A stretch of 64,000 nt of DNA, taken from sequence record OZ346151.1; one strand, written 5' to 3'. A program made the position numbers and the translations under genes. The DNA comes from a phage. The notes below the pieces were generated by a model. The model had not been told where the DNA came from and did no database searches. It saw only the letters and a program-made list of their open reading frames with translations. Below are positions 1-64,000 of this stretch, one piece after another (position 1 is the stretch's first letter; each line of letters starts with the position of its first letter).

Positions 1-1397
1 TGAGTGCTTTAGAGTTCAAAGCCCCACCTAAGCGAGCATTTACCTCTACAGGAGATGTCAGTAAGATGGGGATAAAATGGTGTGAAGAGATGGGCTGCAA
101 AGACCACGATAAGATGGCTGATTTCTTGAGAGGTTATATTAAGGGCACCTCCACACCACAACCTTTACCTAAAGAGCTGATGGATCAGGCAATAAGCGAT
201 CTGCAACAGAAGCGAATGCCTGACTGCAAGATACCTATGAAAATCAGCAATCAGGACGACATTAAGCGATACCTGATCAGTGCTGGTTGGCTTCCGACAA
301 TGTGGAGAACTAAGGATGTAACTAAGGACAGCAAGAAGAAAGCTCTACCTGATGCAGATGTTGATGCACGAGTATATGCATACATGGACGAGCTTTTAGA
401 GTCAGAGTATTGTGACCTAATTATCAACTTCTGGAACAAAACTGATGCTAAGTTTCAGACAACAGTGCACAAGTTCCGAAGCTTTCCTAACTCCGAAAGG
501 ATTAAAAAGGAAGTGTTCGGGAAAATACGCAGAAAAGCCAGGGCACTTATTACTTCTCCGCAACTGAAAGATACGTTTGGACACCTATGTCCGAATCTTG
601 AAAAATTGAACGGAGAGATGGCTAAAGATATCGTCTTGTGGTTATCATTGCGAAACCGCAGATCGGTCCTTGATCCAATCAAGGAGGATAAGGTTGATAC
701 TGGTCTTCTTAATCACCCACGTTTGAAGATTGACCATAAGCTTCCTGCTAAAAGCTCTGGATTAACAAACACTTCCCGACAGAAACACAGTATTTGTGCA
801 AACATGCCTAAACCATCTCCTAAAGTGGTTATGGGTAAAGAGATGCGTAGCTTGTGGGGTGTTCCTCCTGGATACTTTGAGATCGGTATTGACGGGTCCA
901 ACTTAGAGCAGCTTATCGGGGCTTGGGGTGCCTTTGAGTTCGACAACGGCTTGTACTATGATGTTGTAAGTAACGGGGACGCACACCAAAACAATGCTGA
1001 GGCATATACAAAAGTAGCAGGCAGAGAGGTGTCTCGTAACGACGGTAAACCTATCACGTATGGGGTTATGTACGGGGCACAAAAAGATAAAGTTGCAGAT
1101 ATGCTGGATATCTCCCCAGAGTTGGGGCAAAGGGTGATCGATGCACTTTGGGATGCCAACCCAGGTCTTAAGGGGCGCAAAGAGGATCTGGAGAAATTCT
1201 GGGAAGCAACAGGTAAGAAGTTTATCTACTCTTTTGATGGTCATGCTATCTGGACCCGATCTAAACACTCTTTACTTAATGCATACCAACAAAATGGCGG
1301 CGCATCGTTGTGTGACTTAGTTGGGATACTCATGCACCATCAAATGGTGAAGCGTGGGTGGTACGATGAAGGTGTTCGTCGTATTATCTATTACCAT
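1..1397 (+). CDS. DNA polymerase, family A (Pol I/T7-like), exon 1; 5' end lies outside window
   Basis: Frame 3 is open from window start. Motif A-like GIDGSNLEQL and motif B KPITYGVMYGAQ present. ORF track 66..1403 ends ...IIYYHK-stop exactly where motif C HDE is expected. Confidence 0.85.
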
Positions 1398-2239
1398 AAA
1401 TAACATTGTGGCTTCGTGCAGTGATGCACGTCGAAAACCTCTTTAATTGACGGGAAGGCTAAGTTGACTTTTACACCTAAACATGGTAAAAGCTCAATAT
1501 GCTAATCCGCAGCGAAGACTAAAGGGGTGTAGTTAAAATGGCTAGATCAGTTGAGTATCACGGATATACCGTGTTTGATGATGGAACAATACCTTTATCG
1601 AAACGTGATCATACAACAATGTTTTGTTTTGATAATGGTCGAGGTTACCTTTGCGTAACCATGTTCATCGAGGGGAAGCAGTGCACAAAAGGTGTCCACC
1701 ACTTGGTTGCTGAATGCTTTGTATCAAACCCTGATCCTGAAAGGCTCACATGGGTGAACCATAAGGACGGAAACAAATACAACAATGCATACTGGAACCT
1801 TGAATGGACCACCCCTGGTGGAAATATCAAACACGCTTATGATAATGACCTCAGAGTAAGGCCAGTCGGTGAGTATAATGCCAACGCTGTACTGACCGAG
1901 GATGAGGTAACGGAGATTTGCGAACTGTTACAAAGTGGTTTACGACAATGCGAGATTAGGGATCTTGGGTATCCTTATGAGACGGTCAGAGCCATAAAGC
2001 AAAGAAGACAGTGGAAACATATCTCTAAAAACTACACCTGGTAGTAACGTTCAGAGACTATCGAAAGCATAGCGCCAACATAAATTGGTGCGAAGAAGCG
2101 AGTAGAGTAGACCAGCAAGTGCGGTCGAAATGGGAGGTGCCTTGGTAACAAGGTAGTGAGATAGTCCGATCCATACAGGAAACTGTATGGCTGTGCACGT
2201 AATGGTGCGGGGTAGCTTAACGACCTACCTGAACTATTG
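1398..2239 (+). mobile_element. Group I self-splicing intron inserted in DNA polymerase motif C
   Basis: Conserved core elements in canonical order: P AATTGACGGGAAGG (1445-1458), Q AATCCGCAGC (1504-1513), R GTTCAGAGACTA (2049-2060), S GAGATAGTCC (2158-2167). Exon 1 ends with U (1397), intron ends with G (2239). Joining 1397 to 2240 restores ...YYH-DEYQL... in frame. Confidence 0.8.
1538..2044 (+). CDS. HNH homing endonuclease (intron-encoded, between Q and R elements)
   Basis: 168 aa; HNH motifs VHHLVAECFV ... VNHKDGNKYNN ... NLEW; ATG at 1538 inside intron. Confidence 0.85.
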   Translation: MARSVEYHGYTVFDDGTIPLSKRDHTTMFCFDNGRGYLCVTMFIEGKQCTKGVHHLVAECFVSNPDPERLTWVNHKDGNKYNNAYWNLEWTTPGGNIKHAYDNDLRVRPVGEYNANAVLTEDEVTEICELLQSGLRQCEIRDLGYPYETVRAIKQRRQWKHISKNYTW

Positions 2240-2593
2240 GATGAGTACCAACTTCAAGTCCCTGACACACCGAAGTATAAGACTGTGTACACCTTCGACA
2301 CAATCGAAGAACTGGAAGCATTTAAGGCAGAGCAGGAGGCCAAACTTCATGTGTTCGACGGTCATAAGTACAAAAAGGCACGCAAGGATGAGGACGGAAA
2401 CGAAGTGGTTGACAGAGACGGAAACACGGTGTACGATCCTATCCTGAACGATGACGGAAAGCTTGAACTTATCTGGAGCCCTGTGGGTGAAATGGTGGTG
2501 CATTGCTTCTGGCAAGCTTCTAAAATGATGGGCGTCCCGTTCCAGATCACGGGTGAATACCTGTGTGGTCGTAATTGGGGTGATTGTCACTAA
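2240..2593 (+). CDS. DNA polymerase family A, exon 2 (C-terminal 117 aa)
   Basis: Begins GAT GAG (DE) completing motif C; ends ...GVPFQITGEYLCGRNWGDCH, resembling Pol I (VPLLVEVGSGENWDQAH) and T7 pol (GPNWAICH) C-termini. ORF-track 2237..2593 begins 3 nt upstream at a TTG. Confidence 0.8.
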   Translation, partial: DEYQLQVPDTPKYKTVYTFDTIEELEAFKAEQEAKLHVFDGHKYKKARKDEDGNEVVDRDGNTVYDPILNDDGKLELIWSPVGEMVVHCFWQASKMMGVPFQITGEYLCGRNWGDCH

Positions 2594-2642
2594 TGTAAAC
2601 TATCAACACATGGAAGTGTTGTTGAGCAAAGAGGAGACTTTT

Positions 2643-2927
2643 ATGGTAGTAGAACCAACAAAAACATTTACATCCATGACTATCCCTGTTATTATGCAGG
2701 TGGAGTGTGTTCAGGTATCTCAAGTGTGGCCTGGCACCAAAATCCCGACAGGGCCTGATTTCTTTCAGGTTGGCAAAGTGTACAATGTCTGGAAGGCACC
2801 AGATTGTTACCCTTTCATCAAAGATGACCGTGGGATGCTGTGGTATCTTGGAAATGATTTGACACTGCACCTTGGGAATGCTATTATTGCAGTATTCAGA
2901 CTTAACAAGAAGGAGACTGATCAATGA
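2643..2927 (+). CDS. hypothetical protein
   Basis: ORF track 2553..2927; start refined to ATG 2643 preceded by GAGGAG. Confidence 0.45.
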   Translation: MVVEPTKTFTSMTIPVIMQVECVQVSQVWPGTKIPTGPDFFQVGKVYNVWKAPDCYPFIKDDRGMLWYLGNDLTLHLGNAIIAVFRLNKKETDQ

Positions 2928-3151
2928 CGACTTTGGTTAAAGCTACCTTTGTAGAAGAAAAGATGACAGACCTGTCATTCTTTAAAGAAGGAAAGACCTA
3001 CGAGGTTTATTACGATAAAGCTCGTGCAAATAAAATGATTAAAGACGAGGAAGGGGTTGCCTGGTTTATCTCCCATCTGGCAAACGGTGAGTATCATATC
3101 TACGGAACCACCCTGCTTGCCAAGTTTGTAGCTGTTGAAGAGGACCTATGA
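2924..3151 (+). CDS. hypothetical protein
   Basis: 75 aa ORF, start overlaps upstream stop (ATGA). Confidence 0.45.
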   Translation: MTTLVKATFVEEKMTDLSFFKEGKTYEVYYDKARANKMIKDEEGVAWFISHLANGEYHIYGTTLLAKFVAVEEDL

Positions 3152-3342
3152 AAGTAAAGTATCTGGCTGAGGGTATGAGTAGGTATTTCACCCTTGGTGA
3201 AGAATATTGGCCATTTACAAGCAACGGCGATGTCTACGTGAAAGATAATTTCGGCACGCCATGGTTTTTGCACCCTAACGGGTTAGGGTATTCTATTTAT
3301 CGCAGTGCAATGAGCGACACAACCCTTGCAGAGTTTGTATAG
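3148..3342 (+). CDS. hypothetical protein
   Basis: 64 aa ORF, translationally coupled. Confidence 0.4.
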   Translation: MKVKYLAEGMSRYFTLGEEYWPFTSNGDVYVKDNFGTPWFLHPNGLGYSIYRSAMSDTTLAEFV

Positions 3343-3352
3343 AGGAGGTAGA

Positions 3353-3724
3353 ATGTTAGTAAAAGGTACTCACACAGTCAAACAACGTATCGAAGTTGAG
3401 ATCGATGACTGCGAGCTGAAGCATATTTTACGGTCATGTTCCAACGTTTTGCTCCTTAGTATTCTCCAGGAGCGAGCGGAGAACGAGTTCTTAAATGCAC
3501 TGGCAGGCCGCCCTGGTGATTTCTGTGTGCGTAAGCGTGGTGACAACAAGTCATGGCTGTGGGAGATAGACGCAGAATGGGATTACCATAAAAATGAGGG
3601 TATAGATGAACCTATTCGTGAATTGACGGACAACGAGGTTCAGATGTACAATGAAGTTTGTCAGTGGGCAAAAAGTCAACAAACTTATCTTGATCCTTGG
3701 TGGATGATCGAAAATAGTCGTTGA
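3353..3724 (+). CDS. hypothetical protein
   Basis: ORF track 3326..3724; ATG 3353 preceded by AGGAGG. Confidence 0.45.
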   Translation: MLVKGTHTVKQRIEVEIDDCELKHILRSCSNVLLLSILQERAENEFLNALAGRPGDFCVRKRGDNKSWLWEIDAEWDYHKNEGIDEPIRELTDNEVQMYNEVCQWAKSQQTYLDPWWMIENSR

Positions 3725-3749
3725 CAGGAAGTAAGATTAGATATAAGAT
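3721..3749 (+). promoter_or_regulatory. sigma70-type promoter (TTGACA-N17-TAAGAT)
   Basis: TTGACA 3721-3726, -10 3744-3749, upstream of ORF 3801. Confidence 0.6.
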
Positions 3750-3800
3750 GCTTCACACAAACAGAGCGTTGATTGTTTAACACTTAAGGAGACCGCTAAG

Positions 3801-4055
3801 ATGAAAATTACTCTGAAGCCAGAATGCGTTGAAAATGACCGAGCTTTTAAAGATTGCACAATCGGTGCAATTTATGAAGCAGAGTTTTGTGAGAACCCTT
3901 TGGTAAAAGCCCTTCTGGAAGAAGGAGCTCCTCTATCACAGGAAGAGCTTGATGAGTTGGAAAACTCAGCACAGTGCCTTACCTTTAAAGATGATGAAGG
4001 AGACTCTGTCTGGTGCACTGTTAATGAAGTAGTTTTTGTAAAACCTGAACATTAA
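3801..4055 (+). CDS. hypothetical protein (paralog of 4119..4391)
   Basis: 84 aa; shares KPECVENDRAFKDCT and FKDDEGDSVWCT blocks with next gene. Confidence 0.5.
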   Translation: MKITLKPECVENDRAFKDCTIGAIYEAEFCENPLVKALLEEGAPLSQEELDELENSAQCLTFKDDEGDSVWCTVNEVVFVKPEH

Positions 4056-4058
4056 TGC

Positions 4059-4087
4059 TTGACAACAGTCATAGGGCCTACTATAAT
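4059..4087 (+). promoter_or_regulatory. perfect consensus sigma70 promoter (TTGACA-N17-TATAAT) with -10 in hairpin loop
   Basis: TTGACA 4059-4064, TATAAT 4082-4087; ATAGGGCC / GGCCCTAT inverted repeat flanks the -10. Confidence 0.7.
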
Positions 4088-4118
4088 GGCCCTATCAAAA
4101 CGAAAGGGGACCACAGCA

Positions 4119-4391
4119 ATGACCAAACAATATCAACGAATTAAAGCCAAGGTTAAGCCAGACTATCTGGAGAAGGACTCTGCTTTTCGGGACTGCACAG
4201 CTGACAAAGTTTACACAGGGGCCGTCCTGTTGAACGATGAACTTGAAGTAGATATTCTGGGTAAAGAGGCCACTATTAAGGACGACCAAGGCGATTATGT
4301 TTGCTGCACCACACGTGAGCTAGAAATCTTAGAATACTTCGGTGAAATCTTCACCTCTCTTGATGATTACTTAGATGATGAGGAAGCGTGA
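4119..4391 (+). CDS. hypothetical protein (paralog of 3801..4055)
   Basis: ORF track 4059..4391; start refined to ATG 4119 downstream of the promoter. Confidence 0.5.
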   Translation: MTKQYQRIKAKVKPDYLEKDSAFRDCTADKVYTGAVLLNDELEVDILGKEATIKDDQGDYVCCTTRELEILEYFGEIFTSLDDYLDDEEA

Positions 4392-4780
4392 TGAAAAATA
4401 TTTGGGATATCGATATCTTTGAAGCCTCTAAGCTTGATGGTGCTGATGGAGTGATTATGGTGTCTGATGGCAAAGCAACACTAACTTCCGGAGATATCAT
4501 CTATGCCTTGGACGAGCTGGCGCTTCTGAAATCTACCGGTAACACTTTAGAGGAGCGTCTTCAAGGCTTCGCCTTCAAAGAAGGCACAAATACCGCCATG
4601 ATGTGCACCACACGGACAGTTCAAGTTGGTAACGGTGTCTATATGATCATTGCTGTGTGTCCTAAATTCAGCAACGTCAACAAAGATGATGCTGACGCTG
4701 TCAACGATGTGGTTGTTCTCTTCGTGGGTGACGCTATGGCAGATCTGATGAATGCAGGAGAAGCAGCAAATGAAGACTGA
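4388..4780 (+). CDS. hypothetical protein
   Basis: 130 aa ORF, ATGA overlap with upstream gene. Confidence 0.45.
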   Translation: MMKNIWDIDIFEASKLDGADGVIMVSDGKATLTSGDIIYALDELALLKSTGNTLEERLQGFAFKEGTNTAMMCTTRTVQVGNGVYMIIAVCPKFSNVNKDDADAVNDVVVLFVGDAMADLMNAGEAANED

Positions 4781-5072
4781 AAACATCACCCCCGCAGGGT
4801 TCTTAAAAGTATACCGTGAACTGCTATATACTACAGAGGACAGTGTTCTAGAGTATCCAGAATATCTTTTGCTGTATAAGTATCTGCAGGAGGCTGGTGA
4901 AAATCTGCCAGTTAGTGCAGAAGGTGGTCCGAACTGGATATACAGCGCATGGAGAAAGGTTGACATTCTCCCAGATCCGGGTAAAGATATGGTAGTTTGG
5001 CAGCTTATCAACAACATCGGGATTCCAATCTTTGATGAAGCTGTTAAAATCTATTTTGAACTTGACGATTAA
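4770..5072 (+). CDS. hypothetical protein
   Basis: ORF track 4752..5072; ATG 4770 preceded by AGGAG. Confidence 0.45.
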   Translation: MKTENITPAGFLKVYRELLYTTEDSVLEYPEYLLLYKYLQEAGENLPVSAEGGPNWIYSAWRKVDILPDPGKDMVVWQLINNIGIPIFDEAVKIYFELDD

Positions 5073-5089
5073 TATCAGGAGACCTTAAG

Positions 5090-5335
5090 ATGGCTGAAGT
5101 AGTTGCTCGCGCAGGACAGAAAGTACGTTGTGTGGAAGTAGGTTTTGGTGGCAAAGGGTGTCAAAACTTGACTCAAGGTAAGGAATACGCTGTTATTTCT
5201 GGTGGTGGCGACGAGAGTATTGTGTTCGAGGGCCACATCCTGGATGCTGAAAACTTTGAAATCTTTGACGACGATGGAGATCCGATCACCTGCCTGCTGG
5301 ACGGGAATTGGGGAACTTTCGAAGTGATTGGCTAA
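5090..5335 (+). CDS. hypothetical protein
   Basis: 81 aa, RBS CAGGAG upstream. Confidence 0.45.
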   Translation: MAEVVARAGQKVRCVEVGFGGKGCQNLTQGKEYAVISGGGDESIVFEGHILDAENFEIFDDDGDPITCLLDGNWGTFEVIG

Positions 5336-5418
5336 CAAATACCTATTGTAATTTACAGAAGGGGATGCTAAAATAGTGTCTCCTTCTATGTTGTTCAAAT
5401 AAAATCGGAGATTCCATA

Positions 5419-5784
5419 ATGGAACAAATGAACGATCAAGCGTCGGTTGCGATGAACGAGCAAGAACAACCTCAAGAATTTTTCTTAGGGTTAAGTAAAG
5501 ATCAAGTGTCTCTTCTGCTAGTGCTTTCTTCTTTCATGGGAAGACTTCAGGAGCTCACACAACAGCCAGAGGCTGAACAATTATTCCAAGCTTTGCGTGA
5601 AGAAGAAAAATATCGTCGTTTGGACTATGCCTTAGGTTGGGTAGCTCAACAACGAGATATGCTGATGGCCCTCTCTGGGACCACAAGTTTTGCAATGGGG
5701 CTGTTGGCTCAAGTTCAGGACAAATTAATTCAAGCAGGGTTTGCACACACGGCAAACACTAACGAAGAACAAGGAGACAAATAA
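5419..5784 (+). CDS. hypothetical protein
   Basis: 121 aa, RBS GGAG upstream. Confidence 0.45.
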   Translation: MEQMNDQASVAMNEQEQPQEFFLGLSKDQVSLLLVLSSFMGRLQELTQQPEAEQLFQALREEEKYRRLDYALGWVAQQRDMLMALSGTTSFAMGLLAQVQDKLIQAGFAHTANTNEEQGDK

Positions 5785-7010
5785 TGAGCGTTATTCAACA
5801 ATTCGCTAACCCGATGAATCCGCGTGAAACTGTTTTACTGGCTCACGGCATGATTAAACGTGTCAGCATCAAGCCTATCAAAGGTGCTGATCCTACAACA
5901 GGTATTAAAACCACTGTGTGGCAAGGTAAGAAAATTGAATCCAGCCACACCATCTCTTTACTGATTTCTGAACTGGATTCCTCTGATAACCTGCTTCAAG
6001 GTGGTGAAGAAGTTTGGATCAGCATGGGTGATAAGCTGCTTAAACCTGGTCATCAAGACTCTGTCTCTGTTAAAATTGATGACAAGTGGGAAACCGTAAC
6101 GCCGGGATGGATCGTAAATATTCCTTTGAAGGCAAACGAGCATAACGGTAAGACCTATTACAAAGGCTCACTGGCTAAGATGGTCAAGCTGGGTGCAGGA
6201 GAGGCTCCAGCAGCGACTCAGCAGCAAAAACAGCAACAAGGTGCACAATCACAAGGCCAGAAGCAGAAACCTCAGCAGAATGCCAATCAGGACGTTTTAC
6301 GCATCTATGGTGATGTGACTCAGATTGTTGGCAACGTGGTTACTGTTAATGACCACAAGATTGGCGAAGGTGCTATGGTTGTAACTGATGAGCAGCTTAA
6401 AGACCTGGTGGTAGGTGGTCGTGTTGCAGCCATTGTTGACAAAGACACCGGAAACATTATCAGTGGTTTCAAGGCCTATCCTCCTAAGGCAGAGAACGGC
6501 ACTCAAGGCTCTGGTGGCAAGCGTAAATCCTCTTACGACCCTATCGGTGTGGAAACGGGGCATAGCATCAATGCGTTGCAGATCATCCTGGATCGCGGGT
6601 TTAAGGTAGACGACCCACTGGGCGTGGCTAAAACACTGCACGTAGTCACCATTGAGCTTAAGAAAGAGTATGCTCAAGCCACCAACCGAGCTGAAGATGA
6701 AGTAGGTGCCAGTGTCGGTAATGCGGTGTTGAACGCTTGTCGCCGTATTGACAAGAAAACGAAAGTTGATGATTTTGCAGTGGCAATTACTGCAGAAGCA
6801 AAAGATGTCTTGACTAATCTAGCTGAGCCGTTGTACGATTGGATCAAGAACGGTGCTGAGTCCACTGACCATCAAGAACCTCAGGCTGCCAAACAGGAAG
6901 CAGCTCCACAGCAAAACACTGTAGACGCTCCTCCTGTAAATGATGCGGAAGATGACCCAATGGATCAGAATCCAGCACAGTACGTCTTTGATGATGACAT
7001 CCCATTTTAA
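5784..7010 (+). CDS. SSB-like protein with conserved acidic C-terminal tail (DDDIPF)
   Basis: 408 aa; Q-rich linker; terminates ...YVFDDDIPF, matching the bacterial SSB C-terminal tip. Confidence 0.55.
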   Translation: MSVIQQFANPMNPRETVLLAHGMIKRVSIKPIKGADPTTGIKTTVWQGKKIESSHTISLLISELDSSDNLLQGGEEVWISMGDKLLKPGHQDSVSVKIDDKWETVTPGWIVNIPLKANEHNGKTYYKGSLAKMVKLGAGEAPAATQQQKQQQGAQSQGQKQKPQQNANQDVLRIYGDVTQIVGNVVTVNDHKIGEGAMVVTDEQLKDLVVGGRVAAIVDKDTGNIISGFKAYPPKAENGTQGSGGKRKSSYDPIGVETGHSINALQIILDRGFKVDDPLGVAKTLHVVTIELKKEYAQATNRAEDEVGASVGNAVLNACRRIDKKTKVDDFAVAITAEAKDVLTNLAEPLYDWIKNGAESTDHQEPQAAKQEAAPQQNTVDAPPVNDAEDDPMDQNPAQYVFDDDIPF

Positions 7011-7072
7011 CATTTAGTTAACATAGCCCTGCCAGAAAGGGTGGGGTATTTTTGTATAAGGAGATCTAAAAA

Positions 7073-7489
7073 ATGACATTAGAAGATATCATTGTTAAAC
7101 CTGAGAACTATGACCAATACAACCTGTCAACTCAATCTGTAGACCTTGGATGCGCCACGGTCAGTGCGTGGCTGGTTAACGGAAAAGAGCTGGATAAATG
7201 CTTAGAAGCTCACATGTCTATTAACAAGTTTCTGGATGAAAATACTCACTGGCTTGAGGGTGCAGGAGTATATGCTTCATGGTTGGAAAGTATGGGATTC
7301 GACTACCAATCTGAAGAAGGGTGGTGGAGCTATTTAGCTATCTGCCCAGAGACGCTGCAATGCTTCATGAAATATTCTGAAGATTTGGAGTACCGGGCGG
7401 TGGTTGATAGTGCTATTGCCCGTTATAGCCGTAAACCTTTTTCCCACGACATTAAAACTGTGGAAGAGTTTGTTGAAGTTTTCTGTTGA
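7073..7489 (+). CDS. hypothetical protein
   Basis: 138 aa, RBS AAGGAG upstream. Confidence 0.45.
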   Translation: MTLEDIIVKPENYDQYNLSTQSVDLGCATVSAWLVNGKELDKCLEAHMSINKFLDENTHWLEGAGVYASWLESMGFDYQSEEGWWSYLAICPETLQCFMKYSEDLEYRAVVDSAIARYSRKPFSHDIKTVEEFVEVFC

Positions 7490-7585
7490 CACAGGTGGAA
7501 AGGTGTGCAATTATAACTTCATAGAACGGGAGGACGTGATGAACGAAGAAAACTGGGATGTATAACTAACAGGAGGCCACTGCCC

Positions 7586-7783
7586 ATGATTTATCGAATC
7601 CGTGTAAGAGAAGATGCACCAGGCTGTTACTTTGACTGGCGTGGGTGGTGGTTTCTCCACCCAATGGATGGACTCACAGATAGAATGCTGGATGCTGCCC
7701 TTTATACAGATACCGACATAGAATATAATCTCTATCTGAAGGACGGTATAGATAACGGCCTGTTTGAAGCAATTCCTGTGTAA
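7586..7783 (+). CDS. hypothetical protein
   Basis: 65 aa, RBS AGGAGG upstream. Confidence 0.4.
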   Translation: MIYRIRVREDAPGCYFDWRGWWFLHPMDGLTDRMLDAALYTDTDIEYNLYLKDGIDNGLFEAIPV

Positions 7784-7851
7784 GAGACTGTAATAGCTAT
7801 GTTTTATGATCTTCCTGTAGCACCACCACCTGTTGAACCCGGAGAACTAAG

Positions 7852-8277
7852 ATGATCTATGAAATGCCAAAACTGATTCGTGACGATGCCCAAAACGCCC
7901 ACACCTTTATCATGGGCAAGCGCATGGATATTATTTGTCATAAAGATTTCTGGGAAGGTAGTTACTTCACAGAATATTTTGGTAAACTGGATAATGGTCT
8001 GCTGATCCAGTTCTACACCGATGCGGAAAACAATATCTGCTGGGAGTTCGAAACTGAAGATATCCATAAACTTTTCACCTTCCTAGGTATTAAGGTTGAG
8101 GCCAAGTTTGAAGAAGGCGAGTGCGACGATTGTGGATTCTACGAGGTAACAGATTTCTATCTCCCAAGTGGTGAGAACCTTTACTATGAAAGCCACTTCG
8201 GCAACTCAAATATGCCACAAGGTTGGGATGAGTTTTTTGAAATTGCGGAAGAGGAGCTGACATACCGTGATTATTGA
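7852..8277 (+). CDS. hypothetical protein
   Basis: 141 aa ORF. Confidence 0.45.
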   Translation: MIYEMPKLIRDDAQNAHTFIMGKRMDIICHKDFWEGSYFTEYFGKLDNGLLIQFYTDAENNICWEFETEDIHKLFTFLGIKVEAKFEEGECDDCGFYEVTDFYLPSGENLYYESHFGNSNMPQGWDEFFEIAEEELTYRDY

Positions 8278-8725
8278 TACTGTAGCGGGAGATTTAATCT
8301 CCCTTTTTAAGAGCGGTGCTGGTCACCTGATCCACGGTTGTAACTGCTTTCATACAATGGGTGCAGGCATAGCGAAAGATATTGCCCGTGAGTTCCCTCA
8401 AGCACTGGCAGCCGACAAAGAGACTGCCTATGGTAATCTGGACAAGCTGGGTATGTTTTCTTGTTGGGAGCATTTTGCCAAGAACAGGGTCGTATATGGA
8501 ATCAACCTGTATACCCAGTTCTACCCAGGGCCCAATGCTGAATACTTCTCAATAATGAAAGGTTTTGAGCGAGTCAACGAGGTATTCAAAGGTGTGTCAT
8601 TGCCGTTCTACATTCCTAAAATTGGATGCGGTATTGGCGGTCTAAAGTGGGAACATGTAGAAGATGTAATTAATCTTGCAACCACAGATATTGATGTGGT
8701 TGTAGTAGAGTACAAAAAGTGTTGA
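8267..8725 (+). CDS. Macrodomain protein (TARG1/DarG-like ADP-ribose hydrolase family)
   Basis: 152 aa; motif HLIHGCNCFHTMGAGIAKDIAREFP typical of TARG1-like macrodomains; GTG start with GAGGAG upstream. Confidence 0.55.
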   Translation: MIIDTVAGDLISLFKSGAGHLIHGCNCFHTMGAGIAKDIAREFPQALAADKETAYGNLDKLGMFSCWEHFAKNRVVYGINLYTQFYPGPNAEYFSIMKGFERVNEVFKGVSLPFYIPKIGCGIGGLKWEHVEDVINLATTDIDVVVVEYKKC

Positions 8726-8750
8726 CGACCATCTTCTGAGGTGATATAGT
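8722..8750 (+). promoter_or_regulatory. sigma70-type promoter (TTGACG-N17-TATAGT)
   Basis: Sequence match at 8722-8727 and 8745-8750. Confidence 0.45.
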
Positions 8751-8976
8751 TTCCACAACAACTAAGAGAGGAGAGCACTGTGGAGACTAAAATCTTAATT
8801 CTTGCTGTGGTAGATACAACCGAAGGAGCTATATTCGAATCTGCAGGGAGGTATTTCTACCTACCATACGGAAAAAGAACTTCCGAGCCAAGTAAAGATT
8901 CAATCCTCAAGGTGTTCCCGTGTGCTTTCTGGCTGGAGATTTTGGTATAAGATTGCAGAGGATTTGGGAGAGAATT

Positions 8977-9171
8977 ATGAGAAACAAGAAAGAGCTTTAC
9001 TCTGGTGAGTGGATCAACGATCAACAGGTGGGAGAGGTAACCTGCTTCCGATGTTTTACCAGGTACAATCTTAAAACTGCACCAAAAAGTGTTCCAAAGA
9101 CTGACGGTTATTACATAAAAGAACCTCATTGCCCAAAATGTAAATGCCGATTATACTGGAGTAACCTGTAA
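8977..9171 (+). CDS. small zinc-ribbon protein
   Basis: ORF track 8920..9171; ATG 8977; CFRC ... CPKCKC motif. Confidence 0.45.
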   Translation: MRNKKELYSGEWINDQQVGEVTCFRCFTRYNLKTAPKSVPKTDGYYIKEPHCPKCKCRLYWSNL

Positions 9172-9175
9172 AAGA

Positions 9176-9203
9176 TTGACATCTGAAAACTGCAGTGTAT
9201 AAT
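9176..9203 (+). promoter_or_regulatory. consensus sigma70 promoter (TTGACA-N16-TATAAT)
   Basis: TTGACA 9176-9181, TATAAT 9198-9203. Confidence 0.65.
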
Positions 9204-9234
9204 ATATGCATAAACTAACAGAGAGTGATGTATT

Positions 9235-9426
9235 ATGGTAATTTTTAACCGGGATGGTATCATAGTTAGACAGCACCCGTTCCTTGAATACTATCAAATT
9301 GAGCAATGGTGCTACGGGGATTGCAGTCACTCCTATGGGCAAAGTTGGGGATATCGTACAGTTTTTGAATCCACAGACCTTGACAAAGTAAAACAGAAAG
9401 TTTTAGAACTTCTTAACAACAAGTGA
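9235..9426 (+). CDS. hypothetical protein
   Basis: 63 aa ORF downstream of promoter. Confidence 0.4.
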   Translation: MVIFNRDGIIVRQHPFLEYYQIEQWCYGDCSHSYGQSWGYRTVFESTDLDKVKQKVLELLNNK

Positions 9427-9436
9427 GTATCGTGCC

Positions 9437-9769
9437 ATGGTAACATTGGAAAGACGTAAAGCTATTGCCGCCACACTGGCAGACATCTTTTGGGATTGTA
9501 ATTTAAAATCTACCCGAAATTGTGGTGCATCTGTAGATGTATTATTCCCACGGCCTACTATTGTTGCAATGGGCAACCTGCTCGATGTGGTATATGGAGC
9601 ATGGGACAAGGAAGGTGGATTCTATATCTGGCAACCTGACTACGGGACTTGGAAAGAGGTTAGTGGTTCTTCGGACTTCACTCCTGCAGTGGCTAAAATG
9701 GATGGCTGGAAAATCTATGTCGGTAACGACATGGAACTGAAAGGCGAAATTGTTTACTGGTTACCTTAA
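9437..9769 (+). CDS. hypothetical protein
   Basis: 110 aa ORF. Confidence 0.45.
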   Translation: MVTLERRKAIAATLADIFWDCNLKSTRNCGASVDVLFPRPTIVAMGNLLDVVYGAWDKEGGFYIWQPDYGTWKEVSGSSDFTPAVAKMDGWKIYVGNDMELKGEIVYWLP

Positions 9770-9790
9770 GAAAGTCCAGGAGATAAAGTT

Positions 9791-10036
9791 ATGAACAAAG
9801 GGTGGACATTTGTAGACGGCGTTAAAAACATGCCTCTAGGAAAGTATATTGTAGCCATGGCAGATGAGAATGGCAAGGTTGATTTCGGAGTTTGCGAGGT
9901 TGTTCTTGCAGGATCTGGTGACTATGCTCACAAAACTGGGATAATTAACGGTCATTTCTACTTTGATTACAACCCTGTTGTGGCGTATATGGCTATGCCA
10001 GAGTTCGAGCTCCCAAAGGAAGGTGCAGATGTTTAA
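9791..10036 (+). CDS. hypothetical protein
   Basis: 81 aa, RBS AGGAG upstream. Confidence 0.45.
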   Translation: MNKGWTFVDGVKNMPLGKYIVAMADENGKVDFGVCEVVLAGSGDYAHKTGIINGHFYFDYNPVVAYMAMPEFELPKEGADV

Positions 10037-10226
10037 GCTTAAATCTGCATGGAACATCGCTGTGGGGGACGAGATCCGTATCCCAGGTGGAAAGACCATT
10101 ATGAAAATATCTCGTATCGAGTACGAAGGTGATCGTGTATTTCATATCTTTGCAGAAGATGGTCGAGAGATTTATATACAGGTAGGATCTCACATCTATA
10201 TTCGTAAGAAAGGGGAGGACAAATGA
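10029..10226 (+). CDS. hypothetical protein
   Basis: ORF track 9963..10226; ATG 10029 preceded by AAGGAAGG. Confidence 0.4.
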   Translation: MFKLKSAWNIAVGDEIRIPGGKTIMKISRIEYEGDRVFHIFAEDGREIYIQVGSHIYIRKKGEDK

Positions 10227-10552
10227 CAGAGATCATCATTTCAACTGCAGGGTATGTATTCCTGACAATCATTGCACTGGCTATTTTGGTGACAGTGTAT
10301 GGGTTTGTTATCCTTCCTATCCTTGAGACATTTAGTTTGTGTCGGTGTTGGAGAAAAGCTTACGGTCCACAACCATGGAAGGACTGGCCCCACCTGGTGC
10401 GCTTAGCGTTCTCTTATGCTTACGATCACTCCAGTAGTGCATGCATAACCGGATACCACGCCCACAACTGGAGCTGGGAAGGGTTGAGGAAATGGAATGT
10501 TACAAAGACCATACCTCTGCGCATGTACAAACCTAAAAACAAAGACAACTGA
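10223..10552 (+). CDS. hypothetical membrane protein
   Basis: 109 aa, N-terminal hydrophobic helix. Confidence 0.45.
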   Translation: MTEIIISTAGYVFLTIIALAILVTVYGFVILPILETFSLCRCWRKAYGPQPWKDWPHLVRLAFSYAYDHSSSACITGYHAHNWSWEGLRKWNVTKTIPLRMYKPKNKDN

Positions 10553-10589
10553 TACTTGAAAATTCCTGGCATATCAAGTATAAGGGGGA

Positions 10590-11050
10590 TTTCTAAAATG
10601 GATTTCCTCCTTTTGATATTTCACCGGGCTGGATATTTTAAAATTCTTAGAAAATCAGAAAATGGATCGAAAACTAAAATGGATTTTTCAGAGTAGGCGC
10701 GACAAGCTGAATAACTCATCCTATCGTTTGCACCATATTCCAGGCCACCATTATAGATTTCCCACACATGCTAACCTCTCCCTACTAGAACTTCCTCCAC
10801 TTACCCTTGACCTTCTATGGTAACAATCTAACCGCTATCTTGAAGTTGCGGTGCAGCTTTCCAGGTACTCGATCTACTTTTCATTTCAGGGCTTGGATTT
10901 TCTGAAAATTTTTCTCGATAAATTTCTCAGTACTCGATCTGTTTTTCGTTTTCTGAATCGGATTTTCTGGAAATCGTTCCGGCTCTCAACCTGAAATTTT
11001 TGGGGACGAAATCGATTTTTCGTTTTCAGAAATGGATTTTTAAAATTTCT
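10590..11050. repeat. AT-rich region with degenerate direct/inverted repeats built on GGATTTT / AAATGGATTT / GTACTCGATCT
   Basis: GTACTCGATCT at about 10866 and 10931; GGATTTTCTG at about 10893 and 10960; AAATGGATTT at about 10597, 10681, 11031. No credible ORF. Confidence 0.5.
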
Positions 11051-11157
11051 ATATGGGAATATTTTAGTGGATACTGTTTTATAGGAAATTGTTACGGAGG
11101 GTAATTAGCATGCTAATTAAATTTATTAAATGCGAGGAGTTCTCATTTAGAATTTTG

Positions 11158-11370
11158 AATGATAATCATTCTCGTTTGCAGAATAACGGGCAGGCCCGGT
11201 GATTGTCTCCCGGCCCCTGTTGCCCCGGCTTGTTATTATAGTATCACACAGGACAAAGAAAGCAAGGACTTTTTGCATAAATTTTTAAATGATAATGATA
11301 ACCGTTCTCATTTTATGCAGCGCCCATCCCCGGTGGTTGTCTCCCCCGTCACCGGTGCCTGCCGTCCTTT
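11158..11370 (+). repeat. Two imperfect direct repeats (about 75 bp) with core CCGGTG(A/G)TTGTCTCCC, GC-rich
   Basis: Copy A about 11158-11240, copy B about 11283-11370; followed by repeated ACCTGGCGGGG motifs. Confidence 0.5.
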
Positions 11371-11736
11371 CGATATGTATATTGTGCCACCTGGCGGGGC
11401 CGCTGTCAACACTTTTCAAAAAATTTTTCTAACCTGGTGCGCTAACCGTTGCAACCTGGCGGGGCCAGCCTGGCAGGACCTAACTGACCAGGTAGGGGAG
11501 AATGAAGGCTTGTAAACCTGGTGGGCCTATGCTACAGGATAGGTAACAATTGAAGAGGAGGTACAAAAATGATATGATCCCCCTGGAAAATGTAGCTATT
11601 AATGACTCTGAGGCTATCGCCCTGGTTGAAAAGGCTATGGCGGGAGCGTTGGAACATAAAGAAGAGTACGAAAATGGTGGTTAACCTGGCGGGGGCGGCA
11701 GGTGGATTCTATCATAAAAATAATTTAAAATAGTAG

Positions 11737-11764
11737 TTGACAACAAGGTTAATCATGGTATTAT
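11737..11764 (+). promoter_or_regulatory. sigma70 promoter (TTGACA-N16-TATTAT)
   Basis: TTGACA 11737-11742, -10 11759-11764. Confidence 0.6.
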
Positions 11765-11814
11765 TACCCTACAAGGTGAACAACACCGCACTAACCAGTA
11801 AAGAGGATAAATTT

Positions 11815-12012
11815 ATGAACGCATACGGGATCAAAGTACGTCGCAACACTCGCCAGGTGGTCACCAATCAAGTGATTTGCCGGGTGGATGTAACCATCAA
11901 CAACGGGCAAGGCCTTTATAAATTTCGTCGCGGTCATAGCTATACCCTGCAACAGCTTAATCGTTGCGCCCTGACAAAAGGTCAGATCAACCACTGGTTT
12001 AATAAAAAATAA
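11815..12012 (+). CDS. hypothetical protein
   Basis: ORF track 11737..12012 starts at TTG inside the promoter; ATG 11815 preceded by AGAGGA. Confidence 0.45.
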   Translation: MNAYGIKVRRNTRQVVTNQVICRVDVTINNGQGLYKFRRGHSYTLQQLNRCALTKGQINHWFNKK

Positions 12013-12015
12013 GTA

Positions 12016-12044
12016 TTGACATACAGTCAGACACCAAATACACT
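12016..12044 (+). promoter_or_regulatory. sigma70 promoter (TTGACA-N17-TACACT)
   Basis: TTGACA 12016-12021, -10 12039-12044. Confidence 0.55.
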
Positions 12045-12076
12045 AAAAGCACAAAAGACACTAAGAGGATAAAATC

Positions 12077-12262
12077 ATGAAAACCACTACCTTTAATTTT
12101 GATAATGCAGACTTTTCTTTTTCTGATGTCAAGAACTGCCGCCGTGATCGTGGATTTTACAAGGCTTATAATCTGGTGGGCCTGGACGATGACAATAATT
12201 TGCACGAAGTAGCTGAGATCCAGCTTGACAGATTGGACGGGAAAGTACTAAAAACTTATTGA
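12077..12262 (+). CDS. hypothetical protein
   Basis: 61 aa, RBS AGAGGA upstream. Confidence 0.45.
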   Translation: MKTTTFNFDNADFSFSDVKNCRRDRGFYKAYNLVGLDDDNNLHEVAEIQLDRLDGKVLKTY

Positions 12263-12263
12263 G

Positions 12264-12309
12264 TTTATTTTTAGATGGCCTTGACACCAGGGCCATCAAT
12301 AAAGTAAAC
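12264..12309 (+). repeat. Repeated promoter/stem-loop element, copy 1
   Basis: TTATTTTTAGATGGCC-TTGACACCAG-GGCCATCAATAAAGTAAAC; stem GATGGCC/GGCCATC (12274-12297) encloses the -35 hexamer TTGACA. Confidence 0.6.
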
Positions 12310-12342
12310 TAACCACAGTTGAGCGGAAAAGGAGGCTTAAAG

Positions 12343-12462
12343 ATGAGCACTACACGCCAGCACACAAAGGTAACCATCATCGTTTGCATCATTGGGTACA
12401 TCCTGGCGCAAATGTTGATGGGTAGCGCCAACGGTGTCGCAAAATTTTTCTTAAACTTTTAA
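12343..12462 (+). CDS. small hydrophobic peptide (39 aa), below ORF-track threshold
   Basis: ATG 12343 preceded by AAAGGAGG; MSTTRQHTKVTIIVCIIGYILAQMLMGSANGVAKFFLNF; stop abuts next promoter. Confidence 0.4.
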   Translation: MSTTRQHTKVTIIVCIIGYILAQMLMGSANGVAKFFLNF

Positions 12463-12490
12463 TTGACAAGCTAACTTAAATCGATATAAT
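12463..12490 (+). promoter_or_regulatory. consensus sigma70 promoter (TTGACA-N16-TATAAT)
   Basis: TTGACA 12463-12468, TATAAT 12485-12490; leader hairpin GGGAA-AAC-TTCCC at 12503-12515. Confidence 0.7.
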
Positions 12491-12541
12491 AAGCACATAA
12501 ACGGGAAAACTTCCCAGAACACACAAAAGGAGAAAAACACC

Positions 12542-12883
12542 ATGACTACTATGACCGCCTCAGAAAAAGCTATGCAGATCGCTGAACTGAAAAAACAGAT
12601 CGCAGACCTTGAGAATAAGATCGATAACTTTGAAATCGACGAGGACAAGTACGACGAAAACTATGATGAATGGTTAGACGAGATCTACGGCGAAATTATG
12701 ATCGGAAACATTTCTTTTCTTCCGTCGCGTATCCTCAAGGAGCTAGATCCTATCGCTTACCGCTGCGGATTTAGCGACTACATCGACAGCCTGGATATTG
12801 AGGACGATGAAGAATACCAGGAATTACAGACAGAGTTAGAAGAAGCAAAAGAAGAGCTTGCGGAGCTGGAAGAAAACGAGTAA
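12542..12883 (+). CDS. hypothetical acidic coiled-coil protein
   Basis: 113 aa, D/E-rich; RBS AAGGAG. Confidence 0.5.
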   Translation: MTTMTASEKAMQIAELKKQIADLENKIDNFEIDEDKYDENYDEWLDEIYGEIMIGNISFLPSRILKELDPIAYRCGFSDYIDSLDIEDDEEYQELQTELEEAKEELAELEENE

Positions 12884-12884
12884 G

Positions 12885-12930
12885 CTTATTTTTAGATGGC
12901 CTTGACACCAGGGCCATCAATAAAGTAAAC
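12885..12930 (+). repeat. Repeated promoter/stem-loop element, copy 2
   Basis: Near-identical to copy 1; stem GATGGCC/GGCCATC 12895-12918. Confidence 0.6.
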
Positions 12931-12972
12931 TTTATACTGTTAACACTGAACTAATGCATAGGAGTTAAAACC

Positions 12973-13218
12973 ATGGCAGCACTAATCACCAAATATTATG
13001 CCCCTACCAACACCAAAAGCGCCCGTATCATGGTAAAAGGCTTCGGACGTAAAAAGGTGTACACCTGGGATTATGCCTTAGACACGGAAGACAACTACAC
13101 CAACGCAATGACCGATTTTATTAATGAACTAAATAAGCAGATCTTGACAAGTTATAAAGTGACCGATATTGCTTATATAGGTGAAGGCGGGATCTGTTTT
13201 GTAGGCATTGTGAAATAG
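12973..13218 (+). CDS. hypothetical protein
   Basis: 81 aa, RBS TAGGAG. Confidence 0.45.
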   Translation: MAALITKYYAPTNTKSARIMVKGFGRKKVYTWDYALDTEDNYTNAMTDFINELNKQILTSYKVTDIAYIGEGGICFVGIVK

Positions 13219-13292
13219 TTATTTTTTCGGTGGTCCTGGTTGCAGGGCCATCTATAAAGATAATTTATTAACACCATGAAAGGAGAAAGTAC

Positions 13293-13646
13293 ATGATCAG
13301 CGGGGCAAGTTTTATTATTGGCGCTATTGCTACGGCTTTAATTGTAAATAAGATCCAGGATAAAAAGGAAAGAGGAAGTACCGCCCTTGCAGAATATCCA
13401 TTTTGGGCATTCAACGATAACGAAGATTATATTATAAAGTATAAAAATAAAGAAGGTGACCAAGTAACACCGCGACCGATCCCGGCTTACAAAATGCAGG
13501 AAACACTATACCGCCTGGAGGCGGGTGGCGCAAAAATTGTAGACTTTTGGGGATACGACCACACAGATCAGGAAGTTATAAAGCGCCGTATCCGGGCTAT
13601 TCAGGCCAATATTGAAGTTAGCAAGGGGGGAATATATGAAAATTAA
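13293..13646 (+). CDS. hypothetical membrane-anchored protein
   Basis: 117 aa, N-terminal TM; RBS AAAGGAG. Confidence 0.45.
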   Translation: MISGASFIIGAIATALIVNKIQDKKERGSTALAEYPFWAFNDNEDYIIKYKNKEGDQVTPRPIPAYKMQETLYRLEAGGAKIVDFWGYDHTDQEVIKRRIRAIQANIEVSKGGIYEN

Positions 13647-13833
13647 TTTCGAGAAAATTGTAAAGCGCCCTCATGATTCCGAAGAGCTGCCAGAACGCCG
13701 CCAGCGTAACAATAAACTGAATAAGCCAAAAAGGTTTGGGAAGATCTGGCGTAATCATTATGATCGTAAATTGCCCGGCCTACTTTTGGAACGTGAACGA
13801 CAGGCAGAACGATACCGCCATAAAGACAAATAA
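13636..13833 (+). CDS. hypothetical basic protein
   Basis: ORF track 13612..13833; ATG 13636 after AAGGGGGG. Confidence 0.4.
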   Translation: MKINFEKIVKRPHDSEELPERRQRNNKLNKPKRFGKIWRNHYDRKLPGLLLERERQAERYRHKDK

Positions 13834-13841
13834 CAACCAAC

Positions 13842-13868
13842 GCCCCGCCATTGTGCGGGGCTTTTTAT
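13842..13868 (+). terminator. rho-independent terminator
   Basis: CGCCCCGC-CATTGT-GCGGGGC followed by TTTTT. Confidence 0.7.
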
Positions 13869-13990
13869 TTCTATCCTACGAATAGCGCCCCTGGTTGGCC
13901 CTGTAAGCGCCAAAAAGGCCCCCACCTATGCAATCGCCCCTTTAACCTGAAAACATCGCCCAGGGCCGTTTCATGGCGTTAAAAATATCA

Positions 13991-14018
13991 TTGACATCGT
14001 CAACAGGTTAGCTATACT
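13991..14018 (+). promoter_or_regulatory. sigma70 promoter (TTGACA-N16-TATACT)
   Basis: TTGACA 13991-13996, TATACT 14013-14018. Confidence 0.65.
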
Positions 14019-14050
14019 AACCACATCAAAGAGAGAAAGGAGTAAACGCC

Positions 14051-14311
14051 ATGCGTAAATTAAAAAATTTTGATAAAGTTGATGTTATCCTGAATAATTT
14101 TTACTACTGCAACAACAAGGCTATTTGGTGGCGTGATAGTTCCACCGATAAAGTCAGGGCGCGCTTTCTTCAGGGGCACTGGCAAGGCCGCCCAGTGATT
14201 AAAATCATGGGGCAATCGGTAGCGTTTAAAAATTGCCGCCGTGTTGATGACGTTGAGGAGATTTTAAACATTTTGCGCCACAATAATTTAAAAAATAGTG
14301 TTGACAAGTAA
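14051..14311 (+). CDS. hypothetical protein
   Basis: 86 aa, RBS AAAGGAG. Confidence 0.45.
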   Translation: MRKLKNFDKVDVILNNFYYCNNKAIWWRDSSTDKVRARFLQGHWQGRPVIKIMGQSVAFKNCRRVDDVEEILNILRHNNLKNSVDK

Positions 14312-14328
14312 GCCTCAATAAGTATACT
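14301..14328 (+). promoter_or_regulatory. sigma70 promoter (TTGACA-N16-TATACT)
   Basis: TTGACA 14301-14306, TATACT 14323-14328; leader hairpin GGCGGGAA-AAC-TTCCCGCC 14339-14357. Confidence 0.65.
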
Positions 14329-14385
14329 TAAACACACAGGCGGGAAAACTTCCCGCCACTAACAAAGAAAATAGGAGAAAATATC

Positions 14386-15009
14386 ATGACCACCGTTAAC
14401 ATTACCGCAGGTTACAATTTATCTTTCGACGTGCTGACCGACGAACAAAAAGAAAAAGCCGTTGAAATGGTCCGCGAAAGAGAAGAACACAGCGGGGATA
14501 ACTTTTTTGCAGAAAGTGTAATTGAATACTATAAAGAATATGTTTTTCCAGAGTATGGCCTTGAAGATACCGAAGTACATTGGTCAGGCTTTTGGTGCCA
14601 GGGTGACGGCGCGTCAATCAGTGCTGAAAACGTGGATTTAGAAAAATTTTTACGTAAAGTAAAGGCCCTGACCAAGTTCCGATCAATTCGTCACTTGTTC
14701 GGCACAATGCACGATGGCGAGTTATCAGCCAGTGTTGAACGCGACAAGTACAGCCATTACAGCCATGAAAACACTGTAAGCGGGTACATTGATACCACTT
14801 GGCTAGATCTGACCGCCAAACAAGAAAACAAAGTGGAAGACCTGGAAGAACTGATCACCGAGACGGTACGGGAGCTATCCCGCAAGGTTTACGTAGACCT
14901 GGAGGAGGCCTATCTAGAACAGTTCACCGCAGAAAACCTGATCGGCCTTATCGAGGCCAATGATTGGCGGTTTGATGTCGATGAATATGGTGAGATGACT
15001 TTTTCATAA
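14386..15009 (+). CDS. hypothetical acidic protein
   Basis: 207 aa, strongly D/E-rich; RBS TAGGAG. Confidence 0.5.
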   Translation: MTTVNITAGYNLSFDVLTDEQKEKAVEMVREREEHSGDNFFAESVIEYYKEYVFPEYGLEDTEVHWSGFWCQGDGASISAENVDLEKFLRKVKALTKFRSIRHLFGTMHDGELSASVERDKYSHYSHENTVSGYIDTTWLDLTAKQENKVEDLEELITETVRELSRKVYVDLEEAYLEQFTAENLIGLIEANDWRFDVDEYGEMTFS

Positions 15010-15017
15010 ATAAAGTG

Positions 15018-15045
15018 TTGCAATAACCTAAAAACCTGCTATATT
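15018..15045 (+). promoter_or_regulatory. sigma70 promoter (TTGCAA-N16-TATATT)
   Basis: Leader hairpin GGGGCAA-GACG-TTTGCCCC 15056-15074 then CA-rich tract and RBS. Confidence 0.5.
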
Positions 15046-15099
15046 AAAACTCAAGGGGGCAAGACGTTTGCCCCAACACAAAACAAAGAGGATAACATC

Positions 15100-15480
15100 A
15101 TGAAAAACACTACCAAGGCTATTGACACCGTTATGTTTAACCTGGTTACATTCCGTGAAGATATGAAAGATCTTCCTCGTGAAACAGTGTGCGACCATAT
15201 CGAAAACTATCGCAAACTAATCAAAGAGTTGCCTTTAAAACGTGATCAATATGCGGCTAACGCCATGCTTAATGCCATGATCAAAAAGATGATCCAGTGT
15301 GATTTAACCCTGGCCTATGATTATGCAGGCGGTCGTTTTGCAGTATACAATCAGCCCGTGCCCGGTATGAGCACCACCGAAGAATTGCACGCGCTCAATC
15401 TAAAACAAGACGTGTGGGATAGTATGCCTCGCGTGGTGGTATGGGTAGAAAGCGGAAAGATTTACGGCGATAATTTTTAA
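15100..15480 (+). CDS. hypothetical protein
   Basis: 126 aa, RBS AGAGGA. Confidence 0.5.
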   Translation: MKNTTKAIDTVMFNLVTFREDMKDLPRETVCDHIENYRKLIKELPLKRDQYAANAMLNAMIKKMIQCDLTLAYDYAGGRFAVYNQPVPGMSTTEELHALNLKQDVWDSMPRVVVWVESGKIYGDNF

Positions 15481-15490
15481 TCAGGTAGCA

Positions 15491-15515
15491 GGCGGCATAT
15501 TTGCCGCCTTATTGT
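15491..15515 (+). terminator. putative rho-independent terminator
   Basis: GGCGGCA-TATT-TGCCGCC followed by TTATTGTT. Confidence 0.5.
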
Positions 15516-15544
15516 TAATCAGAACTGTAAAAGAGGTACATAGA

Positions 15545-15916
15545 ATGGAATTTATTATTTTGGCTGTATTGGTTGCCTTGTTTAACGCCTGGATCGCTGG
15601 CAAGATGGGAAGATCCGCCTTTTTATGGTTTATTATATCTATTTTCCTGGGGGTGGTTGCAACTATTGTATTGGTTATCCTTGCAATTGTTGACAAGGGG
15701 AATAATAGAAAGGGTAAAGTATTTTCAGACCTGTACGACGCTCAAACGTTTGTCAACGCCTATTATAGTGATCTTCCAGTCTCCCTACGTTGCAGCCTTG
15801 CACAACAGGTTTTCGATGAAGCTAAAACCAGAGATCACGCCCATGAGATTTGTTTAACTGAGGCGGATCGCCTATTTGAGAGGAATAGAAAATATGTGGA
15901 CCAGCCGTTTAAATAA
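15545..15916 (+). CDS. hypothetical membrane protein (two TM helices)
   Basis: ORF track 15512..15916; ATG 15545 after AAGAGG. Confidence 0.45.
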   Translation: MEFIILAVLVALFNAWIAGKMGRSAFLWFIISIFLGVVATIVLVILAIVDKGNNRKGKVFSDLYDAQTFVNAYYSDLPVSLRCSLAQQVFDEAKTRDHAHEICLTEADRLFERNRKYVDQPFK

Positions 15917-16026
15917 TGCCACGTTAATTAACCCCTTTAGTAAAGATTTGAAGCCAGCCGCCTGGCGGGATGGATTCAATAACGAACGCTTTATTTTCAG
16001 GCCTGATCTTGAGGAATTTTATAACA

Positions 16027-16254
16027 ATGGATCGAACAACAGCGGAGATAATTTTTCTTGTGGTGTGTGTCGTGATAGGACTCCTGGGGGCCATTGTAGA
16101 TCGCGTCACTACTACCAGAAGGAAAGGGGAGACGATGACAACCAAGGATAAGCCCCGCACCGATAAGGTGCGCCGTGTTATGGTATGGCTTGAGATCATC
16201 GCCCTTGAAATATTGTTAGGCGTAGGGATGTATTTTATCTCTGTAAGTAACTGA
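16027..16254 (+). CDS. hypothetical membrane protein
   Basis: ORF track 15970..16254; hydrophobic segments; start uncertain. Confidence 0.4.
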   Translation: MDRTTAEIIFLVVCVVIGLLGAIVDRVTTTRRKGETMTTKDKPRTDKVRRVMVWLEIIALEILLGVGMYFISVSN

Positions 16255-16258
16255 TAAC

Positions 16259-16290
16259 GGCCCCCGATCCCTGGGGGGCCTAACTTTTTT
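16259..16290 (+). terminator. rho-independent terminator
   Basis: GGCCCCC-GATCCCTG-GGGGGCC followed by TAACTTTTTT. Confidence 0.7.
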
Positions 16291-16313
16291 CAAAAAATTT
16301 TTCTTCCGGGGTG

Positions 16314-16341
16314 TTGCAATCCGGTCCTGAATATGGATAAT
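16314..16341 (+). promoter_or_regulatory. sigma70 promoter (TTGCAA-N16-GATAAT)
   Basis: Leader hairpin GGGGA-AACA-TCCCC 16352-16365, then CCAACACAAAAACC and RBS. Confidence 0.5.
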
Positions 16342-16397
16342 AACAATCAACGGGGAAACATCCCCACCAACACAAAAACCAGAAAGGAGAAACAAAA

Positions 16398-16598
16398 ATG
16401 AGCAACAATATCCGCGTTATTAACTTCAAAAAAGAAGAAAAAATTGCCGTGCTGATTGACGGTCAAGAAATCTTCAAGGGCGACTATGAAGATCATCAAA
16501 CGGCGATTAGTATCACTCGCGTGATTGGTTACCATAATTTTTACCCCCAAGGCGCTGAGGCGGCGGTTAAACGAATCAAAGAGATTGTAGGCCTGTAA
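16398..16598 (+). CDS. hypothetical protein
   Basis: 66 aa, RBS AAAGGAG. Confidence 0.45.
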   Translation: MSNNIRVINFKKEEKIAVLIDGQEIFKGDYEDHQTAISITRVIGYHNFYPQGAEAAVKRIKEIVGL

Positions 16599-16600
16599 AA

Positions 16601-16646
16601 TTTATTTTTAGATGGCCTTGACTCTAGGGCCATCAATAAAGTAAAT
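16601..16646 (+). repeat. Repeated promoter/stem-loop element, copy 3
   Basis: Stem GATGGCC/GGCCATC 16611-16634 conserved; loop differs from copies 1 and 2 (TTGACTCTAG). Confidence 0.6.
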
Positions 16647-16685
16647 TTAAACCCTGTTAAAATACCACGCAGTTAACAAGGAGTA

Positions 16686-16991
16686 ATGATCATGTTTATC
16701 CAGGCTAATAATCTTTATTTCTTTGATGGTCAGATCGTAGATGGTGTGGAAGTGGAGATCACTGGGTGCCCTGGTGGTCAGGCTATGACTTTTCGGAATA
16801 ATGCCTTTGATGATTCTCATATCGTTATGAGAATGGAAGTTACAAAGCTGGACGACAAGAAAACGCTCATTGACTATTCCGTGAAAGATCATCCAGACTA
16901 CCACATGATCTATGGTGATTTGTGCATTGTTGACCGTGACAAGGTGGGCGGCATTGTGATCGCTATTGTGAACGATGTTTTCTCTGTATAG
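16686..16991 (+). CDS. hypothetical protein
   Basis: 101 aa, RBS AAGGAG. Confidence 0.5.
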   Translation: MIMFIQANNLYFFDGQIVDGVEVEITGCPGGQAMTFRNNAFDDSHIVMRMEVTKLDDKKTLIDYSVKDHPDYHMIYGDLCIVDRDKVGGIVIAIVNDVFSV

Positions 16992-17049
16992 TTCCGGCAA
17001 ATGATGCAAAATAAGGCCCCTAGCAGGGCCTACAGCGATATAATCACAT

Positions 17050-17085
17050 AAAGGCCATGCAACCGCATGGCCTTTATTATTTTGG
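17050..17085 (+). terminator. rho-independent terminator
   Basis: AAAGGCCATGC-AACC-GCATGGCCTTT followed by ATTATTTT. Confidence 0.7.
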
Positions 17086-17130
17086 CGTTACAGCGGCCCC
17101 AAGGCGCTTAAAAATTTTTTAAAGAAGTAC

Positions 17131-17158
17131 TTGCATCAAGCCCTACAATATGGATAAT
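17131..17158 (+). promoter_or_regulatory. sigma70 promoter (TTGCAT-N16-GATAAT)
   Basis: TTGCAT 17131-17136, GATAAT 17153-17158. Confidence 0.5.
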
Positions 17159-17216
17159 AGGACGTGTCAGGGGGGGGAGGCCCCAATCATTAACCGGATA
17201 GATAGGAGTTAAAACC

Positions 17217-17501
17217 ATGGCTATTGTTACCGCTGGCGATGTAGTAGAAATGGAAGCAAAATACTTAAAAGCGGGTATGCATATCCTACGCAACGATCTT
17301 GAACTGGTCCTGACAATGGTTGACTATAACCCAGGGCAAGATTATCCAAGTGTTGACTACTTTTTTGAGTATGTTGATGAAGAGTTGAAAGAGGATGAGG
17401 CCTATTGCGGTGAGTTCTGCAACTTCTTTTGTCCTGATGAGGTTGTAAAGGTTATCTATCAACCTGGCGTAGCTTTCCCGCTGCACGCTATCAATAAATA
17501 A
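17217..17501 (+). CDS. hypothetical protein
   Basis: 94 aa, RBS TAGGAG. Confidence 0.5.
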   Translation: MAIVTAGDVVEMEAKYLKAGMHILRNDLELVLTMVDYNPGQDYPSVDYFFEYVDEELKEDEAYCGEFCNFFCPDEVVKVIYQPGVAFPLHAINK

Positions 17502-17505
17502 ACCT

Positions 17506-17530
17506 GGCGGGGGCCTTTTCGGCCCCCGCC
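17506..17530 (+). terminator. strong GC hairpin (terminator-like; no U-tract)
   Basis: GGCGGGGGCC-TTTTC-GGCCCCCGCC, perfect 10-bp stem right after stop codon. Confidence 0.45.
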
Positions 17531-17564
17531 TGAAATTATGAAAAATAAAAAGAGGCAAACTATC

Positions 17565-17798
17565 ATGATGGAACAAATTAAACGCGCTGAGGCTATTAAT
17601 GGCAATGTAATCTATTTTGTCAGCAAAAACGAAAAAGGCGTACCCTATGCGGCGGTAATAGTACAGCCTGACGGCGATTATTGGTGCACTGTGTACGGCG
17701 CTTATTCTTTTGGGCGTCCAGTGCATGATAAAATTTTGAAAGTAGCGAACCCTACCGGGAAAAATATTACAGCAGAAAAATTTTTTGAAAAAAGTTGA
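17565..17798 (+). CDS. hypothetical protein
   Basis: ORF track 17538..17798; ATG 17565 after AAGAGG. Confidence 0.45.
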   Translation: MMEQIKRAEAINGNVIYFVSKNEKGVPYAAVIVQPDGDYWCTVYGAYSFGRPVHDKILKVANPTGKNITAEKFFEKS

Positions 17799-17822
17799 CA
17801 TGACCATATAAAACTGTAGTAT
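17795..17822 (+). promoter_or_regulatory. sigma70 promoter (TTGACA-N16-TAGTAT)
   Basis: TTGACA 17795-17800; leader hairpin GGGGC-AACAA-GCCCC 17834-17848. Confidence 0.5.
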
Positions 17823-17874
17823 ATAAATCAAAGGGGGCAACAAGCCCCACCAACCACAAAGAGGATAAAAAATC

Positions 17875-18054
17875 ATGGCTATTATTGCAAAGACCGAGAT
17901 CGTAGGCTTAGATTCTATTCTCCTCGCATATGAGGAAGCTATAGAAATGTATGTGGTTTCCTATGGTGAGTATATCCGTGAATATGAATCTATTGATCTA
18001 GCTTTTGAATGTTATATTCGCCAGGTTAATAAAGCGTACGATGATTATCGTTAA
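17875..18054 (+). CDS. small protein (59 aa), below ORF-track threshold
   Basis: ATG 17875 preceded by AGAGGA; MAIIAKTEIVGLDSILLAYEEAIEMYVVSYGEYIREYESIDLAFECYIRQVNKAYDDYR. Confidence 0.45.
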   Translation: MAIIAKTEIVGLDSILLAYEEAIEMYVVSYGEYIREYESIDLAFECYIRQVNKAYDDYR

Positions 18055-18145
18055 AATAGTTTGACAACAAACAACCATCTAACAAAGCATAATACATAAG
18101 GTGGTAGAATGATCCGCCACCCGGAACAAAGAAGAGGTAAACACC

Positions 18146-18391
18146 ATGAAAAGCAATAAAGGTTATAACGGTTACAAAAACAAAACTCATTGGAATGTAA
18201 GCCTTTGGATTAATAACGATGAGTCATTGTACCGGTTGGCCCAAGGATTTATTAACGCTAATGCTAATCGTAATGATGCGGCGCGGGATATGATGCTTTT
18301 TCTGGAGCTAACCGGACAAGATAAGACCCCGGACGGCTTCAAGTACAGCACTACGGCGATCCGTGCCGCGATGGTTGGAATGAAACACTAA
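18146..18391 (+). CDS. hypothetical protein
   Basis: 81 aa, RBS AAGAGG; last gene of rightward array. Confidence 0.5.
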   Translation: MKSNKGYNGYKNKTHWNVSLWINNDESLYRLAQGFINANANRNDAARDMMLFLELTGQDKTPDGFKYSTTAIRAAMVGMKH

Positions 18392-19524
18392 AAGCACATA
18401 GCCGCCAGATCTCAGAATTTACGTACGCTCACCAGTCTATAGCCTGCTAAGTATTTATTCCAACCATAGAATAACGGAATAGTCAATACCTGCATAAAAT
18501 AATTATTCGTGTAAACTGCATAACATAAATCGGCTAGGATGTCAACATTTTTCGTAAACAGCTCGAAATTATAACGGTGAGTTATAATAAACAGAGAAAT
18601 CTTTAGTCGTCTAATGTTTACTGTACATTACTATACTGACTGGAATCATTAGATGACTAAGAGAAAGATAAGAAATCATTAACAATGCAATTGTTTTATT
18701 CGTAACAATAAGGCAACTATGCAAACGGATGGCATGGCGCGACGGAGTCGCGACATAATATAAAAGCAGTAACCATCACCCCCGTGATAGTTTGTCTGCA
18801 AACTATTAATCAGATCATAGTTGCCTTGTATTTAGTTAATCATGACATAACAAGCAAGGCAACTATAGATCTGCTAATAGTTGCCCTGCTTTTATATTAT
18901 GTCATAGATTATTAGCCTGTTAATTGTTAGTCAGTCAAATCAACAACGTTATCATTTCAGTCTTTATTGTTGTTGATCGTTATTGTTATCATGCAAACGA
19001 ATGGCATGGCTTATCATTTTTGAGTAAACAATCTATACGTGAACAGTGAGGCATGCAATAGTAAGGGCGGGAATAATGAGAGTGTAAACTGTCAAGGGTA
19101 ATGTCAATTATATCAATCGTGTCAGTTATGTCACCATTATGTCAGCAGAGTTTTTCTCCTCTTTGTCAAGTGCTGCATGCCCACACAAATAGTAAGAAAT
19201 ATAATTGTTATGTGCGTAAACAGTAACTCATGTTATCAATCCCTGTATGTATCGCCAGTGGTGCGCATAATGGGTATTATGTTAAATTGCCCGTAATGAT
19301 AATGGTTCTCACAATGATAGGTATTCTCATTCCCCCACACAAAATAGATTGCAAATGTTGTGCCACTATGTGAACGGCCTCACCTATTAATTTGCCTCAC
19401 TGCCTCGATATTTGAGAATTATCATAAGAATGAGAAGTATTCCCATTTCGTCCGCCTGGCAGCACTCCAGTCGCTACGGCTCAGAACAGGGCAGAATTGT
19501 GTCCATTCAGATATTTCTGTCTGG

Positions 19525-20732
19525 CTCTTCAGGTCTGTGTGGGAAAAGTCCACCTCTCTGGCGGGGCATGGGGTCATGACGGGAAAATTGCAGGTCAATT
19601 AAAAAATTTACGTGGTGTATGAAGCGCTCTTCAGGTAAGGCATGTATTATGGGATGAAACCCTCTTCAGGCAATGATATTTGTGGGTGTGATATTTGCTG
19701 GAAAGCCAGATATGACGGGACTCCCGGCGGGGCAGGGGTAGTACAGACAGGGGAAATATGGAGGATGTGGTTAGGTGAATTGATCAGACAGGTAGAGTAT
19801 GGAATATGTTACAGGTATGTTAAATAGGGCGGCTGAATATCTGTAGGATTTGTGTGTAAAATCAAAGACTTAAGTGGTGTTGTGGTATTTTCTATAAATA
19901 ATTCAAGTTTAATAGGTAATATTTGTCTCTATTCGCTTTGTGTGGTAAACAGATTCAGATGAGATTGGTTTACAAGCGTATACATAATATACAAATTAAA
20001 GATACAAGAAACCCCCCTCCCCCTTCGGCTACCATTCACCTTTTCCTCTGACTGGTACTTAAACACTTATTCAGACTCTTCAGGTTATCACCCATATATC
20101 ATATGGCAGTGACTGGTGTCCTCCGGCCCCTCTTTCGTCACCCGTCCGCTTCGCCATGCTAATGCCATAGCCAATGGTTCGGTTGTTCACCCTGTTCACT
20201 CAGGTGTATCTCCATACCCCTTCAAAACGAAGAGAACAGAAAACCCGAATTACTCGGTAAAAGAAAAGAGAAGAACTTAATTTTATCAGGATAGGCAAGA
20301 ATGTCAAGGCATGACTGCTCACTAAACAAGCAAACAGTCATGTGTGGGAGGTAAGTGATTGTGGTGGTAGGAAATTTAGTTGAAAGATGTGTTATAGGTG
20401 CTTCCAGCACTTTAGCCGGGCAGCTAATTGTGTGTCAGTCCAGCGGTTCATCCTCTACTTCACTGAAATCAATGTTCATGGTCTCTTCCCAACCATCGAT
20501 CTCAGCACAAGAGTGGAGTTCTTTAGGGTTTACTCCTAAAGCCTCAGCAACAGAGTCTATATTTAACACCTCTGGCAGGTATGATTCATCAAATTCAAGG
20601 TAAATCAGGCCACGAGTGTTGTCAGCTCCACCAAATATTTCTATCTTCATAAAATCTCCTCTGGAAATGAGAGTGTGAACAGGGTTTTATACGTCCCAAT
20701 GCACAGGAATTATGCACGTTTTCCTCTTCAGG
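19525..20732 (+). repeat. Five dispersed copies of the 9-mer CTCTTCAGG in a noncoding region
   Basis: Copies at 19525-19533, 19627-19635, 19662-19670, 20076-20084, 20724-20732, all same strand. Confidence 0.5.
20435..20650 (-). CDS. hypothetical protein
   Basis: 71 aa; last ORF of leftward array. Confidence 0.4.
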   Translation of the reverse strand: MKIEIFGGADNTRGLIYLEFDESYLPEVLNIDSVAEALGVNPKELHSCAEIDGWEETMNIDFSEVEDEPLD

Positions 20733-20771
20733 CCATGCTTTAGCATGAGGAACCTGTGTGGGCTCGGTGCT

Positions 20772-20984
20772 TCATAGTCTACCACCTCTGAACTCTTCGT
20801 GCTCAGGCATAATAGAGAACCAGATATCTACGATGTCCTCCCACGTCAGGTCATCAGCCTCAGGATCTGTCTGGGACGAAGATGAAGAGTCCTCAGAATC
20901 TAAGTTTTCCTCTTTAACTGGCTCATCCAAGGGACATATGGTCACTCCTTCGGATGTCTCTTCAGATGCATGTGTGTTGATCAT
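20772..20984 (-). CDS. hypothetical acidic protein
   Basis: 70 aa ORF. Confidence 0.35.
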   Translation of the reverse strand: MINTHASEETSEGVTICPLDEPVKEENLDSEDSSSSSQTDPEADDLTWEDIVDIWFSIMPEHEEFRGGRL

Positions 20985-21344
20985 GTTCCACCCGTGAGTA
21001 TTCCGGCAACAGCTGCTATGGACGTAATGATCATCAGGATCACCACTAAAACTTCGGACAATGTTCTCATTGTGTACTCCATATTCTACAAACTATGTGT
21101 GGATACTATCACTGGATCGGTAATGTGTCAACAGAAACGCCGCGAGGGTTTGGTTAAAATCCGAGCGTATGGTGATTTGGGTCAAAACGGACGTGCGTTC
21201 TCGCTACGCTCGAAAGAGAGATTTGTTTGTAGGAAGCTCTTAAACGCTCTGTAATGAGATTATCTGTCCAAGGTATGCAATCGTGCACCAGATAAAGAAA
21301 AGGACGCCACAGAGCGTCCTAGGTGTCTTAAATTTGATATTTTG

Positions 21345-21656
21345 CTATACCCATGAGGGCTTATCAAGGTTGGAGTAGCTGAAAGGTGTCAAAAGGTGAC
21401 TGTCAAAATCTCTCAAACTATCTAAATCTTTTTCCTCGTCCTGACACCATCTGTGCCTACATTTATTGTTGTAGTGCATAGAATGCATAGCGTTCTGCAA
21501 CTTAACAGGTACAAGTGATTCAGGAGTAGATAGTATTGTTGGGTATGCCAGAATCACCTCAAACAGTGGAAACACATCGAAACTAAAGTCTACCTCTGCA
21601 GAGGTTGATGGCATATAGGAGTATTTAGCCGCCTTTGTAGACATAATCCACCTCAC
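21345..21656 (-). CDS. hypothetical protein
   Basis: 103 aa ORF. Confidence 0.4.
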   Translation of the reverse strand: MRWIMSTKAAKYSYMPSTSAEVDFSFDVFPLFEVILAYPTILSTPESLVPVKLQNAMHSMHYNNKCRHRWCQDEEKDLDSLRDFDSHLLTPFSYSNLDKPSWV

Positions 21657-21979
21657 ACAGGTTTGATAATACCTTTACCGAATAATTCTTCGTATCTAAT
21701 CTTATCCGGATCCCACTCTTGGATAATTTCGAAGACAATATCCAACCCAGGGATAATCACTTCTCCAGTGTCAAGTTTGGCAAGAACAAAACCAGAAGGC
21801 TGAATGGTTTCCCAGTTGCGCCGATTGGAATAGAAGACCTCGAAAATATCGCCGACCTTTATCTGTTGATCAAGATGTTCAAGATTCTCTTTCATATAGA
21901 CGCAGCGGATTTTTCGTGCAGGCCATAGACCACCTGCATCACGTTCATTTAGCTCTTTTACAGTAATCGGTATACCCAT
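21653..21979 (-). CDS. hypothetical protein
   Basis: 108 aa, coupled to downstream ORF. Confidence 0.45.
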   Translation of the reverse strand: MGIPITVKELNERDAGGLWPARKIRCVYMKENLEHLDQQIKVGDIFEVFYSNRRNWETIQPSGFVLAKLDTGEVIIPGLDIVFEIIQEWDPDKIRYEELFGKGIIKPV

Positions 21980-22034
21980 CTCAAATCTCCTTCATAGATA
22001 GTAAAAAGAGGGGCCCAAGCCCCCCTCTTTGTCA

Positions 22035-22340
22035 TCATTCTACAGAGCGTTTGAACAGAATGTCTGCCTCAGACATGTGCTCAACCTCTTCTTCGATTTT
22101 AGCGCGACGTTTTTCAGCCTCATAGCGAATATCGAACTCGGTAGCCACCAGAGATTTGATGAATTTAGGAGAATACAGGTGATCCTGCTTCTCAACGAGA
22201 ATGATATCCTTAATGGCATCTTTCAGATCTTTAATCTGAAGTTGGAGTTCTACCAGTTCTTCGATTGTTTTGCGAAGGCGATCACGCTCTGCAGTGTCAG
22301 AAGGAAGAGAGGTGAACAGTTCAACTTTAGATTTAGCCAT
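22035..22340 (-). CDS. hypothetical coiled-coil protein
   Basis: 101 aa ORF. Confidence 0.45.
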   Translation of the reverse strand: MAKSKVELFTSLPSDTAERDRLRKTIEELVELQLQIKDLKDAIKDIILVEKQDHLYSPKFIKSLVATEFDIRYEAEKRRAKIEEEVEHMSEADILFKRSVE

Positions 22341-22368
22341 AGTAAGAGTCTCCTTATGTTGTTTTAAA

Positions 22369-22686
22369 TTAACGTTCTACAAAAATACCGTTCAGTTCAA
22401 TAACCAGGAATTTCTGGTCTTCACTATCGTCTCGTGCCAGCACCTCACAGACGTATCGGTCATCCCCATCATCATCGCAGTCAAATACAAGACTGAGGAC
22501 TTTATCATGGTAAACCTTCGCCACTACCGCCTCGTAAGTATTGCCGATTGTGAATCCAAGATAATCTCCGATGCATTTGACAACAACATGGTCTCCAGCA
22601 TTTAAGTCAATCTTCGTCATTACTGCGCTCCTTGGGTAATAATACTGTATGTAAAACTTTAACCAGAGATGTGAATAACGCCCCAA
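22369..22686 (-). CDS. hypothetical protein
   Basis: 105 aa ORF. Confidence 0.45.
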   Translation of the reverse strand: MGRYSHLWLKFYIQYYYPRSAVMTKIDLNAGDHVVVKCIGDYLGFTIGNTYEAVVAKVYHDKVLSLVFDCDDDGDDRYVCEVLARDDSEDQKFLVIELNGIFVER

Positions 22687-22775
22687 AACACACCGATAGC
22701 GCTAAAACAGACAAGGCCATCATTAAAGCTTCAGTAAAATCAGTCATTCCTCACCTCTTGTTAGCCACTATACTA

Positions 22776-23039
22776 TCATTTATCCTTTTCGTCAAGAACT
22801 TTTTTAAATCTTTCAGGGATATCTCCCGTTCTTAGATAGTTCATGACCTCGCAAGGTTCCCACTTGAATTTCTTACAGAGCAGGGCGGCTGAGATTGTTT
22901 CATTGCGAAAAGAAAGGATATTAATATCCCACTCTGAGAACCCCAACTTCCGAAGGGTAGCTACAGAAATCCTCACCGCAACCCAGCAGCAAAAACATGC
23001 AACAAACGCCACTGCTACAACCCACATCAGGATGTTCAT
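22776..23039 (-). CDS. hypothetical membrane protein
   Basis: 87 aa, N-terminal TM. Confidence 0.45.
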   Translation of the reverse strand: MNILMWVVAVAFVACFCCWVAVRISVATLRKLGFSEWDINILSFRNETISAALLCKKFKWEPCEVMNYLRTGDIPERFKKVLDEKDK

Positions 23040-23128
23040 ATAAGCACCTTACTGAAATACAAGACACAGTGTTAAGGTTACTGACCAGCAAATAATTAGC
23101 AGGACCATTGCAACCTTGGCAAGATTTA

Positions 23129-23416
23129 TCATAGTGCCTCTAAGATTTCATATCCTTCAGGTCGAAATACAAGCCACTCCGTGGCTCCGTTTGGTCGATA
23201 CGCTTTATACAGAACAACCTGATCTCGGCACATGCACATGGCTACATAGTTTTCATCCACACCTGCAGCCTGCATTGCATCTTCTTCTCCGGCAACTGCT
23301 TTGCTTACAACTTCCTTGGTAGGTAGGTGTGCGATCAGCTCGTCACCATCATTAATTCCAAAATGACTGAGTTCTCCATTGGTATCTTTAATCTTAATCT
23401 TAACCAGATCTTTCAT
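23129..23416 (-). CDS. hypothetical small protein
   Basis: 95 aa, begins MKDLVKIKIK. Confidence 0.45.
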   Translation of the reverse strand: MKDLVKIKIKDTNGELSHFGINDGDELIAHLPTKEVVSKAVAGEEDAMQAAGVDENYVAMCMCRDQVVLYKAYRPNGATEWLVFRPEGYEILEAL

Positions 23417-23745
23417 TAGTCTTTCTCCAGGTTCAAAGGTCCTAAGATTTCATATGCCAGATTAGAAGTTACCAGAGGGTCTTCTGCATCTTTAGTATTG
23501 TACCACCCGTGAATAACCAGAGTCCCACTTTGTTTCATATCCAACTGGAACTGTTCTGCAGTTTCCTCATCCAGCTCCAAGATTTCCATAAGGTATTTGA
23601 TGTTAGGAAGGTATGCAGCTGTTACAGTTCCCTCCACCAAACCTTCGGGCCAACCTACATCCGGATGACAAGTAGGAACCAGGTTGGTCAACTTAATGGT
23701 GTACGCTTTTTCTGCACGAGCCTTCAGTAACGGGTCAATCTTCAT
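23416..23745 (-). CDS. hypothetical protein
   Basis: 109 aa, coupled. Confidence 0.45.
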   Translation of the reverse strand: MKIDPLLKARAEKAYTIKLTNLVPTCHPDVGWPEGLVEGTVTAAYLPNIKYLMEILELDEETAEQFQLDMKQSGTLVIHGWYNTKDAEDPLVTSNLAYEILGPLNLEKD

Positions 23746-24095
23746 TATTCGTCCTCCTCTTCGGTGCCTGCTTCCAGTAATAAGTTAAGAATATCTTCTG
23801 CACAAGGCTCATAGAACTCTTGGCCTTCATTATCGATGATTTTGTAGTCATCTCCACGAATAATCAGGGGATCACTCTCAAAATTATCGAGACCTTTAAC
23901 AACGACAACACGATCGATTGCCATCATTGTAAGAACTTTATCGACATCTTCCTCTGCTACACCATACTGCAGCAGAATGTCTTTGGTAGGAGGAACAGCA
24001 TCCACCACAACGCCGTTACCAAAACCTTCTGGAAGTTTAGCTAAAATATCTTCCGGAACCACATTCACATCAAAACCGGTAATTTCTACTTTCAT
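23745..24095 (-). CDS. hypothetical small protein (MK-V/I-EITG start family)
   Basis: 116 aa, begins MKVEITGFDVN. Confidence 0.45.
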   Translation of the reverse strand: MKVEITGFDVNVVPEDILAKLPEGFGNGVVVDAVPPTKDILLQYGVAEEDVDKVLTMMAIDRVVVVKGLDNFESDPLIIRGDDYKIIDNEGQEFYEPCAEDILNLLLEAGTEEEDE

Positions 24096-24356
24096 TTACA
24101 GCACCTCTTCGTCAACTACTTCATAAAAATGGCCTGGGATTGCAATAGCGTTCTCACCTTCACCTGCAAACACAGTTCCGTCAAGAATCAACATCATAAG
24201 AATTTCTGTAATATCCTCTTCCGGAACGTTGCCAAAACCTTTAATCAGCTCGTAGGTTGGAATATTTACATCTAAGATGTCACCATCTTTAGAACGGAAA
24301 TCAACACCGTCCTGAATCTCTGCCGTTTCAAGGTTTTTCAATTTAATCTTCATCAA
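24096..24356 (-). CDS. hypothetical small protein
   Basis: 86 aa, begins MMKIKLKNLE. Confidence 0.45.
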   Translation of the reverse strand: MMKIKLKNLETAEIQDGVDFRSKDGDILDVNIPTYELIKGFGNVPEEDITEILMMLILDGTVFAGEGENAIAIPGHFYEVVDEEVL

Positions 24357-24432
24357 TCGGTCTCCTGTCTTGTTAAGATGAAGGTATTATTTCACACAGG
24401 GTTGGCGTTGTCAACACCTGTGTGCAAGAAAA

Positions 24433-24828
24433 TTACTGAAACAGTGCGGATAAATTACCTTCTGGTGGGAACTTATCTGCCAAAAACGGTGTTAGCACAG
24501 TAGCCTTCTGAAGATCTGGGGTCCACTCGTTGTTCAGAACATCCCAGTAGTACGCAATGTTGCTGTGTGGGTGCCGCATTACGAACTTTTTCCCTTCGTA
24601 GTCGTCTGAAACCTCTACAGAAGAAATAACAACAGAATCTTCAAGGGTTTCTTCATAGAAAGATCCCCCTTCAAATTTCCAACGAGATGCAAGAGCCCCT
24701 GCCTTGAACGCTGCAGATAACGGACTGTCGGCAAGAACATACATTTCTTGCACTCTGTCGCTGCGATCTTTGCTTCTTACGTTGTATACAGTATCTGAGC
24801 TATACTCAACACGGTATAGGCTTACCAT
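24433..24828 (-). CDS. hypothetical protein (paralog of 26640..27038)
   Basis: Shared block HP-S---YW----WTP with 26640..27038. Confidence 0.5.
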   Translation of the reverse strand: MVSLYRVEYSSDTVYNVRSKDRSDRVQEMYVLADSPLSAAFKAGALASRWKFEGGSFYEETLEDSVVISSVEVSDDYEGKKFVMRHPHSNIAYYWDVLNNEWTPDLQKATVLTPFLADKFPPEGNLSALFQ

Positions 24829-25160
24829 TACCGCACCTCCTCAATAACTTCCACATCTGAACCTACCACAAATGCAAAAGGACAGGTTTCATGAAAGACA
24901 TCTGGATCGCCGCCAAGCTTGCTAACAATCTCTCCACCACTAATAAACACAAGCTCACCGATATTCATCAGATTGCTGAAATAGTACCCATAATGATTAA
25001 AGAATGCAGCAGGGTCAGGTAGACTGGTAGCCTCAAGCACTACATCGGTTGAGGTTACTTTCTTATCATAACCTCTCGCCTTTTGAGATGCAAGATCTGC
25101 AGAATCCTCAGGAGACCGGAGATGCACAGGAATTGTTTCACCAATAAAGCGTACTTTCAT
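24828..25160 (-). CDS. small protein, MKVK-family paralog
   Basis: ORF track 24828..25187 starts at TTG; ATG at 25160 gives MKVRFIGE...; C-terminus VVGSDVEVIEEVR resembles 27040..27294. Confidence 0.5.
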   Translation of the reverse strand: MKVRFIGETIPVHLRSPEDSADLASQKARGYDKKVTSTDVVLEATSLPDPAAFFNHYGYYFSNLMNIGELVFISGGEIVSKLGGDPDVFHETCPFAFVVGSDVEVIEEVR

Positions 25161-25164
25161 ATTA

Positions 25165-25428
25165 TCACCCAACAACCATAGCTTCAAAAGGAGTCATGAA
25201 CGAATAAACGGCATCATCATCTGCTTCAGGGAATGCTCCCAAAGACTTCATATCTGAACCCTTGACAAATACAAGGTTTTGATCAAAGGCTTCTTGGGGG
25301 TCAATCCGATACATATTTCGTAGAATATCGCTTACCTCCTCATCAAGAGGTGAGTATGCTGTGCACGTTTTTCCGATCAAGCTTTGAGAATCAGGGTATC
25401 CACCTGAAGTTTTAAAATAAACAATCAT
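25165..25428 (-). CDS. hypothetical small protein (paralog family)
   Basis: 87 aa; block LVFVKGSDMKSLGA resembles the family. Confidence 0.45.
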   Translation of the reverse strand: MIVYFKTSGGYPDSQSLIGKTCTAYSPLDEEVSDILRNMYRIDPQEAFDQNLVFVKGSDMKSLGAFPEADDDAVYSFMTPFEAMVVG

Positions 25429-25519
25429 ATAGTATCACCTCTGGTAAGAGATTGGGATTCCTTTCCCACAAATAATTACAAATCTTCCTTATCGAGGAAG
25501 TATGCTAATCCAAGCAGGA

Positions 25520-25789
25520 TTATTCCTCTACAATCTCATACACATCAGGAGTTACAATCAACTCTTCTCCGTTACCCGGTGCAACAAACACCACCAAACC
25601 TTCAGGTGTGTGCTTTTTAGCCATCTCGATAACATCTTCTCGCAGAGCTGGCTCCATCAGATCAAAACCTTCACCCAGGGCATCACGAACCACCTTCATA
25701 TAGTCAACTGGTTGTGCTTCAACAATCATGCCTTCAACCAGTCCACAGTTTTTGTCTGCCAGCTCAGTTTTGAATAATTTAATTTTCAT
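25520..25789 (-). CDS. hypothetical small protein
   Basis: 89 aa; ends ELIVTPDVYEIVEE. Confidence 0.45.
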   Translation of the reverse strand: MKIKLFKTELADKNCGLVEGMIVEAQPVDYMKVVRDALGEGFDLMEPALREDVIEMAKKHTPEGLVVFVAPGNGEELIVTPDVYEIVEE

Positions 25790-25926
25790 TTAGAGGTCTC
25801 CTCAATTATTTGATATTAATAGCCGTAACCTAACACATTAACTACAACTGCGATTGCAAACATAATTTCAAAGCATGCAATCTCTACATTTGGGACTAAT
25901 TTCTTAATCACACCCATTGTAGCACC

Positions 25927-26247
25927 TCATTCTCCAAAGTCAATCTTTACTTTGCCTTTCCCCTTACCTTTCTTTCCACCGCATTTAGCCAGCTGACGTG
26001 CTGCAACATCTACCATACGGTCAGTTGCCTCGTAAGCATCACTGCCTTTAGCCTTGGCAATAACTTCTTTTCCAGAATTGTCAAAAATGAACGCCATAAC
26101 TTCCTGGTGATCATTTTCAACTTTTACACTTACACGTGCATAGTTAACAGAGGGATGTAAACGCTCCAGCTTGGACATTTTGCGGGAAATAAAAGATACC
26201 ATACCTTCTGTGATTTCTACATTGTTGCCAGTGATTTCAATTTGCAT
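25927..26247 (-). CDS. hpf: Ribosome hibernation promoting factor / RaiA (YfiA-HPF family) homologue
   Basis: 106 aa; N-terminus MQIEITGNNVEITEGM closely matches E. coli HPF MQLNITGNNVEITEAL (recalled from memory); RBS AAGGAA. Confidence 0.7.
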   Translation of the reverse strand: MQIEITGNNVEITEGMVSFISRKMSKLERLHPSVNYARVSVKVENDHQEVMAFIFDNSGKEVIAKAKGSDAYEATDRMVDVAARQLAKCGGKKGKGKGKVKIDFGE

Positions 26248-26331
26248 AACGTGTTCCTTTTAAGGAAGAGGGAATAACTATCTCTCTTTGAAAACAATGA
26301 TACTAAATCTGAAGCGTTGTGTCAACAGTTT

Positions 26332-26622
26332 TTACAGCTTGTTGTCGATAGTTTTTAAAATATCCACAGCAAGATCTGCCATTTTTCGAACATACTCTGC
26401 AAACTCAACAGGATCCTTGATCAAAGAATTCACAGGGTCGTACCCTAGAGCGTTTAAAATGGCTGCAGCATCTACAACCTTCTCATCATTTGCGAAGATC
26501 TCTCCGTCAAACTTGTAGGTCCATTTTGAGTCAACCTTAGCAGAGCAGGGTTTGTCCATGCTTGTTACACCATCGTCTTTAAACTCTCCTGCGTTATCAA
26601 TATTTAGAATTAAATCCATCAT
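26332..26622 (-). CDS. hypothetical protein
   Basis: 96 aa ORF. Confidence 0.45.
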   Translation of the reverse strand: MMDLILNIDNAGEFKDDGVTSMDKPCSAKVDSKWTYKFDGEIFANDEKVVDAAAILNALGYDPVNSLIKDPVEFAEYVRKMADLAVDILKTIDNKL

Positions 26623-26639
26623 GGTGACACCTCACTGTT

Positions 26640-27038
26640 TCAGTTTAGCTTTTCTTCAACAACCCCATAACTTGGGGCAGAGTCAAGAGCTTTCTGGTTT
26701 AAAAGTGGCGTAGCAGAATCTGCAAACGGTGTCCAAGTTTTTGTTCTGGAATTCCAGTAATGCTTCACTCTGGAATCTGGATGCACTATAACAAAAACTT
26801 TTTCACTTGTCAACACATTAATTTCTTCTACACCCTTGCTGATAATTTCTCCGTCATAGCCCCCAGTCTGGTATCCTTCGTACCAGGTTCTTGCATAGGC
26901 ATAGCCAGCCTGCCAGCATGCAGCCTCCTCCGAGGTGGAGACTACGTAGAAGTCTTTCTCAAATTCCGGAATACGCCCTTGCTTTACGCTCCAAGCTCCG
27001 CGAATTTTCATTGTTACTTTGAAAAGCTTGTTCTTCAT
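26640..27038 (-). CDS. hypothetical protein (paralog of 24433..24828)
   Basis: 132 aa; shared HPDSRVKHYWNSRTKTWTP block. Confidence 0.5.
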   Translation of the reverse strand: MKNKLFKVTMKIRGAWSVKQGRIPEFEKDFYVVSTSEEAACWQAGYAYARTWYEGYQTGGYDGEIISKGVEEINVLTSEKVFVIVHPDSRVKHYWNSRTKTWTPFADSATPLLNQKALDSAPSYGVVEEKLN

Positions 27039-27039
27039 A

Positions 27040-27294
27040 CTACCGCTCTACAATCTCTACGTCTGTTCCTACACCGAAGGCATAGTAATGTTCTTCCCCA
27101 AAGTAATACTTGGGGACACCCGCTTTGATCAGATCTAACCCGCGAATAAATACCACACCGTGTGATACAGTGGAATGCTTCTGACGCACAGGATCGTTGT
27201 CAGGCAACCATTCAAAGTACACCGCAGGTACAACCTTTCCCTTCAGGAAGGATTGTCCCAAGTAGACGTTAGAATCAAGAATTTTAACCTTCAT
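27040..27294 (-). CDS. small protein, MKVK family
   Basis: MKVKILDSNVYLGQ...GKVVPA...GTDVEIVER. Confidence 0.5.
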   Translation of the reverse strand: MKVKILDSNVYLGQSFLKGKVVPAVYFEWLPDNDPVRQKHSTVSHGVVFIRGLDLIKAGVPKYYFGEEHYYAFGVGTDVEIVER

Positions 27295-27511
27295 TCTCGT
27301 CCTCCACTATCTCTGCATCCTCACCAAGGGCAAAGTTGTAGGTCCACTGGCTGTCAAAGCAGTCCTGAGATGCACCAGCGGCAATAAGATCTGCACCTTT
27401 TATTTTTAAAAGGTCAGGATAATCTTCGTTAGGGATAGCGGTAAACACTTTCCCCACTAAGGGCTCCTGACCAATATAGAAGCTTGAATCTAAAACTTTA
27501 ACTTTCATCAA
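27284..27511 (-). CDS. small protein, MKVK family
   Basis: MMKVKVLDSSFYIGQ...GKVFTA...GEDAEIVEDE. Confidence 0.5.
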   Translation of the reverse strand: MMKVKVLDSSFYIGQEPLVGKVFTAIPNEDYPDLLKIKGADLIAAGASQDCFDSQWTYNFALGEDAEIVEDENEG

Positions 27512-27795
27512 CGGTCTCCCTCAGGCGGTTGTGGGACGTAAACACTGTTACGAATATCGTCAGCAGTGTAGTAATAAGTGGTTCCAACCCTATCTCGGGC
27601 TGCAATGTACTCTGCTATACCAACAAGTGCCATTGATTTGGTGGCGTATCTTCCCCACTCGTTAGCTCCCCAGTAGAATTTAGACCAGTAGGGAATAAGA
27701 CCGAACAAATATACCTTTTGACGAACTTCCCAGTAAGTGCCTTTTCCGACAAGTTTAAACTCTACTTCACTACTGTTAATCTTTTTCATTATCAA
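27508..27795 (-). CDS. hypothetical protein
   Basis: 95 aa ORF. Confidence 0.45.
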   Translation of the reverse strand: MIMKKINSSEVEFKLVGKGTYWEVRQKVYLFGLIPYWSKFYWGANEWGRYATKSMALVGIAEYIAARDRVGTTYYYTADDIRNSVYVPQPPEGDR

Positions 27796-28088
27796 TCTCC
27801 CTCTACCGTGGTCGGATTGTCAGTAAGAAATTGAGCATTGGCTGGAGGCACGCCTGACATTTTCCACACAACCATAAGTTTATAACCAGGCACTCTATTA
27901 AGTGCAGATCGAGTAGAGTTTGTGCACGTATACTTTCGCTTTCCAAACCCGTTCTCCATCATAATCCAGTACCCAGTATCTTTGTCACCAGGTATCGGTA
28001 GACCACCTTCATCAACCCACTGAATTGACCACGGCACGATGGCTACAGCTTTATATTTAAACTTTTTAAACCACTCAAAAAGTTTCAT
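27792..28088 (-). CDS. hypothetical protein
   Basis: 98 aa ORF. Confidence 0.45.
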   Translation of the reverse strand: MKLFEWFKKFKYKAVAIVPWSIQWVDEGGLPIPGDKDTGYWIMMENGFGKRKYTCTNSTRSALNRVPGYKLMVVWKMSGVPPANAQFLTDNPTTVEGD

Positions 28089-28091
28089 AAT

Positions 28092-28181
28092 TCAGCCCCG
28101 CATAGACATAATCACTATAAATAGGCAAACAATGAATCCGAATGCCACGCCACCCATAAACGTTAATATTGATGCAATCAT
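28092..28181 (-). CDS. small hydrophobic peptide (29 aa), below ORF-track threshold
   Basis: ATG at 28181-28179; MIASILTFMGGVAFGFIVCLFIVIMSMRG; GAGG upstream. Confidence 0.3.
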   Translation of the reverse strand: MIASILTFMGGVAFGFIVCLFIVIMSMRG

Positions 28182-28388
28182 AGTCAATCAGCCTCGCCTG
28201 GCAACTCTTCTACCTTAACATGCCGAAAAGTGTTACCGTAATGGTTGATCCATGACATCAGCTCACTTTCTTGCTCTTCCTCTGGGATGAACTCTCGAAT
28301 ACTGACAAGTTTTAAGAAAACCTAATCACAATCTGCACCCATTCTACCAGACAGACAATAGTGCTTCATAAAAACCCTCCCGCCCGGT

Positions 28389-28583
28389 TTAGAATATTGC
28401 TTCTTCCATTGCGCCTGAGAGCAACAAAGAGGTGATCTGGCTAACATTCATCTCAGACTCTACTTCCTCCCCTTTGAAAGGTTCGCGGCAGAATAGGACT
28501 GTTTCAGGACTTTTACTTCGAACAATATAATACAAATCATTCAATGTGTTGTAGTAATAAGTGTTAAAACGTAAGTTTTTCAT
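28389..28583 (-). CDS. hypothetical protein
   Basis: 64 aa ORF. Confidence 0.4.
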   Translation of the reverse strand: MKNLRFNTYYYNTLNDLYYIVRSKSPETVLFCREPFKGEEVESEMNVSQITSLLLSGAMEEAIF

Positions 28584-28867
28584 TTTCTAGTCCTCTTCTT
28601 AGATTTTTGGGGAGAAACGCTTTCTGCAATACGAGACAGACGTTCTTCTGAAGCCTTACCTACTCCAGGTTTTTTGAGTGGATTATCTTTATGACCACAA
28701 TCCAACTGGATATTGGATACCTCTCCAACTTTGTAAGTCAATTCTAGCAAAAGGTTGTCGTCCTTGTCAAATGTTTTTACGATAAATTTTTTATCGTTCT
28801 CCTGAACTTCATATCTGGTACCTGCAGTATACAGCATGGTGCCATCAGCATAGGATATCCAGATCAT
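28580..28867 (-). CDS. hypothetical basic protein
   Basis: 95 aa ORF. Confidence 0.45.
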   Translation of the reverse strand: MIWISYADGTMLYTAGTRYEVQENDKKFIVKTFDKDDNLLLELTYKVGEVSNIQLDCGHKDNPLKKPGVGKASEERLSRIAESVSPQKSKKRTRK

Positions 28868-29211
28868 TGAGCCTCCTTTTGCTGCAACAGCATTAACTCT
28901 TTGTTAGAGATCTTTACTGCTGTTTTTATTGTTCCATCTTCACGAAACCACGACCAGAACTCTACAGTGTCACCACTATCAAGTAAAGCATGCCCATGGT
29001 AAAAATCTTTGTCCTTAGACAGTTTCTCATCTATATCTGCATCAACACATTCGTGATCCAGAGCATTTTGCCTGAACGCATCGGTTATGCCAATGCACGC
29101 CTTGCTCTCAAGACTGGTATATCCGATATCTTTTAATTCAGTTTCCCAAGTCCAGTACCCTATAAAAGCTAAAACAGCTACCCACAGTAATAACGTTTTA
29201 ATCTTTGGCAT
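28864..29211 (-). CDS. hypothetical signal-anchored protein
   Basis: 115 aa; N-terminal hydrophobic segment. Confidence 0.45.
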   Translation of the reverse strand: MPKIKTLLLWVAVLAFIGYWTWETELKDIGYTSLESKACIGITDAFRQNALDHECVDADIDEKLSKDKDFYHGHALLDSGDTVEFWSWFREDGTIKTAVKISNKELMLLQQKEAQ

Positions 29212-29273
29212 TCTCTCTACCTCTTTCTTAGTTTATTTCACTATGGCACATCCTTTGTGCCATATCTCAACTA

Positions 29274-29744
29274 CTACTTAAATAGTAGTTCAAAATAGTG
29301 CAAAATTAACAGAAGTTGAACTACACCTAGTGCAACGGCGAGTATGTTAATCTTAGAATCGAAAAACTTCTTAACTTTTACTCTAAAAGGTTCCTTAATG
29401 TCCTTTACGATCCTATCTATAGATGACCTCATATCTCTGATTACCATCCTGAACATTAAAGACGGATGCTCCCCCATCTCCGTAACGGAATCGAAAACAT
29501 ACTCTCTTCGGTCATAAGGGCCGCCAGCTCTGCGTATTAACCTCTCCACAGAGACCTCGAACGTCACACCTGTAACGTAATCATCTATAACAAGTCGTGA
29601 CGGGTCTTTACCTTTACTATCAAGAGGTATCAAAGTTATCTTTCCAGATTTTGTTAAAATTTCCCCTTTTTCAAGCAAGGTGTACCAATGCTCTCTGCCA
29701 AGACTGTTGAGGCACGTTTTTACATATTTAACAAACATCGTCAC
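29274..29744 (-). CDS. hypothetical protein with C-terminal TM segment
   Basis: 156 aa ORF. Confidence 0.45.
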   Translation of the reverse strand: MTMFVKYVKTCLNSLGREHWYTLLEKGEILTKSGKITLIPLDSKGKDPSRLVIDDYVTGVTFEVSVERLIRRAGGPYDRREYVFDSVTEMGEHPSLMFRMVIRDMRSSIDRIVKDIKEPFRVKVKKFFDSKINILAVALGVVQLLLILHYFELLFK

Positions 29745-29926
29745 CCCTCATCGCACGTCTGATATAACCACTCTATAAAATCTTGATACCATTCGCCCTC
29801 TGAGCGCTCCGTAGGCCAATAATCTTCACCCTCTCGTGCATTAAAATCTGAGTATTCAACTTTCCACTCCTTTACCAGCTCGTGGAGAAGGTTTTCAGCC
29901 TGCTCTAAAGATTTATTTTTTACCAT
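29741..29926 (-). CDS. hypothetical protein
   Basis: ORF track 29741..29944 starts at TTG; ATG 29926 preceded by AAAAAGGAG. Confidence 0.4.
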   Translation of the reverse strand: MVKNKSLEQAENLLHELVKEWKVEYSDFNAREGEDYWPTERSEGEWYQDFIEWLYQTCDEG

Positions 29927-30145
29927 TGCTGTCTCCTTTTTCAAGATAGTTATACATCAGAACTGCACCACCTAAGATGGCTACCAGTAACAATATCCCA
30001 GATAGCATCTCAATAAACATGGCTTGAAACACTGGAAGGTCTCCCTAAATTAACGCACCATTTTAAATACATGCTCTTTTCCCATAAAGGTGCCTGGCTA
30101 AGATCTGCGTAGAACGCAATCTCTTTAAGAACAGTATAGATAGTT

Positions 30146-30373
30146 TTAGGTGCGGTCTCCATCCCTACTCTCCTTCCTGATATTCTTGTAGTAATCAACT
30201 AGGCACATTATTACGATGAAGATAACAACAGGCCAAAAAGGTGCAGCAGTGATGATGGTGATAAAATCATCAAACTTCACCCTTCGTCTGGACACGATGC
30301 ATACACCTGTCAAGAATACCGCTGTTATAACGGACATTACCAGGTAACCTATTAGCACAACATTTATACTCAT
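30146..30373 (-). CDS. small membrane protein (two TM helices)
   Basis: 75 aa, two hydrophobic helices. Confidence 0.45.
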   Translation of the reverse strand: MSINVVLIGYLVMSVITAVFLTGVCIVSRRRVKFDDFITIITAAPFWPVVIFIVIMCLVDYYKNIRKESRDGDRT

Positions 30374-30403
30374 TGGTCCTCCCTTTGTAGGTTAAATTGT
30401 ATA

Positions 30404-30937
30404 CTACAAATGGTCGCTGAGGGTGTCAAGAAAATTATCCCGTTCTTTCTCAGAGTTTTCATGTGTGTAGCTGAAAAACATATCGAGAATAACCTTATTG
30501 ATATATTCCAGCTCCTCTGTGTTCAGATGCTTAGCAGGATCTACAATGACATCCCAAATATCATACAGACCGCACTCATGATACCCATAACGCCACTCAA
30601 TTGTCAAGCTGAGCGGCAAATCTTTACCTTCACAAACAACCTTCCATCTACATATGTTGGTATCTGGTCGTACCTGTGCACGGTACACCTGCACAAAATC
30701 CAATTTGAATTTGAGGTACTCGTCATACAATTTAAGCACAAAGCTCTCGATTTGTGGAGACACTTTTGCAGCAAACTGTGCGTATTCGTACTTGCACTGG
30801 ATGATCTTTCTGCGTTTTGCAGTTAAATTTTTTGCCGCCAGTTGTTCTTCAGTGTATCTCCACCTACGATCAACAAACGCAACAGGGTCTTTGTCCCCAT
30901 AGAGGTCTTCCCAGTTAATCAGAAGCATACCTGTCAC
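30404..30937 (-). CDS. hypothetical protein
   Basis: 177 aa ORF. Confidence 0.5.
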   Translation of the reverse strand: MTGMLLINWEDLYGDKDPVAFVDRRWRYTEEQLAAKNLTAKRRKIIQCKYEYAQFAAKVSPQIESFVLKLYDEYLKFKLDFVQVYRAQVRPDTNICRWKVVCEGKDLPLSLTIEWRYGYHECGLYDIWDVIVDPAKHLNTEELEYINKVILDMFFSYTHENSEKERDNFLDTLSDHL

Positions 30938-31167
30938 TCCTCCACAACTTCAAGGCCTTTACCGCCTCGCTCTGGCAGATTACTTAAAGATAGGTAATAC
31001 ATATAATCAGGAGAGATCCTGCCAGACTCTGCACCTGCAGCTAGTAAATCCTTCCCTTTAACCAGGACAACATTCTCGTTTGCAGATAGCCGTTTTGCTT
31101 CCACAATTTTACCAACACAGTCAACCAAGGAAGGGTACCCTAAATCTGTAAGAAATTTAACTTTCAT
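30934..31167 (-). CDS. small protein, MKVK family
   Basis: MKVKFLTDLGY...GKIVEA...LVKGKDLLAAGA...LEVVEE. Confidence 0.5.
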   Translation of the reverse strand: MKVKFLTDLGYPSLVDCVGKIVEAKRLSANENVVLVKGKDLLAAGAESGRISPDYMYYLSLSNLPERGGKGLEVVEE

Positions 31168-31204
31168 GCTACCTCCTACCTACCGTCCCTGGTAAGATAA
31201 ATTA

Positions 31205-31603
31205 TTACTGAACAGAGCGCGGTGCTGGGAAGGATAACTCTTCTAAAGAGAAGATTTCATTTCCTACCACCCAAGTTGCTGGGTCATCTGGATCAACAGG
31301 TTGGATAATCATTACCTCATCCGCCTCGCACACACGTTTCCCACCCATAGTAGCGTCAGCCACTAACATACGCGGCTCTTCAGAAATGCACAGGTAGCCA
31401 CCTCGGCCCACTGTTCCTTCCACGGGATCCTGCCCTTTGACCACAATGAATACCTTCTCTCCTGTGGCGATATTACTTTTCACACTAACAGTTTGACCAA
31501 CTTTAGATGTACCGATCTTGGTGGCTTCAAACATTAAATCCCGAATTACTGTTGCATAGTTGCCGGACACTTTCTTACCTTCTTTAGTAATCTCAATCTT
31601 CAT
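31205..31603 (-). CDS. hypothetical protein
   Basis: 132 aa; begins MKIEITKEGK. Confidence 0.45.
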   Translation of the reverse strand: MKIEITKEGKKVSGNYATVIRDLMFEATKIGTSKVGQTVSVKSNIATGEKVFIVVKGQDPVEGTVGRGGYLCISEEPRMLVADATMGGKRVCEADEVMIIQPVDPDDPATWVVGNEIFSLEELSFPAPRSVQ

Positions 31604-31872
31604 AACCTAGGCTCCTTAAATGAATCTATGTAATCAATTAAATCCCAAGCATCGCGATGGGCTGTCAGAGGGTATACTTCTCCGAGAGGGATCATAGCAA
31701 TAAGTCTATCAAAAACCCAGTCTGGACGCAACATTTTATGGTGATATTCCCACTCACCTTCCACAGATTTTTTCTGAGTGATCAGGATCTCTGTGTAGTG
31801 TTTCGCCTGTCTTGAGTAGATTGAAAATGACTTGTACATAAAGACCCCCTCTTGTTGAAAACAACAATACAC
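31600..31872 (-). CDS. hypothetical protein
   Basis: 90 aa ORF. Confidence 0.4.
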   Translation of the reverse strand: MYCCFQQEGVFMYKSFSIYSRQAKHYTEILITQKKSVEGEWEYHHKMLRPDWVFDRLIAMIPLGEVYPLTAHRDAWDLIDYIDSFKEPRL

Positions 31873-31874
31873 AA

Positions 31875-32189
31875 CTACCAGGTTACTGTCAAGTAGGCAA
31901 CCGTATTATTTTTCTCTGGGGAGATGCCAACAACATCTACCTGCAGACCTCCTGCCCTTAAATCTCCAACAATGTGCGGGAAGTAATCTGAGAGATGCGA
32001 GGGTAGATTTATCGAAAATCCGCACCCCAGAAAGCCTGCTAACGCTTTATTTTGTATCTCCCCTACAATCGCATCATAAATGGAGTTAAGCTCGTCAGGG
32101 AGCGTTACAGGACGTTTTAGCGCTAACTGGTGTAATTTGTCCTTAGCACTCATTTTCATTTCAGGTCTACCTCTGGTGGTGCCAACCAC
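31875..32189 (-). CDS. hypothetical protein
   Basis: 104 aa ORF. Confidence 0.45.
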   Translation of the reverse strand: MVGTTRGRPEMKMSAKDKLHQLALKRPVTLPDELNSIYDAIVGEIQNKALAGFLGCGFSINLPSHLSDYFPHIVGDLRAGGLQVDVVGISPEKNNTVAYLTVTW

Positions 32190-32689
32190 ATAAATGGCGG
32201 CAAGCCTAAACGGTTTTTCTTATCCCACACAAAATATGCATATGCTTGCCCGTCAGTTCTGCCATTTGATTGAAAAGATGGACGCTTAGATATTGTGATC
32301 ACAGTGGTAGGTGCATTATCAAGCCACCATTCAAATCTGGCTTTGCTTTCCAGAAAATTAAGACGCAAAAGCATAATAACTACGTCAGCATCTTTCAACG
32401 CCTTGTCTACAAACTCACGAGCCAAACTGTATGGTGGGTTGGTGATAATACAGTCAACATGGTTGTATTCTGTATTCAGATAGTCAACACCTTCTTGGAT
32501 TTCTCCCCATGCAGATCCTAACGGCATACGGGAGTAGAACACACCTGAGGCACTATTCCTGCAAGGCTCTAAGTAGGTCCAGTCTTCTGGGAACGGAATA
32601 AGGTCATACAGCCCTTCTGCACACCACTCCGGTGTCACATACTCATCGTAGGCGTTACGTTGTTCATCAGGTTTTCGAGCACAAGTCAT
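32156..32689 (-). CDS. DNA N6-adenine methyltransferase (small phage Dam-type)
   Basis: 177 aa; catalytic motif DCIITNPPYS. Confidence 0.7.
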   Translation of the reverse strand: MTCARKPDEQRNAYDEYVTPEWCAEGLYDLIPFPEDWTYLEPCRNSASGVFYSRMPLGSAWGEIQEGVDYLNTEYNHVDCIITNPPYSLAREFVDKALKDADVVIMLLRLNFLESKARFEWWLDNAPTTVITISKRPSFQSNGRTDGQAYAYFVWDKKNRLGLPPFMWLAPPEVDLK

Positions 32690-32740
32690 GCAAATCTCCA
32701 GATCATAAAAGCCCTCCGAAGAGGGCTTTAGAATTAATGT

Positions 32741-33790
32741 TTAAGCTTCTTCGACAATTCCTGCACCCAGGATTTTTTCATTGAGCTCTTTTGCTGTTTT
32801 AATAATATTGTCCACCAGACGCTTGCGAGTCTTATCTTTTACCTTAACCTCTTCACCGCCGTTCAGGGTTGTCTTCAATTGGGACAGAATGTCTTGAAGT
32901 TCAACGACAGAGAATCGCTGCAGATCTTCTGAGGTAATCTCGCCTAAGGCAATCTTAACGGTCTCACCACTTTCCATCTGCAGGTTCAGGAACACAGTGT
33001 GAACATCACCTTTCGAACCACCCGCTTTTGCAGATTCAACAGCATGAACTAGCTCATCTAAAGAGGTGCACTGGTGAATCTCCGGAAGACCTGCTTCACC
33101 TAGCACACCTTCTTCATCACCTTTTGCCAAAAGCTTTTTAGGTTTTTGTCCGTTCTGGATGCGTTGTATGTTGCCTTCATCCAGAATGATAGCTCCAGTT
33201 CGAGCTGCCAGCTCCTCTCCGTCCAACCACACTTCGCCACCCGCTGTGATGGATGCGATCTCATCTTCTGTCAGCACCCAACCGTAGTATTTTTCGATCA
33301 GGCGTTCGAAACGTTTTTTCCAGTAGCTGACCTGAGTATTCATGTTCACACCATTGCCATAAGTGCCGCCTTGATAGTAGTGGAACATAAACTCTGTGTC
33401 CGGAGCCACAGTGCGTTCTTTGCAACCCAGCCATAGGATTGTTCCAGCAGAGCAGCACATCCCTTCAGCATGTGCAACAACGCTTGCCTGAGACTCGCGG
33501 AATGCCTGTAGATAAGCCATTGCAATGTGCACGCAACCCCCAGGGCTATTGATGATCACACGAATGCTTTCTTCCGGCTGAGCCATACGGATCGTCTGCA
33601 GACGAGACATATGATCCTGCAGGTCCTCCAAATCGTCGATATAAAGAACGTGGTCAACAACAGGTGTTGGGTAGCTGTATGTTTCCATAATACCACCCGG
33701 CATACCAAACATTTTATTACTCATAGGTTCGAAACCGTTCTGTTTTTCTTTCATGCCGTGTACCATGGTTCTGCGAGGTGTTAAATTCAT
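32741..33790 (-). CDS. ClpP-family (S14) serine peptidase-like protein
   Basis: 349 aa; VIINSPGGCVHIAMAYLQAF ... GMCCSAGTILWLG ... FMFHYYQGG resembles ClpP core. Confidence 0.65.
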   Translation of the reverse strand: MNLTPRRTMVHGMKEKQNGFEPMSNKMFGMPGGIMETYSYPTPVVDHVLYIDDLEDLQDHMSRLQTIRMAQPEESIRVIINSPGGCVHIAMAYLQAFRESQASVVAHAEGMCCSAGTILWLGCKERTVAPDTEFMFHYYQGGTYGNGVNMNTQVSYWKKRFERLIEKYYGWVLTEDEIASITAGGEVWLDGEELAARTGAIILDEGNIQRIQNGQKPKKLLAKGDEEGVLGEAGLPEIHQCTSLDELVHAVESAKAGGSKGDVHTVFLNLQMESGETVKIALGEITSEDLQRFSVVELQDILSQLKTTLNGGEEVKVKDKTRKRLVDNIIKTAKELNEKILGAGIVEEA

Positions 33791-33850
33791 GAGAAATCCT
33801 TAATATTGGAAGTTGAAAGCTATTTATTTAAACCTGATTCACATTTACCT

Positions 33851-34162
33851 TTATTTAGCAATCACTATGGAATACTTACGATTGTCAGAAGCATCACAAC
33901 TCAATGATTGCCAGTCTACCACATACCACGTATCATTGTCAACAATTACTTTATCGCCTGTTCTGTAGCAAGTGCTGCTTTCAATAATTCGAGACTCGAT
34001 AAAGAATCTGTGTCGGCGCTCACGTAGCAACGCTAAGTTAATTATATTACCACCGCTGTCCTTGGTCCACACATTCTTGGATCCCTTATTTGCCAAAATT
34101 GTCTCGCCGTTATAGACAAACAGGCAGTATATTTTATTCAGTTTCTCTTGTATTGTAGCCAT
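33851..34162 (-). CDS. hypothetical protein
   Basis: 103 aa ORF. Confidence 0.45.
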   Translation of the reverse strand: MATIQEKLNKIYCLFVYNGETILANKGSKNVWTKDSGGNIINLALLRERRHRFFIESRIIESSTCYRTGDKVIVDNDTWYVVDWQSLSCDASDNRKYSIVIAK

Positions 34163-34263
34163 ACTGTCCTTCTCTCTGTTTTGTCCGATAATAATATCTA
34201 AAGCTTACCTATTTGTCAACAACTGTTTTAGATATTTAAGGGTGGAATAACCACCCTTCTGTA

Positions 34264-35052
34264 TTACTCGGAAACAGGGGTCCAAATATGATTTGCACGA
34301 TCCTCAATAAGATTGAGTGCGATCTGACGACCCAACCCAGAACGAACGACATCGTCTGGACTATCAAAGCTGATCATTCCAACCTCAGGATCTGGATGAC
34401 GAGTAAAGAAATCCGTCACCCATGCAAGGCCAGATTTACCAGGGATGTCACGTTGGCTATTATCACCCATAATTACAAGGGTGGCTTGATCAGAGATCCT
34501 TGTGATAATTGACAACATTTCTTCAGGGTTAGTTTGCTGTGCCTCGTCAATCAGGACAAAGCATCGCTCATCGAAACTACGACCACGAATGCTTTCAACT
34601 TCACAAATCTCGATACGGCTGTTCTGACCGTCTCCCAGCATTGCGGCAAAAGCACCTTTGCCAACACGACGACAAATCGTGTCCATCATGCTTCGAAGAT
34701 AGGGCCACAGTTTCTGCATTGCATTTCCAGGTTTAAATCCTGAAGTCTTTCCTGTCTGAACGTAAGGACGTGCAACAATAATCTTATCAATCTCGTTCTT
34801 ACGCAGAAGATCACCTGCATATGCAGATGCCATGAATGTCTTACCGGATCCAAACACACCGTTTACAATAATAATCTTACGTGACCCTAGATAATCAAGA
34901 TACTTTTGCTGCTTCTTATTCATTGGTCTGAGAGCTGGAGCGGTGTGCTCTCTTTCGTCAGCAAATTTCTCAGCAGCCTTACGCAGGCGATCAGATTTGC
35001 GAGCCTCTCTAGCTTCATCACGCATGCGTTTTGTTTCTTTAGCTCGACCCAT
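34264..35052 (-). CDS. phoH: PhoH-like ATPase
   Basis: 262 aa; Walker A GVFGSGKTF, Walker B VLIDEAQ. Confidence 0.85.
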   Translation of the reverse strand: MGRAKETKRMRDEAREARKSDRLRKAAEKFADEREHTAPALRPMNKKQQKYLDYLGSRKIIIVNGVFGSGKTFMASAYAGDLLRKNEIDKIIVARPYVQTGKTSGFKPGNAMQKLWPYLRSMMDTICRRVGKGAFAAMLGDGQNSRIEICEVESIRGRSFDERCFVLIDEAQQTNPEEMLSIITRISDQATLVIMGDNSQRDIPGKSGLAWVTDFFTRHPDPEVGMISFDSPDDVVRSGLGRQIALNLIEDRANHIWTPVSE

Positions 35053-35090
35053 GTTGGGACTCCTTTCAGATTGAGATGTGCCAAGTACTT

Positions 35091-35441
35091 TTACTGCAAC
35101 AGTTTTTCAATAGCCGCTTCCATGCTGCTTGCAACAGCCTGAACTCGGATATTCATCTCTTCTTGGTGGATCAGCTCCTTAAGCTCTTTAATGGTAAATT
35201 CTTTAGAGAAACCTTCCACCATAATCTTGTGCAAGGCTTCTTGCGTGTCTACTTGCAAGAACTTTTCCAGTTTGTTGGCAGAGGCTTCTAAATCAGCCCG
35301 AATACGAGGGTCATCTGTGCGATTCAGCATTAGGCGTAAGCCATCAAGATTAGTAGAAATAGCATCTGCATGTTGAGTAACTAACCGTGGCAAAATGAGA
35401 TCTACAAACTTATTAGCCAAATCGATACGTTCTTGTGTCAC
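35091..35441 (-). CDS. hypothetical protein
   Basis: 116 aa; GTG start overlapping upstream stop. Confidence 0.45.
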   Translation of the reverse strand: MTQERIDLANKFVDLILPRLVTQHADAISTNLDGLRLMLNRTDDPRIRADLEASANKLEKFLQVDTQEALHKIMVEGFSKEFTIKELKELIHQEEMNIRVQAVASSMEAAIEKLLQ

Positions 35442-35551
35442 TGTTGCACCCCCTCTTCATCTTCATGATGTTTCTTTTCACGCTTGTGTTTTTTCTTAAG
35501 CTCAAGCGCAATCTCTTTCTTGTACGCCTTCTTCAAGGCTTTTTTAGCCAT
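35438..35551 (-). CDS. small lysine-rich basic peptide (37 aa), below ORF-track threshold
   Basis: ATG at 35551-35549 preceded by GAGGAGG; MAKKALKKAYKKEIALELKKKHKREKKHHEDEEGVQQ; stop overlaps next start (GTGA). Confidence 0.45.
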   Translation of the reverse strand: MAKKALKKAYKKEIALELKKKHKREKKHHEDEEGVQQ

Positions 35552-35613
35552 TTGGCACCTCCTCTGCTTTCATTACGGCAATTATAACCAACTCAACAAA
35601 GCTTTGTCAACAA

Positions 35614-36087
35614 CTAGTCTACCTGAACCCAACCGCCTGATACTTTTTTAAACATTCTTTGGTTATCACTGCCTCGGAACGGTTTCTTGGTTGGTAAATC
35701 TTTTACATACTTACCGTCAATGATGATATCAGCCAGTTTAATAACATCACTAGAGATATGGTCAAATGTGAACCCAGTATATACAAGAATAGTTTTCTTG
35801 TCACCAAATTTTTCCTTAATTTTCTCCATCAGGCTAATAATATCTGGCTCATTATAGTATGCTAAGGGTTCTCCACCCAGTAGAGAGATACCGCACACAG
35901 ACGGGTTATCTAAATCTGACAAGATTTTTTGCAAGTCTTCTTCAGTGAACTTCCTCCCCTTATCTTTTGACCAAAATGCCTGATTAAAGCAACCAGGGCA
36001 AGCGTGTGGGCACCCAGATACCCACAAGGCAGTTCTAATACCTGGTCCTTCGGTGTAAGATATTTCTGTGTATCCAGCAATGTTCAT
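35614..36087 (-). CDS. nrdG: Anaerobic ribonucleotide reductase activating protein (radical SAM)
   Basis: 157 aa; CPHACPGC cluster. Confidence 0.85.
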   Translation of the reverse strand: MNIAGYTEISYTEGPGIRTALWVSGCPHACPGCFNQAFWSKDKGRKFTEEDLQKILSDLDNPSVCGISLLGGEPLAYYNEPDIISLMEKIKEKFGDKKTILVYTGFTFDHISSDVIKLADIIIDGKYVKDLPTKKPFRGSDNQRMFKKVSGGWVQVD

Positions 36088-36200
36088 AGATACTCCGCAT
36101 CACATTTAGGGCAATGCCAAATAAAATCGTCTAGTGCCTTGCACCAACGAAGATTACAACTACAGCCGCACTTGCAAATTTTATAAATACCTGATGACAT
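36084..36200 (-). CDS. small cysteine-rich peptide (38 aa), below ORF-track threshold
   Basis: ATG at 36200-36198; MSSGIYKICKCGCSCNLRWCKALDDFIWHCPKCDAEYL; stop overlaps nrdG start (ATGA). Confidence 0.35.
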   Translation of the reverse strand: MSSGIYKICKCGCSCNLRWCKALDDFIWHCPKCDAEYL

Positions 36201-36263
36201 ACTGCACCTCCTAGCTCACTGTGTGTCAATAATATGCCACATCCTTGTGGCTTTTGTCAAGAA

Positions 36264-37472
36264 TCAGCAACCACAACTTCCGTAGTGCTTAACTCGCTCG
36301 ATAACTTCCGCTTGCTTACCTTTATTGTAAGGACGGGAGTTAGGACTGGAAAGGTATCCAGACACACGTCGAATTACACTGATCGTTCCCTCTTCATGGT
36401 TTCCACACTCTGGGCATACAAAGCCTTTAGCTGTTGCACTGAACTCACCAGAGAAACCACACTTGAGACATTTATCCACAGGTTGGTTAATACCAAAATA
36501 CATAATGTGTTTATACCCGAAGTCAACAAGAGCCTCTAAAGCATCCAGGTTGTTTTTCAGGTTAGGTGTTTCTACGTATCCGATGTTGCCACCAGAGGAT
36601 ATCATAGCAAAACCTTCTTCATACTCCCACTTATCAAAAGGAGAGCTATTGATCCATACTGGCTGATGGAAACTGTTGGTGAGATATTCATGCTCGTGCT
36701 TCAACACTTCAGGATATTCACGATCCAGACAGGTTGCAGCTTTATAGCATAGACTCTCAGAAGGGGTGCCGTACAAACTAAACGCTAGTCTACTTTTCTT
36801 CTTGTATCGCTCACAAGCATCTCTCATGTGCTGAAGTATTCCAAGAGCTAAAGCCTTGTCACCCTCTCTGCCCAAAATCTGACAGGTTTCATACACACCA
36901 ATATACCCAATACTGATGGAAGCGTACCCGTCATAGAAGAGTTTATCAATACTCTCTTCAGGATCCAGGCGAGCAAGAGCGCCTTCACACCACATGATAG
37001 GGTTCTGCCCTGCCTTAGTGCCTTTCAGACGGTTAACCCTTACAAGGTGAGCTTCATATGCCAAATCCAGATACTCGTCAAGAACGGAAAAGAAATCAAC
37101 ACCTTCCGTCTTAGCTTTTGCCGCAATCATTGGCAGGTTAAGACTAACAACACCCAAGTTGAATCTGCCGAGGTATTTCTCCTCACCTGTTTCCAAGTCA
37201 TTGTATTTGCTAAGAAAACTCCGGCAACCCATGCTCGTTACTTTACCATCTGTCGAGCCTGTCACTTTACGATTTAGTGGAACAGAAACAAAGTCAGGAT
37301 AAATCCGCTCTGCAGAGCATTCCAGAGCTAATCGTTTCAAATCATAGTTAGGATCTCCAGGGTTCATGTTGACACCCTCTTCTAGGAAGAACAACACTTT
37401 AGGGAACACAGGTGTGATACGTTCTTCACCAAGACCCATTTTGTGGACTTTCAAGTAGTTTTTGGTAATCAT
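36264..37472 (-). CDS. nrdD: Anaerobic (class III) ribonucleotide reductase, C-terminal portion
   Basis: Glycyl-radical motif RVSGYL near C-terminus; zinc-ribbon Cys pairs CLKCGFSGE ... CPECGN. Confidence 0.85.
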   Translation of the reverse strand: MITKNYLKVHKMGLGEERITPVFPKVLFFLEEGVNMNPGDPNYDLKRLALECSAERIYPDFVSVPLNRKVTGSTDGKVTSMGCRSFLSKYNDLETGEEKYLGRFNLGVVSLNLPMIAAKAKTEGVDFFSVLDEYLDLAYEAHLVRVNRLKGTKAGQNPIMWCEGALARLDPEESIDKLFYDGYASISIGYIGVYETCQILGREGDKALALGILQHMRDACERYKKKSRLAFSLYGTPSESLCYKAATCLDREYPEVLKHEHEYLTNSFHQPVWINSSPFDKWEYEEGFAMISSGGNIGYVETPNLKNNLDALEALVDFGYKHIMYFGINQPVDKCLKCGFSGEFSATAKGFVCPECGNHEEGTISVIRRVSGYLSSPNSRPYNKGKQAEVIERVKHYGSCGC

Positions 37473-38320
37473 TCTACCAAAGACTGAGGTGTCCAGACCT
37501 AAACTTAATGTGATGAATGGAGTCTGCTGTCTCCTCCCTGTGTTTCCACAGGGCCAGACTATCTCTTACTCTACTTCAATAAGATAATAACCCTTTATTG
37601 TGAGATGCTTACCTTCGGCATTTCCTTCGATAGCCCTATGAACGTTACCTACGTTCAAATTTAAGGCTTTTGCACAGGCATAGAGTGAAGGATATTCACC
37701 CACCAAGGTTTTACCTTTGTATGCCTGCACTTTCCTATAGCACTTACCTGGACAAAGTCCTGTTCGGAAAGCATGTCTCTTATTATCTTCCGGCAAAACC
37801 CACTCTAGGTTAGACGGATGATCATTCAATGTATTGCCATCTTTATGATTCACTTCCCAGTTTTCAGGGTCTTCTGGGACATCCGGCAAACAATACAAGG
37901 CAACAATCCTTGAGGTTTGGATTCGAATCTTTTTACCTTTGTGGTTGAAAGAGTACATATAACGGCGTTTAACATGCTTGTTACCTTTTCCATAACCTCC
38001 CCACAATATTGGGTGTAGCATTCCACGTTTTCCGTATACGTTTCCAACCTCATCAATCACATAGTTTGATTCTTCACCATTAAGAATGATCTTTTTCATA
38101 GAGCCTCTCCATTTCGAAGTTAGTATTTCAACTAACCCCTACACTACTTGGTTCAGAAATGTTTGTCAAGCATTTCTGCCTTTCGTTAGTCGTTACAACC
38201 GTTCCAACTCCTGTAAGAACTAGTCACGGGATTGGCATAGCTTTCGCCTTAGCGTTCCCCGTTAGCCGGATTTACCGACCCCTCTTATGAGGTTAGGAGA
38301 GTTTTACAACGGCCAGTTTG
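37473..38320 (-). mobile_element. Putative group I intron (with HNH ORF) splitting nrdD; exact splice sites undetermined
   Basis: On the minus strand: P-like AACGGGGAACGC, Q-like AATCCCGTGA, R-like GTAACGACTAA (about 38184-38196), S-like AAGAGATAGTCTGG (37553-37566) just after the HNH stop. About 220 nt GC-rich non-coding before the HNH ORF. Confidence 0.55.
37566..38099 (-). CDS. HNH homing endonuclease (within nrdD insertion)
   Basis: 177 aa; VNHKDGNTLNDHPSNLEW motif. Confidence 0.85.
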   Translation of the reverse strand: MKKIILNGEESNYVIDEVGNVYGKRGMLHPILWGGYGKGNKHVKRRYMYSFNHKGKKIRIQTSRIVALYCLPDVPEDPENWEVNHKDGNTLNDHPSNLEWVLPEDNKRHAFRTGLCPGKCYRKVQAYKGKTLVGEYPSLYACAKALNLNVGNVHRAIEGNAEGKHLTIKGYYLIEVE

Positions 38321-39184
38321 TTAACCGTTGACAGAAGTTAACGTGTTGATTTGATAGAGCAAAGTCTGCATGCTGTCAAATACGTCTTTATCTGTCATTT
38401 GCATTGCAACAGTTTCAGCATCCGGCAACCAATGTTCCTGGCAAAATTTAAGGTTCTTCTCATAGGTTGCTTCAGCATACTGTGCCAGATAATGATCAAT
38501 ATGGCTCATAGTCTGACCACCATATTGAGCACTAGCTACCGCACTAGAGATTTGGCTAAGGATTGTTGTTGCAACCCCTATTGACTTCGGCTTACTGACA
38601 TGGGCGTTACCAATGTTGAATCCGTTTTCCAACATATCTGGATAATTTACCAAACAACAGTTTGTTAACGGACTGATCAAGTAGTCAAGATCATGCACAT
38701 GGATGAATCCTTTATTGTGCTCTTCGGAGACACGGTCTGGCAGGATCTGTGTTGATGCAAGGTGTTTGCTAAGAATACCTGCAAGCAGGTCGCGATGAGT
38801 GTGTACATGATTAGTAGGCTTATTTGCGTTTTCTTTTGTAAATTCATCACAAGTTCGATCCAAGAAGCCACTAATATCTGCAAGCAGTTTTCCACCTGCC
38901 TCTCTGTTATTATCTCTTGTCTGTCTATACTGGATGTATTCTCTGGCTGCACATTTTAAACCCATATCCATAAGAGCATCTTCAACAAGGATATGGATAT
39001 TTTTTACAGAGATCGTGCACTGGTCGGTTGGTAGATTGTTAGCAACAACTTCATTAACCGCGCAGGCGATCCGGTAAGCTTCTTCTTCAGTATGTCCAGA
39101 CTCAAGTAAGGCGGACTCTGCCGCCTTGATCACCTTAATTCCGTTATAGAACTCTTCTCTACCGTCCCGTTTTACAACTTTCAC
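38321..39184 (-). CDS. nrdD: Anaerobic (class III) ribonucleotide reductase, N-terminal portion
   Basis: ATP-cone-like start MKVVKRDGREEFYNGIKV; GFIHVHDLDY motif. Confidence 0.85.
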   Translation of the reverse strand: MKVVKRDGREEFYNGIKVIKAAESALLESGHTEEEAYRIACAVNEVVANNLPTDQCTISVKNIHILVEDALMDMGLKCAAREYIQYRQTRDNNREAGGKLLADISGFLDRTCDEFTKENANKPTNHVHTHRDLLAGILSKHLASTQILPDRVSEEHNKGFIHVHDLDYLISPLTNCCLVNYPDMLENGFNIGNAHVSKPKSIGVATTILSQISSAVASAQYGGQTMSHIDHYLAQYAEATYEKNLKFCQEHWLPDAETVAMQMTDKDVFDSMQTLLYQINTLTSVNG

Positions 39185-39459
39185 TTTTTCTCTCCAAAAC
39201 CATTCTTAACAAAAGAGATGAAATCGTCGGCACCGCCTATATGGACACTGTCAAGATCGCTTTCTAAGAAGATCTGCGGCAACGTTCTGGGGACAATTGG
39301 ACTGCACTTCTCAATAAGCTCTTCTTTTGTGTAGCCCTCGCCAAGTGTCTTATATACAAAAGGCAGACCTTTGCTGATTGCAAATTCTTTTGCTCTGACA
39401 CAATGTGGGCAGTTATCATTACCGTAAATGATGATGAAAAAAGATTTTTCGCAGCTCAT
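39181..39459 (-). CDS. Glutaredoxin/NrdH-like redoxin
   Basis: 92 aa; CPHC active site after beta-strand IIIYG; adjacent to RNR genes. Confidence 0.75.
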   Translation of the reverse strand: MSCEKSFFIIIYGNDNCPHCVRAKEFAISKGLPFVYKTLGEGYTKEELIEKCSPIVPRTLPQIFLESDLDSVHIGGADDFISFVKNGFGEKK

Positions 39460-39462
39460 ATA

Positions 39463-40551
39463 TTAAAACTCCCAAATTTCTTCTTCAGCGTCGTTAACAG
39501 TTGTGTTGACGCGGTAGTCAGTGTTCGACATTTCTTGGTTCGCCGTCTGTTGTAATGAAGGTTTCATCCACACCTGCATAAACGGTAGCGGGTCCTTTGT
39601 TGGCGGCACAAAGTCTTTGTCGATGTCGTAGTAATCATAAATCGGTGAGCAGTTATAGTCAACCCACTCTTTAAGCAACGGTGAGTTAAGACCTATAATC
39701 GCTCTTCCTTCGCTGAAAATATAGTCACTCCAACCGTACTCTTTGGTTCGTACTTCATCAAGAATCTCTTTTAACTCCCCCTTTATCTCAAGGAAGCTTT
39801 TCTCCCATGCGGGATCATTAAGCAAGATATCAATGATGGCAAAATCACCTTTCGAATGTAGCATTTCGTCAAGCATGATTTTTTGAACAAGCTGCGCCAC
39901 CTGAACAAAGATACCCTGTTCAGCTACTGCGAAAGTGCATGCAAAACTTGCAATAAACTCAATACTTTCCAGAGCTAAAAGTGCAAAAAGCGCTCTAAGA
40001 ATGCATTTCCGCACAACATCTTCTTCAACACTAGAAGGATCCAGTCGGTATTTTGCACCAATAACCTCAAGCTCTTGCATGTATTTGACAATAACGCCAG
40101 ATCTGCTCAGAACGTTTTGGTTTTCCTGAATCTCTTCTATAATCTCACGGGCATTGGGGAGGCATTGTCTAACAATCTCTGAGTAAGTTAGTGCGTGAAG
40201 AACTTCAATCTCTGACTGTTTCATCAATAGAGTGAAAAGCTCACTATTAGTGATGAATGGTGAAAAGAGGCAGATGATCGATCTTGCCGCAACGCTATCA
40301 GCCTCCCATTGCCACATCAAGGTCTGCACCATCACGTCATAAGTTGACTTTGAGCATGTTACAAAATCTGAAATAGATTGCGACAAATCCACTTCATCCT
40401 CTGCCCAATCTTGCTCTTTTTGTTTTTTGTATAGTTCAAACAGTTGTGGATATTTTTTGTTGATAGAGTCGTACATACCCATTTGCTGTCCCAGAAACAG
40501 CGGATAGTCACCAGTTTTATGAGCGGTGTTCTCAGCATTAAATACAGCCAT
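39463..40551 (-). CDS. nrdB: Ribonucleotide reductase class Ia beta subunit
   Basis: ORF track 39463..40611; start refined to ATG 40551 (MAVFNAEN...) with AGGTAG upstream; ferritin-like protein next to nrdA. Confidence 0.8.
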   Translation of the reverse strand: MAVFNAENTAHKTGDYPLFLGQQMGMYDSINKKYPQLFELYKKQKEQDWAEDEVDLSQSISDFVTCSKSTYDVMVQTLMWQWEADSVAARSIICLFSPFITNSELFTLLMKQSEIEVLHALTYSEIVRQCLPNAREIIEEIQENQNVLSRSGVIVKYMQELEVIGAKYRLDPSSVEEDVVRKCILRALFALLALESIEFIASFACTFAVAEQGIFVQVAQLVQKIMLDEMLHSKGDFAIIDILLNDPAWEKSFLEIKGELKEILDEVRTKEYGWSDYIFSEGRAIIGLNSPLLKEWVDYNCSPIYDYYDIDKDFVPPTKDPLPFMQVWMKPSLQQTANQEMSNTDYRVNTTVNDAEEEIWEF

Positions 40552-40589
40552 TATTCTACCTCTAAAATGGGGCCGAAGCCCCTTTAAAA

Positions 40590-42905
40590 TTATAGTGCAC
40601 AGCTTTCGCAATACGGATCTTCAACTGAACTATCTGCAATCAAAGGATAGTTCTTTCTGGTTTCATCTTCAGCCTGTTTCTTGGCATGGAGTTCCTCTGC
40701 CAAGGAGTCACCAGCACCAACCCTAGAGTTTAAATAATACCATGTCTTCATCCCGAATTTAGTGGCACGGATAAGGTACCCTAGCTGCTCCTTCATTGAA
40801 ATTTTACCATCTTTCAACTTGGTGTAGTCTATGTATAAATCCGCGCTGATTGCCTGACCTGTGAATTTTTGAATCACAGCATACATATCGATCATGTCGT
40901 TAGTATCAACGTCCCAAGCCGAAGTGTAATACTCTTTCAACTCATCGTATTCAGGAACGATAAACAGCACCTGCCCTTGTGGCGACTTTTTAAAGATAAT
41001 GTGCTCACGGACAGGATAAACCCCGTTAGTGGTGTTTGTTGCCAGCGAAGAGCTTTCATTAGGCATATATGCTTCAAGAACGCTATTACGTAGCCCACCA
41101 TTTTCAATGATTTCTTTACGTAACCCTTCCCAATCCTGTTTAAGAGAAGGATCTTTCACCACACTATCGACCTCTTTGTTATAAGTGTCGATTGGTAACC
41201 AACCTTCTGGATATTTTGTTTTATACATCCACTCGCAGACACCACGCTCTTTTGCCAACCGTAAACTTGCCTTATGCAAGCTGTAGCTGTGAAGTTCTGC
41301 AAGATCGTGAACAAGCTGTTTACTTTCAGGAGATCCGTAAGTAACCTTGTGGCTGGCAATAAAATGTGCAACATTGGTAAGGCCAACCCCGATGGATCTG
41401 CGTTTTTTAACAGTACTCTCCATGTTTTCATACGGATATGCCATGATTTCCATAACATTGTCAATCATAAGCACCGTGTAGTATGCAACATCCTCATACT
41501 CCTCTGGGGTAACCCTTCCAGCTACAAGAGATGACAGGAAGCACAATGCAACCTCACCATCATCAACATCGTACTTGAAGATATTACGCATATCTGAATA
41601 GCCTTTTGTCGGGAGGGCTATTTCTGCACACAGGTTGCTTGAATAGATCACATCTTTAAAAGGTGTATGTCTATTCATCTCATCTGTCCAGTATACGTAC
41701 AGCCTTCCCACCTCAGTACGCTGCGTGATCAGCTCAACAGCAAGATCTCTAGCCCGGATCCATGTCTTAGGAATACTGTCATCTTTAGCAATACGCTCAA
41801 CCTCTGCATCGAACTCCTCCATAGACATGGTGAAGATACCCTCATACAGTTGAGGAGCGTGCTTATAAGAAACAAGCATCCAATCTAAATTCTTAGCCAC
41901 ACGGTTGATAAACGACCTATTAATACCGATGGAGTAGTCCATGGTGTTGATTCTTTTTGAAGCAACAGTCATAGGGTTTCTCAAACGGATTAGCTCATCA
42001 ATCTGCGGGTCCAGTGCAAGGAATGATACTGTTGCAGAACCGCCACGTGATTGTTGTCTGTTCTCCTTAACACCAGCATCAATACCTCGATAATATGGAA
42101 TCTTACCCATGTGTTTAATAGTGTTACCGCGAACACCATCACCTGCAGATCTTGATGATAAATAGTAGCCGATACCTGCTTGGTTAACCGTCATTGTGTA
42201 CGCAACTTCACGTGCCACACCAATAGATTTTGCTGTATCGTCAGCTTTTATTACACAACAAGATGCATACCCTGTCTTACCTGTGCGCAGCCCGTTTAAG
42301 TACGGTGTCGGGGCATTGATCTTTAAGTCGGACAGATAAGTGTATAATTTTACAACATCGTTGATACGACGTTCTTTCGGCATATTCTTCATGACAGCCA
42401 TTGCTATCCCCATAAACATCATCTGGGGAGATTCAAACAAGGTGTCTTTAAGAGTATCCTTGATCCCGTATTTGTCGCGAAACTGTTTAAGGACTGCATA
42501 GCCATAGCCGAGATCTTTACTGTGGTCAATAACAGCGTCTAAAGTGTTTAGCTCGGTAAAGCTATATCCCATATCCTCCCAATACCCTTTCTCAACCATG
42601 TCGTTGTAAAATGATGGTAAGGAAGGGATCTTTGTAAACCCTCCAAAAGCCTCTTTATAAATCTGACCAATAAGAACACGACCAGCCATACGGGAATGTG
42701 CTTCGTCTTTACGGCTAACACAGGAGTCTATGATAGCTTGGTTAACTTCTTTGGTTGTACATCCATCATACAGTCGTTTGTATGCATCCAGTGCAATATG
42801 TGACCAATTGCCGTTACCGTCGTCACCGAAAATAGCTGCCTTATTTAAACGTTCTGGATCGAATGCCACTTCACATCCGTTGCTTTTAATTACCTTGGTG
42901 ATCAA
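40590..42905 (-). CDS. nrdA: Ribonucleotide reductase class Ia alpha subunit
   Basis: 771 aa; N-terminal ATP-cone; SNLCAEIALPT active-site motif; C-terminal CESCAL. Confidence 0.9.
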   Translation of the reverse strand: MITKVIKSNGCEVAFDPERLNKAAIFGDDGNGNWSHIALDAYKRLYDGCTTKEVNQAIIDSCVSRKDEAHSRMAGRVLIGQIYKEAFGGFTKIPSLPSFYNDMVEKGYWEDMGYSFTELNTLDAVIDHSKDLGYGYAVLKQFRDKYGIKDTLKDTLFESPQMMFMGIAMAVMKNMPKERRINDVVKLYTYLSDLKINAPTPYLNGLRTGKTGYASCCVIKADDTAKSIGVAREVAYTMTVNQAGIGYYLSSRSAGDGVRGNTIKHMGKIPYYRGIDAGVKENRQQSRGGSATVSFLALDPQIDELIRLRNPMTVASKRINTMDYSIGINRSFINRVAKNLDWMLVSYKHAPQLYEGIFTMSMEEFDAEVERIAKDDSIPKTWIRARDLAVELITQRTEVGRLYVYWTDEMNRHTPFKDVIYSSNLCAEIALPTKGYSDMRNIFKYDVDDGEVALCFLSSLVAGRVTPEEYEDVAYYTVLMIDNVMEIMAYPYENMESTVKKRRSIGVGLTNVAHFIASHKVTYGSPESKQLVHDLAELHSYSLHKASLRLAKERGVCEWMYKTKYPEGWLPIDTYNKEVDSVVKDPSLKQDWEGLRKEIIENGGLRNSVLEAYMPNESSSLATNTTNGVYPVREHIIFKKSPQGQVLFIVPEYDELKEYYTSAWDVDTNDMIDMYAVIQKFTGQAISADLYIDYTKLKDGKISMKEQLGYLIRATKFGMKTWYYLNSRVGAGDSLAEELHAKKQAEDETRKNYPLIADSSVEDPYCESCAL

Positions 42906-43210
42906 TTTGCTTCCTCCACTTCATCAACGTATTTATCAAGGCAGGTATCAGTATCTTGCTGGATAAAGGTATCCTCTTCTACAGAGATATTTATAATTTT
43001 GCCTGTATACTCGTCATAATAAACATCATCATACATTTTAATATCGTTTGTCAGGCCGTTGAACCAAAGCCAACCAACATACTCTGACCGACTTGCAAAA
43101 CCAAGATCCTTCCACTTGGAGTTATGACTCATCTTCACCACCTTAGCTTTCAATACCGAATAATTTTTCCAGGCGATGCAGATCTTCAAAATTGAAAGGT
43201 TCATCAACAA
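42902..43210 (-). CDS. hypothetical protein
   Basis: 102 aa ORF. Confidence 0.45.
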   Translation of the reverse strand: MLMNLSILKICIAWKNYSVLKAKVVKMSHNSKWKDLGFASRSEYVGWLWFNGLTNDIKMYDDVYYDEYTGKIINISVEEDTFIQQDTDTCLDKYVDEVEEAN

Positions 43211-43643
43211 TATGAATATCTTCAGCCTTTTCAGATTGTTTTGTATACTTTCTTACATTAACACGATCCTCTACAGGAATATCATACGGAAGATCTTGAA
43301 CAAGCATTGCCTCACCAGGTGCTTTATCCACATCTAAAATATCTACACCGTTATACATTTGCGGGTATCTAAAGTCTGCACGCATGACACCAGCAAATAC
43401 ATCTGCCTTTCGATAATGTGTTGGCTTATTTTTGCATCGAACGTTTTTTCCACGAAGAACATCAATACTTTTTAAATCAAACCCTACGGCAAAGAGTGCA
43501 GCTCGGAGACCGTTTCGTGTGCGAACGTTAAACCCGGGAACGGTAGATAGGAAATCCAAAGTAACTGAAATAAATGTCTTTTTAGGAATCATAACATTAC
43601 TCATATCTGTCTCCATTTCTGGCTCACCAACAAAGTGAGCCAT
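43143..43643 (-). CDS. hypothetical protein
   Basis: 166 aa ORF. Confidence 0.45.
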   Translation of the reverse strand: MAHFVGEPEMETDMSNVMIPKKTFISVTLDFLSTVPGFNVRTRNGLRAALFAVGFDLKSIDVLRGKNVRCKNKPTHYRKADVFAGVMRADFRYPQMYNGVDILDVDKAPGEAMLVQDLPYDIPVEDRVNVRKYTKQSEKAEDIHIVDEPFNFEDLHRLEKLFGIES

Positions 43644-43702
43644 TATTATAGATTATCTAATACTATTAGTCAACACAAAAGTTACCTATCGCTGTGATAG
43701 GA

Positions 43703-44686
43703 TTAACCTTTCACGAAGTGGTTATTAAGCAGTTGTCTGTGCTGAACCCACCCACAAAAGTTGGCAGACCAGAATTTACCATCACGGTCTTGATGGGTTA
43801 CACCTTCCTGCCAAGTACTGATGTCTTGTGTGATTTCACATGAAGACAGGTAGTAGTTTAAACGTTCCATTGCGTTATCGTGATCCATAGGTGTTGCCTG
43901 GTGCTCGTAAGGGCTTGCATGAATACGATCCCCACCAATCAATTTTTTAGCCACACTGTCTGCCTTTTCAAACGTGCTGTCAATATTTCGATAAGATACT
44001 TGTGCACAGCAACTAGCACTGATAGACAGAGCTTCTTTAGTATCGAGAATGCAGAGCTTTCCTTCTGTGTCACGTACAGCGTAGTTAAACTCCCCGTCCA
44101 AATAAACGTGCTCTACATATGGAGTGTGCCATTGACCCGGTTTAAGGATTTCAGGAGTGCTATTCACAAGAGCCTCCCACATACAATTAGCTAACATCTG
44201 AATCGTAGGATCCGCATCGTGCCAGCAACGGAGGTGGAAAAAATTATTCCACTCGGTGCTTGTTACAACTGTTTTCATGCGCTGAAAAGGCTCCACTAAG
44301 CGGTTACATACTTGCTTATGGTAACCAGCAAGGGCAAACTTCTCTGCATGCCAAGCGGCGTTTTTTGCAGCTTCTTTCCAAAACTCTTCCGGAGTTAGCT
44401 CCATATCAGTGTACTCTACACGGATCTTTTGATCGTGTTCCCCACCATCTTCCATTCCTCGCTTATTTACACCGAAGCGAACTGGCATTGCCGGATTCTC
44501 CACAATCTGTTGCAGCATCTTTCCGACAGGCACTGCACGGGAAGACATGGCGTTTCGGCTGAACACTCGGTGCGTCATAAGCTCTGAGTGAATAATTCGA
44601 GGATACTCTAGCTCAAAAGTGGTGATGCGCTTACCTTTCTCGGAAATGCTGTCAGCAATGATCTTTGCAGTGCACAGTTTTAGCAT
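43703..44686 (-). CDS. thyX: Flavin-dependent thymidylate synthase (ThyX-like)
   Basis: 327 aa; ThyX signature region MTHRVFSRNAMSSRAVP (RHR-x7-S pattern with T replacing first R). Confidence 0.65.
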   Translation of the reverse strand: MLKLCTAKIIADSISEKGKRITTFELEYPRIIHSELMTHRVFSRNAMSSRAVPVGKMLQQIVENPAMPVRFGVNKRGMEDGGEHDQKIRVEYTDMELTPEEFWKEAAKNAAWHAEKFALAGYHKQVCNRLVEPFQRMKTVVTSTEWNNFFHLRCWHDADPTIQMLANCMWEALVNSTPEILKPGQWHTPYVEHVYLDGEFNYAVRDTEGKLCILDTKEALSISASCCAQVSYRNIDSTFEKADSVAKKLIGGDRIHASPYEHQATPMDHDNAMERLNYYLSSCEITQDISTWQEGVTHQDRDGKFWSANFCGWVQHRQLLNNHFVKG

Positions 44687-44886
44687 TATTTAGCTCTCCT
44701 TGTTTTAATTTTGGAAATTTCGTCTGGGTTTATGTTGGCCTTAAATGCAAGGTATCTGTTGAACATATCGGAGCACATGTCTTGGGTGATCCTGGAGGCA
44801 TACACCAGCTTACCTCCCAGATCATACACCTCTAGCCAGTCACCGTATCTGACTACAGGATCGCCACCTTTAGAACATCTGCCCAT
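44686..44886 (-). CDS. hypothetical protein
   Basis: 66 aa ORF. Confidence 0.4.
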   Translation of the reverse strand: MGRCSKGGDPVVRYGDWLEVYDLGGKLVYASRITQDMCSDMFNRYLAFKANINPDEISKIKTRRAK

Positions 44887-44887
44887 T

Positions 44888-45481
44888 TCAAATACCTTCT
44901 AAAAACTTTCCTATTTTATACCAGCTATTAGCGGTATAGTCAACACTGACCTTTAACTCCTCAAATTGCTCATAAGGCGTATCTTTTAGGATTTTAATAA
45001 CTTCAGGGCGTGAAGCGAATTGGTTCAGGTATTCATGCCTGTCGTCAATTATAACATCTACAGCCACATTTCCCTTGAAATGCGTGGCGTAGAAGCCGTG
45101 ACCCTGGGTGTGATCGTCCAGATCCATAAAATCACTAGTCCAACGCTTTAAGAACCTTGATTTAGATGCAAGGTGACCTTTCTTGCATACCGAGATAAAT
45201 GCAAGCTTGTGACCACGAGCCACCAAATCTTTCATAACCTCAATAGCCCCCTCTTCAGGCTTAAGAAAGTCGTAGAGGAACGGGTCACTCCAGAAATCAA
45301 AAGGCCCTATGATGTTTTCTTTGGGGCGATCAGGCCAATACTTTGACAGATCGTAATACATTAACCCATTAGAAGGTTTAGTGACTGTCTTACTGGCTGG
45401 ACCATATAAACGCTCCAACCACTCCCACCATGCTGTTCCTGAATCTACCAGTGTCAAATCTACATCAATACCGATTAACAT
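44888..45481 (-). CDS. HAD-superfamily phosphatase (probable 5'-deoxyribonucleotidase)
   Basis: HAD motif I GIDVDLTLVDS and motif IV VDVIIDDR. Confidence 0.65.
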   Translation of the reverse strand: MLIGIDVDLTLVDSGTAWWEWLERLYGPASKTVTKPSNGLMYYDLSKYWPDRPKENIIGPFDFWSDPFLYDFLKPEEGAIEVMKDLVARGHKLAFISVCKKGHLASKSRFLKRWTSDFMDLDDHTQGHGFYATHFKGNVAVDVIIDDRHEYLNQFASRPEVIKILKDTPYEQFEELKVSVDYTANSWYKIGKFLEGI

Positions 45482-46092
45482 TCTTCTTGGGCCTCTTTAG
45501 CATCAATATACTTGCACACAATCTCCGATGCACATTCCCAAGGTGCACCTTCAGGGTTTACAACATCGAACTCAATTCCTTTTATTCCGTTCTTTTCCAG
45601 ACTTAGATAGGTTCTGGAATCATTTCCCCAGTCATATCCGACACGGTGAATACGGAACAACAACAGATCTCCACCTGTGCTGTACGCGTACTCGCTAAGG
45701 CATGCCAGCTCCTCTTTGAATCCACCATCGGAGTAAACAACAACCCCTTTACCTTTAGGGAAATCTTTCTTCAAAGATGCGACTGCGGCTTTACCGAAAG
45801 CATCTTCACCAAAGATAGGTTTAATCAGATTTTCACTACAATGGATCATCCATTCTCGCGGAGAAACATGCTTGCCGTCTATCATTAAGAAAGGGCAAGG
45901 CTCTTCTTTGTAGTGGCGGTCATAAAGTGCATTCCAGAGTTGAGGAGTTACACCAGCTGCCTTAATTGCCACACTGAAGAGCATCTCCTTAACCTCACGG
46001 TGGTGTGAGTTAGGAATAGCTTCCAACAAGAGATCTGCAATGTGATCCTTACCACTGCTGGGTGGGGCGTTAAGAACAATAATATCCATCAA
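45475..46092 (-). CDS. P-loop nucleotide kinase-like protein (possible dNMP kinase)
   Basis: N-terminal LNAPPSSGKDHIADLL resembles T4 gp1-type kinase P-loop. Confidence 0.5.
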   Translation of the reverse strand: MMDIIVLNAPPSSGKDHIADLLLEAIPNSHHREVKEMLFSVAIKAAGVTPQLWNALYDRHYKEEPCPFLMIDGKHVSPREWMIHCSENLIKPIFGEDAFGKAAVASLKKDFPKGKGVVVYSDGGFKEELACLSEYAYSTGGDLLLFRIHRVGYDWGNDSRTYLSLEKNGIKGIEFDVVNPEGAPWECASEIVCKYIDAKEAQEEC

Positions 46093-46292
46093 AAACCTCC
46101 GTGGTATTCTTCAACTGCATCAATAATACTTTTACACTTATCTACCAGCTCGTTAGCCACTACAGCATCGTCTTCCCAAACAGCTTCCTCGATCTGATCA
46201 AGCAATGATCGCATCTTACCCATCATTTCTGGGATAAAGTCTTCTGAAAAGCTGTCTGGAATTGTTAACTTTAGTGTCATTGCGTTCTCCAA
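46089..46292 (-). CDS. hypothetical acidic protein
   Basis: 67 aa ORF. Confidence 0.4.
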   Translation of the reverse strand: MENAMTLKLTIPDSFSEDFIPEMMGKMRSLLDQIEEAVWEDDAVVANELVDKCKSIIDAVEEYHGGF

Positions 46293-46307
46293 TCATACTA
46301 TGCGTTA

Positions 46308-46766
46308 TTAGAAGTTTGTTTTTACACGTCCCTTTTCATCAACCTCGTTGTTGGCTAGAAGCGTTACAAAGTCTGTGAAACGGACATGAAGAACTCTTTT
46401 CTTATCAAGGTATCCTAAAGCCACCCCTGAGAAATTTAGCATCAAAGGGGCTAAAGAAGCTCTGGCACTGAAATGCTGTTGTTCTACCCTTCCAACACCC
46501 TTAGTGTAGGATGGGTTAAGATTGTAAGTTCTGAATCCCAGTTTTGTTGGAGCTTTAGAATTAAAAACAACTTTATAGCGTTTCTTACTCAACTTATGCT
46601 CCAGGATAAGCATTCCCTTATCACCCTTGATAAGTTGAAAATCTGTAAAGTGCTCTTTTAATACGAAAGGTAGTGCCAGTCCCATCGCCTGCCCCCTTTG
46701 TACCGCTGTCTCACCAAAAGCTTTTGCATCAGTAAGTTCTTTGGTCAAGTCTATGCTTTTGATCAT
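46308..46766 (-). CDS. hypothetical protein
   Basis: 152 aa ORF. Confidence 0.45.
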   Translation of the reverse strand: MIKSIDLTKELTDAKAFGETAVQRGQAMGLALPFVLKEHFTDFQLIKGDKGMLILEHKLSKKRYKVVFNSKAPTKLGFRTYNLNPSYTKGVGRVEQQHFSARASLAPLMLNFSGVALGYLDKKRVLHVRFTDFVTLLANNEVDEKGRVKTNF

Positions 46767-47577
46767 ACCTAGTCTCCAAAATGTATTGTAGTTCTTTCTT
46801 ACCTATACTCTTCATTCCGGCAGTCTTACCTGCTTCTTCTTGAAAAGAAGAATAGCATTCAGCAAACACTCTGTCAACACCGTCAACTAAAGATTTTATG
46901 AAATATGTTGATTCTTCAGATTTTGGGTCATCCTCCCCCAATACTTTTCCAGCATTATACCCAACACGTCTTACACAGAAGTCGTAGTCATCTGGAGTGC
47001 TAAAAGAAAATAACTTATTCTCCCCAATCTCTACAGGATCCCTGTTGCACGCCTTTTTCTCCCAAATTTGGAAAACACACGGCACGTCATAAGGTTTGCC
47101 ATTAAGTAGAAACGAGTTCTTAGGGCACCTTTCACTGTAGACAAGGTGCATCGACATGTCCAGTTTGTTTGCAAAAAATATTTTTTCAAATGTCCGTGGC
47201 AAGATGAAGGCTATAGCCCCTCCAAGCTCTAGCAATGATGCACAATGGTTAAAGAATTTGCAAGCTAAAGATGAATTCTTGCCAAATGGTGGGTTACCTA
47301 TGAAGACATCTGCCTTGGGATGCACCTCCAAGAAGTTTGCCTGAATGCACGGTGTTGGTCCTTCAAATTCAGGATCTGGTACTAGATCGTAAGACAGTAT
47401 CTCTGAAAATAGTTTTGAAAAAGAACCCCTTCCAGCAGAAGGCTCAACGTATGCACAATTTCCATACTTATCTTTTACTTTACCAACAAGATATTCTGCA
47501 TACTCAGGGTTTGTGTAATATTTGTCGTTGGACTCTTTCTTGCTCAAAGTGCCTCCAAAAGGAAAAGGGAGGCGCAA
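46729..47577 (-). CDS. DNA N6-adenine methyltransferase (gamma-class, M.TaqI-like motif order)
   Basis: Motif I YVEPSAGRGSF precedes motif IV FIGNPPFG. Confidence 0.7.
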   Translation of the reverse strand: MRLPFPFGGTLSKKESNDKYYTNPEYAEYLVGKVKDKYGNCAYVEPSAGRGSFSKLFSEILSYDLVPDPEFEGPTPCIQANFLEVHPKADVFIGNPPFGKNSSLACKFFNHCASLLELGGAIAFILPRTFEKIFFANKLDMSMHLVYSERCPKNSFLLNGKPYDVPCVFQIWEKKACNRDPVEIGENKLFSFSTPDDYDFCVRRVGYNAGKVLGEDDPKSEESTYFIKSLVDGVDRVFAECYSSFQEEAGKTAGMKSIGKKELQYILETRYDQKHRLDQRTY

Positions 47578-47593
47578 GCCTCCCTATACTTGA

Positions 47594-48583
47594 TTAGATT
47601 ATCTGAATCAGGGTGTTTTTCATTTCTTCTCTGGTACGGATGTTGTTACGGTCACGAACAACAGATCCACAACCTTCGCAGCGATATGTTTTAAATGCAC
47701 TCAGTTGAGTATACGCCAAAGCTTCTTCCTCGTGAAGGTGTTCTCCACCGCAGCGTGGGCAACGAACTTTTGGCTCCTCATCCTGGTAGTACAATGACAT
47801 ATTGGGGTGCTGCTTAGCAAACGGGCGTGCCAGCAAATACAGGCCTTCCAGAGATAGGATATCACCAACATTGTACTCCCGCATCTGTTTAAACGCCTCA
47901 AGATCACCATGAACACACTTGATCCACATTTCAAATGTGTGGTCAATCAGTTTCTGTCGGGCAAGTTGGAAGTATTTGCATGCATACTCCAAAGTGTTTG
48001 CATTCAAACGGAATGCCTTCTTGATCATTTTAAGGGTGTCAACCTCTTTGTATGGGCTTGTTGGAGGCAACCCGTGAAATGCAAATCGTTGGTTTGCCCA
48101 CCCACAGTCAAAACCTGAATTGTGGGCTACTGCGACATCACATTTATCCAGATAATACCACAAGTCCTGAATCAATTCGAGGTCATTGTGAATATCCTCA
48201 TCCCACATTTTGTAATCGGGAAGAGCGCAGTCAACCACACTAGGACTGTCTAACCACTTACCTGCGAAAGTTAGCATATAGGGCATAATTTCAATACCGC
48301 AGGTTTGAATGTTGGTCTTATAGTGCCCAAAGAACCAGCCGTTTGTTGGTGATGTTTCTGTATCATACACCCAAACTTTAGCTCCTTTGTGTTCTTCAAG
48401 GAAGCGCTCAGTTGCTTCTCCTACAATCTCTGACATATTCTCTTGTGCACGTTTAAGCTGTAGTCGGATCCAACTCTCACGTGACTCACGGCCTAAAAAT
48501 TCACGAGCAATTTGTCTATTAGTGTATCCCTGCTGCTTTAGTGTTAAAATTTGCTCAAGAGTTAACTTTGTCATCATCGTCAA
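47594..48583 (-). CDS. DnaQ-like (DEDD) 3'-5' exonuclease with C-terminal zinc ribbon
   Basis: Exo I VWVYDTETS, Exo II AHNSGFDCGW, Exo III REYNVGDIL; CPRCGG ... CEGCGS. Confidence 0.6.
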   Translation of the reverse strand: MTMMTKLTLEQILTLKQQGYTNRQIAREFLGRESRESWIRLQLKRAQENMSEIVGEATERFLEEHKGAKVWVYDTETSPTNGWFFGHYKTNIQTCGIEIMPYMLTFAGKWLDSPSVVDCALPDYKMWDEDIHNDLELIQDLWYYLDKCDVAVAHNSGFDCGWANQRFAFHGLPPTSPYKEVDTLKMIKKAFRLNANTLEYACKYFQLARQKLIDHTFEMWIKCVHGDLEAFKQMREYNVGDILSLEGLYLLARPFAKQHPNMSLYYQDEEPKVRCPRCGGEHLHEEEALAYTQLSAFKTYRCEGCGSVVRDRNNIRTREEMKNTLIQII

Positions 48584-48589
48584 AATTCC

Positions 48590-48811
48590 TTAGTAAAACT
48601 GAAGAATGTCTTTTAAAGCGAAGTCACGATATTCGCCCTTGTCTACATCAAAGGCATGCATCAACCACTGCTCTTCTTTATGATACTCTGTAGAGCCAAA
48701 CCATAAATTAGGCTCAGTAACGCAGCGATCTGCAACAACACCTTTCCAGTTACGGTATTTCATCCTGATCAGGACTGAGTCGCAAGGATTGAATACCTTT
48801 TTCATCCCCAT
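48590..48811 (-). CDS. hypothetical protein
   Basis: 73 aa ORF. Confidence 0.4.
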   Translation of the reverse strand: MGMKKVFNPCDSVLIRMKYRNWKGVVADRCVTEPNLWFGSTEYHKEEQWLMHAFDVDKGEYRDFALKDILQFY

Positions 48812-49355
48812 AGAAATCTCTCTCCTCAGTTTTCTTTATAAACTCCTGCATGTAGGACTCAATAGCCTCATGCTTGGTGCACTCTGGATTAATGACAAGA
48901 TTGAGATCTGATTCTGCTCGTGCAATAATCGTAGCTTTAGAGCATCTCCTCAAGAACTTTGTCATATCATCTCTGTAGTTTTTGTGGAGCGGGAAGTCGC
49001 TGTAGTCTTTCTCCAGATAGTCAGCCATCCGGCGCAACGCCTCTGATAAACTGCAATCTGTATACTCGTTACAGTATTTCATCCAGTATTTAAGCACATA
49101 CCCCTCAAAGGTATTAGTGCACTGAGACAAAACACCCCTGCAACGACCAGTCAGATGATCATGATCTAAACAAGGCTTACGAAGTGGCTCGCACAAGATC
49201 GGATCAAGACCATCCTGCTCCTCTGACAATTCTTTTCGAAAGTTGGCTATGTCCTTAGAATCTTTTAGCCACCCGCTATGAACGGGGGCTTTGACAGCTT
49301 TCTTTCTTATTTTACGCTTTGCGATAACCCCTCCAGATGCGCCCTGCCTATCCAA
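48750..49355 (-). CDS. Endonuclease VII-like (T4 gp49 family) junction-resolving nuclease
   Basis: Motif CLDHDHLTGRCRGVLSQCTNTFEG. Confidence 0.7.
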   Translation of the reverse strand: MDRQGASGGVIAKRKIRKKAVKAPVHSGWLKDSKDIANFRKELSEEQDGLDPILCEPLRKPCLDHDHLTGRCRGVLSQCTNTFEGYVLKYWMKYCNEYTDCSLSEALRRMADYLEKDYSDFPLHKNYRDDMTKFLRRCSKATIIARAESDLNLVINPECTKHEAIESYMQEFIKKTEERDFYGDEKGIQSLRLSPDQDEIP

Positions 49356-49936
49356 TAAGCATCTGCGAGATCGGCCTTACCTTGTACCAAATTGATCCCA
49401 TCTAGGAACCCAGGTTCAGATACTTCGCAGGCCTTAACCATCAACTTTTTATCCATCGTAACAGGTTTCTTCACAGTATGCTCTTTACCTGTCTTTTTGT
49501 CAAGCTTTTTCTTCTCCTCAAAAGCAAGTTCCTCAGGAAGATGACTACGAGCAAACTTTTTGGCAGTTGTTGGTGTCACAGTGTGGACCTTAAACAGGCC
49601 GTCATTTTCACAATCAGCTAAAGCATCCCAAAGCATAACTTCAAGACCGTAAAACAACCCAGCCAGTTCGCGTGTGGCATCCCCGCGTGATCCAAAGGAA
49701 AGCCCTTCCATAACCACGGTGTCAACGCCGTGCGTGTGGATGTAATATCTGACCTGTTTGCAGATCCAGTCAATACGCTCAGCAGCTGTTGCAAAAGAAA
49801 CCGTCCCTGGTTTCTTCTCTTTTGCAGATGAGCTTTGAGTTCGTAACACAACCTTATGAACAGGCTTTCCATCGTCCCATACAACGCAAGCTGTGTGTGT
49901 CAACGACTGGTCTATGGATAATAGACGCTCTCTCAT
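49307..49936 (-). CDS. RuvC-like Holliday junction resolvase
   Basis: N-terminal LSIDQSLTHTACVV, central VVMEGLSF, C-terminal DLADAYWIGRAHL. Confidence 0.6.
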   Translation of the reverse strand: MRERLLSIDQSLTHTACVVWDDGKPVHKVVLRTQSSSAKEKKPGTVSFATAAERIDWICKQVRYYIHTHGVDTVVMEGLSFGSRGDATRELAGLFYGLEVMLWDALADCENDGLFKVHTVTPTTAKKFARSHLPEELAFEEKKKLDKKTGKEHTVKKPVTMDKKLMVKACEVSEPGFLDGINLVQGKADLADAYWIGRAHLEGLSQSVK

Positions 49937-50265
49937 GCTTCCTCGTCCTCCTCTCCTTCATCAGGAGCATAAGCCTTATCTTTGAACAAGACGAGAGAGC
50001 AAAGCTTAACATCTGTTTCCACACTGGTGAACATGCATAACCGCTCGCCCTCAATCAGCTCACAATCCTCTTTTAAAACAGCAGACCATACACGGTCATC
50101 TGCGTAATCATCCGTGTACAGGATGTATGAAATGGTGTCATCTTCATACAACCGCCACATACCTGTGGCAACAACGAATGTATTTTTTGTTTTAAGTGTC
50201 CCTGTTGTGTGATCATCCTCAAAAACAGCTTCCATAATTGCGTTATCTACAGCATTTTTAGTCAT
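49933..50265 (-). CDS. hypothetical protein
   Basis: 110 aa ORF. Confidence 0.45.
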   Translation of the reverse strand: MTKNAVDNAIMEAVFEDDHTTGTLKTKNTFVVATGMWRLYEDDTISYILYTDDYADDRVWSAVLKEDCELIEGERLCMFTSVETDVKLCSLVLFKDKAYAPDEGEEDEEA

Positions 50266-51404
50266 CAGATTGCTCCAACATTTCTAAGAACGTTAACAAG
50301 TTTTGTCTGGTCATTAAATGTCCGCTTCATATACAAACAGTCAAAAATTATACTCATCCATTGACCTACGGAAATTCTACGATCAATACCATTGAAGTCA
50401 GTATACTTAACAACACCTTTCGGGAACCACTTCTTGTACTGATCAATAATAGCCACCCACATCTCCTTTGGAGTGCTGCACTGAGACAGTAGGTAGAATG
50501 CTGAGGCATCCCCGAACTTACCCTTACCGATAAGTCCTTGATACGGCTTGATGTTGTCAGCAGAGTCACCACACAGCATTTGGTATCCGAAGAACAGCAT
50601 CCCGTAACCGCCAACCTCTCCATTGGGCTTCATGAAGATGTTCCCCATACCGTTATCGATCAGCATAGGGGTTTCCCTTACAAAATCTCCCTTATCGTTT
50701 CGCATGGGATCGAACACAAGCCCCGGTAGTGTTCTTTGGTCCTTATCAATAGAGATAATAAACTTGTTGAACTTACCTGTTTTTTGGTAGTGGTTCCAAC
50801 CTTCAAATTGCTGGATAGCTAACCAGTCGTCAGCCTCGATACCGTTGATCACTTGAGCATTATACTGCTTTTGGAGATACTGTCTTGCATCTCCAAGCAG
50901 CAGTGGTCGAAGAGTATTGTTACGGTTGGCTTTATATCTTTCCGGCATGGGAAGATCTAGTCTGAAATTACCTGTGCCTCCAAGTACCCCCACGCACCGA
51001 TCTTCCGGAATACCGAGATAATTAAGGACTGCATTAGCTTTACACTTAATTGTGTGCAAGCAGTTCTCTACAGGATCAGGGGTTTGGATATCCAAGACAT
51101 CGAAATCTTCTCGTGTCCACGGAATAAACTCCTTGCCAGCCTTTTTACATGCAGCTTCACGGTTGGTATTCTCAGCTTTTAACCAACCACCAACGGTGTT
51201 CTTCTGCCGCCCCCAGAACTCTGTTCGTGTTTTAAACATCTTCTTACGTCCGGAGGCTTTGTGTGTTACCTCAATTGTCCTTTTTTCACAACTTGCTGCA
51301 GCTTGATATGCAACCTGATCGAAGTCATAATAAACTATAGCGTCAGGTTCAAGAAGATCAGCCAGACAATCTATGGACTCAATAAGTGGATATTCTCTAC
51401 TCAA
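50265..51404 (-). CDS. 5'-3' exonuclease / flap endonuclease (FEN family)
   Basis: GIEADDWLA and LCGDSADNI motifs. Confidence 0.75.
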   Translation of the reverse strand: MSREYPLIESIDCLADLLEPDAIVYYDFDQVAYQAAASCEKRTIEVTHKASGRKKMFKTRTEFWGRQKNTVGGWLKAENTNREAACKKAGKEFIPWTREDFDVLDIQTPDPVENCLHTIKCKANAVLNYLGIPEDRCVGVLGGTGNFRLDLPMPERYKANRNNTLRPLLLGDARQYLQKQYNAQVINGIEADDWLAIQQFEGWNHYQKTGKFNKFIISIDKDQRTLPGLVFDPMRNDKGDFVRETPMLIDNGMGNIFMKPNGEVGGYGMLFFGYQMLCGDSADNIKPYQGLIGKGKFGDASAFYLLSQCSTPKEMWVAIIDQYKKWFPKGVVKYTDFNGIDRRISVGQWMSIIFDCLYMKRTFNDQTKLVNVLRNVGAI

Positions 51405-51705
51405 AGACCCTCCTGTTAGTTATTCTGCAAGATGGTTGGATGCTGTAATGGAATGCATCATCACTCTCTGCAATAAGTGACTCAACATCCCAATACTTTT
51501 CAAAAAGGAACGGATTAGACCCCCAGTGGTGGGTTATTTTCATCAAGGAGTCTGGTATCATATAACCACAGATCTTAATTACATCGCCAGGTTGAATTGT
51601 GTTTTCATGAAGGTTGCTTGCCTTCTTCAGAATCATACCTTTATGATTCTCGTTTGCATACAACTGGACAATATCTTTATCTTCAACAATAAAAATTTTA
51701 AGCAT
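51397..51705 (-). CDS. hypothetical protein
   Basis: 102 aa ORF. Confidence 0.45.
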   Translation of the reverse strand: MLKIFIVEDKDIVQLYANENHKGMILKKASNLHENTIQPGDVIKICGYMIPDSLMKITHHWGSNPFLFEKYWDVESLIAESDDAFHYSIQPSCRITNRRVFE

Positions 51706-51764
51706 ATCTAGTTCTCCTAGTTTATAGATATCTGACCGATAATATCAGATTAATAACACTTTTG

Positions 51765-52058
51765 TCAAGACTTTTTAGTCTTTCTTGGAGAGCTTTTTGT
51801 TGATCTTTTCCTTTTGTGGTAGATTCCAAGTGCAGCGTTTTCTTGGGCGCACGTTTTAACAGTTCTCAGAGAAGAACTTTCAGCTTTAGGCAGGTTTAAC
51901 TCCCACCAACCGAGCCAGTAAAGTTCTGATTCCGACAGCTGCTCAGATTCAGCCTTCCGATACAATGATTGCATACCTCTAATGATGTCGTCCAGAGGTG
52001 TATCGAATACAAAAGCTGTCTTATCGAATTTCTCTTTTACAGGTCTCTTAGCCATCAA
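51765..52058 (-). CDS. hypothetical protein
   Basis: 97 aa, basic C-terminus. Confidence 0.4.
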   Translation of the reverse strand: MMAKRPVKEKFDKTAFVFDTPLDDIIRGMQSLYRKAESEQLSESELYWLGWWELNLPKAESSSLRTVKTCAQENAALGIYHKRKRSTKSSPRKTKKS

Positions 52059-52494
52059 GGTAACCCTCTATCCACGAAAAGTCAGTCTTCCATTCTGGAA
52101 CTTTACTAAGCTCACGCCACTCTGCAAAGCAGTCTCGGTAATACGCCTCTGCCATACTCTTGGTGATCTTATTCACCTTAGCCAACTGATTAACTGCCTG
52201 AGCATACTTTCCACGGATATTTGCTAACCCAGGATGCACCGATGTGTGACAATCCGGGCACAGTGCTATCAGTCCGACAAGCCGGATCACTCCCTCTTCG
52301 AAAGTGTAAAGTTCATGACACTCCACTGGGTGTTTGCTGCCTTTACCGCCGCACACCTCACAAGTGTAGTTGGCTTCTCTATAGCACTTCTTACGTATCT
52401 TATCCCACTCACTCTTCTTCACAGCGTTTCGGAGGTTATTATACCAAGCTGTTTCTGGGATCAGTTGCACAATAAGCCTGCGTTCAGACTTCAT
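52048..52494 (-). CDS. HNH-family nuclease-like protein
   Basis: ORF track 52048..52563; start refined to ATG 52494; CEVCGG ... HPVECHELY ... CPDCH. Confidence 0.5.
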   Translation of the reverse strand: MKSERRLIVQLIPETAWYNNLRNAVKKSEWDKIRKKCYREANYTCEVCGGKGSKHPVECHELYTFEEGVIRLVGLIALCPDCHTSVHPGLANIRGKYAQAVNQLAKVNKITKSMAEAYYRDCFAEWRELSKVPEWKTDFSWIEGYLDG

Positions 52495-52522
52495 TAAACG
52501 TCCGTCTTCCACGTGTTCTCCC

Positions 52523-52729
52523 TCATTCAAAGAAATGGGTGCGAGGGCAGGAACCTGCCTCACCTTGTTTCACAAGCTCGTAGAGCTCACCTTGACTTGT
52601 CTCATAAAGGCAAATACGTTTACCATTGTCCCGATATACATCGACAAGATACGCTGTTTCACCTGCAAACACGACACCACAGGCCAGACATGCTACCATG
52701 AACAAAATTGCCAATAGAAAATCTTTCAT
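52523..52729 (-). CDS. small secreted/periplasmic cysteine-containing protein
   Basis: 68 aa; N-terminal signal-like FLLAILFMVACLACGVVFA; strong RBS AGGAGG; immediately downstream of endolysin. Confidence 0.5.
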   Translation of the reverse strand: MKDFLLAILFMVACLACGVVFAGETAYLVDVYRDNGKRICLYETSQGELYELVKQGEAGSCPRTHFFE

Positions 52730-52792
52730 GGTTAAGCCCTCCTAAACATTTTATGAGGTAACAATACCACGTCCGTGTGGTTATGTCAATGA

Positions 52793-53263
52793 TCAATCAA
52801 GGACAACACCGCCTGCCTTTTTAAACACCTCGATCAACTTCTCGATCTTCTGTTCATGCTGACCATATCCAGCACCAGGTAACGAAGCCCAGCGGGAACG
52901 GCATTTATGGATAGCCTCGTGGATACGCCCTTCGTCAATGTCGGCGAGAGCCTTGCACTCACGGATCAGTTGCAACGCAATCTTGTCCTGACTGGCGGGG
53001 CCAAAATCTGGCAATCCTAACTGTTCCATGTAGTGTTTAGCAAACTTCTCCAAAACCTGGTAACGACCAGCAGCGGAGGAGGTAAGTTTAGCATTTAGCT
53101 TAACGTACACACCTGGATGCTTGCTGTAATCGCTAAACAGCTTGCCACCAACTATGACATCGTATCCCCGATCCTTAGTGGGTTGCCTACCATTATCTGT
53201 GCCTTCCGAATATGCGATCATGTCCAAGAAAGCTTTTCGTTGAACATTTTTATCAAGTTTCAT
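52793..53263 (-). CDS. Endolysin, lambda R-like lytic transglycosylase
   Basis: 156 aa; QRKAFLDMIAYSEGTDNGRQPTKDRGYDVIVGG ... WASLPGAGYGQHEQK closely matches lambda R as recalled; RBS GGAGAG. Confidence 0.9.
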   Translation of the reverse strand: MKLDKNVQRKAFLDMIAYSEGTDNGRQPTKDRGYDVIVGGKLFSDYSKHPGVYVKLNAKLTSSAAGRYQVLEKFAKHYMEQLGLPDFGPASQDKIALQLIRECKALADIDEGRIHEAIHKCRSRWASLPGAGYGQHEQKIEKLIEVFKKAGGVVLD

Positions 53264-53386
53264 TTTTCATACTCTCCAGTTTACTCATAACTAACACGAT
53301 CAACAACACTACACAGTGTGGTTATGTAGGTGCCGATTGAAAACCATCATTCAATTGGCTACCGTTACCTACTGAACCTTCCTACA

Positions 53387-54670
53387 TCATTCAAGCACCT
53401 CCCAAGTGTCTGGGTTAACATTTCGGACGCAGATACCGACAGGGAATTGGTAATTGTTGTCTTCTGTCCTTGCTTGGTATTTGAAGGTGACAAACTTGCC
53501 GATCATTTCCTGCATCCTGTCATAGCTACGCTCCTCGTGCGTGCCTTTCATCTTCATTTTAACAACAACACCTTCCTTGTCAACACAGATAAGAACACCT
53601 TCATCATTCTTATCTTTCTCAACGTCAATAACTTTCACCTCTGCGTCGTTGAACTTTTTCCATTTCAATGCTTCAGATGTTCGCTGACCATACTCATATT
53701 TACCGCAGAAATTACGCATGATAGTACCTTCATATCCTTCGGACATGAATATACCAACAGATTCTTCGCAATGATCAACTGTGTACGCAAGCTCTGCGTC
53801 AACAACCTTGATATGATCAAGCATCAGAGTGGTAACGGTATCCTCTGCATCCATAAGATCCTTGCAGCGTCCAGACTCTGTTTCTGGATCCCACCACACC
53901 TTGTCGCTAGGAATATCAAAAATGTGATACTCCAGATCGTAGCTACAGTATCCACCGTAACGCAAATCATCACGAACAGGCTCAACATCGACAGGAATAT
54001 CTACCTTGTTGAAGTTTTTGTATGTTGATAAGCCTGCCTTAATTGCTGCATGACGGCGTTTTTTATCTGCCTCATAGTCTTTATCGATCTCGGCCTGAAT
54101 CTCTTCCTGTGTGCGCCACCGTTTAGCAAGAGACACTATTTTCTGCAAAGGAAGACCATGAATGTATAGTTCCCCATCAAGTTGTTTAATCCCAGTGGTA
54201 GAATGGAAAGAACGAAGTTGCTCTAAAAGCTTTCCTTGAATAGGGTAGGACTTATTACCACGGGAAATAAATTTAGGCTCACCATTTTGGAAAACAACAA
54301 GCAGACGAAGGCCATCTAACTTACGCAAGATCCAGCAAGGTAATTTAAGTGCCTTGCCACGCTTCAGGTAGTCATGCACCAGCATAGGTAAAAGATCAAC
54401 ACCCTGCTCGCAATCTTCCATGTTTTCAACATACCCCAGACGGACTTGTTTTTCCCACTTGCTGATAGCCTCAAGCTCGGCCTGTTGCTCAGCTGTAGTC
54501 TCGTTGGCACGACCTACGTTTTTAGGTGTACATACCGTCTCTTTGTACTGCAATTTACCGTCAAGCTTGCCAAACTCTACGATAACCTTTTCGCCATCAG
54601 TGAATACTTTCCACTGTTGGTAGCTGCCATCTTTGTTCAGTGCGTACAGTGTTGTTTTGATTTGATGCAT
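53387..54670 (-). CDS. DNA ligase (nucleotidyltransferase superfamily; ATP-dependent type likely)
   Basis: Motif I KLDGLR, motif III DGELYIHG, motif IV EGTIMR, motif V ALKWKK; RBS AAGGAAGAGG. Confidence 0.65.
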   Translation of the reverse strand: MHQIKTTLYALNKDGSYQQWKVFTDGEKVIVEFGKLDGKLQYKETVCTPKNVGRANETTAEQQAELEAISKWEKQVRLGYVENMEDCEQGVDLLPMLVHDYLKRGKALKLPCWILRKLDGLRLLVVFQNGEPKFISRGNKSYPIQGKLLEQLRSFHSTTGIKQLDGELYIHGLPLQKIVSLAKRWRTQEEIQAEIDKDYEADKKRRHAAIKAGLSTYKNFNKVDIPVDVEPVRDDLRYGGYCSYDLEYHIFDIPSDKVWWDPETESGRCKDLMDAEDTVTTLMLDHIKVVDAELAYTVDHCEESVGIFMSEGYEGTIMRNFCGKYEYGQRTSEALKWKKFNDAEVKVIDVEKDKNDEGVLICVDKEGVVVKMKMKGTHEERSYDRMQEMIGKFVTFKYQARTEDNNYQFPVGICVRNVNPDTWEVLE

Positions 54671-54939
54671 TACTCGGCCTCTTCCTTAAAAATTTTAAAC
54701 ATCTCTTCTTTACTCATTACCAACCAGTCTCCCATAAAGTCAACTAACCAATCTCCCTGGTACAAAACCAAGTTGCCAAACGGCTCAACAAGCTCACACA
54801 TGCGACGAATATCTCTGGTCCGAACAGGTGACGATGTAAACACACCTGTATCAATCCACCGTTGCAGATCAGATACTGATGAAGAGCTTCCATCAAACTG
54901 GTGTGCTTCTACAGGTTTAGCAAGATTAAATAACGGCAT
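54670..54939 (-). CDS. hypothetical protein
   Basis: 89 aa ORF. Confidence 0.4.
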   Translation of the reverse strand: MPLFNLAKPVEAHQFDGSSSSVSDLQRWIDTGVFTSSPVRTRDIRRMCELVEPFGNLVLYQGDWLVDFMGDWLVMSKEEMFKIFKEEAE

Positions 54940-55234
54940 TGCAGTCCTCCTTCTGTAGTAGGTCTTTTATAGGATAAACAAGTAAGTGTGGATCGGAATA
55001 ACGTATAGTCCTATTCTGCCACACTATGAACTTTATTACAACCAAATTTACAATATCTTTATCACCATGTAGCCCAACACACACATTTGTCCATATTTTG
55101 TGGTTGAAGATCTTGCTATCGATGTAGATTTTAGTGTCAAACTTATCTTCCATTCTACCTATAAGTTTGATCAGCTCCTTCATCTGGTCGCCAAACACAG
55201 CATCTTTTTCAAGATCTCTGGAATGCTTGTACAT
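54926..55234 (-). CDS. hypothetical protein
   Basis: 102 aa ORF. Confidence 0.4.
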   Translation of the reverse strand: MYKHSRDLEKDAVFGDQMKELIKLIGRMEDKFDTKIYIDSKIFNHKIWTNVCVGLHGDKDIVNLVVIKFIVWQNRTIRYSDPHLLVYPIKDLLQKEDCNAVI

Positions 55235-55296
55235 AACTAACTACCTCACTGCATACTTTCCATAATAAGTAAAGCCGGGTAATCCCGGCTATGTTG

Positions 55297-62809: not shown

Positions 62810-62820
62810 AATAGTAAATA

Positions 62821-62897
62821 CTCCGCGTAGCTCAGCTTGGTAGAGCGCCTGATTTGGGATCAGGAGGTCGAGTGTTCGAATCACTCCGTGGAGACCA
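62821..62897 (+). tRNA. tRNA-Pro (anticodon TGG), CCA encoded
   Basis: Acceptor CTCCGCG/CGTGGAG (C1:G72 as in Pro tRNAs), anticodon loop TTTGGGA, T-loop TTCGAAT. Confidence 0.85.
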
Positions 62898-62943
62898 CTT
62901 TCAGTTATACTTTAAACATATATAAACAAAAGGAACCTTTAAA

Positions 62944-63213
62944 ATGTATACACTTAAAATTGTAGAGCGTGTAAATCCAACTCATACCGTAGATTTTCGT
63001 GACGATTTCAATCCTCTGGCTGTAAATCTTCGAGAGTCATATCATGAACTCAGCTGCGATGCAGTGGTGGTCTTTTTTGAAGACAACTCTGAAGGGGCGG
63101 TAGCTTGTGTTGTTGATAGTGAGCAGAAGTTTTATATTTACAGAGATGTAGATGCATACTTGATGAATGAAAACGCAGTTACTGTTAGAATCATCCACCG
63201 AGTGCCTCGATAA
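62944..63213 (+). CDS. hypothetical protein
   Basis: 89 aa; RBS AAAGGAA. Confidence 0.5.
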   Translation: MYTLKIVERVNPTHTVDFRDDFNPLAVNLRESYHELSCDAVVVFFEDNSEGAVACVVDSEQKFYIYRDVDAYLMNENAVTVRIIHRVPR

Positions 63214-63268
63214 GTATTAGTCTCCTTTTAGTTAGTTTCGATCTATTTAGGTTACTCAATTTTAACCC

Positions 63269-63300
63269 GCCCCGTTAGCTGTATAGCTGCGGGGTTTTTT
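63269..63300 (+). terminator. rho-independent terminator
   Basis: CCCCG-TTAGCTGTATAGCTGC-GGGG followed by TTTTTT. Confidence 0.65.
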
Positions 63301-63318
63301 CGTTTCTGGAGCCTTAAA

Positions 63319-63717
63319 ATGATTTCAGGTTTAACATGGCTGAGTAGGTATAGAGGGATCATAAAAGGTTTAGTTTTTGCAGCGGCTATAGGTACAGCTT
63401 ATCTTGGGGCCGTGTATTGGTTTAACTCTAAGCTTAATGAAGCCTACCAAGAAGGTGTGTTAGCAACAGAGTTGAAGTGGGAACGGATCCTTGATCAGCA
63501 ACAAAAGCAGGCCGACAAAATTAAAATGGGCCACGCAGAGGAGGTTAAAAACCTTGAAAAATCCCTTTCTGATCTACAGGATAAATTAAATATAGCTGAG
63601 AGGGCAGGTAGAGAAAAGCAGATTATCTACCTCCAATCACCTGAAGGTAAGAAGTCAACACTTCCTGATCAGCTTATAGATATTTATAATGAGAGTATCA
63701 ATCAGGAGGATCGATGA
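63319..63717 (+). CDS. i-spanin (Rz-like) candidate
   Basis: 132 aa; N-terminal TM IIKGLVFAAAIGTAYLGAVYWF then coiled-coil-like periplasmic region; stop overlaps next start (ATGA). Confidence 0.6.
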   Translation: MISGLTWLSRYRGIIKGLVFAAAIGTAYLGAVYWFNSKLNEAYQEGVLATELKWERILDQQQKQADKIKMGHAEEVKNLEKSLSDLQDKLNIAERAGREKQIIYLQSPEGKKSTLPDQLIDIYNESINQEDR

Positions 63718-64000
63718 GAGTTGCCGCACTGTTTATTGCGTGCTTGTTATTATGTGGGTGTGCAACAAGCGTTGAGAGAGAATACAAGATTGACCCTCCG
63801 GATGTAGGAAGGTTGATTGTTAAACCCCCAGAAGGTGCCATGAAACCACCTGCTAAGGCTATGCCTTTGAAGAAAGGTGCGCCAGATGCAGTGAATTCTG
63901 GCATTATGAGGGATAATAATCTGTCTTGTAGCAATGATAGAGCTAAATTGATCATTTTGCAAGACTATATTAGAACACTGTTTCCAAAGGAGAGAGGTTA
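63714..64000 (+). CDS. o-spanin (Rz1-like lipoprotein) candidate, 3' end outside window
   Basis: ATG 63714 after AGGAGGA; MRVAALFIACLLLCGCATS lipoprotein-type signal, proline-rich; not in ORF track because no stop within window. Confidence 0.55.
   Translation, partial: MRVAALFIACLLLCGCATSVEREYKIDPPDVGRLIVKPPEGAMKPPAKAMPLKKGAPDAVNSGIMRDNNLSCSNDRAKLIILQDYIRTLFPKERG

What the first reader, a model, noticed from the sequence alone, without database searches (positions are those of the whole stretch)
11737..18145. Stereotyped early-gene expression cassette: consensus promoter, 5' GC hairpin, CA-rich tract, SD
At least seven genes (starts 12542, 14386, 15100, 16398, 17217, 17875, 18146) share the same leader plan: a near-consensus sigma70 promoter, a short perfect GC hairpin about 10-25 nt downstream of the -10 (for example GGCGGGAA-AAC-TTCCCGCC, GGGGCAA-GACG-TTTGCCCC, GGGGA-AACA-TCCCC), a CA-rich stretch (CAACACAAAA variants), then a strong Shine-Dalgarno. 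A 5'-terminal hairpin is a classic mRNA-stabilising device and CA-rich leaders enhance translation, so these genes appear built for maximal early expression.
Basis: partly seen in the sequence, partly recalled or inferred. Interest (0 to 1): 0.5.

Follow-up and report, generated by a model that had tools for sequence, protein, structure and literature searches.

The report
Phage promoter–hairpin–leader expression cassettes
A cluster of tiny genes in an rV5-like E. coli phage each carries the same compact control unit, a strong host-type promoter followed by a small GC hairpin at the predicted start of the mRNA, an A-rich leader and a ribosome-binding site; it is a real, conserved variant of regulatory cassettes already described in T4-like phages rather than something new.

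Summary
The window is an rV5-like phage (Vequintavirus, 92-96% identical to AlexBoehm and Murica). In 11.7-18.2 kb, seven to eight leaders on the + strand have the same plan: an AT-rich upstream tract, a sigma70-type -35/-10, a GC hairpin starting 10-12 nt after the -10, an A-rich tract poor in G and U, then a Shine-Dalgarno sequence and ATG. A rule-based scan finds 8 hits against 0.17 expected in shuffles.

The plan recurs in phi92-like and phAPEC8-like phages with different stem sequences but the same offset. Stems persist through compensatory changes, paired indels and one loop inversion. The 5' arm is always G-rich, and no U-tract follows.

I read the hairpin as a transcribed stem-loop 2-6 nt from the predicted mRNA 5' end. 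That fits protection from RppH and RNase E, as in the ompA and T7 gene-10 leaders. No start site, half-life or expression timing is mapped.

The closest known family is the PeSL (promoter-early stem-loop) cassettes of T4-like phages. As with PeSLs, three gene gain/loss junctions between relatives fall inside cassettes.

Verdict: a new variant of a known kind, of moderate interest. Two of the seven leaders are weaker, and "CA-rich" is better described as A-rich.

The parts
11737..11817 (+). Cassette 1 (weak): -35 11737-11742, -10 TATTAT 11759-11764, hairpin GGTG-AACAA-CACC 11775-11787, SD 11803-11807, ATG 11815
   Evidence: hairpin conserved in 13 relatives; folding z-score only -1.0
12463..12544 (+). 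Cassette 2: -35 TTGACA 12463-12468, -10 TATAAT 12485-12490 (12/12), hairpin GGGAA-AAC-TTCCC 12503-12515, A-rich tract 12516-12526, SD AAGGAG 12527-12532, ATG 12542
   Evidence: (z -1.8); equals rV5 predicted promoter P192
14301..14388 (+). Cassette 3: -35 14301-14306, -10 TATACT 14323-14328, hairpin GGCGGGAA-AAC-TTCCCGCC 14339-14357, SD 14373-14377, ATG 14386
   Evidence: (-14.6 kcal/mol, z -5.6); equals rV5 P185
15018..15102 (+). Cassette 4: -35 TTGCAA 15018-15023, -10 TATATT 15040-15045, hairpin GGGGCAA-GACGT-TTGCCCC 15056-15074, SD 15088-15092, ATG 15100
   Evidence: (z -3.75); six orthologous stem variants all pair, and A142 has the loop inverted
16314..16400 (+). Cassette 5: -35 TTGCAA 16314-16319, -10 GATAAT 16336-16341, hairpin GGGGA-AACA-TCCCC 16352-16365, SD 16384-16389, ATG 16398. 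A canonical terminator (16259-16280 plus T-run) lies just upstream.
   Evidence: (z -2.4)
17131..17219 (+). Cassette 6 (weaker): -35 TTGCAT 17131-17136, -10 GATAAT 17153-17158, G8-AGG-C4 hairpin 17170-17184, SD 17204-17208, ATG 17217. A canonical terminator (17048-17077) lies upstream.
   Evidence: not significant by folding in this genome (z +0.88), but a GGGGG-N3-4-CCCCC stem is present in relatives
17795..17877 (+). Cassette 7: -35 TTGACA 17795-17800, -10 TAGTAT 17817-17822, hairpin GGGGC-AACAA-GCCCC 17834-17848, SD 17861-17865, ATG 17875
   Evidence: (z -2.3); equals rV5 P174; its -35 is a recombination junction in SYGMH1 and 241Ecol014PP
18061..18148 (+). Cassette 8 (deviant): TTGACA 18061-18066, CATAAT 18088-18093 with a 21-nt spacer, imperfect phi92-type hairpin GGTGGTAG-AATG-ATCCGCCACC 18100-18121, SD 18134-18137, ATG 18146
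   Evidence: (z -2.1); relatives with a 4-nt shorter spacer have a 10-bp stem (-17.9 kcal/mol)
12016..12079 (+). Promoter in the same cluster without a hairpin (TTGACA-17-TACACT; ATG 12077), with an A/C-rich leader: an internal control
   Evidence: 0 kcal/mol
13991..14053 (+). Promoter in the same cluster without a downstream hairpin (TTGACA-16-TATACT; ATG 14051)
12262..12310 (+). Class-2 promoter/stem-loop element: T-run, 10-bp hairpin 12274-12297 carrying TTGACA, then TAAACT
   Evidence: annotated 'terminator' in Murica
12884..12931 (+). Class-2 element, hairpin 12895-12918. Left crossover partner for loss of the 12973 gene in phage 241Ecol014PP.
13219..13270 (+). Diverged class-2 element, hairpin 13229-13252. 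Right crossover partner in the same deletion.
16599..16647 (+). Class-2 element, hairpin 16611-16634

Best explanation
These are compact, self-contained expression cassettes for small ORFan (no known relatives or function) genes of an rV5-like phage. Each has an AT-rich UP-like tract, a strong sigma70 promoter, a GC stem-loop encoded at about +3/+6 to +16/+24, an unstructured A-rich G/U-poor spacer of 11-19 nt, a strong SD and an ATG.

The stem-loop is transcribed and folds at the extreme 5' end of the cassette's own mRNA. There it most likely hinders RppH and the 5'-end-dependent entry of RNase E. The G/U-poor spacer offers few RNase E sites, cannot pair with the SD, and leaves a landing pad for the 30S ribosomal subunit. 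This is the same logic as the ompA and T7 gene-10 leaders.

Because the cassettes are repeated, they also serve as homology patches at which ORFans are exchanged or deleted, as described for PeSLs.

Shown: the architecture, its significance, its conservation, the maintenance of the stem, the strand asymmetry, the absence of a U-tract, and junctions inside cassettes.

Inferred: the transcription start, stabilisation as the function, and early timing.
For: Existence and significance:
- 8 cassette hits against 0.17 expected in shuffles, all on the + strand of 11.5-18.4 kb.

Coupling to the promoter:
- Taking the best hairpin and the best promoter independently in each of 73 leaders (window, phi92, alia, nepoznato), 49 had both a promoter matching at least 8 of 12 positions and a hairpin. 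The hairpin starts 6-15 nt after the -10 in 41 of those 49, with a mode of 10-12.
- Among 35 unique hairpins from 17 loci, 30 start 9-12 nt after the -10.

RNA-level pairing:
- Orthologues keep a stem through inserted C-G or G-C pairs, A-U to G.U to G-C series, and a loop inversion.
- Real 5'/3' arm pairs give 7.3 contiguous pairs. Arms permuted among cassettes give 2.5, with a maximum of 3.8 in 2000 permutations.
- On a model-fitted alignment, 97.9% of cells pair, against 77% in shuffles and at most 73% when partners are slid. Six of 8 pairs change on both sides.
- G.T juxtapositions, which are G.U on the + strand but C.A on the - strand, recur inside stems.

Orientation:
- The G:C ratio in 5' arms is 147:33.

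Not a sense terminator:
- T is 14.6% in the 8 nt after the stem.
- None of the hairpins is called on the + strand by the terminator scan.
- Cassettes 5 and 6 directly follow canonical terminators, so a second terminator would be redundant.

Leader:
- The predicted structure is the 5' hairpin only, and the rest is open.
- The tract is 58% A and 8% T.

Precedent:
- 5' secondary structure stabilises E. coli mRNAs because RppH and RNase E need single-stranded 5' ends (PMC3997798).
- The T7 gene-10 5' stem-loop raised reporter output fourfold (PMC2254391).

Shuffling:
- Junctions fall at 17800 (in a -35), at 18098 (between the -10 and the stem), and between the class-2 elements at 12935 and 13243.
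Against: - No transcription start site is mapped. If initiation were a few nucleotides upstream of the prediction, 5-6 unpaired nt would remain (this applies to cassette 2). From memory of the ompA work, that length abolishes protection.
- RppH inactivation affects only about 10% of E. coli mRNAs (PMC3997798).
- Several stems are weak: GGTG -4.8 and GGGAA -5.5 kcal/mol. Individual folding z-scores are modest.
- Some relatives carry stem-breaking single substitutions (A142 for cassette 5, bov25_3 for cassette 3, Murica for cassette 7).
- Two promoters in the same cluster do without a hairpin.
- Perfect palindromes can be maintained by template-switch mutation at the DNA level, so compensatory change is not proof of selection on RNA.
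- The covariation counts mix paralogues, orthologues and both strands on a model-fitted alignment.
Confidence: 0.45

Rival explanations
1. Attenuator or terminator for read-through from the upstream gene, which is the published PeSL model. The hairpin stops or damps RNA polymerase arriving from upstream promoters, so that each gene is driven mainly by its own promoter.
For: - PeSL stem-loops of RB49/phi1 lowered downstream lacZ as strongly as rrnB T1. One PeSL subclass has the stem-loop downstream of the -10 (PMC2839356).
- Five of the eight cassettes have no other terminator between them and the upstream gene.
- Annotators of phage HdK5 labelled the cassette-7 hairpin a terminator.
Against: - No U-tract: 14.6% T after the stem across 35 unique hairpins. 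None passes the + strand terminator scan.
- The hairpin lies inside the cassette's own transcript, so an efficient terminator would choke its own gene.
- Cassettes 5 and 6 already follow canonical terminators.
- The fixed 10-12 nt offset from the -10 is unnecessary for this role. In the T4-like phages PST and nt-1 the stem-loop sits upstream of the promoter.
Confidence: 0.15
2. Recognition site for a trans-acting regulator. Either a phage RNA-binding protein or nuclease acts on all these leaders for temporal shut-off or antitermination, or a DNA-binding repressor uses the inverted repeat at +4 to +22 as an operator.
For: - There are many copies in one regulon-like cluster.
- The position overlaps the classic operator location.
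- In phi92-like and phAPEC8-like phages the loops are fairly uniform (ATAG, ATGG, TGG), as are the flanks (TATCAC(A/G)TAG).
Against: - In Vequintavirus both stems and loops differ between cassettes and between orthologues: AAC, AACA, AACAA, GACGT, GCTAA, ACA, TGT. One loop is inverted without loss of the element.
- Complementarity is what is conserved, not half-site sequence.
- There is no boxA/boxB-like consensus and no Rfam family.
Confidence: 0.12
3. Effect at the transcription level. A purine-rich initial transcribed sequence (the G-rich 5' arm) aids promoter escape, or the nascent hairpin sets a pause just before the SD that helps the first ribosome couple to RNA polymerase.
For: - A strict G-rich-first orientation (147 G to 33 C).
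- A fixed distance to the -10.
- The hairpin ends 17-32 nt before the ATG.
Against: - No consensus pause motif is evident 10-12 nt after the stems (inspection).
- The link between escape efficiency and purine content is recalled from memory and was not tested here.
- It does not explain why complementarity is maintained.
Confidence: 0.1
4. Little or no role in expression. The palindromes are passengers or recombination substrates of a repeated mobile cassette. They spread by duplication and gene conversion and are kept perfect by template-switch repair.
For: - Three gene gain/loss or replacement junctions fall inside cassettes.
- The loop inversion is typical of palindrome template switching.
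- The hairpin is the most variable part of the otherwise invariant cassette 4.
Against: - The strand asymmetry (G-rich 5' arm, G.U-type pairs only in the + sense), the tight offset and the U-poor 3' flank are not expected of a purely DNA-level palindrome.
- The architecture is retained across two subfamilies with unrelated stem sequences.
Confidence: 0.1
5. Terminators for the opposite (-) strand that insulate the cluster from antisense transcription coming from the convergent 21-58 kb unit.
For: The scan calls five of the hairpins terminator-like on the - strand, because the region between the -10 and the stem is A-rich on the + strand. 4-5 of the 8 following bases are T on the - strand for six of the eight window cassettes.
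Against: - The T-tracts are interrupted (for example TGTGTGTTTA).
- In the phi92-like and phAPEC8-like cassettes the flank is only 45% T-equivalent.
- G.T pairs on the + strand become C.A mismatches on the - strand.
- There are no - strand genes here, and the convergent unit has its own terminator-like hairpin near 21.3 kb.
Confidence: 0.05

Closest known systems
PeSLs (promoter-early stem-loops) of T4-like phages RB49/phi1, PST and nt-1 (Arbiol et al. 2010, PMC2839356; Comeau et al. 2014, PMC4122927)
   Same: - An AT-rich upstream tract, a consensus sigma70 promoter, a stem-loop with poly-G followed by poly-C, then SD and start codon.
- Many copies concentrated in ORFan-rich plastic regions.
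- Found at indel and replacement junctions. One RB49/phi1 subclass has the stem-loop after the -10.
- The window also holds the other PeSL-like placements: over the -35 (class-2 elements), and between the -35 and -10.
   Different: - A different phage lineage (Vequintavirinae/Stephanstirmvirinae, not T4-like).
- Here the stem-loop is stereotyped at 10-12 nt after the -10, which puts it inside the predicted transcript. In RB49/phi1 the common positions are within the promoter, and in PST and nt-1 just upstream of it.
- PeSL stem-loops are described as effective terminators. These lack any U-tract, and two follow real terminators.
5'-terminal stem-loop mRNA stabilisers: ompA, papA and the T7 gene-10 (phi10) leader
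   Same: A stable hairpin of arbitrary sequence within a few nucleotides of the mRNA 5' end, followed by an unstructured spacer and a strong SD. T7 gene 10 is a phage example (PMC3997798, PMC2254391).
   Different: - Those elements are experimentally mapped and tested. Here the 5' end is only predicted.
- The T7 leader is made by T7 RNA polymerase on a late gene. Here it is a multi-copy family behind host-type promoters on putative early ORFans.
Promoter-coupled terminators in bacteria (Fletcher et al. 2026 preprint, 10.64898/2026.08.19.745784)
   Same: A terminator-type hairpin and a promoter share one short intergenic stretch. The class-2 elements here, with the hairpin over the -35, resemble that layout.
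   Different: In that work the hairpin forms the -35, the T-tract is the spacer, and the upstream transcript ends 8-11 bp before the next start. The cassettes in this finding have the hairpin after the start and no T-tract.
Lambda-type nut sites (boxA/boxB)
   Same: A short stem-loop in the leader RNA downstream of early promoters.
   Different: There is no conserved loop, no boxA-like motif, and the stem sequence is variable. No N-like factor was sought.

Membership tests
PeSL cassette (T4-like phages) | Near-consensus sigma70 -35/-10 with an AT-rich tract upstream | tested here: met
   9-12 of 12 consensus matches for six cassettes and 8 of 12 for cassette 6. Cassette 8 has a perfect TTGACA and CATAAT but a 21-nt spacer. 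64-88% AT in the 25 nt upstream of the -35, with A5-6T5-6 runs.
PeSL cassette (T4-like phages) | Adjacent stable stem-loop, typically poly-G then poly-C | tested here: met
   G:C in 5' arms is 147:33 over 35 unique hairpins. Energies range from -4.8 to -14.6 kcal/mol.
PeSL cassette (T4-like phages) | SD and start codon of an ORFan at the 3' end, and many copies in a plastic region | tested here: met
   The downstream proteins match only PHROG families of unknown function.
PeSL cassette (T4-like phages) | Cassettes mark gene insertion, deletion or replacement junctions | tested here: met
   Junctions at 17800, 18098 and 12935/13243, with a chimeric element in 241Ecol014PP. Two other indels, at 12215-12221 and 16984-17004, are not at cassettes.
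PeSL cassette (T4-like phages) | The stem-loop acts as a transcription terminator or attenuator | not testable with these tools
   The sequence argues against it: no U-tract. In vitro transcription or Term-seq is needed.
PeSL cassette (T4-like phages) | The host genome is a T4-like myovirus | tested here: not met
   The window is a Vequintavirus. This makes it an analogue or parallel, not the same lineage.
5'-terminal stem-loop mRNA stabiliser (ompA / T7 gene 10 type) | Stem-loop within about 0-4 unpaired nt of the transcript 5' end | tested here: inconclusive
   The predicted start, 7-8 nt after the -10 at a pyrimidine-purine step, leaves about 3 nt unpaired in cassettes 4, 5 and 7 and 2-6 nt in the others. 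No start site has been mapped.
5'-terminal stem-loop mRNA stabiliser (ompA / T7 gene 10 type) | Structure matters rather than sequence | tested here: met
   Pairing is kept while the sequence changes.
5'-terminal stem-loop mRNA stabiliser (ompA / T7 gene 10 type) | The hairpin lengthens mRNA half-life in an RppH/RNase E-dependent way | not testable with these tools
   Requires rifampicin chase experiments in wild-type, rppH-deletion and rne 5'-sensor mutant hosts.
Intrinsic (rho-independent) terminator, sense strand | GC hairpin immediately followed by a U-rich tract | tested here: not met
   0-1 T in the 8 nt after seven of the eight window hairpins. 14.6% T over all unique hairpins. Not called on the + strand.
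Intrinsic terminator, antisense strand | GC hairpin followed by a U-rich tract on the - strand | tested here: inconclusive
   Five are called by the permissive scan, but the tracts are interrupted and are not conserved in the phi92-like and phAPEC8-like cassettes.
Lambda nut (boxA/boxB) antitermination site | Conserved boxB loop and stem, and a boxA motif | tested here: not met
   Loops and stems vary between cassettes and between orthologues. No Rfam hit.
Curated RNA families (Rfam 15) | A match at or above the gathering score | tested here: not met
   The only hit is a chance-level one: Clostridium-PBP, 30 bits against a 94-bit cut-off.

The most novel reading that the evidence does not exclude
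The hairpins are the shared handle of a phage-wide post-transcriptional regulon. A phage- or host-encoded factor would read the 5' stem-loop of all these ORFan mRNAs, for example to time their shut-off or to shield them from a host RNA-targeting defence. The same palindromes would be the preferred break and rejoin sites that make the ORFan cluster hyper-plastic across Vequintavirinae and Stephanstirmvirinae.
Probability: 0.12. Interest if true: 0.6.

Novelty: new variant of a known kind. Interest (0 to 1): 0.35.

Why it matters
rV5-like and phi92-like phages are widely used therapy and biocontrol candidates, yet the regulation of their roughly 100 small ORFans is essentially unstudied.

The analysis gives three practical things:
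- A defined, portable unit (UP-like tract, promoter, 5' hairpin, A-rich leader, SD) that explains how these genes can be expressed hard from host RNA polymerase.
- A handle for annotating transcription units. Several hairpins are currently mis-annotated as terminators.
- A ready-made part for synthetic biology.

It also extends the PeSL idea, in which regulatory cassettes double as recombination modules, beyond T4-like phages.

It would not overturn current understanding, because each ingredient has precedent.

Tried and rejected
1. N4-type hairpin promoters. Rejected: the hairpins sit at a fixed distance downstream of complete sigma70 promoters rather than forming the promoter.
2. RNase III sites. 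Rejected: the stems are only 4-10 bp.
3. RNAalifold on a MAFFT alignment of 24 phi92-like and phAPEC8-like leaders gave no structure, because arms of unequal length were misaligned. A MAFFT alignment of cassette-4 orthologues was likewise unusable because of homopolymer ambiguity. I therefore used loop-anchored counts and an alignment fitted to a covariance model.
4. The 27-nt covariance model is too short to serve as a census tool. In the window it also picks up ordinary terminators at E-values above 0.3.
5. An automatic test for wobble against A.C mismatches by stem extension found almost nothing, because the outer pairs are too short. The G.U evidence rests.
6. An IMG/VR pattern scan for cassette-4 variants returned a single contig, so orthologues came from GenBank phage records.
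7. Literature searches found no transcription-start or RNA-seq data for Vequintavirus. The phi92 genome paper is not held.
8. Rfam: no family matched.
9. Pfam and PHROGs on the downstream proteins gave no function, except a T7 gp1.1-like protein and DUF7249.

Full report
**What the window is.** Region 11.7-18.4 kb is 92-96% identical to many Vequintavirus (rV5-like) coliphages, including AlexBoehm, isim, Murica and JES2013. In the window it is a run of about 25 very small + strand genes. The run ends in a roughly 3-kb stretch without convincing ORFs, and beyond that lies a long convergent - strand unit. In phage phi92 the equivalent cluster abuts the right terminal repeat. The encoded proteins match only PHROG families of unknown function. 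The exceptions are a T7 gp1.1-like protein and a DUF7249 protein. 'Early' is therefore an inference from gene size, promoter type and position, not a measurement.

**Checking the observation.** It also adds a weak eighth before ATG 11815.
- Five leaders are clean (ATG 12542, 14386, 15100, 16398, 17875). Their promoters match 9-12 of 12 consensus positions with a 16-bp spacer. A perfect stem of 5-8 bp starts 10-12 nt after the -10. A spacer of 11-18 nt and a strong SD follow.
- The 17217 leader has a poorer promoter (TTGCAT/GATAAT). Its G8...C4 hairpin is not significant by folding in this genome (z +0.88), but orthologues have a clean GGGGG-N3-4-CCCCC stem.
- The 18146 leader has a 21-bp promoter spacer and a mismatched stem here. 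AlexBoehm and A142 have a 17-bp spacer, and A142 a 10-bp stem.
- A fixed rule (promoter, hairpin 8-15 nt after the -10, SD+ATG within 45 nt) finds 8 hits on the + strand of 11.5-18.4 kb; one is the true terminator at 15490. It finds none on the - strand there. Dinucleotide shuffles of the region give a mean of 0.17 and a maximum of 2. The whole shuffled window, both strands, gives 1.1.
- The rest of the 64-kb window contains no further cassette of this type.
- The 'CA-rich' tract is 58% A, 25% C, 10% G and 8% T, against a background of 29/22/21/29. It is A-rich and depleted of G and U, with C at about background.
- Upstream of each -35 there is a 64-88% AT tract with A5-6T5-6 runs that resembles an UP element.

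**The plan is family-wide.** In phi92 and alia (Justusliebigvirus) and in nepoznato (Phapecoctavirus), most genes of the corresponding cluster are preceded by the same layout. It reads TTGACA-N16/17-TAnnnT, then about 10 nt (often TATCAC(A/G)TAG), then a GC hairpin, then a purine-rich leader and the ATG. The hairpins include GGGCGGCA-ATAG-TGCCGCTC, GGCGGGAAA-TGG-TTTCCCGCC, AGGCGGTGG-AATAGC-CCACCGCCT and GGGGAGAA-TAG-TTCTCCCC.
- I took the best promoter and the best hairpin independently in each of 73 leaders. In 49 of them both a promoter matching at least 8 of 12 positions and a hairpin were found. The hairpin starts 6-15 nt after the -10 in 41 of those 49, with a sharp mode at 10-12.
- Across 17 loci there are 35 unique hairpins. 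Thirty start 9-12 nt after the -10. Their 5' arms hold 147 G against 33 C. The 8 nt after the stem are 14.6% T.

**Is the pairing maintained?**
- Among 14 Vequintavirus genomes the cassette-4 hairpin occurs in six forms. These include an inserted C-G pair, an extra G-C pair, A-U to G.U changes, and in A142 an exact inversion of the loop. All six fold to at least 7 bp.
- Cassette 5 has three loop/stem forms, including an added G-C pair. Cassettes 6-8 behave similarly.
- A few genomes carry single stem-breaking substitutions.
- With hairpins anchored at the loop, real arm pairs give 7.3 contiguous pairs. Permuting the 3' arms among cassettes gives 2.5, with a maximum of 3.8 in 2000 permutations.
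- A small covariance model built from 11 equal-length seeds aligned 110 matches, of which 60 are distinct. On that alignment 97.9% of cells pair, against 77% in shuffles (0 of 500 reach the observed value) and 49-73% when partners are slid. Six of 8 pairs change on both sides. The covariation score is 0.55, against 0.20 in shuffles and at most 0.10 in slid controls.
- Caveats: the alignment is fitted to the model, it mixes paralogues, orthologues and both strands, and palindromes can also be repaired by template switching at the DNA level.
- G.U-type pairs (G.T in the + sense) recur at several stem positions. They form A-U, G.U, G-C series. This favours the + strand RNA as the selected molecule.

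**What the hairpin is not.**
- It is not a sense-strand intrinsic terminator. No U-tract follows it, and none of the hairpins is called on the + strand by the scan.
- Cassettes 5 and 6 sit directly behind canonical terminators (16259-16280 and 17048-17077, both also listed for rV5). A second terminator there would be redundant.
- Five hairpins are called terminator-like on the - strand, because the stretch between the -10 and the stem is A-rich. Those T-tracts are interrupted. The flank is only 45% T-equivalent in the phi92-like and phAPEC8-like cassettes. The G.T pairs would become C.A mismatches on that strand.
- No Rfam family matches.
- A sequence-specific operator or boxB-like site is unlikely for Vequintavirus, because stems and loops differ freely and only complementarity is kept.

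**Most likely mechanism.** E. coli RNA polymerase usually starts 7-8 nt after the -10 at a purine preceded by a pyrimidine. This rule is my own knowledge.
- Applied here, the starts fall at the A of TCAA/TCAAA in cassettes 4, 5 and 7, and at CA steps in the others. That leaves about 3 nt (range 2-6) unpaired before the stem.
- The stem ends 17-32 nt before the ATG, just outside a 30S footprint.
- The predicted leader structure is the 5' hairpin alone. Everything downstream is open.
- RppH and the 5' sensor of RNase E both need single-stranded 5' ends. This is the accepted explanation for stabilisation by 5' stem-loops in ompA, papA and bla fusions (PMC3997798).
- The T7 gene-10 leader is a phage example, and its stem-loop quadrupled reporter yield (PMC2254391).
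- A U-poor spacer also offers few RNase E sites. That inference rests on the enzyme's recalled preference for AU-rich single strands.
- I therefore favour a transcribed 5'-proximal protective stem-loop plus an open, A-rich ribosome landing zone, with confidence 0.45. The architecture is shown. The start site, the effect on half-life and the timing are inferred.

**Relation to known systems.** The closest described family is the PeSLs of the T4-like phages RB49 and phi1. A PeSL has an AT-rich tract, a consensus sigma70 promoter, a poly-G/poly-C stem-loop in one of five positions (one of them downstream of the -10), then SD and ATG. PeSLs are concentrated in ORFan-rich regions and mediate modular shuffling (PMC2839356). 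In PST and nt-1 the stem-loop lies just upstream of the promoter (PMC4122927).
- The window shows the same features. It also shows the other placements: a repeated class-2 element whose 10-bp hairpin carries the -35 (12274-12297, 12895-12918, 16611-16634, and a diverged copy at 13229-13252), and hairpins between the -35 and -10 in several - strand promoters.
- Shuffling is visible. Phage 241Ecol014PP lacks the 12973 gene exactly between two class-2 elements and has a chimeric element at the junction. SYGMH1 and 241Ecol014PP diverge from the window at the -35 of cassette 7. In SYGMH1 that -35 is joined to a cassette-8-type promoter with a different hairpin and gene. slur12 and HdK5 diverge between the -10 and the stem of cassette 8. 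Two other indels are not at cassettes.
- There are three differences from PeSLs: a different phage lineage, a stereotyped position inside the predicted transcript, and no terminator-like 3' flank.
- The rV5 genome paper lists several of these promoters but does not mention the hairpins. I found no description of the cassette for rV5-like or phi92-like phages in the searchable literature. The phi92 and PVP-SE1 genome papers were not available, so prior mention cannot be excluded.

**Verdict.** The finding is real, statistically solid and conserved. The element is best filed as a new variant of a known kind: a PeSL-like cassette with a T7-gene-10/ompA-like 5' leader stem-loop. Interest is moderate at 0.35. 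It is useful for annotation, where several hairpins are currently labelled terminators. It is also a testable case of mRNA-end protection and cassette-mediated ORFan exchange in a therapeutically relevant phage group.

Noticed in passing
window 12262-12310, 12884-12931, 16599-16647; diverged copy 13219-13270: A second repeat: a T-run, then a 10-bp hairpin (GATGGCCTTG-ACAC-CAGGGCCATC) that itself carries a TTGACA, then TAAACT 18 nt later. It sits immediately after stop codons. No U-tract follows on either strand, yet Murica annotates it as a terminator. Phage 241Ecol014PP has lost the 12973 gene exactly between two copies, leaving a chimeric element.
   Followed up: partly
window 18061-18093: The promoter of the 18146 gene has a 21-nt spacer here and in Murica and rV5_ev168, but 17 nt in AlexBoehm and A142 (a 4-nt indel, AAAC-type repeat). 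This copy may be weak or inactive.
   Followed up: partly
window 12215-12221: All compared relatives have about 690 bp more here. The window's 61-aa ORF (12077-12262) is a fusion of the 5' part of one 132-aa gene with the 3' end of the next. The breakpoint lies in coding sequence with a roughly 7-nt overlap, not at a cassette.
   Followed up: partly
window 16984-17004: Murica, AlexBoehm, rV5_ev168, Phage 203 and others carry an extra 116-aa gene (about 365 bp) here. It is absent from the window, A142, SYGMH1, WM, bov25_3 and naam.
   Followed up: partly
window 18400-21300: About 3 kb without convincing ORFs. It contains at least six copies of CTCTTCAGG, two copies of ATGCAAACGRATGGCATGGC, and direct and inverted repeats of AAGGCAACTAT type at 18.7-18.9 kb, which may mark an origin, packaging site or terminal region. 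Relatives have 4-6 further small genes after the 18146 gene that this window lacks. One IMG/VR contig (L011) shares the stretch at 86-96% identity.
   Followed up: partly
window - strand leaders of genes ending at 36200, 52729, 38099 and 43604; + strand leader of 4119: Other strong promoters in the window have short inverted repeats between the -35 and -10, over the -35, over the -10, or starting 2 nt after the -10. Promoter-associated hairpins are therefore general in this genome, though only the 11.7-18.2 kb cluster has the stereotyped position after the predicted start.
   Followed up: no
L004 (Campylobacter phage A142) 4299-4325, orthologue of window 15056-15074: The cassette-4 hairpin is present as its exact reverse complement: same stem, loop flipped from GACGT to ACGTC. 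This is a signature of palindrome inversion or template switching.
   Followed up: yes
L003 and L005, orthologues of window ~13990: rV5_ev168 and Phage 203 have a 23-nt insertion that duplicates a TTGACA just upstream of the 14051 promoter, giving tandem -35 elements.
   Followed up: no
window 62085-62897: A cluster of seven tRNA genes (Arg, Tyr, Ser, Thr, Met, Pro). One is a 99-nt call with a 4-base anticodon (tRNA-???, 62554-62652).
   Followed up: no
window 13636-13833: The 65-aa product matches Pfam Phage_1_1 (T7 gene 1.1 protein, E 2.6e-11). It is the only protein in the cluster with a named family apart from DUF7249 (18146-18391).
   Followed up: no
GenBank records MG0656xx (L004 and others): About 20 records named 'Campylobacter phage' are 92-95% identical to this E. 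coli-type Vequintavirus. They are flagged UNVERIFIED and unannotated, so the host label is doubtful.
   Followed up: no

Follow-up and report, generated by a model that had tools for sequence, protein, structure and literature searches.

In T4-like phages, promoter-early stem-loop (PeSL) cassettes combine N17 promoters with short hairpins of the form G(n)-loop-C(n), which serve as terminators or attenuators (Arbiol et al. 2010, PMC2839356; Comeau et al. 2014, PMC4122927). Promoter-coupled terminators, described in bacteria, consist of a hairpin and a following T-tract that terminate transcription, while the DNA of the same stem-loop supplies a -35 box whose -10 box lies just downstream (Fletcher et al., bioRxiv 10.64898/2026.08.19.745784). 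Phage T7 carries RNase III processing signals between its early cistrons; the rules for RNase III sites that we use below are taken from PMC1540722, according to which the sequence of the tetraloop is irrelevant to cleavage. The REP/BIME elements of enterobacteria are multicopy imperfect palindromes that follow stop codons within operons and have been proposed as stabilisers of mRNA 3' ends. We describe here a repeated phage element that shares features with each of these systems.

The element was found in the early-gene region of an rV5-like Vequintavirus coliphage, within a window of 64 kb (the whole stretch of DNA that was analysed). It is 49 nt long and occurs in four copies, each starting at a stop codon. 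Every copy was scored with the element's own covariance model and with a second covariance model of 18 pairs, built solely from the T7 sites R0.3, R0.5, R1, R1.1 and R1.3 (the T7 model).

12262-12310, + strand: copy 1, the reference copy; its first base is the A of the TGA that ends the ORF at 12077-12262; next gene at 12343 (dG -25.1, z -6.6; own model 81.5 bits; T7 model 30.2 bits, E 7.8e-5)
12883-12931, + strand: copy 2, 98% identical to copy 1; its first base is the last A of the TAA that ends the ORF at 12542-12883; next gene at 12973 (own model 81.1 bits; T7 model 28.8 bits)
13217-13265, + strand: site 4, the degenerate copy, 71% identical to copy 1; follows the ORF at 12973-13218; next gene at 13293 (dG -24.0; own model 72.8 bits; T7 model 24.8 bits)
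16599-16647, + strand: copy 3, 92% identical to copy 1; follows the ORF at 16398-16598; next gene at 16686 or 16692 (own model 79.8 bits; T7 model 25.5 bits)

The preliminary description of this DNA had reported three near-identical copies, placed directly after stop codons, and a degenerate one, and all four are indeed there: each begins 0-3 nt from the stop codon of a + strand ORF and ends 28-45 nt upstream of the next start. A 44-nt core, allowing at most three mismatches, occurs three times as compared with 0.00 expected (100 shuffles), and GATGGCC-N10-GGCCATC, allowing at most two, occurs five times (0.12 expected); the occurrence at 20832 is unrelated. The search for additional copies that had also been proposed yielded none in the window, using the element's covariance model with filters off. 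No match was found in 5,426 E. coli genomes, and blastn returned Vequintavirus records only, confining the element to one genus.

The whole 49 nt folds into a hairpin with a 10-bp A/U lower stem (AGUUUAUUUU / AAAGUAAACU), a 2x3-nt internal loop, a 10-bp G/C upper stem (GAUGGCCUUG / CAGGGCCAUC) and a 4-nt loop. The upper stems and tetraloops lie as follows.

12274-12297, + strand: copy 1, GAUGGCCUUG-ACAC-CAGGGCCAUC
12895-12918, + strand: copy 2
13229-13252, + strand: site 4
16611-16634, + strand: copy 3

This bipartite helix of about 20 bp replaces the 7-bp stem and 10-nt loop originally drawn. Because the fold spans the entire 49 nt, it places the TTG of TTGACA in the stem and leaves just ACA in the loop or beside it, so that the -35 hexamer is not enclosed by the loop as had been supposed. 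In copy 3 the loop does differ, by one base, but the stem is not unchanged, since one G-C pair has become G-U with pairing kept. Folding energies on the + strand range from -21.5 to -25.1 kcal/mol (z -4.8 to -6.6), compared with z-scores of only -1.5 to -2.8 on the - strand, and the hairpin still forms when folded in 150-nt contexts. Copy 2 does not preserve the bottom two to three pairs of its lower stem; at site 4 all 20 pairs are kept through G-U pairs and compensatory changes, and TTGAC is absent. The hairpin lacks a U-tract and was not listed by a terminator scan; it is therefore not a terminator or attenuator of the kind that defines PeSLs.

The pairing of the hairpin is under selection at the RNA level. 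Of the pair cells in 28 distinct copies, drawn from 15 genomes, 98.6% are paired, a value that none of 500 shuffles reaches, and slid controls give at most 56%. Four lower-stem pairs have changed on both sides (for example, at site 4, U-A to C-G and A-U to G-U to G-C), although such independent changes are few because the 15 genomes are closely related. The same set holds 70 G-U cells as compared with 5 A-C cells, and we therefore conclude that selection acts on the sense RNA rather than on the DNA. At sites 1-3 nucleotide diversity is 0.008-0.034 in the stems, 0.07-0.14 in the loops and 0.05-0.17 in the flanks, which places variation in the stems 5-15 times below that of loops and flanks, and in a divergent relative (84% identical) single-base insertions fall only in the loop and the internal loop. 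The case for selection on structure is thus stronger than the preliminary description, working from one sequence, could see. Conservation in related genomes, on which it had made its reading depend, was likewise found: all 15 genomes retain the four sites, the one exception being a fusion of copies 1 and 2.

That fusion concerns the two-gene cassette which separates these copies.

12311-12882, + strand: two-gene cassette between copies 1 and 2, with the features that follow
12343-12462: gene of 39 aa
12463-12490: consensus promoter with a 5' hairpin
12542-12883: gene of 113 aa

In three relatives, ECP26, phiWec189 and the IMG/VR contig L022, copies 1 and 2 are fused and the cassette is absent. 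Copies 1 and 2 are almost identical in sequence, yet nothing relates their flanks. The same variants recur at different sites within one genome, and the copies evolve in concert. The copies exchange sequence, and recombination between copies 1 and 2 deleted the cassette in some relatives.

In its architecture and in several key base pairs, the element matches the early RNase III processing signals of phage T7. When the T7 model was run over both strands of the window with filters off, the four copies were its top four matches, all on the + strand and at full length, with 24.8-30.2 bits and E-values of 8e-5 to 2e-3. The best non-T7 match scored 20.1 bits when 727 kb of unrelated DNA were searched, and 15.0 bits in early regions from other genera (75 kb). 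The E-values are rough, and an 18-pair covariance model rewards any strong bipartite hairpin. Of the features set out in PMC1540722, the element shows the two helical turns, the central internal loop, A-U at position 2 of the proximal box, C-G/G-C in the middle box, and a distal-box U-A/U-G oriented as in R1.1, formed by the second and third pairs from the loop and corresponding to the TT of "TTGACA". Its confinement to one genus speaks against an RNase III reading, and its proximal box is non-optimal, with G-C rather than the A-U of R1.1 at position 3 and U-A rather than G-C at position 1. At site 4, G-U occupies proximal position 2 and C-G distal position 2; the natural T7 sites R1, R0.5 and R1.3 deviate to a comparable degree.

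The T7 sites further resemble the element in lying between cistrons of early polycistronic messages transcribed by the host RNA polymerase, and in having a G/C-rich upper stem of 9-10 bp that contains G-U pairs, a loop of 4-5 nt, an asymmetric internal loop, an A/U-rich lower stem and an overall length of about two helical turns; minor E. coli and T7 promoters lie in those intergenic gaps too. However, there is no sequence homology between the two, the internal loop of T7 is larger (about 4x5 nt), proximal-box positions 1 and 3 differ, and a -35-like hexamer inside the hairpin is a feature of the element, unlike T7. The likeness is one of shape, and cleavage is predicted.

That hexamer and a second one, both behind an upstream T-rich tract, form sigma-70-like boxes, TTGAC(A/T/G)-18-TAAA(C/T)T, in three of the copies.

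12281-12310, + strand: copy 1, TTGACA (12281-12286), 18-nt spacer, TAAACT (12305-12310); 10/12 consensus
12902-12931, + strand: copy 2, TTGACA-18-TAAACT; 10/12 consensus
16618-16647, + strand: copy 3, TTGACT-18-TAAATT; 9/12 consensus

These matches, at 9-10 of 12 consensus positions, could mean that copies 1-3 are mainly internal early sigma-70 promoters for the next gene, in PeSL-type cassettes whose stem-loop merely attenuates or insulates upstream transcription and provides homology for modular shuffling. We regard this as unlikely, though a serious candidate. As would be expected of a -35, TTGAC is invariant at sites 1-3 across the 15 genomes, whereas the two bases after it vary; in particular, the invariant AC of the loop fits a -35 hexamer better than an RNase III site, and RNase III leaves it unexplained because tetraloop sequence does not affect cleavage. 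Copy 1 has a -10/start region, TAAACTAACCACAG, that is homologous to TATACTAACCACAT in a neighbouring canonical promoter (13991-14018; family D19), and intergenic regions nearby, as well as in phi92 and ukendt, are full of promoter-plus-hairpin cassettes. PeSLs likewise lie between stop and start codons among small ORFan early genes, contain AT-rich tracts, sigma-70 boxes and stem-loops with G-U (G-T) pairs, include a subclass whose stem-loop overlaps the -35, and bound indels between close relatives, as the element does in the lost cassette; in promoter-coupled terminators, too, a dual-purpose sequence between tandem genes has its -35 in stem-loop DNA. Nevertheless, site 4 keeps the whole structure without any -35 or promoter-like hexamers, and the divergent relative keeps it although insertions have lengthened the -35/-10 spacer from 18 to 20, so that structure, and not the promoter, is the common selected feature. 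The 18-nt spacer is itself atypical, since the consensus promoters of this phage have 16 nt, and about half of the 9-of-12 promoter matches in the region are expected by chance (60 found, 33.5 in shuffles). A promoter has no use for a 10-bp A/U lower stem that shows compensatory changes, the hairpin is no intrinsic terminator, and these sites are named as promoters neither by the authors of rV5 nor in GenBank. The promoter proposed in the preliminary description is accordingly supported by the hexamers of three copies but not by site 4 or the spacing. Its comparison with PeSLs holds for the small ORFan early genes and the loss of a cassette by recombination, but the element has a bipartite 20-bp helix without U-tract, an 18-nt spacer in place of the N17 of PeSLs and one copy that lacks a promoter, and its phage belongs to the Vequintavirinae and is not T4-like. 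Where promoter-coupled terminators have a T-tract, the element has AAUAAAG, which pairs back into the second helix.

A stable G/C-rich hairpin directly after stop codons inside operons, with selection on the sense-strand RNA and a proximal box non-optimal for RNase III, would also suit a passive, REP-like stabiliser that blocks 3'-5' exonucleases, or stalls them after RNase E cuts, lending upstream cistrons differential stability without RNase III cleavage. We think this rather improbable: a G/C hairpin of 10 bp would be barrier enough, with no need for a conserved, co-varying second helical turn, a central internal loop or a U-A/U-G step. The element differs from REP/BIME in having only four copies, all in a phage and unmatched in the 5,426 E. 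coli genomes, in its longer, bipartite helix and in the lack of an associated transposase. Far less probable still is a double-stranded DNA operator, in which a regulator from phage or host binds GATGGCC-N10-GGCCATC as a dimer and so turns off the overlapping promoter. The perfect 7-bp inverted repeat does overlap the -35-like hexamer, and terminator-like palindromes of bacteria can, in the part of the literature consulted, double as transcription-factor binding sites. But the arm changes keep pairing on the + strand only (G-U pairs are A-C mismatches on the other strand), the half-sites are not preserved (GGTGGTC faces GGCCATC at site 4), the 10 + 10 bp of pairing exceed any plausible operator, and the half-site centres are 17 bp apart and therefore not on the same face of the helix. 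The near-identity of copies 1 and 2 amid unrelated flanks, their concerted evolution and their fusion in three genomes would fit a functionless palindrome spread or homogenised by recombination, relevant only as a recombination hotspot; this, too, has very little to recommend it, given that the four sites persist across the genomes, that site 4 has diverged by 29% with every pair kept and with compensatory changes between phages, and that the stems are far less variable than their surroundings.

We consider it about an even chance that the element is a structured RNA signal, a processing and stabilising hairpin of RNase III type, overlapping a possible PeSL-like internal promoter. The literature searched holds no RNA data for this group of phages, and cleavage is for that reason predicted from shape alone. 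With less certainty, the same DNA in three of the four copies may also read as a sigma-70 promoter, starting transcription about 7 nt past the element in the manner of PeSLs or promoter-coupled terminators, in which case the TT of the -35 would double as the RNase III distal box. As RNA, the element would be read within early polycistronic transcripts, in the sense (+) orientation; a ribosome terminating at the stop codon, which the lower stem overlaps, would melt that stem transiently. Host RNase III would bind the two helical turns and cut in or beside the internal loop. Such a cut would separate the upstream from the downstream cistrons and leave the upstream mRNA with a 3'-terminal hairpin, shielded from 3'-5' exonucleases.

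The element is a direct repeat of 49 nt on the + strand, present in three close copies and at a degenerate fourth place, which we call site 4:

12262-12310, + strand, element copy 1, direct repeat of 49 nt
12883-12931, + strand, element copy 2, direct repeat of 49 nt
13217-13265, + strand, element site 4, degenerate copy with 71% identity
16599-16647, + strand, element copy 3, direct repeat of 49 nt

That these sequences form a repeat, as the preliminary description had claimed, is borne out by the four + strand copies and by shuffling: when up to two mismatches are allowed, the 44-nt core is found three times, and it does not occur in any of 100 shuffles. The inverted repeat GATGGCC-N10-GGCCATC is likewise counted well over its chance expectation. 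The search for further copies that had been proposed was run with a covariance model of the element, with filters off, and the 64-kb window holds only these four. Each copy begins 0-3 nt from the stop codon that closes a small + strand ORF, and 28-45 nt separate its end from the following start codon; the flanking genes all encode small proteins of unknown function.

On the + strand the element folds into a long, two-part hairpin. A lower stem of 10 pairs (AGUUUAUUUU / AAAGUAAACU) is followed by an internal loop of 2 and 3 nt in every copy (1x3 and 2x4 nt in two variants), and then by an upper stem of 10 pairs (GAUGGCCUUG / CAGGGCCAUC) with a tetraloop on top. The stem-loop originally noted is therefore real, but its 7-bp stem GATGGCC/GGCCATC is far too small, since the fold spans the whole 49 nt. 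The free energy of the + strand hairpin is -21.5 to -25.1 kcal/mol, with z-scores from -4.8 to -6.6; the - strand folds poorly (z from -1.5 to -2.8) because several of the pairs are G-U. The hairpin is retained when folded in 150-nt contexts, where other pairings take the place of the weak base of the lower stem in copy 2.

In order to assess selection on this structure, we extracted every copy from the corresponding region of 12 GenBank phages and two IMG/VR contigs. The positions of all four sites are conserved among these genomes. Across the 28 distinct sequences, 98.6% of pair cells hold standard pairs, a value reached by none of 500 shuffles, while slid controls give 35-56%. Nucleotide diversity at sites 1-3 (the positions of copies 1-3 across relatives) is 0.008-0.034 in the stems, compared with 0.07-0.14 in the loops and 0.05-0.17 in the flanks. 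The earlier suggestion that the structure is under selection thus holds: in relatives the sites are retained, pairing is conserved, and stems vary less than loops and flanks.

The kinds of change point in the same direction. In the lower stem, four pairs are altered on both sides; at site 4, one lower-stem pair alternates between U-A and C-G among phages, and another runs from A-U through G-U to G-C. One-sided changes in the upper stem are nearly all wobble-compatible. There are 70 G-U cells as against 5 A-C cells, an asymmetry that indicates selection on the sense RNA rather than on a DNA palindrome. Site 4 has diverged by 29% from the other copies and has lost TTGAC, and it keeps all 20 pairs. 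Similarly, in copy 1 of a relative with 84% identity, single-base insertions are confined to the tetraloop and the 3' internal loop; these do not disturb the helix, and they lengthen the spacing between the -35 and -10 hexamers from 18 to 20. Because the G-U pairs are specific to one strand and the pairing runs over 20 bp, we reject a DNA operator as the main explanation of the element.

We compared the element with the processing sites of T7. When folded, the five T7 early sites show a G/C upper stem of 9-10 bp containing G-U pairs, a loop of 4-5 nt, an internal loop, and an A/U lower stem. From an alignment of these five sites alone we built a covariance model and searched both strands of the window with filters off. 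Its best four matches are the four copies of the element, each on the + strand, full length, and with no non-standard pairs, scoring 24.8-30.2 bits (rough E-values 8e-5 to 2e-3). The same model applied to 727 kb of unrelated DNA with default filters found nothing outside T7 above 20.1 bits; with filters off, its best match in the early regions of other genera (75 kb) was 15.0 bits. In sequence and structure together, therefore, the copies match T7 sites better than either background does.

The model's next-best match in the window, on both strands at 17-19 bits (E 0.08-0.23), is a different object: a perfect 13-bp hairpin, ATAAAGGCCATGC-AACC-GCATGGCCTTTAT, at 17034-17090. It has CCUUUAU(G) in common with the T7 sites and scores as a terminator too. 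It adjoins a gene-sized indel of 365 bp (16984-17004), which 5 of the 10 GenBank relatives in the comparison have, as does an IMG/VR contig (L013).

The known determinants of E. coli RNase III targets, as set out by Pertzev and Nicholson (PMC1540722), allow a finer comparison, for which we transferred the R1.1 numbering to the T7 sequence and to the alignment of the copies with the T7-based model. Such targets comprise about two helical turns, or roughly 20-22 bp of double helix (PMC1540722), and the 10 + 10 pairs on the + strand agree with this rule. Internal loops in the targets limit cutting to one strand and so leave a protective 3' hairpin (PMC1540722); a central internal loop is present in every copy. 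The distal box of a target is U-A followed by U-G (PMC1540722), which is what copies 1-3 carry at pairs two and three counted from the loop, in the R1.1 orientation; site 4 has U-A and C-G, the same as T7 R0.5 and R1.3. A target also has a two-pair middle box and a four-pair proximal box (PMC1540722). The middle box of copies 1-3 is C-G and G-C, and substitution to G-C at its second pair has been reported to increase reactivity (PMC1540722). At position 2 of the proximal box, where G-C or C-G blocks binding of the enzyme (PMC1540722), copies 1-3 have A-U and site 4 has G-U. The preferred pairs at proximal positions 1-3 are G-C, A-U and A-U (PMC1540722), and copies 1-3 have the non-preferred U-A and G-C at positions 1 and 3; T7 R1 likewise has C-G at position 3. 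The deviations of site 4 (C-G at the second distal pair, G-U at proximal position 2) resemble those found in the natural T7 sites R1, R0.5 and R1.3. In architecture, then, the fit to a T7-type RNase III site is good, and in the fine determinants it is partial.

Depending upon which features are emphasized, the same 49 nt might be read in other ways. A hairpin directly behind a stop codon could be an intrinsic, rho-independent terminator, and bacterial promoter-coupled terminators have the same geometry; they differ from the element in their T-tract. The hairpin has no U-tract behind it on either strand. What comes after it is AAUAAAGUAAA, and the T-run that does exist lies upstream and pairs with the downstream A-run. 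For these reasons we reject an intrinsic terminator, and the copies are not among the entries of our terminator scan. A host repeat family of the REP type is also rejected: a search of 5,426 E. coli genomes (20,395 records) gave no match to the element, and it is found in four copies per phage genome.

The claim that the element is also a promoter has more in its favour. Copies 1-3 contain sigma-70-like hexamers, TTGAC(A/T/G)-18-TAAA(C/T)T, that match 9-10 of 12 consensus positions and are preceded by the T-rich tract TTTATTTTTA. TTGAC is invariant in 39 copies while the next two bases vary, the pattern expected of a -35 hexamer, and the invariant AC of the loop is unaccounted for by RNase III, because that enzyme ignores tetraloop sequence (PMC1540722). 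Furthermore, copy 1 and a consensus promoter at 13991-14018 have homologous -10/start segments, TAAACTAACCACAG and TATACTAACCACAT respectively, and cassettes of promoter plus hairpin are the rule in this phage and its relatives. Weighing against this are site 4, which has no -35, the spacer, which is 18 nt in copies 1-3 versus 16 nt in the phage's own consensus promoters, and the fact that pairing accounts for the TT of TTGACA and for the entire -10 as well; in the -10 of copy 3, for example, a C-to-T change is compensated by G-to-A on the opposite strand. About half of the 9-of-12 promoter matches in the region are expected by chance. We consider the putative promoters of copies 1-3 about equally liable to be active or silent. 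The promoter reading is in any case compatible with the RNA reading, and does not replace it.

A second composite cassette occurs at 12463-12527 and 14301-14366, where a consensus promoter, TTGACA-16-TATAAT/TATACT, is followed by CACA and then by a G/C hairpin, CGGGAAAACTTCCCG, located where the transcript is predicted to begin. This arrangement, as TTGACA-N16/17-TAnnaT-CACATAGG-GGCGGGAAnnGGTTTCCCGCC, is found 6-15 times per 10 kb in phi92 and Phapecoctavirus ukendt (compared sequences L171, 8500-16700, and L172, 7700-16700). This cassette is probably a 5' stabiliser, or a PeSL-like element.

The element had been likened to the promoter-early-stem-loops (PeSLs) of T4-like phages, and this likeness holds for context and recombination but not for the terminator or the carrier. 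PeSL early promoters are of a near-consensus sigma-70 type, TTGACA-N17-TATAAT, with an AT-rich upstream tract (PMC2839356, PMC4122927); the putative promoters of copies 1-3 have 9-10 of the 12 consensus positions, a T-rich tract and an 18-nt spacer, and site 4 lacks the -35. PeSL stem-loops terminate or attenuate transcription; the signature of an intrinsic terminator is absent from the element. PeSLs are carried by T4-like myoviruses and give circular excision products (mini-circles), and the genome that carries the element is a Vequintavirus, of the Vequintavirinae. PeSLs occupy plastic regions of small non-essential genes, where copies recombine and produce indels; the surroundings here are likewise those of a plastic region, with small flanking genes, loss of DNA by fusion of copies, and concerted evolution among them.

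The evidence for exchange between copies is as follows. In ECP26, phiWec189 and an IMG/VR contig (L022), a single element combines the upstream flank of copy 1 with the downstream flank of copy 2, and the 621 bp that are missing comprise a 39-aa gene, a consensus promoter and a 113-aa gene. The type of site 4 differs among these fusion genomes, suggesting that fusion occurred more than once or that exchange followed later. In addition, variable positions are often alike between sites of one genome: ACAC is shared by sites 1 and 2, ACTT by sites 2 and 3, and an A-to-G change in the 3' internal loop by sites 1 and 3. Identity at variable positions is 53% within genomes compared with 38% between genomes at the same site (permutation p 0.0006, phylogeny ignored). 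From the shared variants and the fusions we conclude that the copies exchange sequence and can delete the DNA between them, behaviour that has been described for PeSLs; that is, the repeats act as recombination substrates.

The other nearby indels, at 12215-12221 and 16984-17004, do not lie at the element. The first is a deletion of about 685 bp private to the window when compared with all 10 relatives, with a 7-bp overlap at its junction; it was not mediated by the repeat. The 61-aa ORF at 12077-12262 is a chimera of the N-terminus of a phrog_7028 gene and the C-terminus of the following phrog_13245 gene. An apparent gene replacement downstream of copy 1 in one compared sequence (L023) was rejected, the gene being a divergent orthologue.

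With respect to distribution, positions 11000-18000 are 93-95% identical to many Vequintavirus (rV5-like) E. coli myophages, and the element is present in 121 phage records, all Vequintavirus, at about three blastn-detectable places per record. A pattern scan of IMG/VR returned 38 loci, of which two contigs are real relatives and the others chance matches; a metagenome scan, whose pattern was too short, returned 120 loci, mostly chance, and one real contig. No Rfam family matches the element in a search of 8000-22000 at E up to 1. Early regions sampled from phi92, ukendt, SSE121 and Kashira contain neither an element-like nor a T7-site-like hairpin, and use a different cassette of promoter and 5' hairpin. 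The element is not marked as promoter, terminator or repeat in the annotation of rV5, HdK5 or isim, it is missing from Table S4 in the paper on the rV5 genome, and nothing relevant came out of literature searches on Vequintavirus transcriptomics, transcript ends or an earlier account of the repeat. The element is genus-specific, and belongs to kinds that are already well known. Among the records, about twenty unannotated UNVERIFIED 'Campylobacter phage' entries (GenBank MG0656xx, e.g. MG065662.1, our L043) share about 95% identity with E. coli Vequintavirus genomes in this region and are classified as Vequintavirus; their host label is probably wrong.

Several other structures in the window deserve mention. 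Just 3' of copy 3, at 16647-16686, a 14-nt inverted repeat (TTAAACCCTGTTAA / TTAACAAGGAGTAA) pairs in the predicted fold with the Shine-Dalgarno AAGGAG of the next gene, whose translation it may control. About 600 bp at 10550-11230 without a convincing ORF correspond to the 'non-coding' box of the rV5 paper. They include three direct repeats of 47-57 nt, 65-74 nt apart (10855-11040), and some 80-100 nt around 11120-11230 with 78-88% identity in phages of other genera that infect Klebsiella, Serratia, Salmonella, Cronobacter, Enterobacter and Pectobacterium; the region could be an origin or a non-coding RNA. At the gene-orientation switch at 18600-18900, a cluster of long inverted repeats (22-nt arms at 18603-18660, 15-nt arms at 18852-18891, 12-nt arms at 18817-18866) may form bidirectional regulatory or terminator structures. 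Finally, four head-to-tail repeats of 21-22 nt at 59619-59704, each with the inverted repeat GTCCGT-N3-ACGGAC, are arranged like an iteron or operator array.

Judged from sequence, the explanation that suits the element best is a signal of the T7 RNase III type in early operons, acting on the sense-strand RNA to process and stabilise it; the element has the structure such a signal should have, and cleavage itself is predicted. Copies 1-3 possibly carry an active, overlapping sigma-70 promoter as well. A fuller proposal, which we think unlikely as a whole, is that the 49 nt hold two codes, a sigma-70 promoter in the DNA and an RNase III site in the RNA, and also serve as a crossover point for cassettes. 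The RNase III distal box would be supplied by the TT of the -35 hexamer, and the 3' strand of the lower stem by the -10 hexamer. RNase III would cleave read-through transcripts, such that processed and newly started mRNAs of the downstream gene would have almost identical 5' ends, and upstream transcription would be kept off each gene. The same repeat would also be the point of crossover for the gain and loss of cassettes.

rV5-like phages are in wide use, in the biocontrol of E. coli O157 and in the BASEL collection; the sites of the element stand unannotated in the rV5 genome paper and in GenBank records. The element marks natural cassette boundaries, which are useful for engineering these phages, and the RNase III reading predicts rnc-dependent RNA ends at four defined positions. 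If true, this reading would mean that an unrelated large myovirus also has its early operons processed by RNase III in the manner of T7, and would provide a compact case of a promoter, an RNA processing site and a recombination joint in one sequence.

Follow-up and report, generated by a model that had tools for sequence, protein, structure and literature searches.

A non-coding junction between two gene arrays of an rV5-like coliphage as the probable chromosome-end region of a linear genome with a short terminal repeat

The interval 18392-20434, originally described as a non-coding zone in which two gene arrays converge, is very probably the chromosome-end or concatemer-junction region of a phage whose linear genome is packaged, like that of T7, with a short direct terminal repeat (DTR), because the DTR of this phage lineage maps inside it, to 19145-19456. 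It follows from this position of the repeat that the deposited or assembled sequence is a circular permutation. The window, by which we mean the whole 64,000-nucleotide stretch analyzed here (OZ346151.1), represents a terminally repeated linear genome in permuted form, with the short repeat in a single copy, and the two "converging" gene arrays are each transcribed outward, toward a physical DNA end. Judged by its sequence, the phage is an rV5-like coliphage (Vequintavirus); about 120 Vequintavirus genomes match the sequence at 90-97% identity. In rV5, the interval corresponds to a box marked "non-coding" that separates genes 163 and 164 and lies likewise between two convergent arrays; the rV5 genome paper offered no explanation for this box and detected no terminators in it. 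Non-coding junctions with a short terminal repeat are established biology, reported earlier for this genus too; none of the papers examined places the repeat in the rV5 box. Our comparisons of the zone covered 19 Vequintavirus-type zones, two zones from other genera (KPP-1 and PVP-SE1) and one full genome (rV5).

The terminal repeat was traced through records of relatives. The HdK5 and EdH4 records carry an exact 459-bp repeat at both ends (published size 458 bp; PMC6563267), and Gotham has a 459-bp terminal repeat with a single fixed packaging start (PMC7471380). BLAST placed the homologue of this repeat at 19145-19456, with 94-98% identity outside one 149-bp deletion. The segment missing after 19179 is present in 18 of 18 relatives, so that the DTR measures 312 bp in the window and the repeat of this phage may differ from theirs; segments of 141 bp and 50 bp that the same 18 relatives all have are absent from the window as well. 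The rV5 box and the HdK5, EdH4 and Gotham repeats are homologous sequence (90-97% identity) with the repeat inside, which occupies 104973-105431 in rV5. The blank box of this reference genome would thereby be explained, and rV5-type records would be permuted across the true DNA ends. The features of the repeat and its right border are as follows, with a slash at the cut position.

19145-19456, Vequintavirus DTR homologue, 312 bp here (BLAST mapping of the HdK5/EdH4 repeat)
19262-19292, core within the DTR common to three genera, GTGCGYATAAYGKGTWTTATGTTAAAT (MAFFT alignment)
19450-19465, right DTR boundary word GTCCGCC/TGGCAGCAC, cut after 19456 (first base of HdK5/EdH4; end of the CM1 tandem unit)
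19467-19500, indel hot-spot just outside the DTR (identity 0.52)

Several records agree with these borders. The CM1 record contains a perfect 523-bp tandem copy with the same end base as the HdK5/EdH4 repeat, and the Pr121LW and EcoIv14a_Aya records have their first base at the left DTR boundary, 382 bases ahead of the counterpart of position 19380. The left boundary differs between records, being set by a 523-bp repeat in CM1 versus 459 bp in HdK5. Contrary to a DTR, PhageTerm runs on Nextera libraries classed the "bov" vequintaviruses as circularly permuted, and headful packaging was reported for BpE1AUH. These conflicting PhageTerm calls come from relatives with transposase libraries, and clear repeats are seen in KPP-1, Gotham, HdK5 and EdH4. 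Just beyond the right border, the hot-spot 19467-19500 exists in several alternative hairpin-containing alleles among the relatives.

The same arrangement was seen in two other genera, whose zones were located via the published KPP-1 repeat coordinates. KPP-1 (Mydovirus) has a 514-bp DTR that PhageTerm classed as T7-type (PMC9862379); this repeat also sits in a gene-poor convergent zone, and the KP12 record begins at its boundary. PVP-SE1 (Seunavirus) has a homologous, unannotated convergent zone of 2.2 kb. The right boundary word, GTCCGYC/TRGCA, is homologous across Vequintavirus, KPP-1 and PVP-SE1: it reads GTCCGTC/TAGCAC at the PhageTerm-defined boundary of KPP-1, and a homologous word is present in PVP-SE1. 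The papers examined contain no description of this cross-genus word. The left boundary word or region, as read from the sequences, is homologous in the window, HdK5 and KPP-1. Inside the repeat, a core of ~30 nt is conserved over the three genera in a MAFFT alignment of the window, HdK5, rV5, FFH2, KPP-1 and PVP-SE1, and the window and KPP-1 share a high-scoring segment pair at this core with E = 8e-5. A conserved regulator, the homologue of rV5 gp153, was also tried as an anchor and was rejected; gene order differs, and in PVP-SE1, KPP-1 and CR3 it is encoded away from the zone. Packaging signals had been one of the functions proposed for the zone, and this option gains support, since the DTR, and hence both terminase cut sites, would lie within it.

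Among known systems, the zone can be compared with the concatemer junction of T7 and T3. Both have a short exact terminal repeat with fixed ends, and KPP-1 is T7-like by PhageTerm. Arrays of short repeats border the T7 terminal repeat, and a hairpin close to the right end has been proposed as an intermediate in processing. The T7 repeat is 160 bp, whereas the repeats considered here are 312-523 bp. Furthermore, the window phage is a myovirus of ~137 kb, the rV5 annotation contains no phage RNA polymerase, the gene arrays run toward the ends whereas those of T7 run inward from the left end, and there is no sequence similarity. Packaging of T7 needs a junction fragment plus an origin (PMC13236587), and its maturation involves transcription reaching the right end of the junction (PMC3276506); in parallel, both arms and an extra predicted promoter point at the junction here.

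On the left side of the repeat, the zone contains a spacer, a palindromic module bracketed by direct repeats and a variable array.

18392-18751, AT-rich non-coding spacer (33% G+C) after the last rightward gene (composition; alignment)
18719-18738, + strand, 20-bp direct repeat ATGCAAACGRATGGCATGGC, copy 1, bracketing the terminator/palindrome module
18752-18792, - strand, predicted intrinsic terminator for leftward transcripts, a 9-bp hairpin at 18771-18792 followed by CUGCUUUUAUAUUAU (terminator scan)
18817-18866, perfect 12-bp inverted repeat (dG -25.8 kcal/mol, z -7.9)
18852-18903, + strand, predicted intrinsic terminator for rightward transcripts, a hairpin at 18852-18891 followed by CUUUUAUAUUAU
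18991-19010, + strand, 20-bp direct repeat ATGCAAACGRATGGCATGGC, copy 2
19011-19144, hypervariable array zone (Tandem Repeats Finder; alignment to relatives)

The repeats reported here in the original prediction were recovered: the 12-bp perfect inverted repeat ATAGTTGCCTTG/CAAGGCAACTAT at 18817-18828 and 18855-18866, its third copy at 18877, the duplicated block ATGCAAACG(G/A)ATGGCATGGC at 18719 and 18991, and the TGTCA repeats at 19090, 19102, 19120, 19129, 19140 and 19164. A fourth copy of the inverted repeat, at 18710-18720, had gone unnoticed. Termination, another of the proposed functions, is likewise supported, as the palindromes fold as two facing hairpin-plus-U-tract terminators, one of which (the equivalent of 18852-18903) is annotated in the phages Alma and Murica. 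On both strands, a stable G+C-containing hairpin is predicted to be followed by the U-tract CUUUUAUAUUAU. The - strand terminator (18792-18752) has a dG of -16.6 kcal/mol with z -6.2, and none of 200 shuffles was as stable; the + strand terminator (18852-18903) has a dG of -20.3 kcal/mol with z -4.3. Their U/A tracts form an 18-nt perfect inverted repeat (18752-18769 and 18886-18903), and the right arm of 18817-18866 can pair with 18877-18891 instead, giving alternative hairpins. The papers examined do not describe the facing terminators. In FV3 the whole terminator module is missing and one hybrid copy of the direct repeat remains, flanked on the left as copy 1 is and on the right as copy 2 is; the module is therefore dispensable. 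An attenuator was also considered and rejected: the four ATAGTTGCC arms allow alternative 1:2, 2:3 and 3:4 pairings, but only the junction lies downstream to be regulated, FV3 does without the module, and covariation is absent because the arms are invariant.

Between this module and the repeat, 19011-19144 is made of 15-16-bp units (TGTAAAC-type) and TGTCA at a 9-11-bp period. For the TGTCA array, Tandem Repeats Finder gave a period of 9 and 4.7 copies, and the last unit before the repeat (19140-19144) adjoins the left DTR boundary. Identity to relatives is only 0.44-0.75 over this stretch, with many copy-number indels. The spacer at the outer edge is 88-96% identical in 16 relatives, and the genes to its left (17000-18391) are common to at most three of the 16.

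On the right side of the repeat, the zone carries the copies of CTCTTCAGG, blocks of skewed base composition and a predicted promoter.

19525-19533, + strand, CTCTTCAGG copy 1, 69 bp from the DTR boundary (invariant in 19 genomes)
19550-19880, + strand, G-rich block, G 0.28-0.33 and C 0.07-0.15 (composition)
19627-19635, + strand, CTCTTCAGG copy 2, part of the 20-nt repeat ATGAAGCGCTCTTCAGGTAA (invariant in 19 genomes)
19662-19670, + strand, CTCTTCAGG copy 3 (invariant in 19 genomes)
19880-20008, AT-rich stretch, 27% G+C (composition)
20009-20236, + strand, C-rich, almost invariant block (98-99% identity in 16-19 relatives)
20076-20084, + strand, CTCTTCAGG copy 4 (invariant in 19 genomes)
20280-20307, - strand, near-consensus sigma-70 promoter TTGACA-16-(TGa)TAAAAT, leftward, toward the repeat (11/12 matches plus TG)
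20724-20732, + strand, CTCTTCAGG copy 5, in the first intergenic gap of the leftward array, outside the interval (rV5 homologue at 103717)

Five same-strand copies of CTCTTCAGG had been counted in the interval. The shared strand holds; the count does not, as four copies lie inside 18392-20434 and the fifth at 20724. The whole window has seven copies, all on the + strand, two of them within genes (36954 and 45251). The chance expectation of 0.25 is replaced by 0.69 for both strands from dinucleotide shuffles, and the claim that the motif is not there by chance stands, with 0 of 100 shuffles reaching seven. No other 9-mer of the zone is as enriched (Poisson p ~7e-10), and all four copies within the interval stay unchanged across 19 genomes though neighbouring sequence varies. 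The complete rV5 genome has nine copies, against ~0.45 expected per strand, and five of them, among them the homologue of the copy at 20724, fall here, within 1.2 kb beside the repeat; the motif is thus not spread genome-wide at the same density, which would have spoken against a function. The papers examined do not mention the array. The shorter word CTTCAGG recurs on the same strand and the same side of the DTR in PVP-SE1 (+166, +494, +518 and +546) and in KPP-1 (+310); in PVP-SE1 this 7-mer is only ~4-fold enriched over the coding background on that strand, and KPP-1 has only the one same-strand copy and two on the other strand inside the repeat. As to what the motif might be, the suggestion of a late promoter fails, since CTCTTCAGG is unlike the published rV5 motif TggTAaAAtA. 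A Chi-site reading was dropped, with no GCTGGTGG visible in the zone by eye. Recognition sequences of EarI, SapI and Eco57I are embedded in CTCTTCAGG, probably by coincidence.

By position and orientation, the arrays may be likened to the recognition sites of small terminases, which lie near the cut in the cosB R sites of lambda and the pac boxes of SPP1. Short same-orientation repeats would lie ~70-210 bp from a candidate terminase cut: three CTCTTCAGG copies to the right of the repeat and, to its left, TGTCA units with a period of 9-11 bp. Unlike those systems, two further copies of CTCTTCAGG are 0.6 and 1.3 kb away, beyond the usual distance. The gene for the large terminase subunit is outside the window, at 58-61 kb of rV5, and none of the annotations examined identified a small subunit.

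The composition of the right half is also distinctive. Within the G-rich block, the element GGCGGGGCA(T)GGGG occurs twice (19560 and 19726); RNA transcribed leftward across the block would be C-rich and G-poor, and the block is homologous to a G5AAG6-containing stretch beside the KPP-1 repeat (E = 0.002). The C-rich block is 98-99% identical in 16-19 relatives versus 86-98% for the flanking genes. It includes C6TC5 at 20013-20024, which is G5AG6TTT on the - strand, and the ~99%-conserved sequence spans 20009-20350, so as to contain both this run and the strong predicted leftward promoter. Both hexamers of the promoter are kept in 19 of 19 genomes, and the published rV5 promoter list does not include it.

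Based on these elements, we propose a model for the junction. In the orientation of the window, the packaged left end would consist of the DTR, the CTCTTCAGG array, the G-rich, AT-rich and C-rich blocks, the leftward promoter and the - strand genes. The packaged right end would carry the + strand genes, the AT-rich spacer, the facing terminators, the iteron-like arrays ending in TGTCA and the second DTR copy. In replicating concatemers, one DTR copy would lie between neighbouring genomes, terminase would cut at or near 19144/19145 and 19456/19457, and DNA synthesis would duplicate the repeat. The terminators, together with stretches that are C-rich and G-poor to incoming transcripts, may prevent transcription from either arm from entering the junction. 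The TGTCA and CTTCAGG arrays, which flank the repeat on opposite sides, and the DTR core would be putative cis-elements for the packaging machinery or another conserved phage DNA-binding protein; candidate binders of CTCTTCAGG and TGTCA would be the small terminase subunit and a genus-invariant regulator encoded at 22038-22340. Testable elements are the two cut-site words, the DTR core, the CTTCAGG and TGTCA arrays, and the promoter plus G-run, and they open to study T7-style ends in a large myovirus without its own RNA polymerase. The position of the ends bears on the annotation, genome start points and engineering or rebooting of widely used therapeutic and biocontrol phages, in which ends and packaging signals must be kept. 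A wider version of the model is possible, though we consider it rather doubtful: the CTTCAGG array, G-run elements, DTR core and promoter/G5AG6TTT block may form an undescribed cis-module of Vequintavirinae (Vequintavirus, Mydovirus and Seunavirus). Through this module, transcription by the host polymerase would be linked at the chromosome end either to the formation of ends or to replication primed by an R-loop, as a host-RNA-polymerase counterpart of the T7 concatemer junction with a CSB-II-like stop.

The right half could be read instead as a transcription-primed replication origin, which seems unlikely to us. The sequence offers repeat arrays, a predicted promoter, a G-run and a 27% G+C stretch. 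The promoter at 20307-20280 would make an RNA that is G-rich, because the + strand of 20009-20236 has C 0.34 and G 0.16. At G5AG6TTT (20024-20010), before 19880-20008, this RNA would either stall or engage in an R-loop, and it would serve as the primer for a T7-like DNA polymerase, following the logic of the mitochondrial promoter and CSB II and of the T7 primary origin. The promoter matches consensus at 11 of 12 positions plus TG with hexamers kept in the 19 genomes, the 130 bp that follow the C-rich block are 27% G+C, and within the zone no part is better conserved than that block (98-99%). In the 138-kb rV5 genome the G5AG6 run occurs only once, the skew change-point of the rV5 paper (104425-105475) begins exactly at this run, and the rV5 gene products include a primase-helicase and a T7-like DNA polymerase. 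On the - strand at 20027-20010, ~250 nt downstream of the strong predicted promoter and before the AT-rich stretch, GAAGGGGGAGGGGGGTTT is near-identical to human CSB II, GGGGGAGGGGGGGTTTG. CSB II halts transcription irrespective of the polymerase and yields a replication primer (PMC4176368). However, the likeness to CSB II is one of sequence and may be a coincidence; the polymerase and the biology differ, and the run lengths vary among relatives. Moreover, the primer would face a DNA end only ~0.9 kb off, which is odd for a leading-strand start on a linear template, and KPP-1 and PVP-SE1 lack the distal block and have their G-runs on the other strand, beside the repeat.

A second reading takes the zone as a buffer for transcription termination and against collisions only, with no role in DNA ends, and its repeats as terminator or Rho-loading elements. 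The two facing predicted intrinsic terminators are in keeping with it, as is the mirrored base skew, by which a transcript from either arm meets 230-330 nt of C-rich, G-poor sequence; C-rich, G-poor RNA is the composition preferred by Rho. The same skew occurs beside the KPP-1 repeat, but it is weak in PVP-SE1. Since the terminal repeat maps inside the zone, a buffer cannot be the whole story; FV3 is viable without the terminator module, and termination leaves the invariant 9-mer in five same-strand copies unexplained. As a sole function, we regard it as quite improbable.

The conserved right half (19590-20434) has also little probability of representing one or more non-coding RNAs, although it offers a strong, conserved predicted promoter with no gene downstream and a block that is 98-99% conserved without an ORF. 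One candidate would start from the 20307 promoter and another, antisense, from the TGTGTAAAAT element near 19850, with CTCTTCAGG/CCUGAAGAG as an RNA motif. In a search of the whole window at gathering thresholds, Rfam recovered the tRNA cluster at 62 kb and nothing in the zone, and at E up to 10 the zone gave only three chance-level microRNA/snoRNA matches and hence no family of its own. Single-sequence folds of 19990-20275 on both strands were not significant versus shuffles (z = -0.76 and +0.09), nor were alignment folds with column shuffles (z +0.4 to -1.8, both strands), in which substitutions were too few for a covariation test. The sole terminator-like hairpin after the promoter is weak (-4.5 kcal/mol, z -0.8), and indels surround three of the five motif copies. 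Small RNAs, another of the functions first proposed for the zone, thus find no backing in Rfam or in folds, which were no better than shuffles.

The borders of the gene arrays are as first claimed, the last + strand ORF ending at 18391 and the first - strand ORF at 20435, and the view that no convincing ORF lies between them is strengthened. Among the 15 ORFs of 39-80 aa in the zone, none is intact across all 19 related genomes and most are broken in the majority of them, and 10 zone ORFs gave no match to PHROGs or Pfam. That the zone consists of small unannotated protein genes is extremely improbable, as the automatic "hypothetical protein" ORFs of 30-100 aa in ev147, MiataMamis, APCEc02, WM, FFH2, CM1 and Murica vary between records, and the three ORFs intact in 17-18 genomes are confined to near-invariant blocks, two of them being broken in phage WM by a 1-nt deletion. 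A check for host origin, in which 19590-20434 was compared with 5,426 complete E. coli genomes, gave no matches. Scanning IMG/VR for CTCTTCAGG-N15-45-CTCTTCAGG was a poor search design and uninformative, with >120 matches in unrelated contigs, and the 71-aa flanking gene as a query there returned three loci only.

By BLAST, about 120 genomes of rV5-like coliphages (genus Vequintavirus) match the gene-free zone between the rightward and leftward gene arrays (18392-20434) at 90-97% identity. Its counterpart in rV5, flanked by genes 163 and 164, was drawn in the genome paper of that phage as a grey box marked "non-coding"; bidirectional terminators were expected there but not found, and the base skew was reported to change at 104425-105475 (PMC3606486). 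The zone has thus been a known blank since 2013. In the BLAST tables, several relatives' records begin or finish with this region. HdK5 and EdH4 were described as having "short terminal redundancies of 458 bp" (Korf et al., PMC6563267), and Gotham as having "459-bp terminal repeats" with a single specific packaging start (Dias et al., PMC7471380). We found an exact 459-bp repeat at both ends of the HdK5 and EdH4 records, which maps to 19456 down to 19145 in the window and to 104973-105431 in rV5. The first base of the Pr121LW and EcoIv14a_Aya records lies 382 bases ahead of the position equivalent to 19380, at the left boundary of a 459-bp repeat. Independent support comes from the Shigella phage CM1 record (MK962749.1), in which the terminal repeat occurs twice as a perfect tandem of 2 x 523 bp (729-1774), whose unit ends at the same nucleotide as the right boundary, ...CCGTCCGCC; most likely, two virion ends were joined there with the repeat left uncollapsed. 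Compared with all 18 relatives, the window lacks 141 bp (after ~19056), 149 bp (after 19179, within the repeat) and 50 bp (after 19477). Since the alignment places 149 additional bases after 19179 in 18 of 18 relatives, the repeat of the window is 312 bp.

This comparison shows that the terminal repeat of this lineage lies in the zone, and both terminase cut sites are thus located there. With the DNA ends inside the zone, the window sequence is therefore a circular permutation, and both gene arrays are, on this assignment, transcribed towards the physical ends of the virion DNA. Against the assignment, the repeat of the present phage is shortened by deletion, the ends are read from relatives' sequences, and the left boundary is inconsistent between records (459 vs 523 bp). 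Two reports also stand against the assignment, having called vequintaviruses circularly permuted or headful; at least one of them was based on transposase libraries, with which PhageTerm copes poorly.

A chromosome end defined by a terminal repeat is also described in Mydovirus, where Klebsiella phage KPP-1 has a 514-bp repeat (116316-116829) delimited by doubled coverage together with PhageTerm and assigned to the T7 type (PMC9862379). The KPP-1 repeat likewise lies within a gene-poor gap between convergent arrays, and the KP12 record begins at its first base. The window and KPP-1 zones share weak reverse-strand similarity, both between the repeats (E = 8e-5) and between 19667-19762 and the stretch directly outside the KPP-1 repeat (E = 0.002). 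A homologous, unannotated convergent gap of 2.2 kb is present in PVP-SE1, a Salmonella phage (Seunavirus). At the right boundary, the window has GTCCGCC|TGGCAGCAC where KPP-1 and PVP-SE1 have GTCCGTC|TAGCAC (all in window orientation); the left boundary region, TTCTCCTCTTTGTCAAG...AAATTTACAA as read from the sequences, is common to the window, HdK5 and KPP-1. Within the repeat, a 30-nt core, GTGCGYATAAYGKGTWTTATGTTAAAT (19262-19292), is kept in all three genera.

On either side of the repeat, the zone is built from distinct elements. As judged from the end assignment, the left half (18392-19144) is just inside the right end of the virion DNA and the right half (19457-20434) just inside its left end.

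Features flanking the terminal repeat, in window coordinates
18852-18891, + strand: predicted terminator hairpin, then CUUUUAUAUUAU (-20.3 kcal/mol, z -4.3)
18792-18771, - strand: predicted terminator hairpin, then CUGCUUUUAUAUUAU (-16.6 kcal/mol, z -6.2)
Beyond the terminator module, up to 19144: array units, 15-16-bp TGTAAAC-type and TGTCA at 9-11-bp period
19467-19500: indel hot-spot
+69, +171 and +206 from the right repeat boundary: three CTCTTCAGG copies, invariant in 19 genomes, with variable surroundings
19550-19880: G-rich block with two GGCGGGGCA(T)GGGG elements
19880-20008: stretch of 27% G+C
20009-20236: C-rich block containing the fourth CTCTTCAGG copy
20307-20280, - strand: predicted near-consensus sigma-70 promoter, TTGACA-16-(TGa)TAAAAT, at the end of the conserved stretch

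In the left half, the "large palindromes" of the original prediction fold as two predicted intrinsic terminators, each a hairpin plus U-tract, which are shown by this modeling to face each other on one side of the repeat. An 18-nt perfect inverted repeat (18752-18769/18886-18903) corresponds to the U/A tracts of both, and phages Alma and Murica already have an annotation for the + strand terminator. Alternative hairpins are possible because the right arm of the 12-bp inverted repeat is also part of a terminator stem. The 270-bp terminator module is flanked on both sides by 20-bp direct repeats, ATGCAAACGRATGGCATGGC (18719-19010 with the repeats). In phage FV3, one hybrid copy of this repeat is present and the module is missing, which makes the module dispensable; the difference looks like a repeat-mediated deletion, or an insertion in the other phages. 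The zone is most variable past the module, where array copy number differs among close relatives, and the last TGTCA (19140-19144) abuts the repeat boundary.

The original prediction was largely correct in what it observed: the gene boundaries are as claimed, and all the repeats it listed are found in the sequence. Its five CTCTTCAGG copies are indeed clustered on the same strand, but only four lie inside the zone (19525, 19627, 19662 and 20076), the fifth being at 20724 in the next intergenic gap. With two further copies within distant genes, the window holds seven, all on the + strand. While a chance expectation of 0.25 per 64 kb had been proposed, shuffles give 0.69 copies; CTCTTCAGG is the most over-represented 9-mer in the zone (p ~7e-10). 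Of the nine copies in the complete rV5 genome, eight share the strand of the window and one is on the opposite strand; since five of the nine fall within 1.2 kb (103717-104896; ~0.45 per strand expected), the motif is clustered and not scattered genome-wide at the density of the zone. The 7-mer CTTCAGG recurs on the same strand and the same boundary side at +166, +494, +518 and +546 in PVP-SE1 and at +310 in KPP-1, often with a TGTGTGG motif nearby; it is ~4-fold enriched over coding background in PVP-SE1, and the cross-genus statistics are modest. Among the functions suggested earlier, termination and packaging signals hold; that the chromosome ends lie here, which is central, had been overlooked. 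The feature belongs to an already known kind, the chromosome-end region. Previously undescribed in it are the conserved CTTCAGG array and the promoter/G-run block, as well as the boundary words and the core of the repeat.

The absence of a convincing ORF was borne out in an alignment of 19 genomes (the window, 16 GenBank phages and 2 IMG/VR contigs), where 15 ORFs measuring 39-80 aa were compared: not one was intact throughout, and most were broken in the majority. Those intact in 17-18 genomes lie only within near-invariant sequence, and two of the three are broken by a 1-nt deletion in phage WM. PHROG and Pfam gave no match for 10 zone ORFs, Rfam gave no family match for the zone, its folding energies were no better than those of shuffles for single sequences and the alignment alike, and no homologue of 19590-20434 was found among 5,426 complete genomes of E. 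coli.

As in T7-type phages (PMC3276506, PMC13236587), concatemers would carry one repeat copy per junction, terminase would cut at both boundaries and synthesis would duplicate the repeat. The short repeat arrays directly outside each boundary, together with the conserved core, may serve as recognition elements. A transcript entering from either arm meets 230-330 nt reading C-rich and G-poor. This composition favours Rho and could keep transcription out of the junction; the skew is present in KPP-1 and barely in PVP-SE1.

In the right half, 20000-20350 is 98-99% identical in all relatives, compared with 86-98% for the adjoining genes. The 20307-20280 promoter is missing from the rV5 promoters listed in the literature and is directed into the gene-free zone. 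Some 250 nt downstream of this strong predicted promoter, before the AT-rich stretch, GAAGGGGGAGGGGGGTTT (- strand, 20027-20010) is almost identical to human mitochondrial CSB II, GGGGGAGGGGGGGTTTG, which halts transcription irrespective of polymerase and generates a replication primer (PMC4176368). The G5AG6 run occurs only once in the genome of rV5 (138 kb), at the point where the skew change-point published in 2013 begins. Together, these features suggest, by analogy, that GAAGGGGGAGGGGGGTTT may act as an R-loop-primed origin or a quadruplex-type stop. However, a primer from it would be directed at the nearby DNA end, and the distal block containing it is not present in the other genera.

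Two + strand TTTGTGTG(G)TAAA(A/C) elements (19846-19867 and 19934-19955) resemble the published rV5 late-promoter motif TTTGTGGTAAAATA and face rightward, in antisense orientation to the promoter at 20307; in phages A135 and MiataMamis, a deletion has removed the second copy. On the - strand, 22038-22340 encodes a 101-aa protein, phrog_639 "transcriptional regulator" and a homologue of rV5 gp153. Its sequence identity reaches at least 99%, and in most cases 100%, among 115 records from across the genus, and amounts to 42-60% in other genera of the Vequintavirinae. As such conservation is unusually strong for a small early protein, this product is a candidate binder of the conserved motifs.

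Adjoining the end region, the last genes of the rightward array (17000-18391) are common to at most 3 of 16 relatives and form an accessory-gene hot-spot; its final ORF (18146-18391) encodes a DUF7249/phrog_871 protein, and homology starts again exactly at 18398. Nineteen "UNVERIFIED Campylobacter phage" GenBank records (MG0656xx, e.g. A135) are ~90% identical to the coliphage region and classified as Vequintavirus; probably, their host labels are wrong or the stocks were contaminated. Inside the tRNA cluster, ARAGORN predicted a 99-nt tRNA-like gene with a four-base anticodon (atcc) at 62554-62652, which scores 35.5 bits with the Rfam tRNA model; seven tRNAs were counted by Korf et al. (PMC6563267), compared with six annotated in rV5.

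Follow-up and report, generated by a model that had tools for sequence, protein, structure and literature searches.

Anciently duplicated small genes in a conserved accessory block of an rV5-like phage include a repeated three-gene cassette linked to growth on a clinical Escherichia coli strain

The hypervariable early regions of T-even phages and the anti-CRISPR loci consist of small unannotated genes that are driven by host promoters, are dispensable in the laboratory and are needed on particular hosts, and the gene content of such islands typically differs from one closely related phage to the next. Here we describe an array of small leftward genes (positions 23129-31603) within a 64,000-nucleotide stretch of phage DNA (OZ346151.1, hereafter the window) which resembles these islands in the type of its genes, but differs from them in that it hardly varies among about 120 genomes and is under purifying selection. 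Also among the closest known systems are the SH3 and KOW-type small beta-barrels, the families collected in PHROGs and, nearest on the genome, bas54_0140 of phage MaxBurger (Bas54). This last gene has been validated as an anti-defence gene required against the system DS-28 of E. coli CFE311 (bioRxiv 10.1101/2025.11.20.689424). Like the genes described below, it is small and unannotated and belongs to the leftward block, and its phenotype is of one class with theirs, namely dispensable on K-12 and heavily depleted on CFE311 (log2FC -5.48; bioRxiv 10.1101/2025.11.20.689424); unlike them, it has a known defence partner, belongs to a different PHROG (12072) and has zero sequence similarity to the families in pairwise blastp.

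The window belongs to a Vequintavirus (rV5-like E. coli phage) and is 99.3% identical to phage nomo, whose 27 CDSs nomo_95 to nomo_121 match the 27 annotated leftward genes of the array. The original prediction, made from the letters alone, had described about 25 small leftward genes with three paralog families, and every gene that it placed is a genuine minus-strand open reading frame matching an annotated nomo CDS. Two of its families hold up and the third was wrongly composed (Table 1; genes are named here by their lower coordinate).

Table 1. Genes, promoters and variable segment of the array and its surroundings, in window coordinates (F1, Family 1; F2, Family 2)
Feature	Coordinates	Strand	Remarks
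bas54_0140 ortholog, 100% identical	21345..21644	-	1.5 kb outside 23129-31603, same leftward block
'Family 3-prime' core member, 95 aa	23129..23416	-	z=6.7 to 23745, 3.9 to 24096
Marginal candidate, 109 aa	23416..23745	-	core profile E=0.012; z=4.2 to 23745
'Family 3-prime' core member, 116 aa	23745..24095	-	z=7.9 to 24096, 6.7 to 23129
'Family 3-prime' core member, 85 aa	24096..24353	-	against 23745: phmmer 6e-4, hhalign 42%, z=7.9
Sigma-70-like promoter, TTGACA-17-AATAAT with TG	24386..24414	-	11/12 consensus matches
F2 gene, 131 aa (bas54_0150)	24433..24828	-	third gene of cassette A; phrog_7379 at 2e-66
F1 gene, 110 aa, long insert (bas54_0151)	24828..25160	-	second gene of cassette A
F1 gene, 87 aa, helical insert (bas54_0152)	25165..25428	-	first gene of cassette A
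Marginal candidate, 89 aa	25520..25789	-	core profile E=0.004, top non-seed match; z=4.5 to 24096
HPF/S30AE ribosome hibernation factor homolog	25927..26247	-	Pfam PF02482 at 4e-15; embedded in array
Sigma-70-like promoter, TTGACA-17-TATCAT	26297..26325	-	11/12 consensus matches; gap upstream of HPF
F2 gene, 132 aa (bas54_0157)	26640..27038	-	third gene of cassette B; phrog_7379 at 8e-74
F1 gene, 84 aa, small insert (bas54_0158)	27040..27294	-	second gene of cassette B; phrog_5009 at 4e-27
F1 gene, 74 aa (bas54_0159)	27284..27508	-	first gene of cassette B; phrog_5009 at 6e-37
Variable six-gene block, without family members	27792..29738	-	missing from MaxBurger/Bas54, which matches only 61 bp
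F1 gene, 77 aa, solitary minimal form (bas54_0166)	30934..31167	-	phrog_5009 at 8e-36
Non-family gene, 132 aa	31205..31603	-	own phrog_5748; dS 0.74, alleles divergent

Profile and permutation tests confirm all five genes proposed for Family 1 (27040, 27284, 30934, 24828 and 25165). Its pairs reach phmmer 1e-10, hhalign 98.7% and permutation z=25 (27040 with 27284), hhalign 94.4% and z=13 (27284 with 30934), z=6.5 (25165 with 30934), and z=7.8 and 7.9 (24828 with 27040 and 27284, respectively). Searched against the 2,273 ORFs of the window, a profile of the three-gene core (27040, 27284, 30934) found 25165 at E=1.8e-4 and 24828 at E=6.4e-4 as its sole other matches, with zero decoy matches, and a deep profile built without the 24828 orthologs still recovers 24828 at E=1.5e-6. 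Among described families the nearest is phrog_5009 (with phrog_13367, 7345 and 8603); three of these genes match phrog_5009, and distant relatives match phrog_5009 and phrog_13367; PHROGs split off 24828 (phrog_13661) and 25165 (phrog_13920, although it matches phrog_5009 at 1.2e-4), assign no function, and record neither the fold nor the cassette arrangement described below.

The AF2 model of the 30934 protein, the one Family 1 sequence on which our structural reading is built, confidently predicts an SH3-like mini-barrel (pLDDT 95.5, pTM 0.83). An 87-aa protein of Shigella phage CM1 in BFVD, presumed on the basis of length to be orthologous to 25165, has a TM score of 0.73 to this model, and a 110-aa BFVD entry of adjacent accession number, which may be the ortholog of 24828, is a weak match to it (E=0.85). 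By extension from this model, Family 1 proteins are predicted to be SH3-like mini-barrels of 70-110 aa with a single variable insertion site. They are part of a larger family restricted to phages (phrog_5009, 13367 and relatives), for which a search among 1.84 billion proteins returned 77 cluster representatives at E<=1e-3, mostly 65-85 aa long. Homologs of 30934 that are 41-49% identical occur in phages mEp554, mEp013 and mEp021, and in the temperate phage mEp021 the homolog occupies the accessory position that separates Q from the lysis genes.

For Family 2 the predicted HP-S---YW----WTP block shared by 24433 and 26640 is real, with blastp (1.5e-8), hhalign (94.7%), permutation (z=16.2) and a common PHROG in agreement. 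This family is restricted to Vequintavirus, with proteins of about 131 aa, and its AF2 model (pLDDT 43.5) gives no reliable fold. The paralogs within the array are old, at 22-44% identity.

The third family was proposed around 23745 and 31205, and these two named core members are unrelated by our measures (z=-0.3, hhalign 1.5%, separate PHROGs); 31205 likewise scores z of -0.3 to 0.1 against 23745, 24096 and 25520, and had been placed there solely for its start. The kinship of 23745 and 24096 stands, and that of 25520 is marginal. The gene 23129-23416, which the original prediction had left out of this family, is the top non-seed match of the 23745+24096 profile, yet at just E=0.1; the core profile consistently ranks 25520 and 23416 first among its non-seed matches, the E-value of 23416 improving to 0.0014 once the profile includes 25520, and a leave-one-out profile recovers 23745 at E=2e-4. 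The remaining pairs among these five genes have z of 1.8 to 4.5, with profile E-values from 0.1 to 2e-4. Alignment statistics thus point to a weaker real group of 23129, 23745 and 24096, perhaps with 23416 and 25520. The label "sigma 54 modulation factor" that 25520 bears in some records finds no S30AE (PF02482) or other Pfam match, and its hhalign probability with the HPF gene 25927 is 0.8%. We also rejected a link of this loose group to Family 1 through a common MK[IV]K beginning and YE[IV]VEE end, which failed every profile test.

Such shared termini, like the misplacement of 31205, are what would be expected if the similarities had arisen by chance or from the composition of short acidic proteins with MK starts, the ORFs being largely non-functional filler. 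For Families 1 and 2 this explanation is refuted by permutation, decoy, HMM and profile-profile tests, and the confident Family 1 model, dN/dS values of 0.02-0.3 and the existence of Tn-seq phenotypes make it very improbable for the array as a whole.

Read from the coordinates, the two families form an F1-F1-F2 cassette that is present twice, as 25165>24828>24433 (cassette A) and 27284>27040>26640 (cassette B). Core identity between genes at the same position of the two cassettes is 33% and 37%, and lower (30% and 24%) between genes at different positions. In cassette A, 25165 and 24828 are separated by 4 nt and the start of 24433 overlaps the stop of 24828-25160 by 1 nt, a packing tight enough to suggest translational coupling. 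Two Family 1 copies are also carried by other phage contigs, and an adjacent pair occurs fused as one protein, P0100, with 66-68% identity to each half; at the level of gene arrangement, both observations count in favour of neighbouring Family 1 genes acting together.

The array had been described as fast-evolving, and this is contradicted by dN/dS values that are low for all genes and by a gene order that is fixed across about 120 genomes. Families 1 and 2 are under purifying selection (dN/dS 0.02-0.18; 0.06 for 26640 and 0.024 for 24433), and the array is colinear in 117 of 121 genomes, with six divergent members of the genus sharing identical gene order and gene lengths. Copy-number variation among close relatives, which a fast-evolving tandem expansion would show, is likewise not seen in these genomes. 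The only variation that we observed is the loss in MaxBurger of the six-gene block, which is at least 80% present in 114 of 118 records, and an amber codon (TGG>TAG) that inactivates the gene 28184-28369, inside this block, in the window. The alleles of 27040 are divergent (dS 0.92), its orthologs being just 76-82% identical as protein.

The promoter layout fits the predicted early-type region: of 14 sigma-70-like sites with at least 10/12 matches, 13 lie on the coding strand, and this suggests that the array is transcribed by host RNA polymerase. A literature search for a transcriptome of a V5-like phage found none. One of the two candidate promoters of Table 1 lies in the gap downstream of cassette A and would start the 24096>23129 unit. 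A scan of the gap upstream of cassette A (25429-25519) gave no convincing promoter, so transcription of the cassette A unit probably enters from upstream.

Phenotypes for these genes come from the literature, namely the HIDEN-SEQ preprint on phage MaxBurger/Bas54 (bioRxiv 10.1101/2025.11.20.689424), and transfer to the window because its proteins are 99-100% identical to those of Bas54. On E. coli K-12 each array ortholog is classed as non-essential or "intermediate", the latter including bas54_0151-0153, with 69-73% of TA sites hit (bioRxiv 10.1101/2025.11.20.689424). On uropathogenic CFE311, the orthologs of 24433, 24828 and 25165 lose all their insertions (log2FC -6.77, -6.17 and -7.16 for bas54_0150, 0151 and 0152; all q=0), and that of 26640 (bas54_0157) is about 4-fold depleted (log2FC -2.14, q=0; bioRxiv 10.1101/2025.11.20.689424). 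Neutral on this host are bas54_0149, 0154-0156 and 0158, so that both neighbours of 26640 and the gene downstream of 24433 (bas54_0149) have no effect; the Family 1 genes 27040, 27284 and 30934 and the whole loose group are also without a CFE311 phenotype (bioRxiv 10.1101/2025.11.20.689424). CFE311 is the single clinical host documented, since the two stored resampling sheets carry identical numbers. The cassette phenotype sits unremarked in the preprint's supplementary table, and the follow-up there was limited to bas54_0063 and bas54_0140, both matched to DS-28 (bioRxiv 10.1101/2025.11.20.689424).

Because one cassette can be lost on laboratory E. coli yet is required on a clinical strain, we conclude that the array genes are conserved host-specific accessory genes, and the predicted role in host interaction is borne out by this dispensability on K-12 together with the depletion of cassette A and 26640 on CFE311. 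Polarity on 24433 could nevertheless account for the apparent need for 24828 and 25165, as the three genes share one orientation and are closely spaced. Family 2 alone would then matter on CFE311, upstream Family 1 insertions lowering expression of 24433 and Family 1 having an unrelated or redundant role. It fits this explanation that 24433 is the last gene of its unit and is followed by a neutral gene, and that 26640 has a phenotype while the adjoining Family 1 genes 27040 and 27284 have none. Yet insertions in bas54_0154 and 0155, upstream in a unit that is probably read through, are neutral, evidence against a strongly polar transposon, and depletion is equally complete in all three cassette A genes; we therefore regard an effect of Family 2 alone as unlikely.

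A counter-defence role of the family genes is plausible, and the validated anti-defence gene bas54_0140 in the same leftward block was counted in favour of it. The products could instead be host-takeover proteins that tune a conserved process such as translation or ribosome function, CFE311 differing from K-12 in physiology or in the allele of the target. The HPF homolog embedded in the array would suit such a role, as would the intermediate behaviour of bas54_0151-0153 already on K-12 and the high conservation, fixed order and lack of diversifying selection, which point to a conserved target over an arms race. However, the HPF homolog is itself non-essential on K-12 and neutral on CFE311 (bioRxiv 10.1101/2025.11.20.689424), a switch from dispensable to absolutely required within one species is typical of strain-variable immunity, and bas54_0140 is a proven anti-defence gene of the same block; modulation of physiology is accordingly an improbable account.

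Based on these data, the reading that we prefer, with a probability of roughly 0.55, is that this accessory block of an rV5-like phage holds anciently duplicated small genes, kept intact by purifying selection, whose cassette products jointly neutralise a strain-specific host factor. The products would act together, possibly as a heterodimer of the two Family 1 proteins with the Family 2 protein, and would bind and neutralise their target, the likeliest being an anti-phage defence system that CFE311 has and K-12 lacks; divergence of the paralogs may have given them separate or partly shared targets. The more specific proposal of a three-part inhibitor, in which an SH3-like heterodimer and a Family 2 protein neutralise a CFE311 immunity system, is a tentative one that we hold to be rather doubtful as it stands.

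With their broad host range, V5-like phages are therapeutic candidates against E. coli. The Tn-seq data, by linking four unannotated genes to growth on a clinical urinary isolate, mark these as host-range determinants. The duplicated F1-F1-F2 cassette, whose second Family 2 copy has its own weaker phenotype, is a testable unit for a new phage-host interaction, and the Family 1 model supplies a confident predicted fold for a protein family that is confined to phages and occurs in many of their groups. If true, the three-part inhibitor would found a new anti-defence family, and mini-barrels of the phrog_5009 type, which many phage groups carry, temperate mEp021-like phages among them, would be a general phage module for binding host proteins.

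The window comes from an rV5-like myovirus (Vequintavirus murica), and its segment 23000-31700, matched by 122 phage records, is 99.3% identical to Escherichia phage nomo. Over the array, 23129-31603, nomo carries 27 annotated CDSs (nomo_95 to nomo_121), each lying on the minus strand and, with few exceptions, labelled 'hypothetical', in agreement with the original prediction of about 25 small leftward genes, every ORF coordinate of which was correct. Leftward coding from ~20 kb to 58 kb is borne out by GC skew. No RNA families or tRNAs were found in the array; in the tRNA cluster at 62085-62897, ARAGORN reports a 'tRNA-???' with a four-base anticodon (atcc) at 62554-62652 (+), which Rfam scores as a weak tRNA (35.5 bits). 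Eighteen GenBank records that closely match this E. coli phage region are named 'Campylobacter phage' (two are shown at ~98% identity), a host label that looks doubtful.

Similarities among the small genes, which we name by their start coordinates, were judged against all six-frame ORFs of the window (480) and later against 2,273 ORFs from the window and eight related loci, with five-fold shuffled decoys. The all-versus-all profile comparison (hhalign) that had been proposed as a check supported Families 1 and 2. Family 1 stands with all five of its genes (27040, 27284, 30934, 24828 and the formerly 'probable' 25165) in phmmer, hhalign, permutation and decoy-controlled profile searches. The strongest pair is 27040 and 27284 (phmmer 1e-10, hhalign 98.7%, permutation z=25), followed by 27284 and 30934 (hhalign 94.4%, z=13). 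Built from these three core genes, already grouped in phrog_5009, a profile matched only 25165 (1.8e-4) and 24828 (6.4e-4) elsewhere in the window and none of the decoys, and a deep profile of 93 sequences built without the orthologs of 24828 matched that gene at 1.5e-6. In Family 2, genes 24433 and 26640 (blastp 1.5e-8, hhalign 94.7%, z=16.2) both fall in phrog_7379, and the HP-S---YW----WTP block by which they had been recognised is confirmed, being invariant in the alignment as HP.S...YW......WTP. Of the proposed Family 3, the link between 23745 and 24096 survived (z=7.9) and gene 31205 did not (z~0 against every proposed partner). What we retain is a loose group of 23745, 24096 and 23129 (23129-23745, z=6.7). 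Genes 25520 and 23416 belong to it marginally: they are consistently the top non-seed matches of its profile, at only E=0.004-0.012. A similarity of 31205 to the ribosome hibernation factor (HPF) gene was judged to be noise (hhalign 8.9%, z=3.2). An MK[IV]K start and a YE[IV]VEE end are shared by many proteins of Family 1 and of the loose group; a single superfamily drawn from these ends was rejected at the sequence level, as the deep Family 1 HMM gave E of at least 13 on the loose-group genes, hhalign and z between the two sets reached at most 1.5% and 1.8, and no profile test links them. Two further paralog pairs occur elsewhere in the window: 3801-4055 and 4059-4391, both (+) (blastp E=7e-9), and 1538-2044 (+) and 37566-38099 (-) (blastp E=4e-6). 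In nomo, S127 BCL3 and other records, 25520-25789 (-) bears the label 'sigma 54 modulation factor'; since it has neither an S30AE match in Pfam nor profile similarity to the true HPF, this is probably a propagated misannotation.

The families are also ordered, a feature absent from the original prediction: read in transcription order, a Family 1-Family 1-Family 2 cassette occurs twice in the array, and 12 of the 15 genes in 23129-27511 belong to Family 1, Family 2 or the loose group. Across the two cassettes, core identity is 33% and 37% for genes in the same position and 30% and 24% for those in different positions, values that fit a duplicated cassette and, over 54 shared columns, are also compatible with independent tandem duplications.

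Features of the array, its surroundings and compared phage loci (window coordinates unless a locus, L, is named)
Feature	Coordinates	Strand	Remarks
Cassette A	25165 > 24828 > 24433	-	4-nt gap, then 1-nt overlap
Cassette B	27284 > 27040 > 26640	-	11-nt overlap, then 1-nt gap
Ribosome hibernation factor gene	25927-26247	-	Pfam S30AE, 4e-15; mid-array
Six-gene block	27792-29738	-	absent from MaxBurger (L014 6667-6753); present in 114/118 records
bas54_0140 ortholog, 100% identical	21345-21644	-	1.5 kb outside the array
Sigma-70-like sites in intergenic gaps	24414, 25943, 26325, 28204, 30429, 31892		
Family 1 homolog mEp021_40	L008 6001-6228		among small genes, Q-like regulator to lysis cassette
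Family 1 homolog	L009 6001-6228		temperate E. coli phage, Q-like regulator to lysis genes

A model of 30934 from a 32-sequence alignment (pLDDT 95.5, pTM 0.83) predicts that Family 1 proteins fold as a small beta-barrel with two short helices. In BFVD its structural neighbours are without exception small, uncharacterised proteins of phages such as RB49, Sf20, SRT8 and VpV262. Word-indexed searches of 5.8 billion proteins matched only V5-like phages and mEp021-type E. coli prophages, and an exhaustive profile search of 1.84 billion representatives returned 77 at E<=1e-3, mostly of 65-85 aa and matched over their full length, a few with two or three domains and one fused to DUF3310. The PHROGs that match Family 1 relatives are all of unknown function; Pfam and NCBIfam returned nothing for any family member, and PDB sequence searches gave no match for Families 1 and 2. 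Homologs in the temperate, non-lambdoid E. coli phages mEp021, mEp554 and mEp013 are 41-49% identical; the neighbouring mEp021 genes 38, 39 and 41 showed no sign of being Family 1 copies, and the mEp immunity-I paper makes no mention of gp40. More distant relatives occur as two copies per contig in L015 and L018, those of L018 in tandem (9998-10425). Another phage has this tandem pair joined in one two-domain protein, P0100, whose halves are 68% and 66% identical to the pair, a hint that adjacent Family 1 proteins may work together. For Family 2, no homologs were found outside Vequintavirus, and the AF2 model was unusable (pLDDT 43.5). The surroundings of ClpP (up to 20 kb away) in a Seunavirus-like Salmonella phage, Mydovirus, Avunavirus and Certrevirus yielded no family members, and the rV5 genome paper (PMC3606486) does not mention the paralogs.

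The original prediction saw in this expansion a hallmark of fast-evolving loci, a view contradicted by conserved orthologs, fixed gene order and low dN/dS. Every array gene has orthologs in five divergent genus members, with lengths within a few residues; in Families 1 and 2 the only ortholog of a different length is one of 27040, at 85 aa. Gene order is the same in these five genomes and in nomo. Copy-number variation, which had been proposed as a check, was not seen: 23129-27600 is colinear in 117 of 121 records, and the Family 1 and 2 orthologs are present in all five genus members. Pooled dN/dS is 0.02-0.3 for the array, 0.06-0.18 for Family 1, and 0.024 and 0.063 for Family 2. Among orthologs, dS reaches 0.92 at 27040 and 0.74 at 31205, four to five times the level in the genes nearby, which suggests divergent alleles exchanged by recombination. 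The sole gene-content difference found in the array is the six-gene block, which holds no family members. Within it, the 61-aa gene at 28184-28369 (-) is inactivated in the window by an amber codon (G>A, TGG>TAG at codon 16, compared with nomo and CarlMeissner). Block labels vary by record between 'HNH homing endonuclease' and 'putative/virion structural protein', apparently for the same gene, 29274-29738 (-), whose PHROG is 'virion structural protein', whose C-terminus is hydrophobic and for which Pfam gave nothing significant (best DUF1454, E=0.23).

Sigma-70-like sites number 37, compared with 26.7 +/- 5.1 in shuffles, and 13 of the 14 with at least 10/12 matches lie on the coding strand; host-type promoters throughout the same unit are described in the rV5 genome paper (PMC3606486). 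The 25429-25519 gap gave no convincing promoter. Judged from its sequence, the array would be expressed 'early'; no time-resolved transcriptome of a V5-like phage was found in the literature.

A phenotype comes from HIDEN-SEQ, a saturated transposon mutagenesis of Bas54 (bioRxiv 10.1101/2025.11.20.689424), which is phage MaxBurger (MZ501093.1) and 99-100% identical to the window in all relevant array proteins. On K-12, the array genes are classed there as 'non-essential', except bas54_0151-0153 ('intermediate'). On E. coli CFE311, the sample named in the console line of the resampling table, the same study records zero insertions in bas54_0150, 0151 and 0152, our 24433, 24828 and 25165 (log2FC -6.77, -6.17 and -7.16; q=0), and a 4-fold depletion in bas54_0157, our 26640 (log2FC -2.14, q=0), with the remaining array genes neutral, among them the directly adjacent 0149, 0154-0156 and 0158. 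On CFE311 the phage needs cassette A and, to a lesser degree, the other copy of Family 2. Because 25165, 24828 and 24433 share a transcript, the loss of insertions in the first two could possibly reflect polarity on 24433, although the neutrality of insertions in the upstream 0154 and 0155 argues against strong polarity. Sheet S6 of Extended Data Table 8 (supplementary file 9) has K-12 vs CFE303 as its title but CFE311 in its console line. As stored, S6 and S7 are numerically identical, which leaves a single clinical host documented, and the comparison with CFE303 is apparently absent. In the same study, the Bas54 equivalent of a non-coding stretch of ~2 kb (~18392-20434, GC 0.39), where the coding strand switches, tolerated zero insertions (HIDEN-SEQ, bioRxiv 10.1101/2025.11.20.689424), pointing to an essential cis element, for example an origin or a region with a regulatory role.

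The counter-measures that its authors validated against the predicted defence system DS-28 are only bas54_0063 (MoxR ATPase) and bas54_0140, the latter required to overcome DS-28 of CFE311 (bioRxiv 10.1101/2025.11.20.689424), and the main-text passages that a search returned do not name the cassette genes by locus tag. The ortholog of bas54_0140 has no paralog within the window (blastp). The annotation of the array genes, their clustering in PHROGs and the phenotype in a public supplement were already available, and paralog-bearing accessory arrays are familiar in phages; what is new is the corrected membership of the families, their arrangement in cassettes, the fold and wide distribution of Family 1, and the tie between the cassette and a so far unremarked conditional-essentiality signal. 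Based on the class of phenotype and the validated neighbour bas54_0140, counter-defence would be the most likely mechanism of these accessory genes, the main rival being a role in host physiology. The array is best read as a set of conserved accessory genes with products that neutralise a strain-specific barrier in the host.
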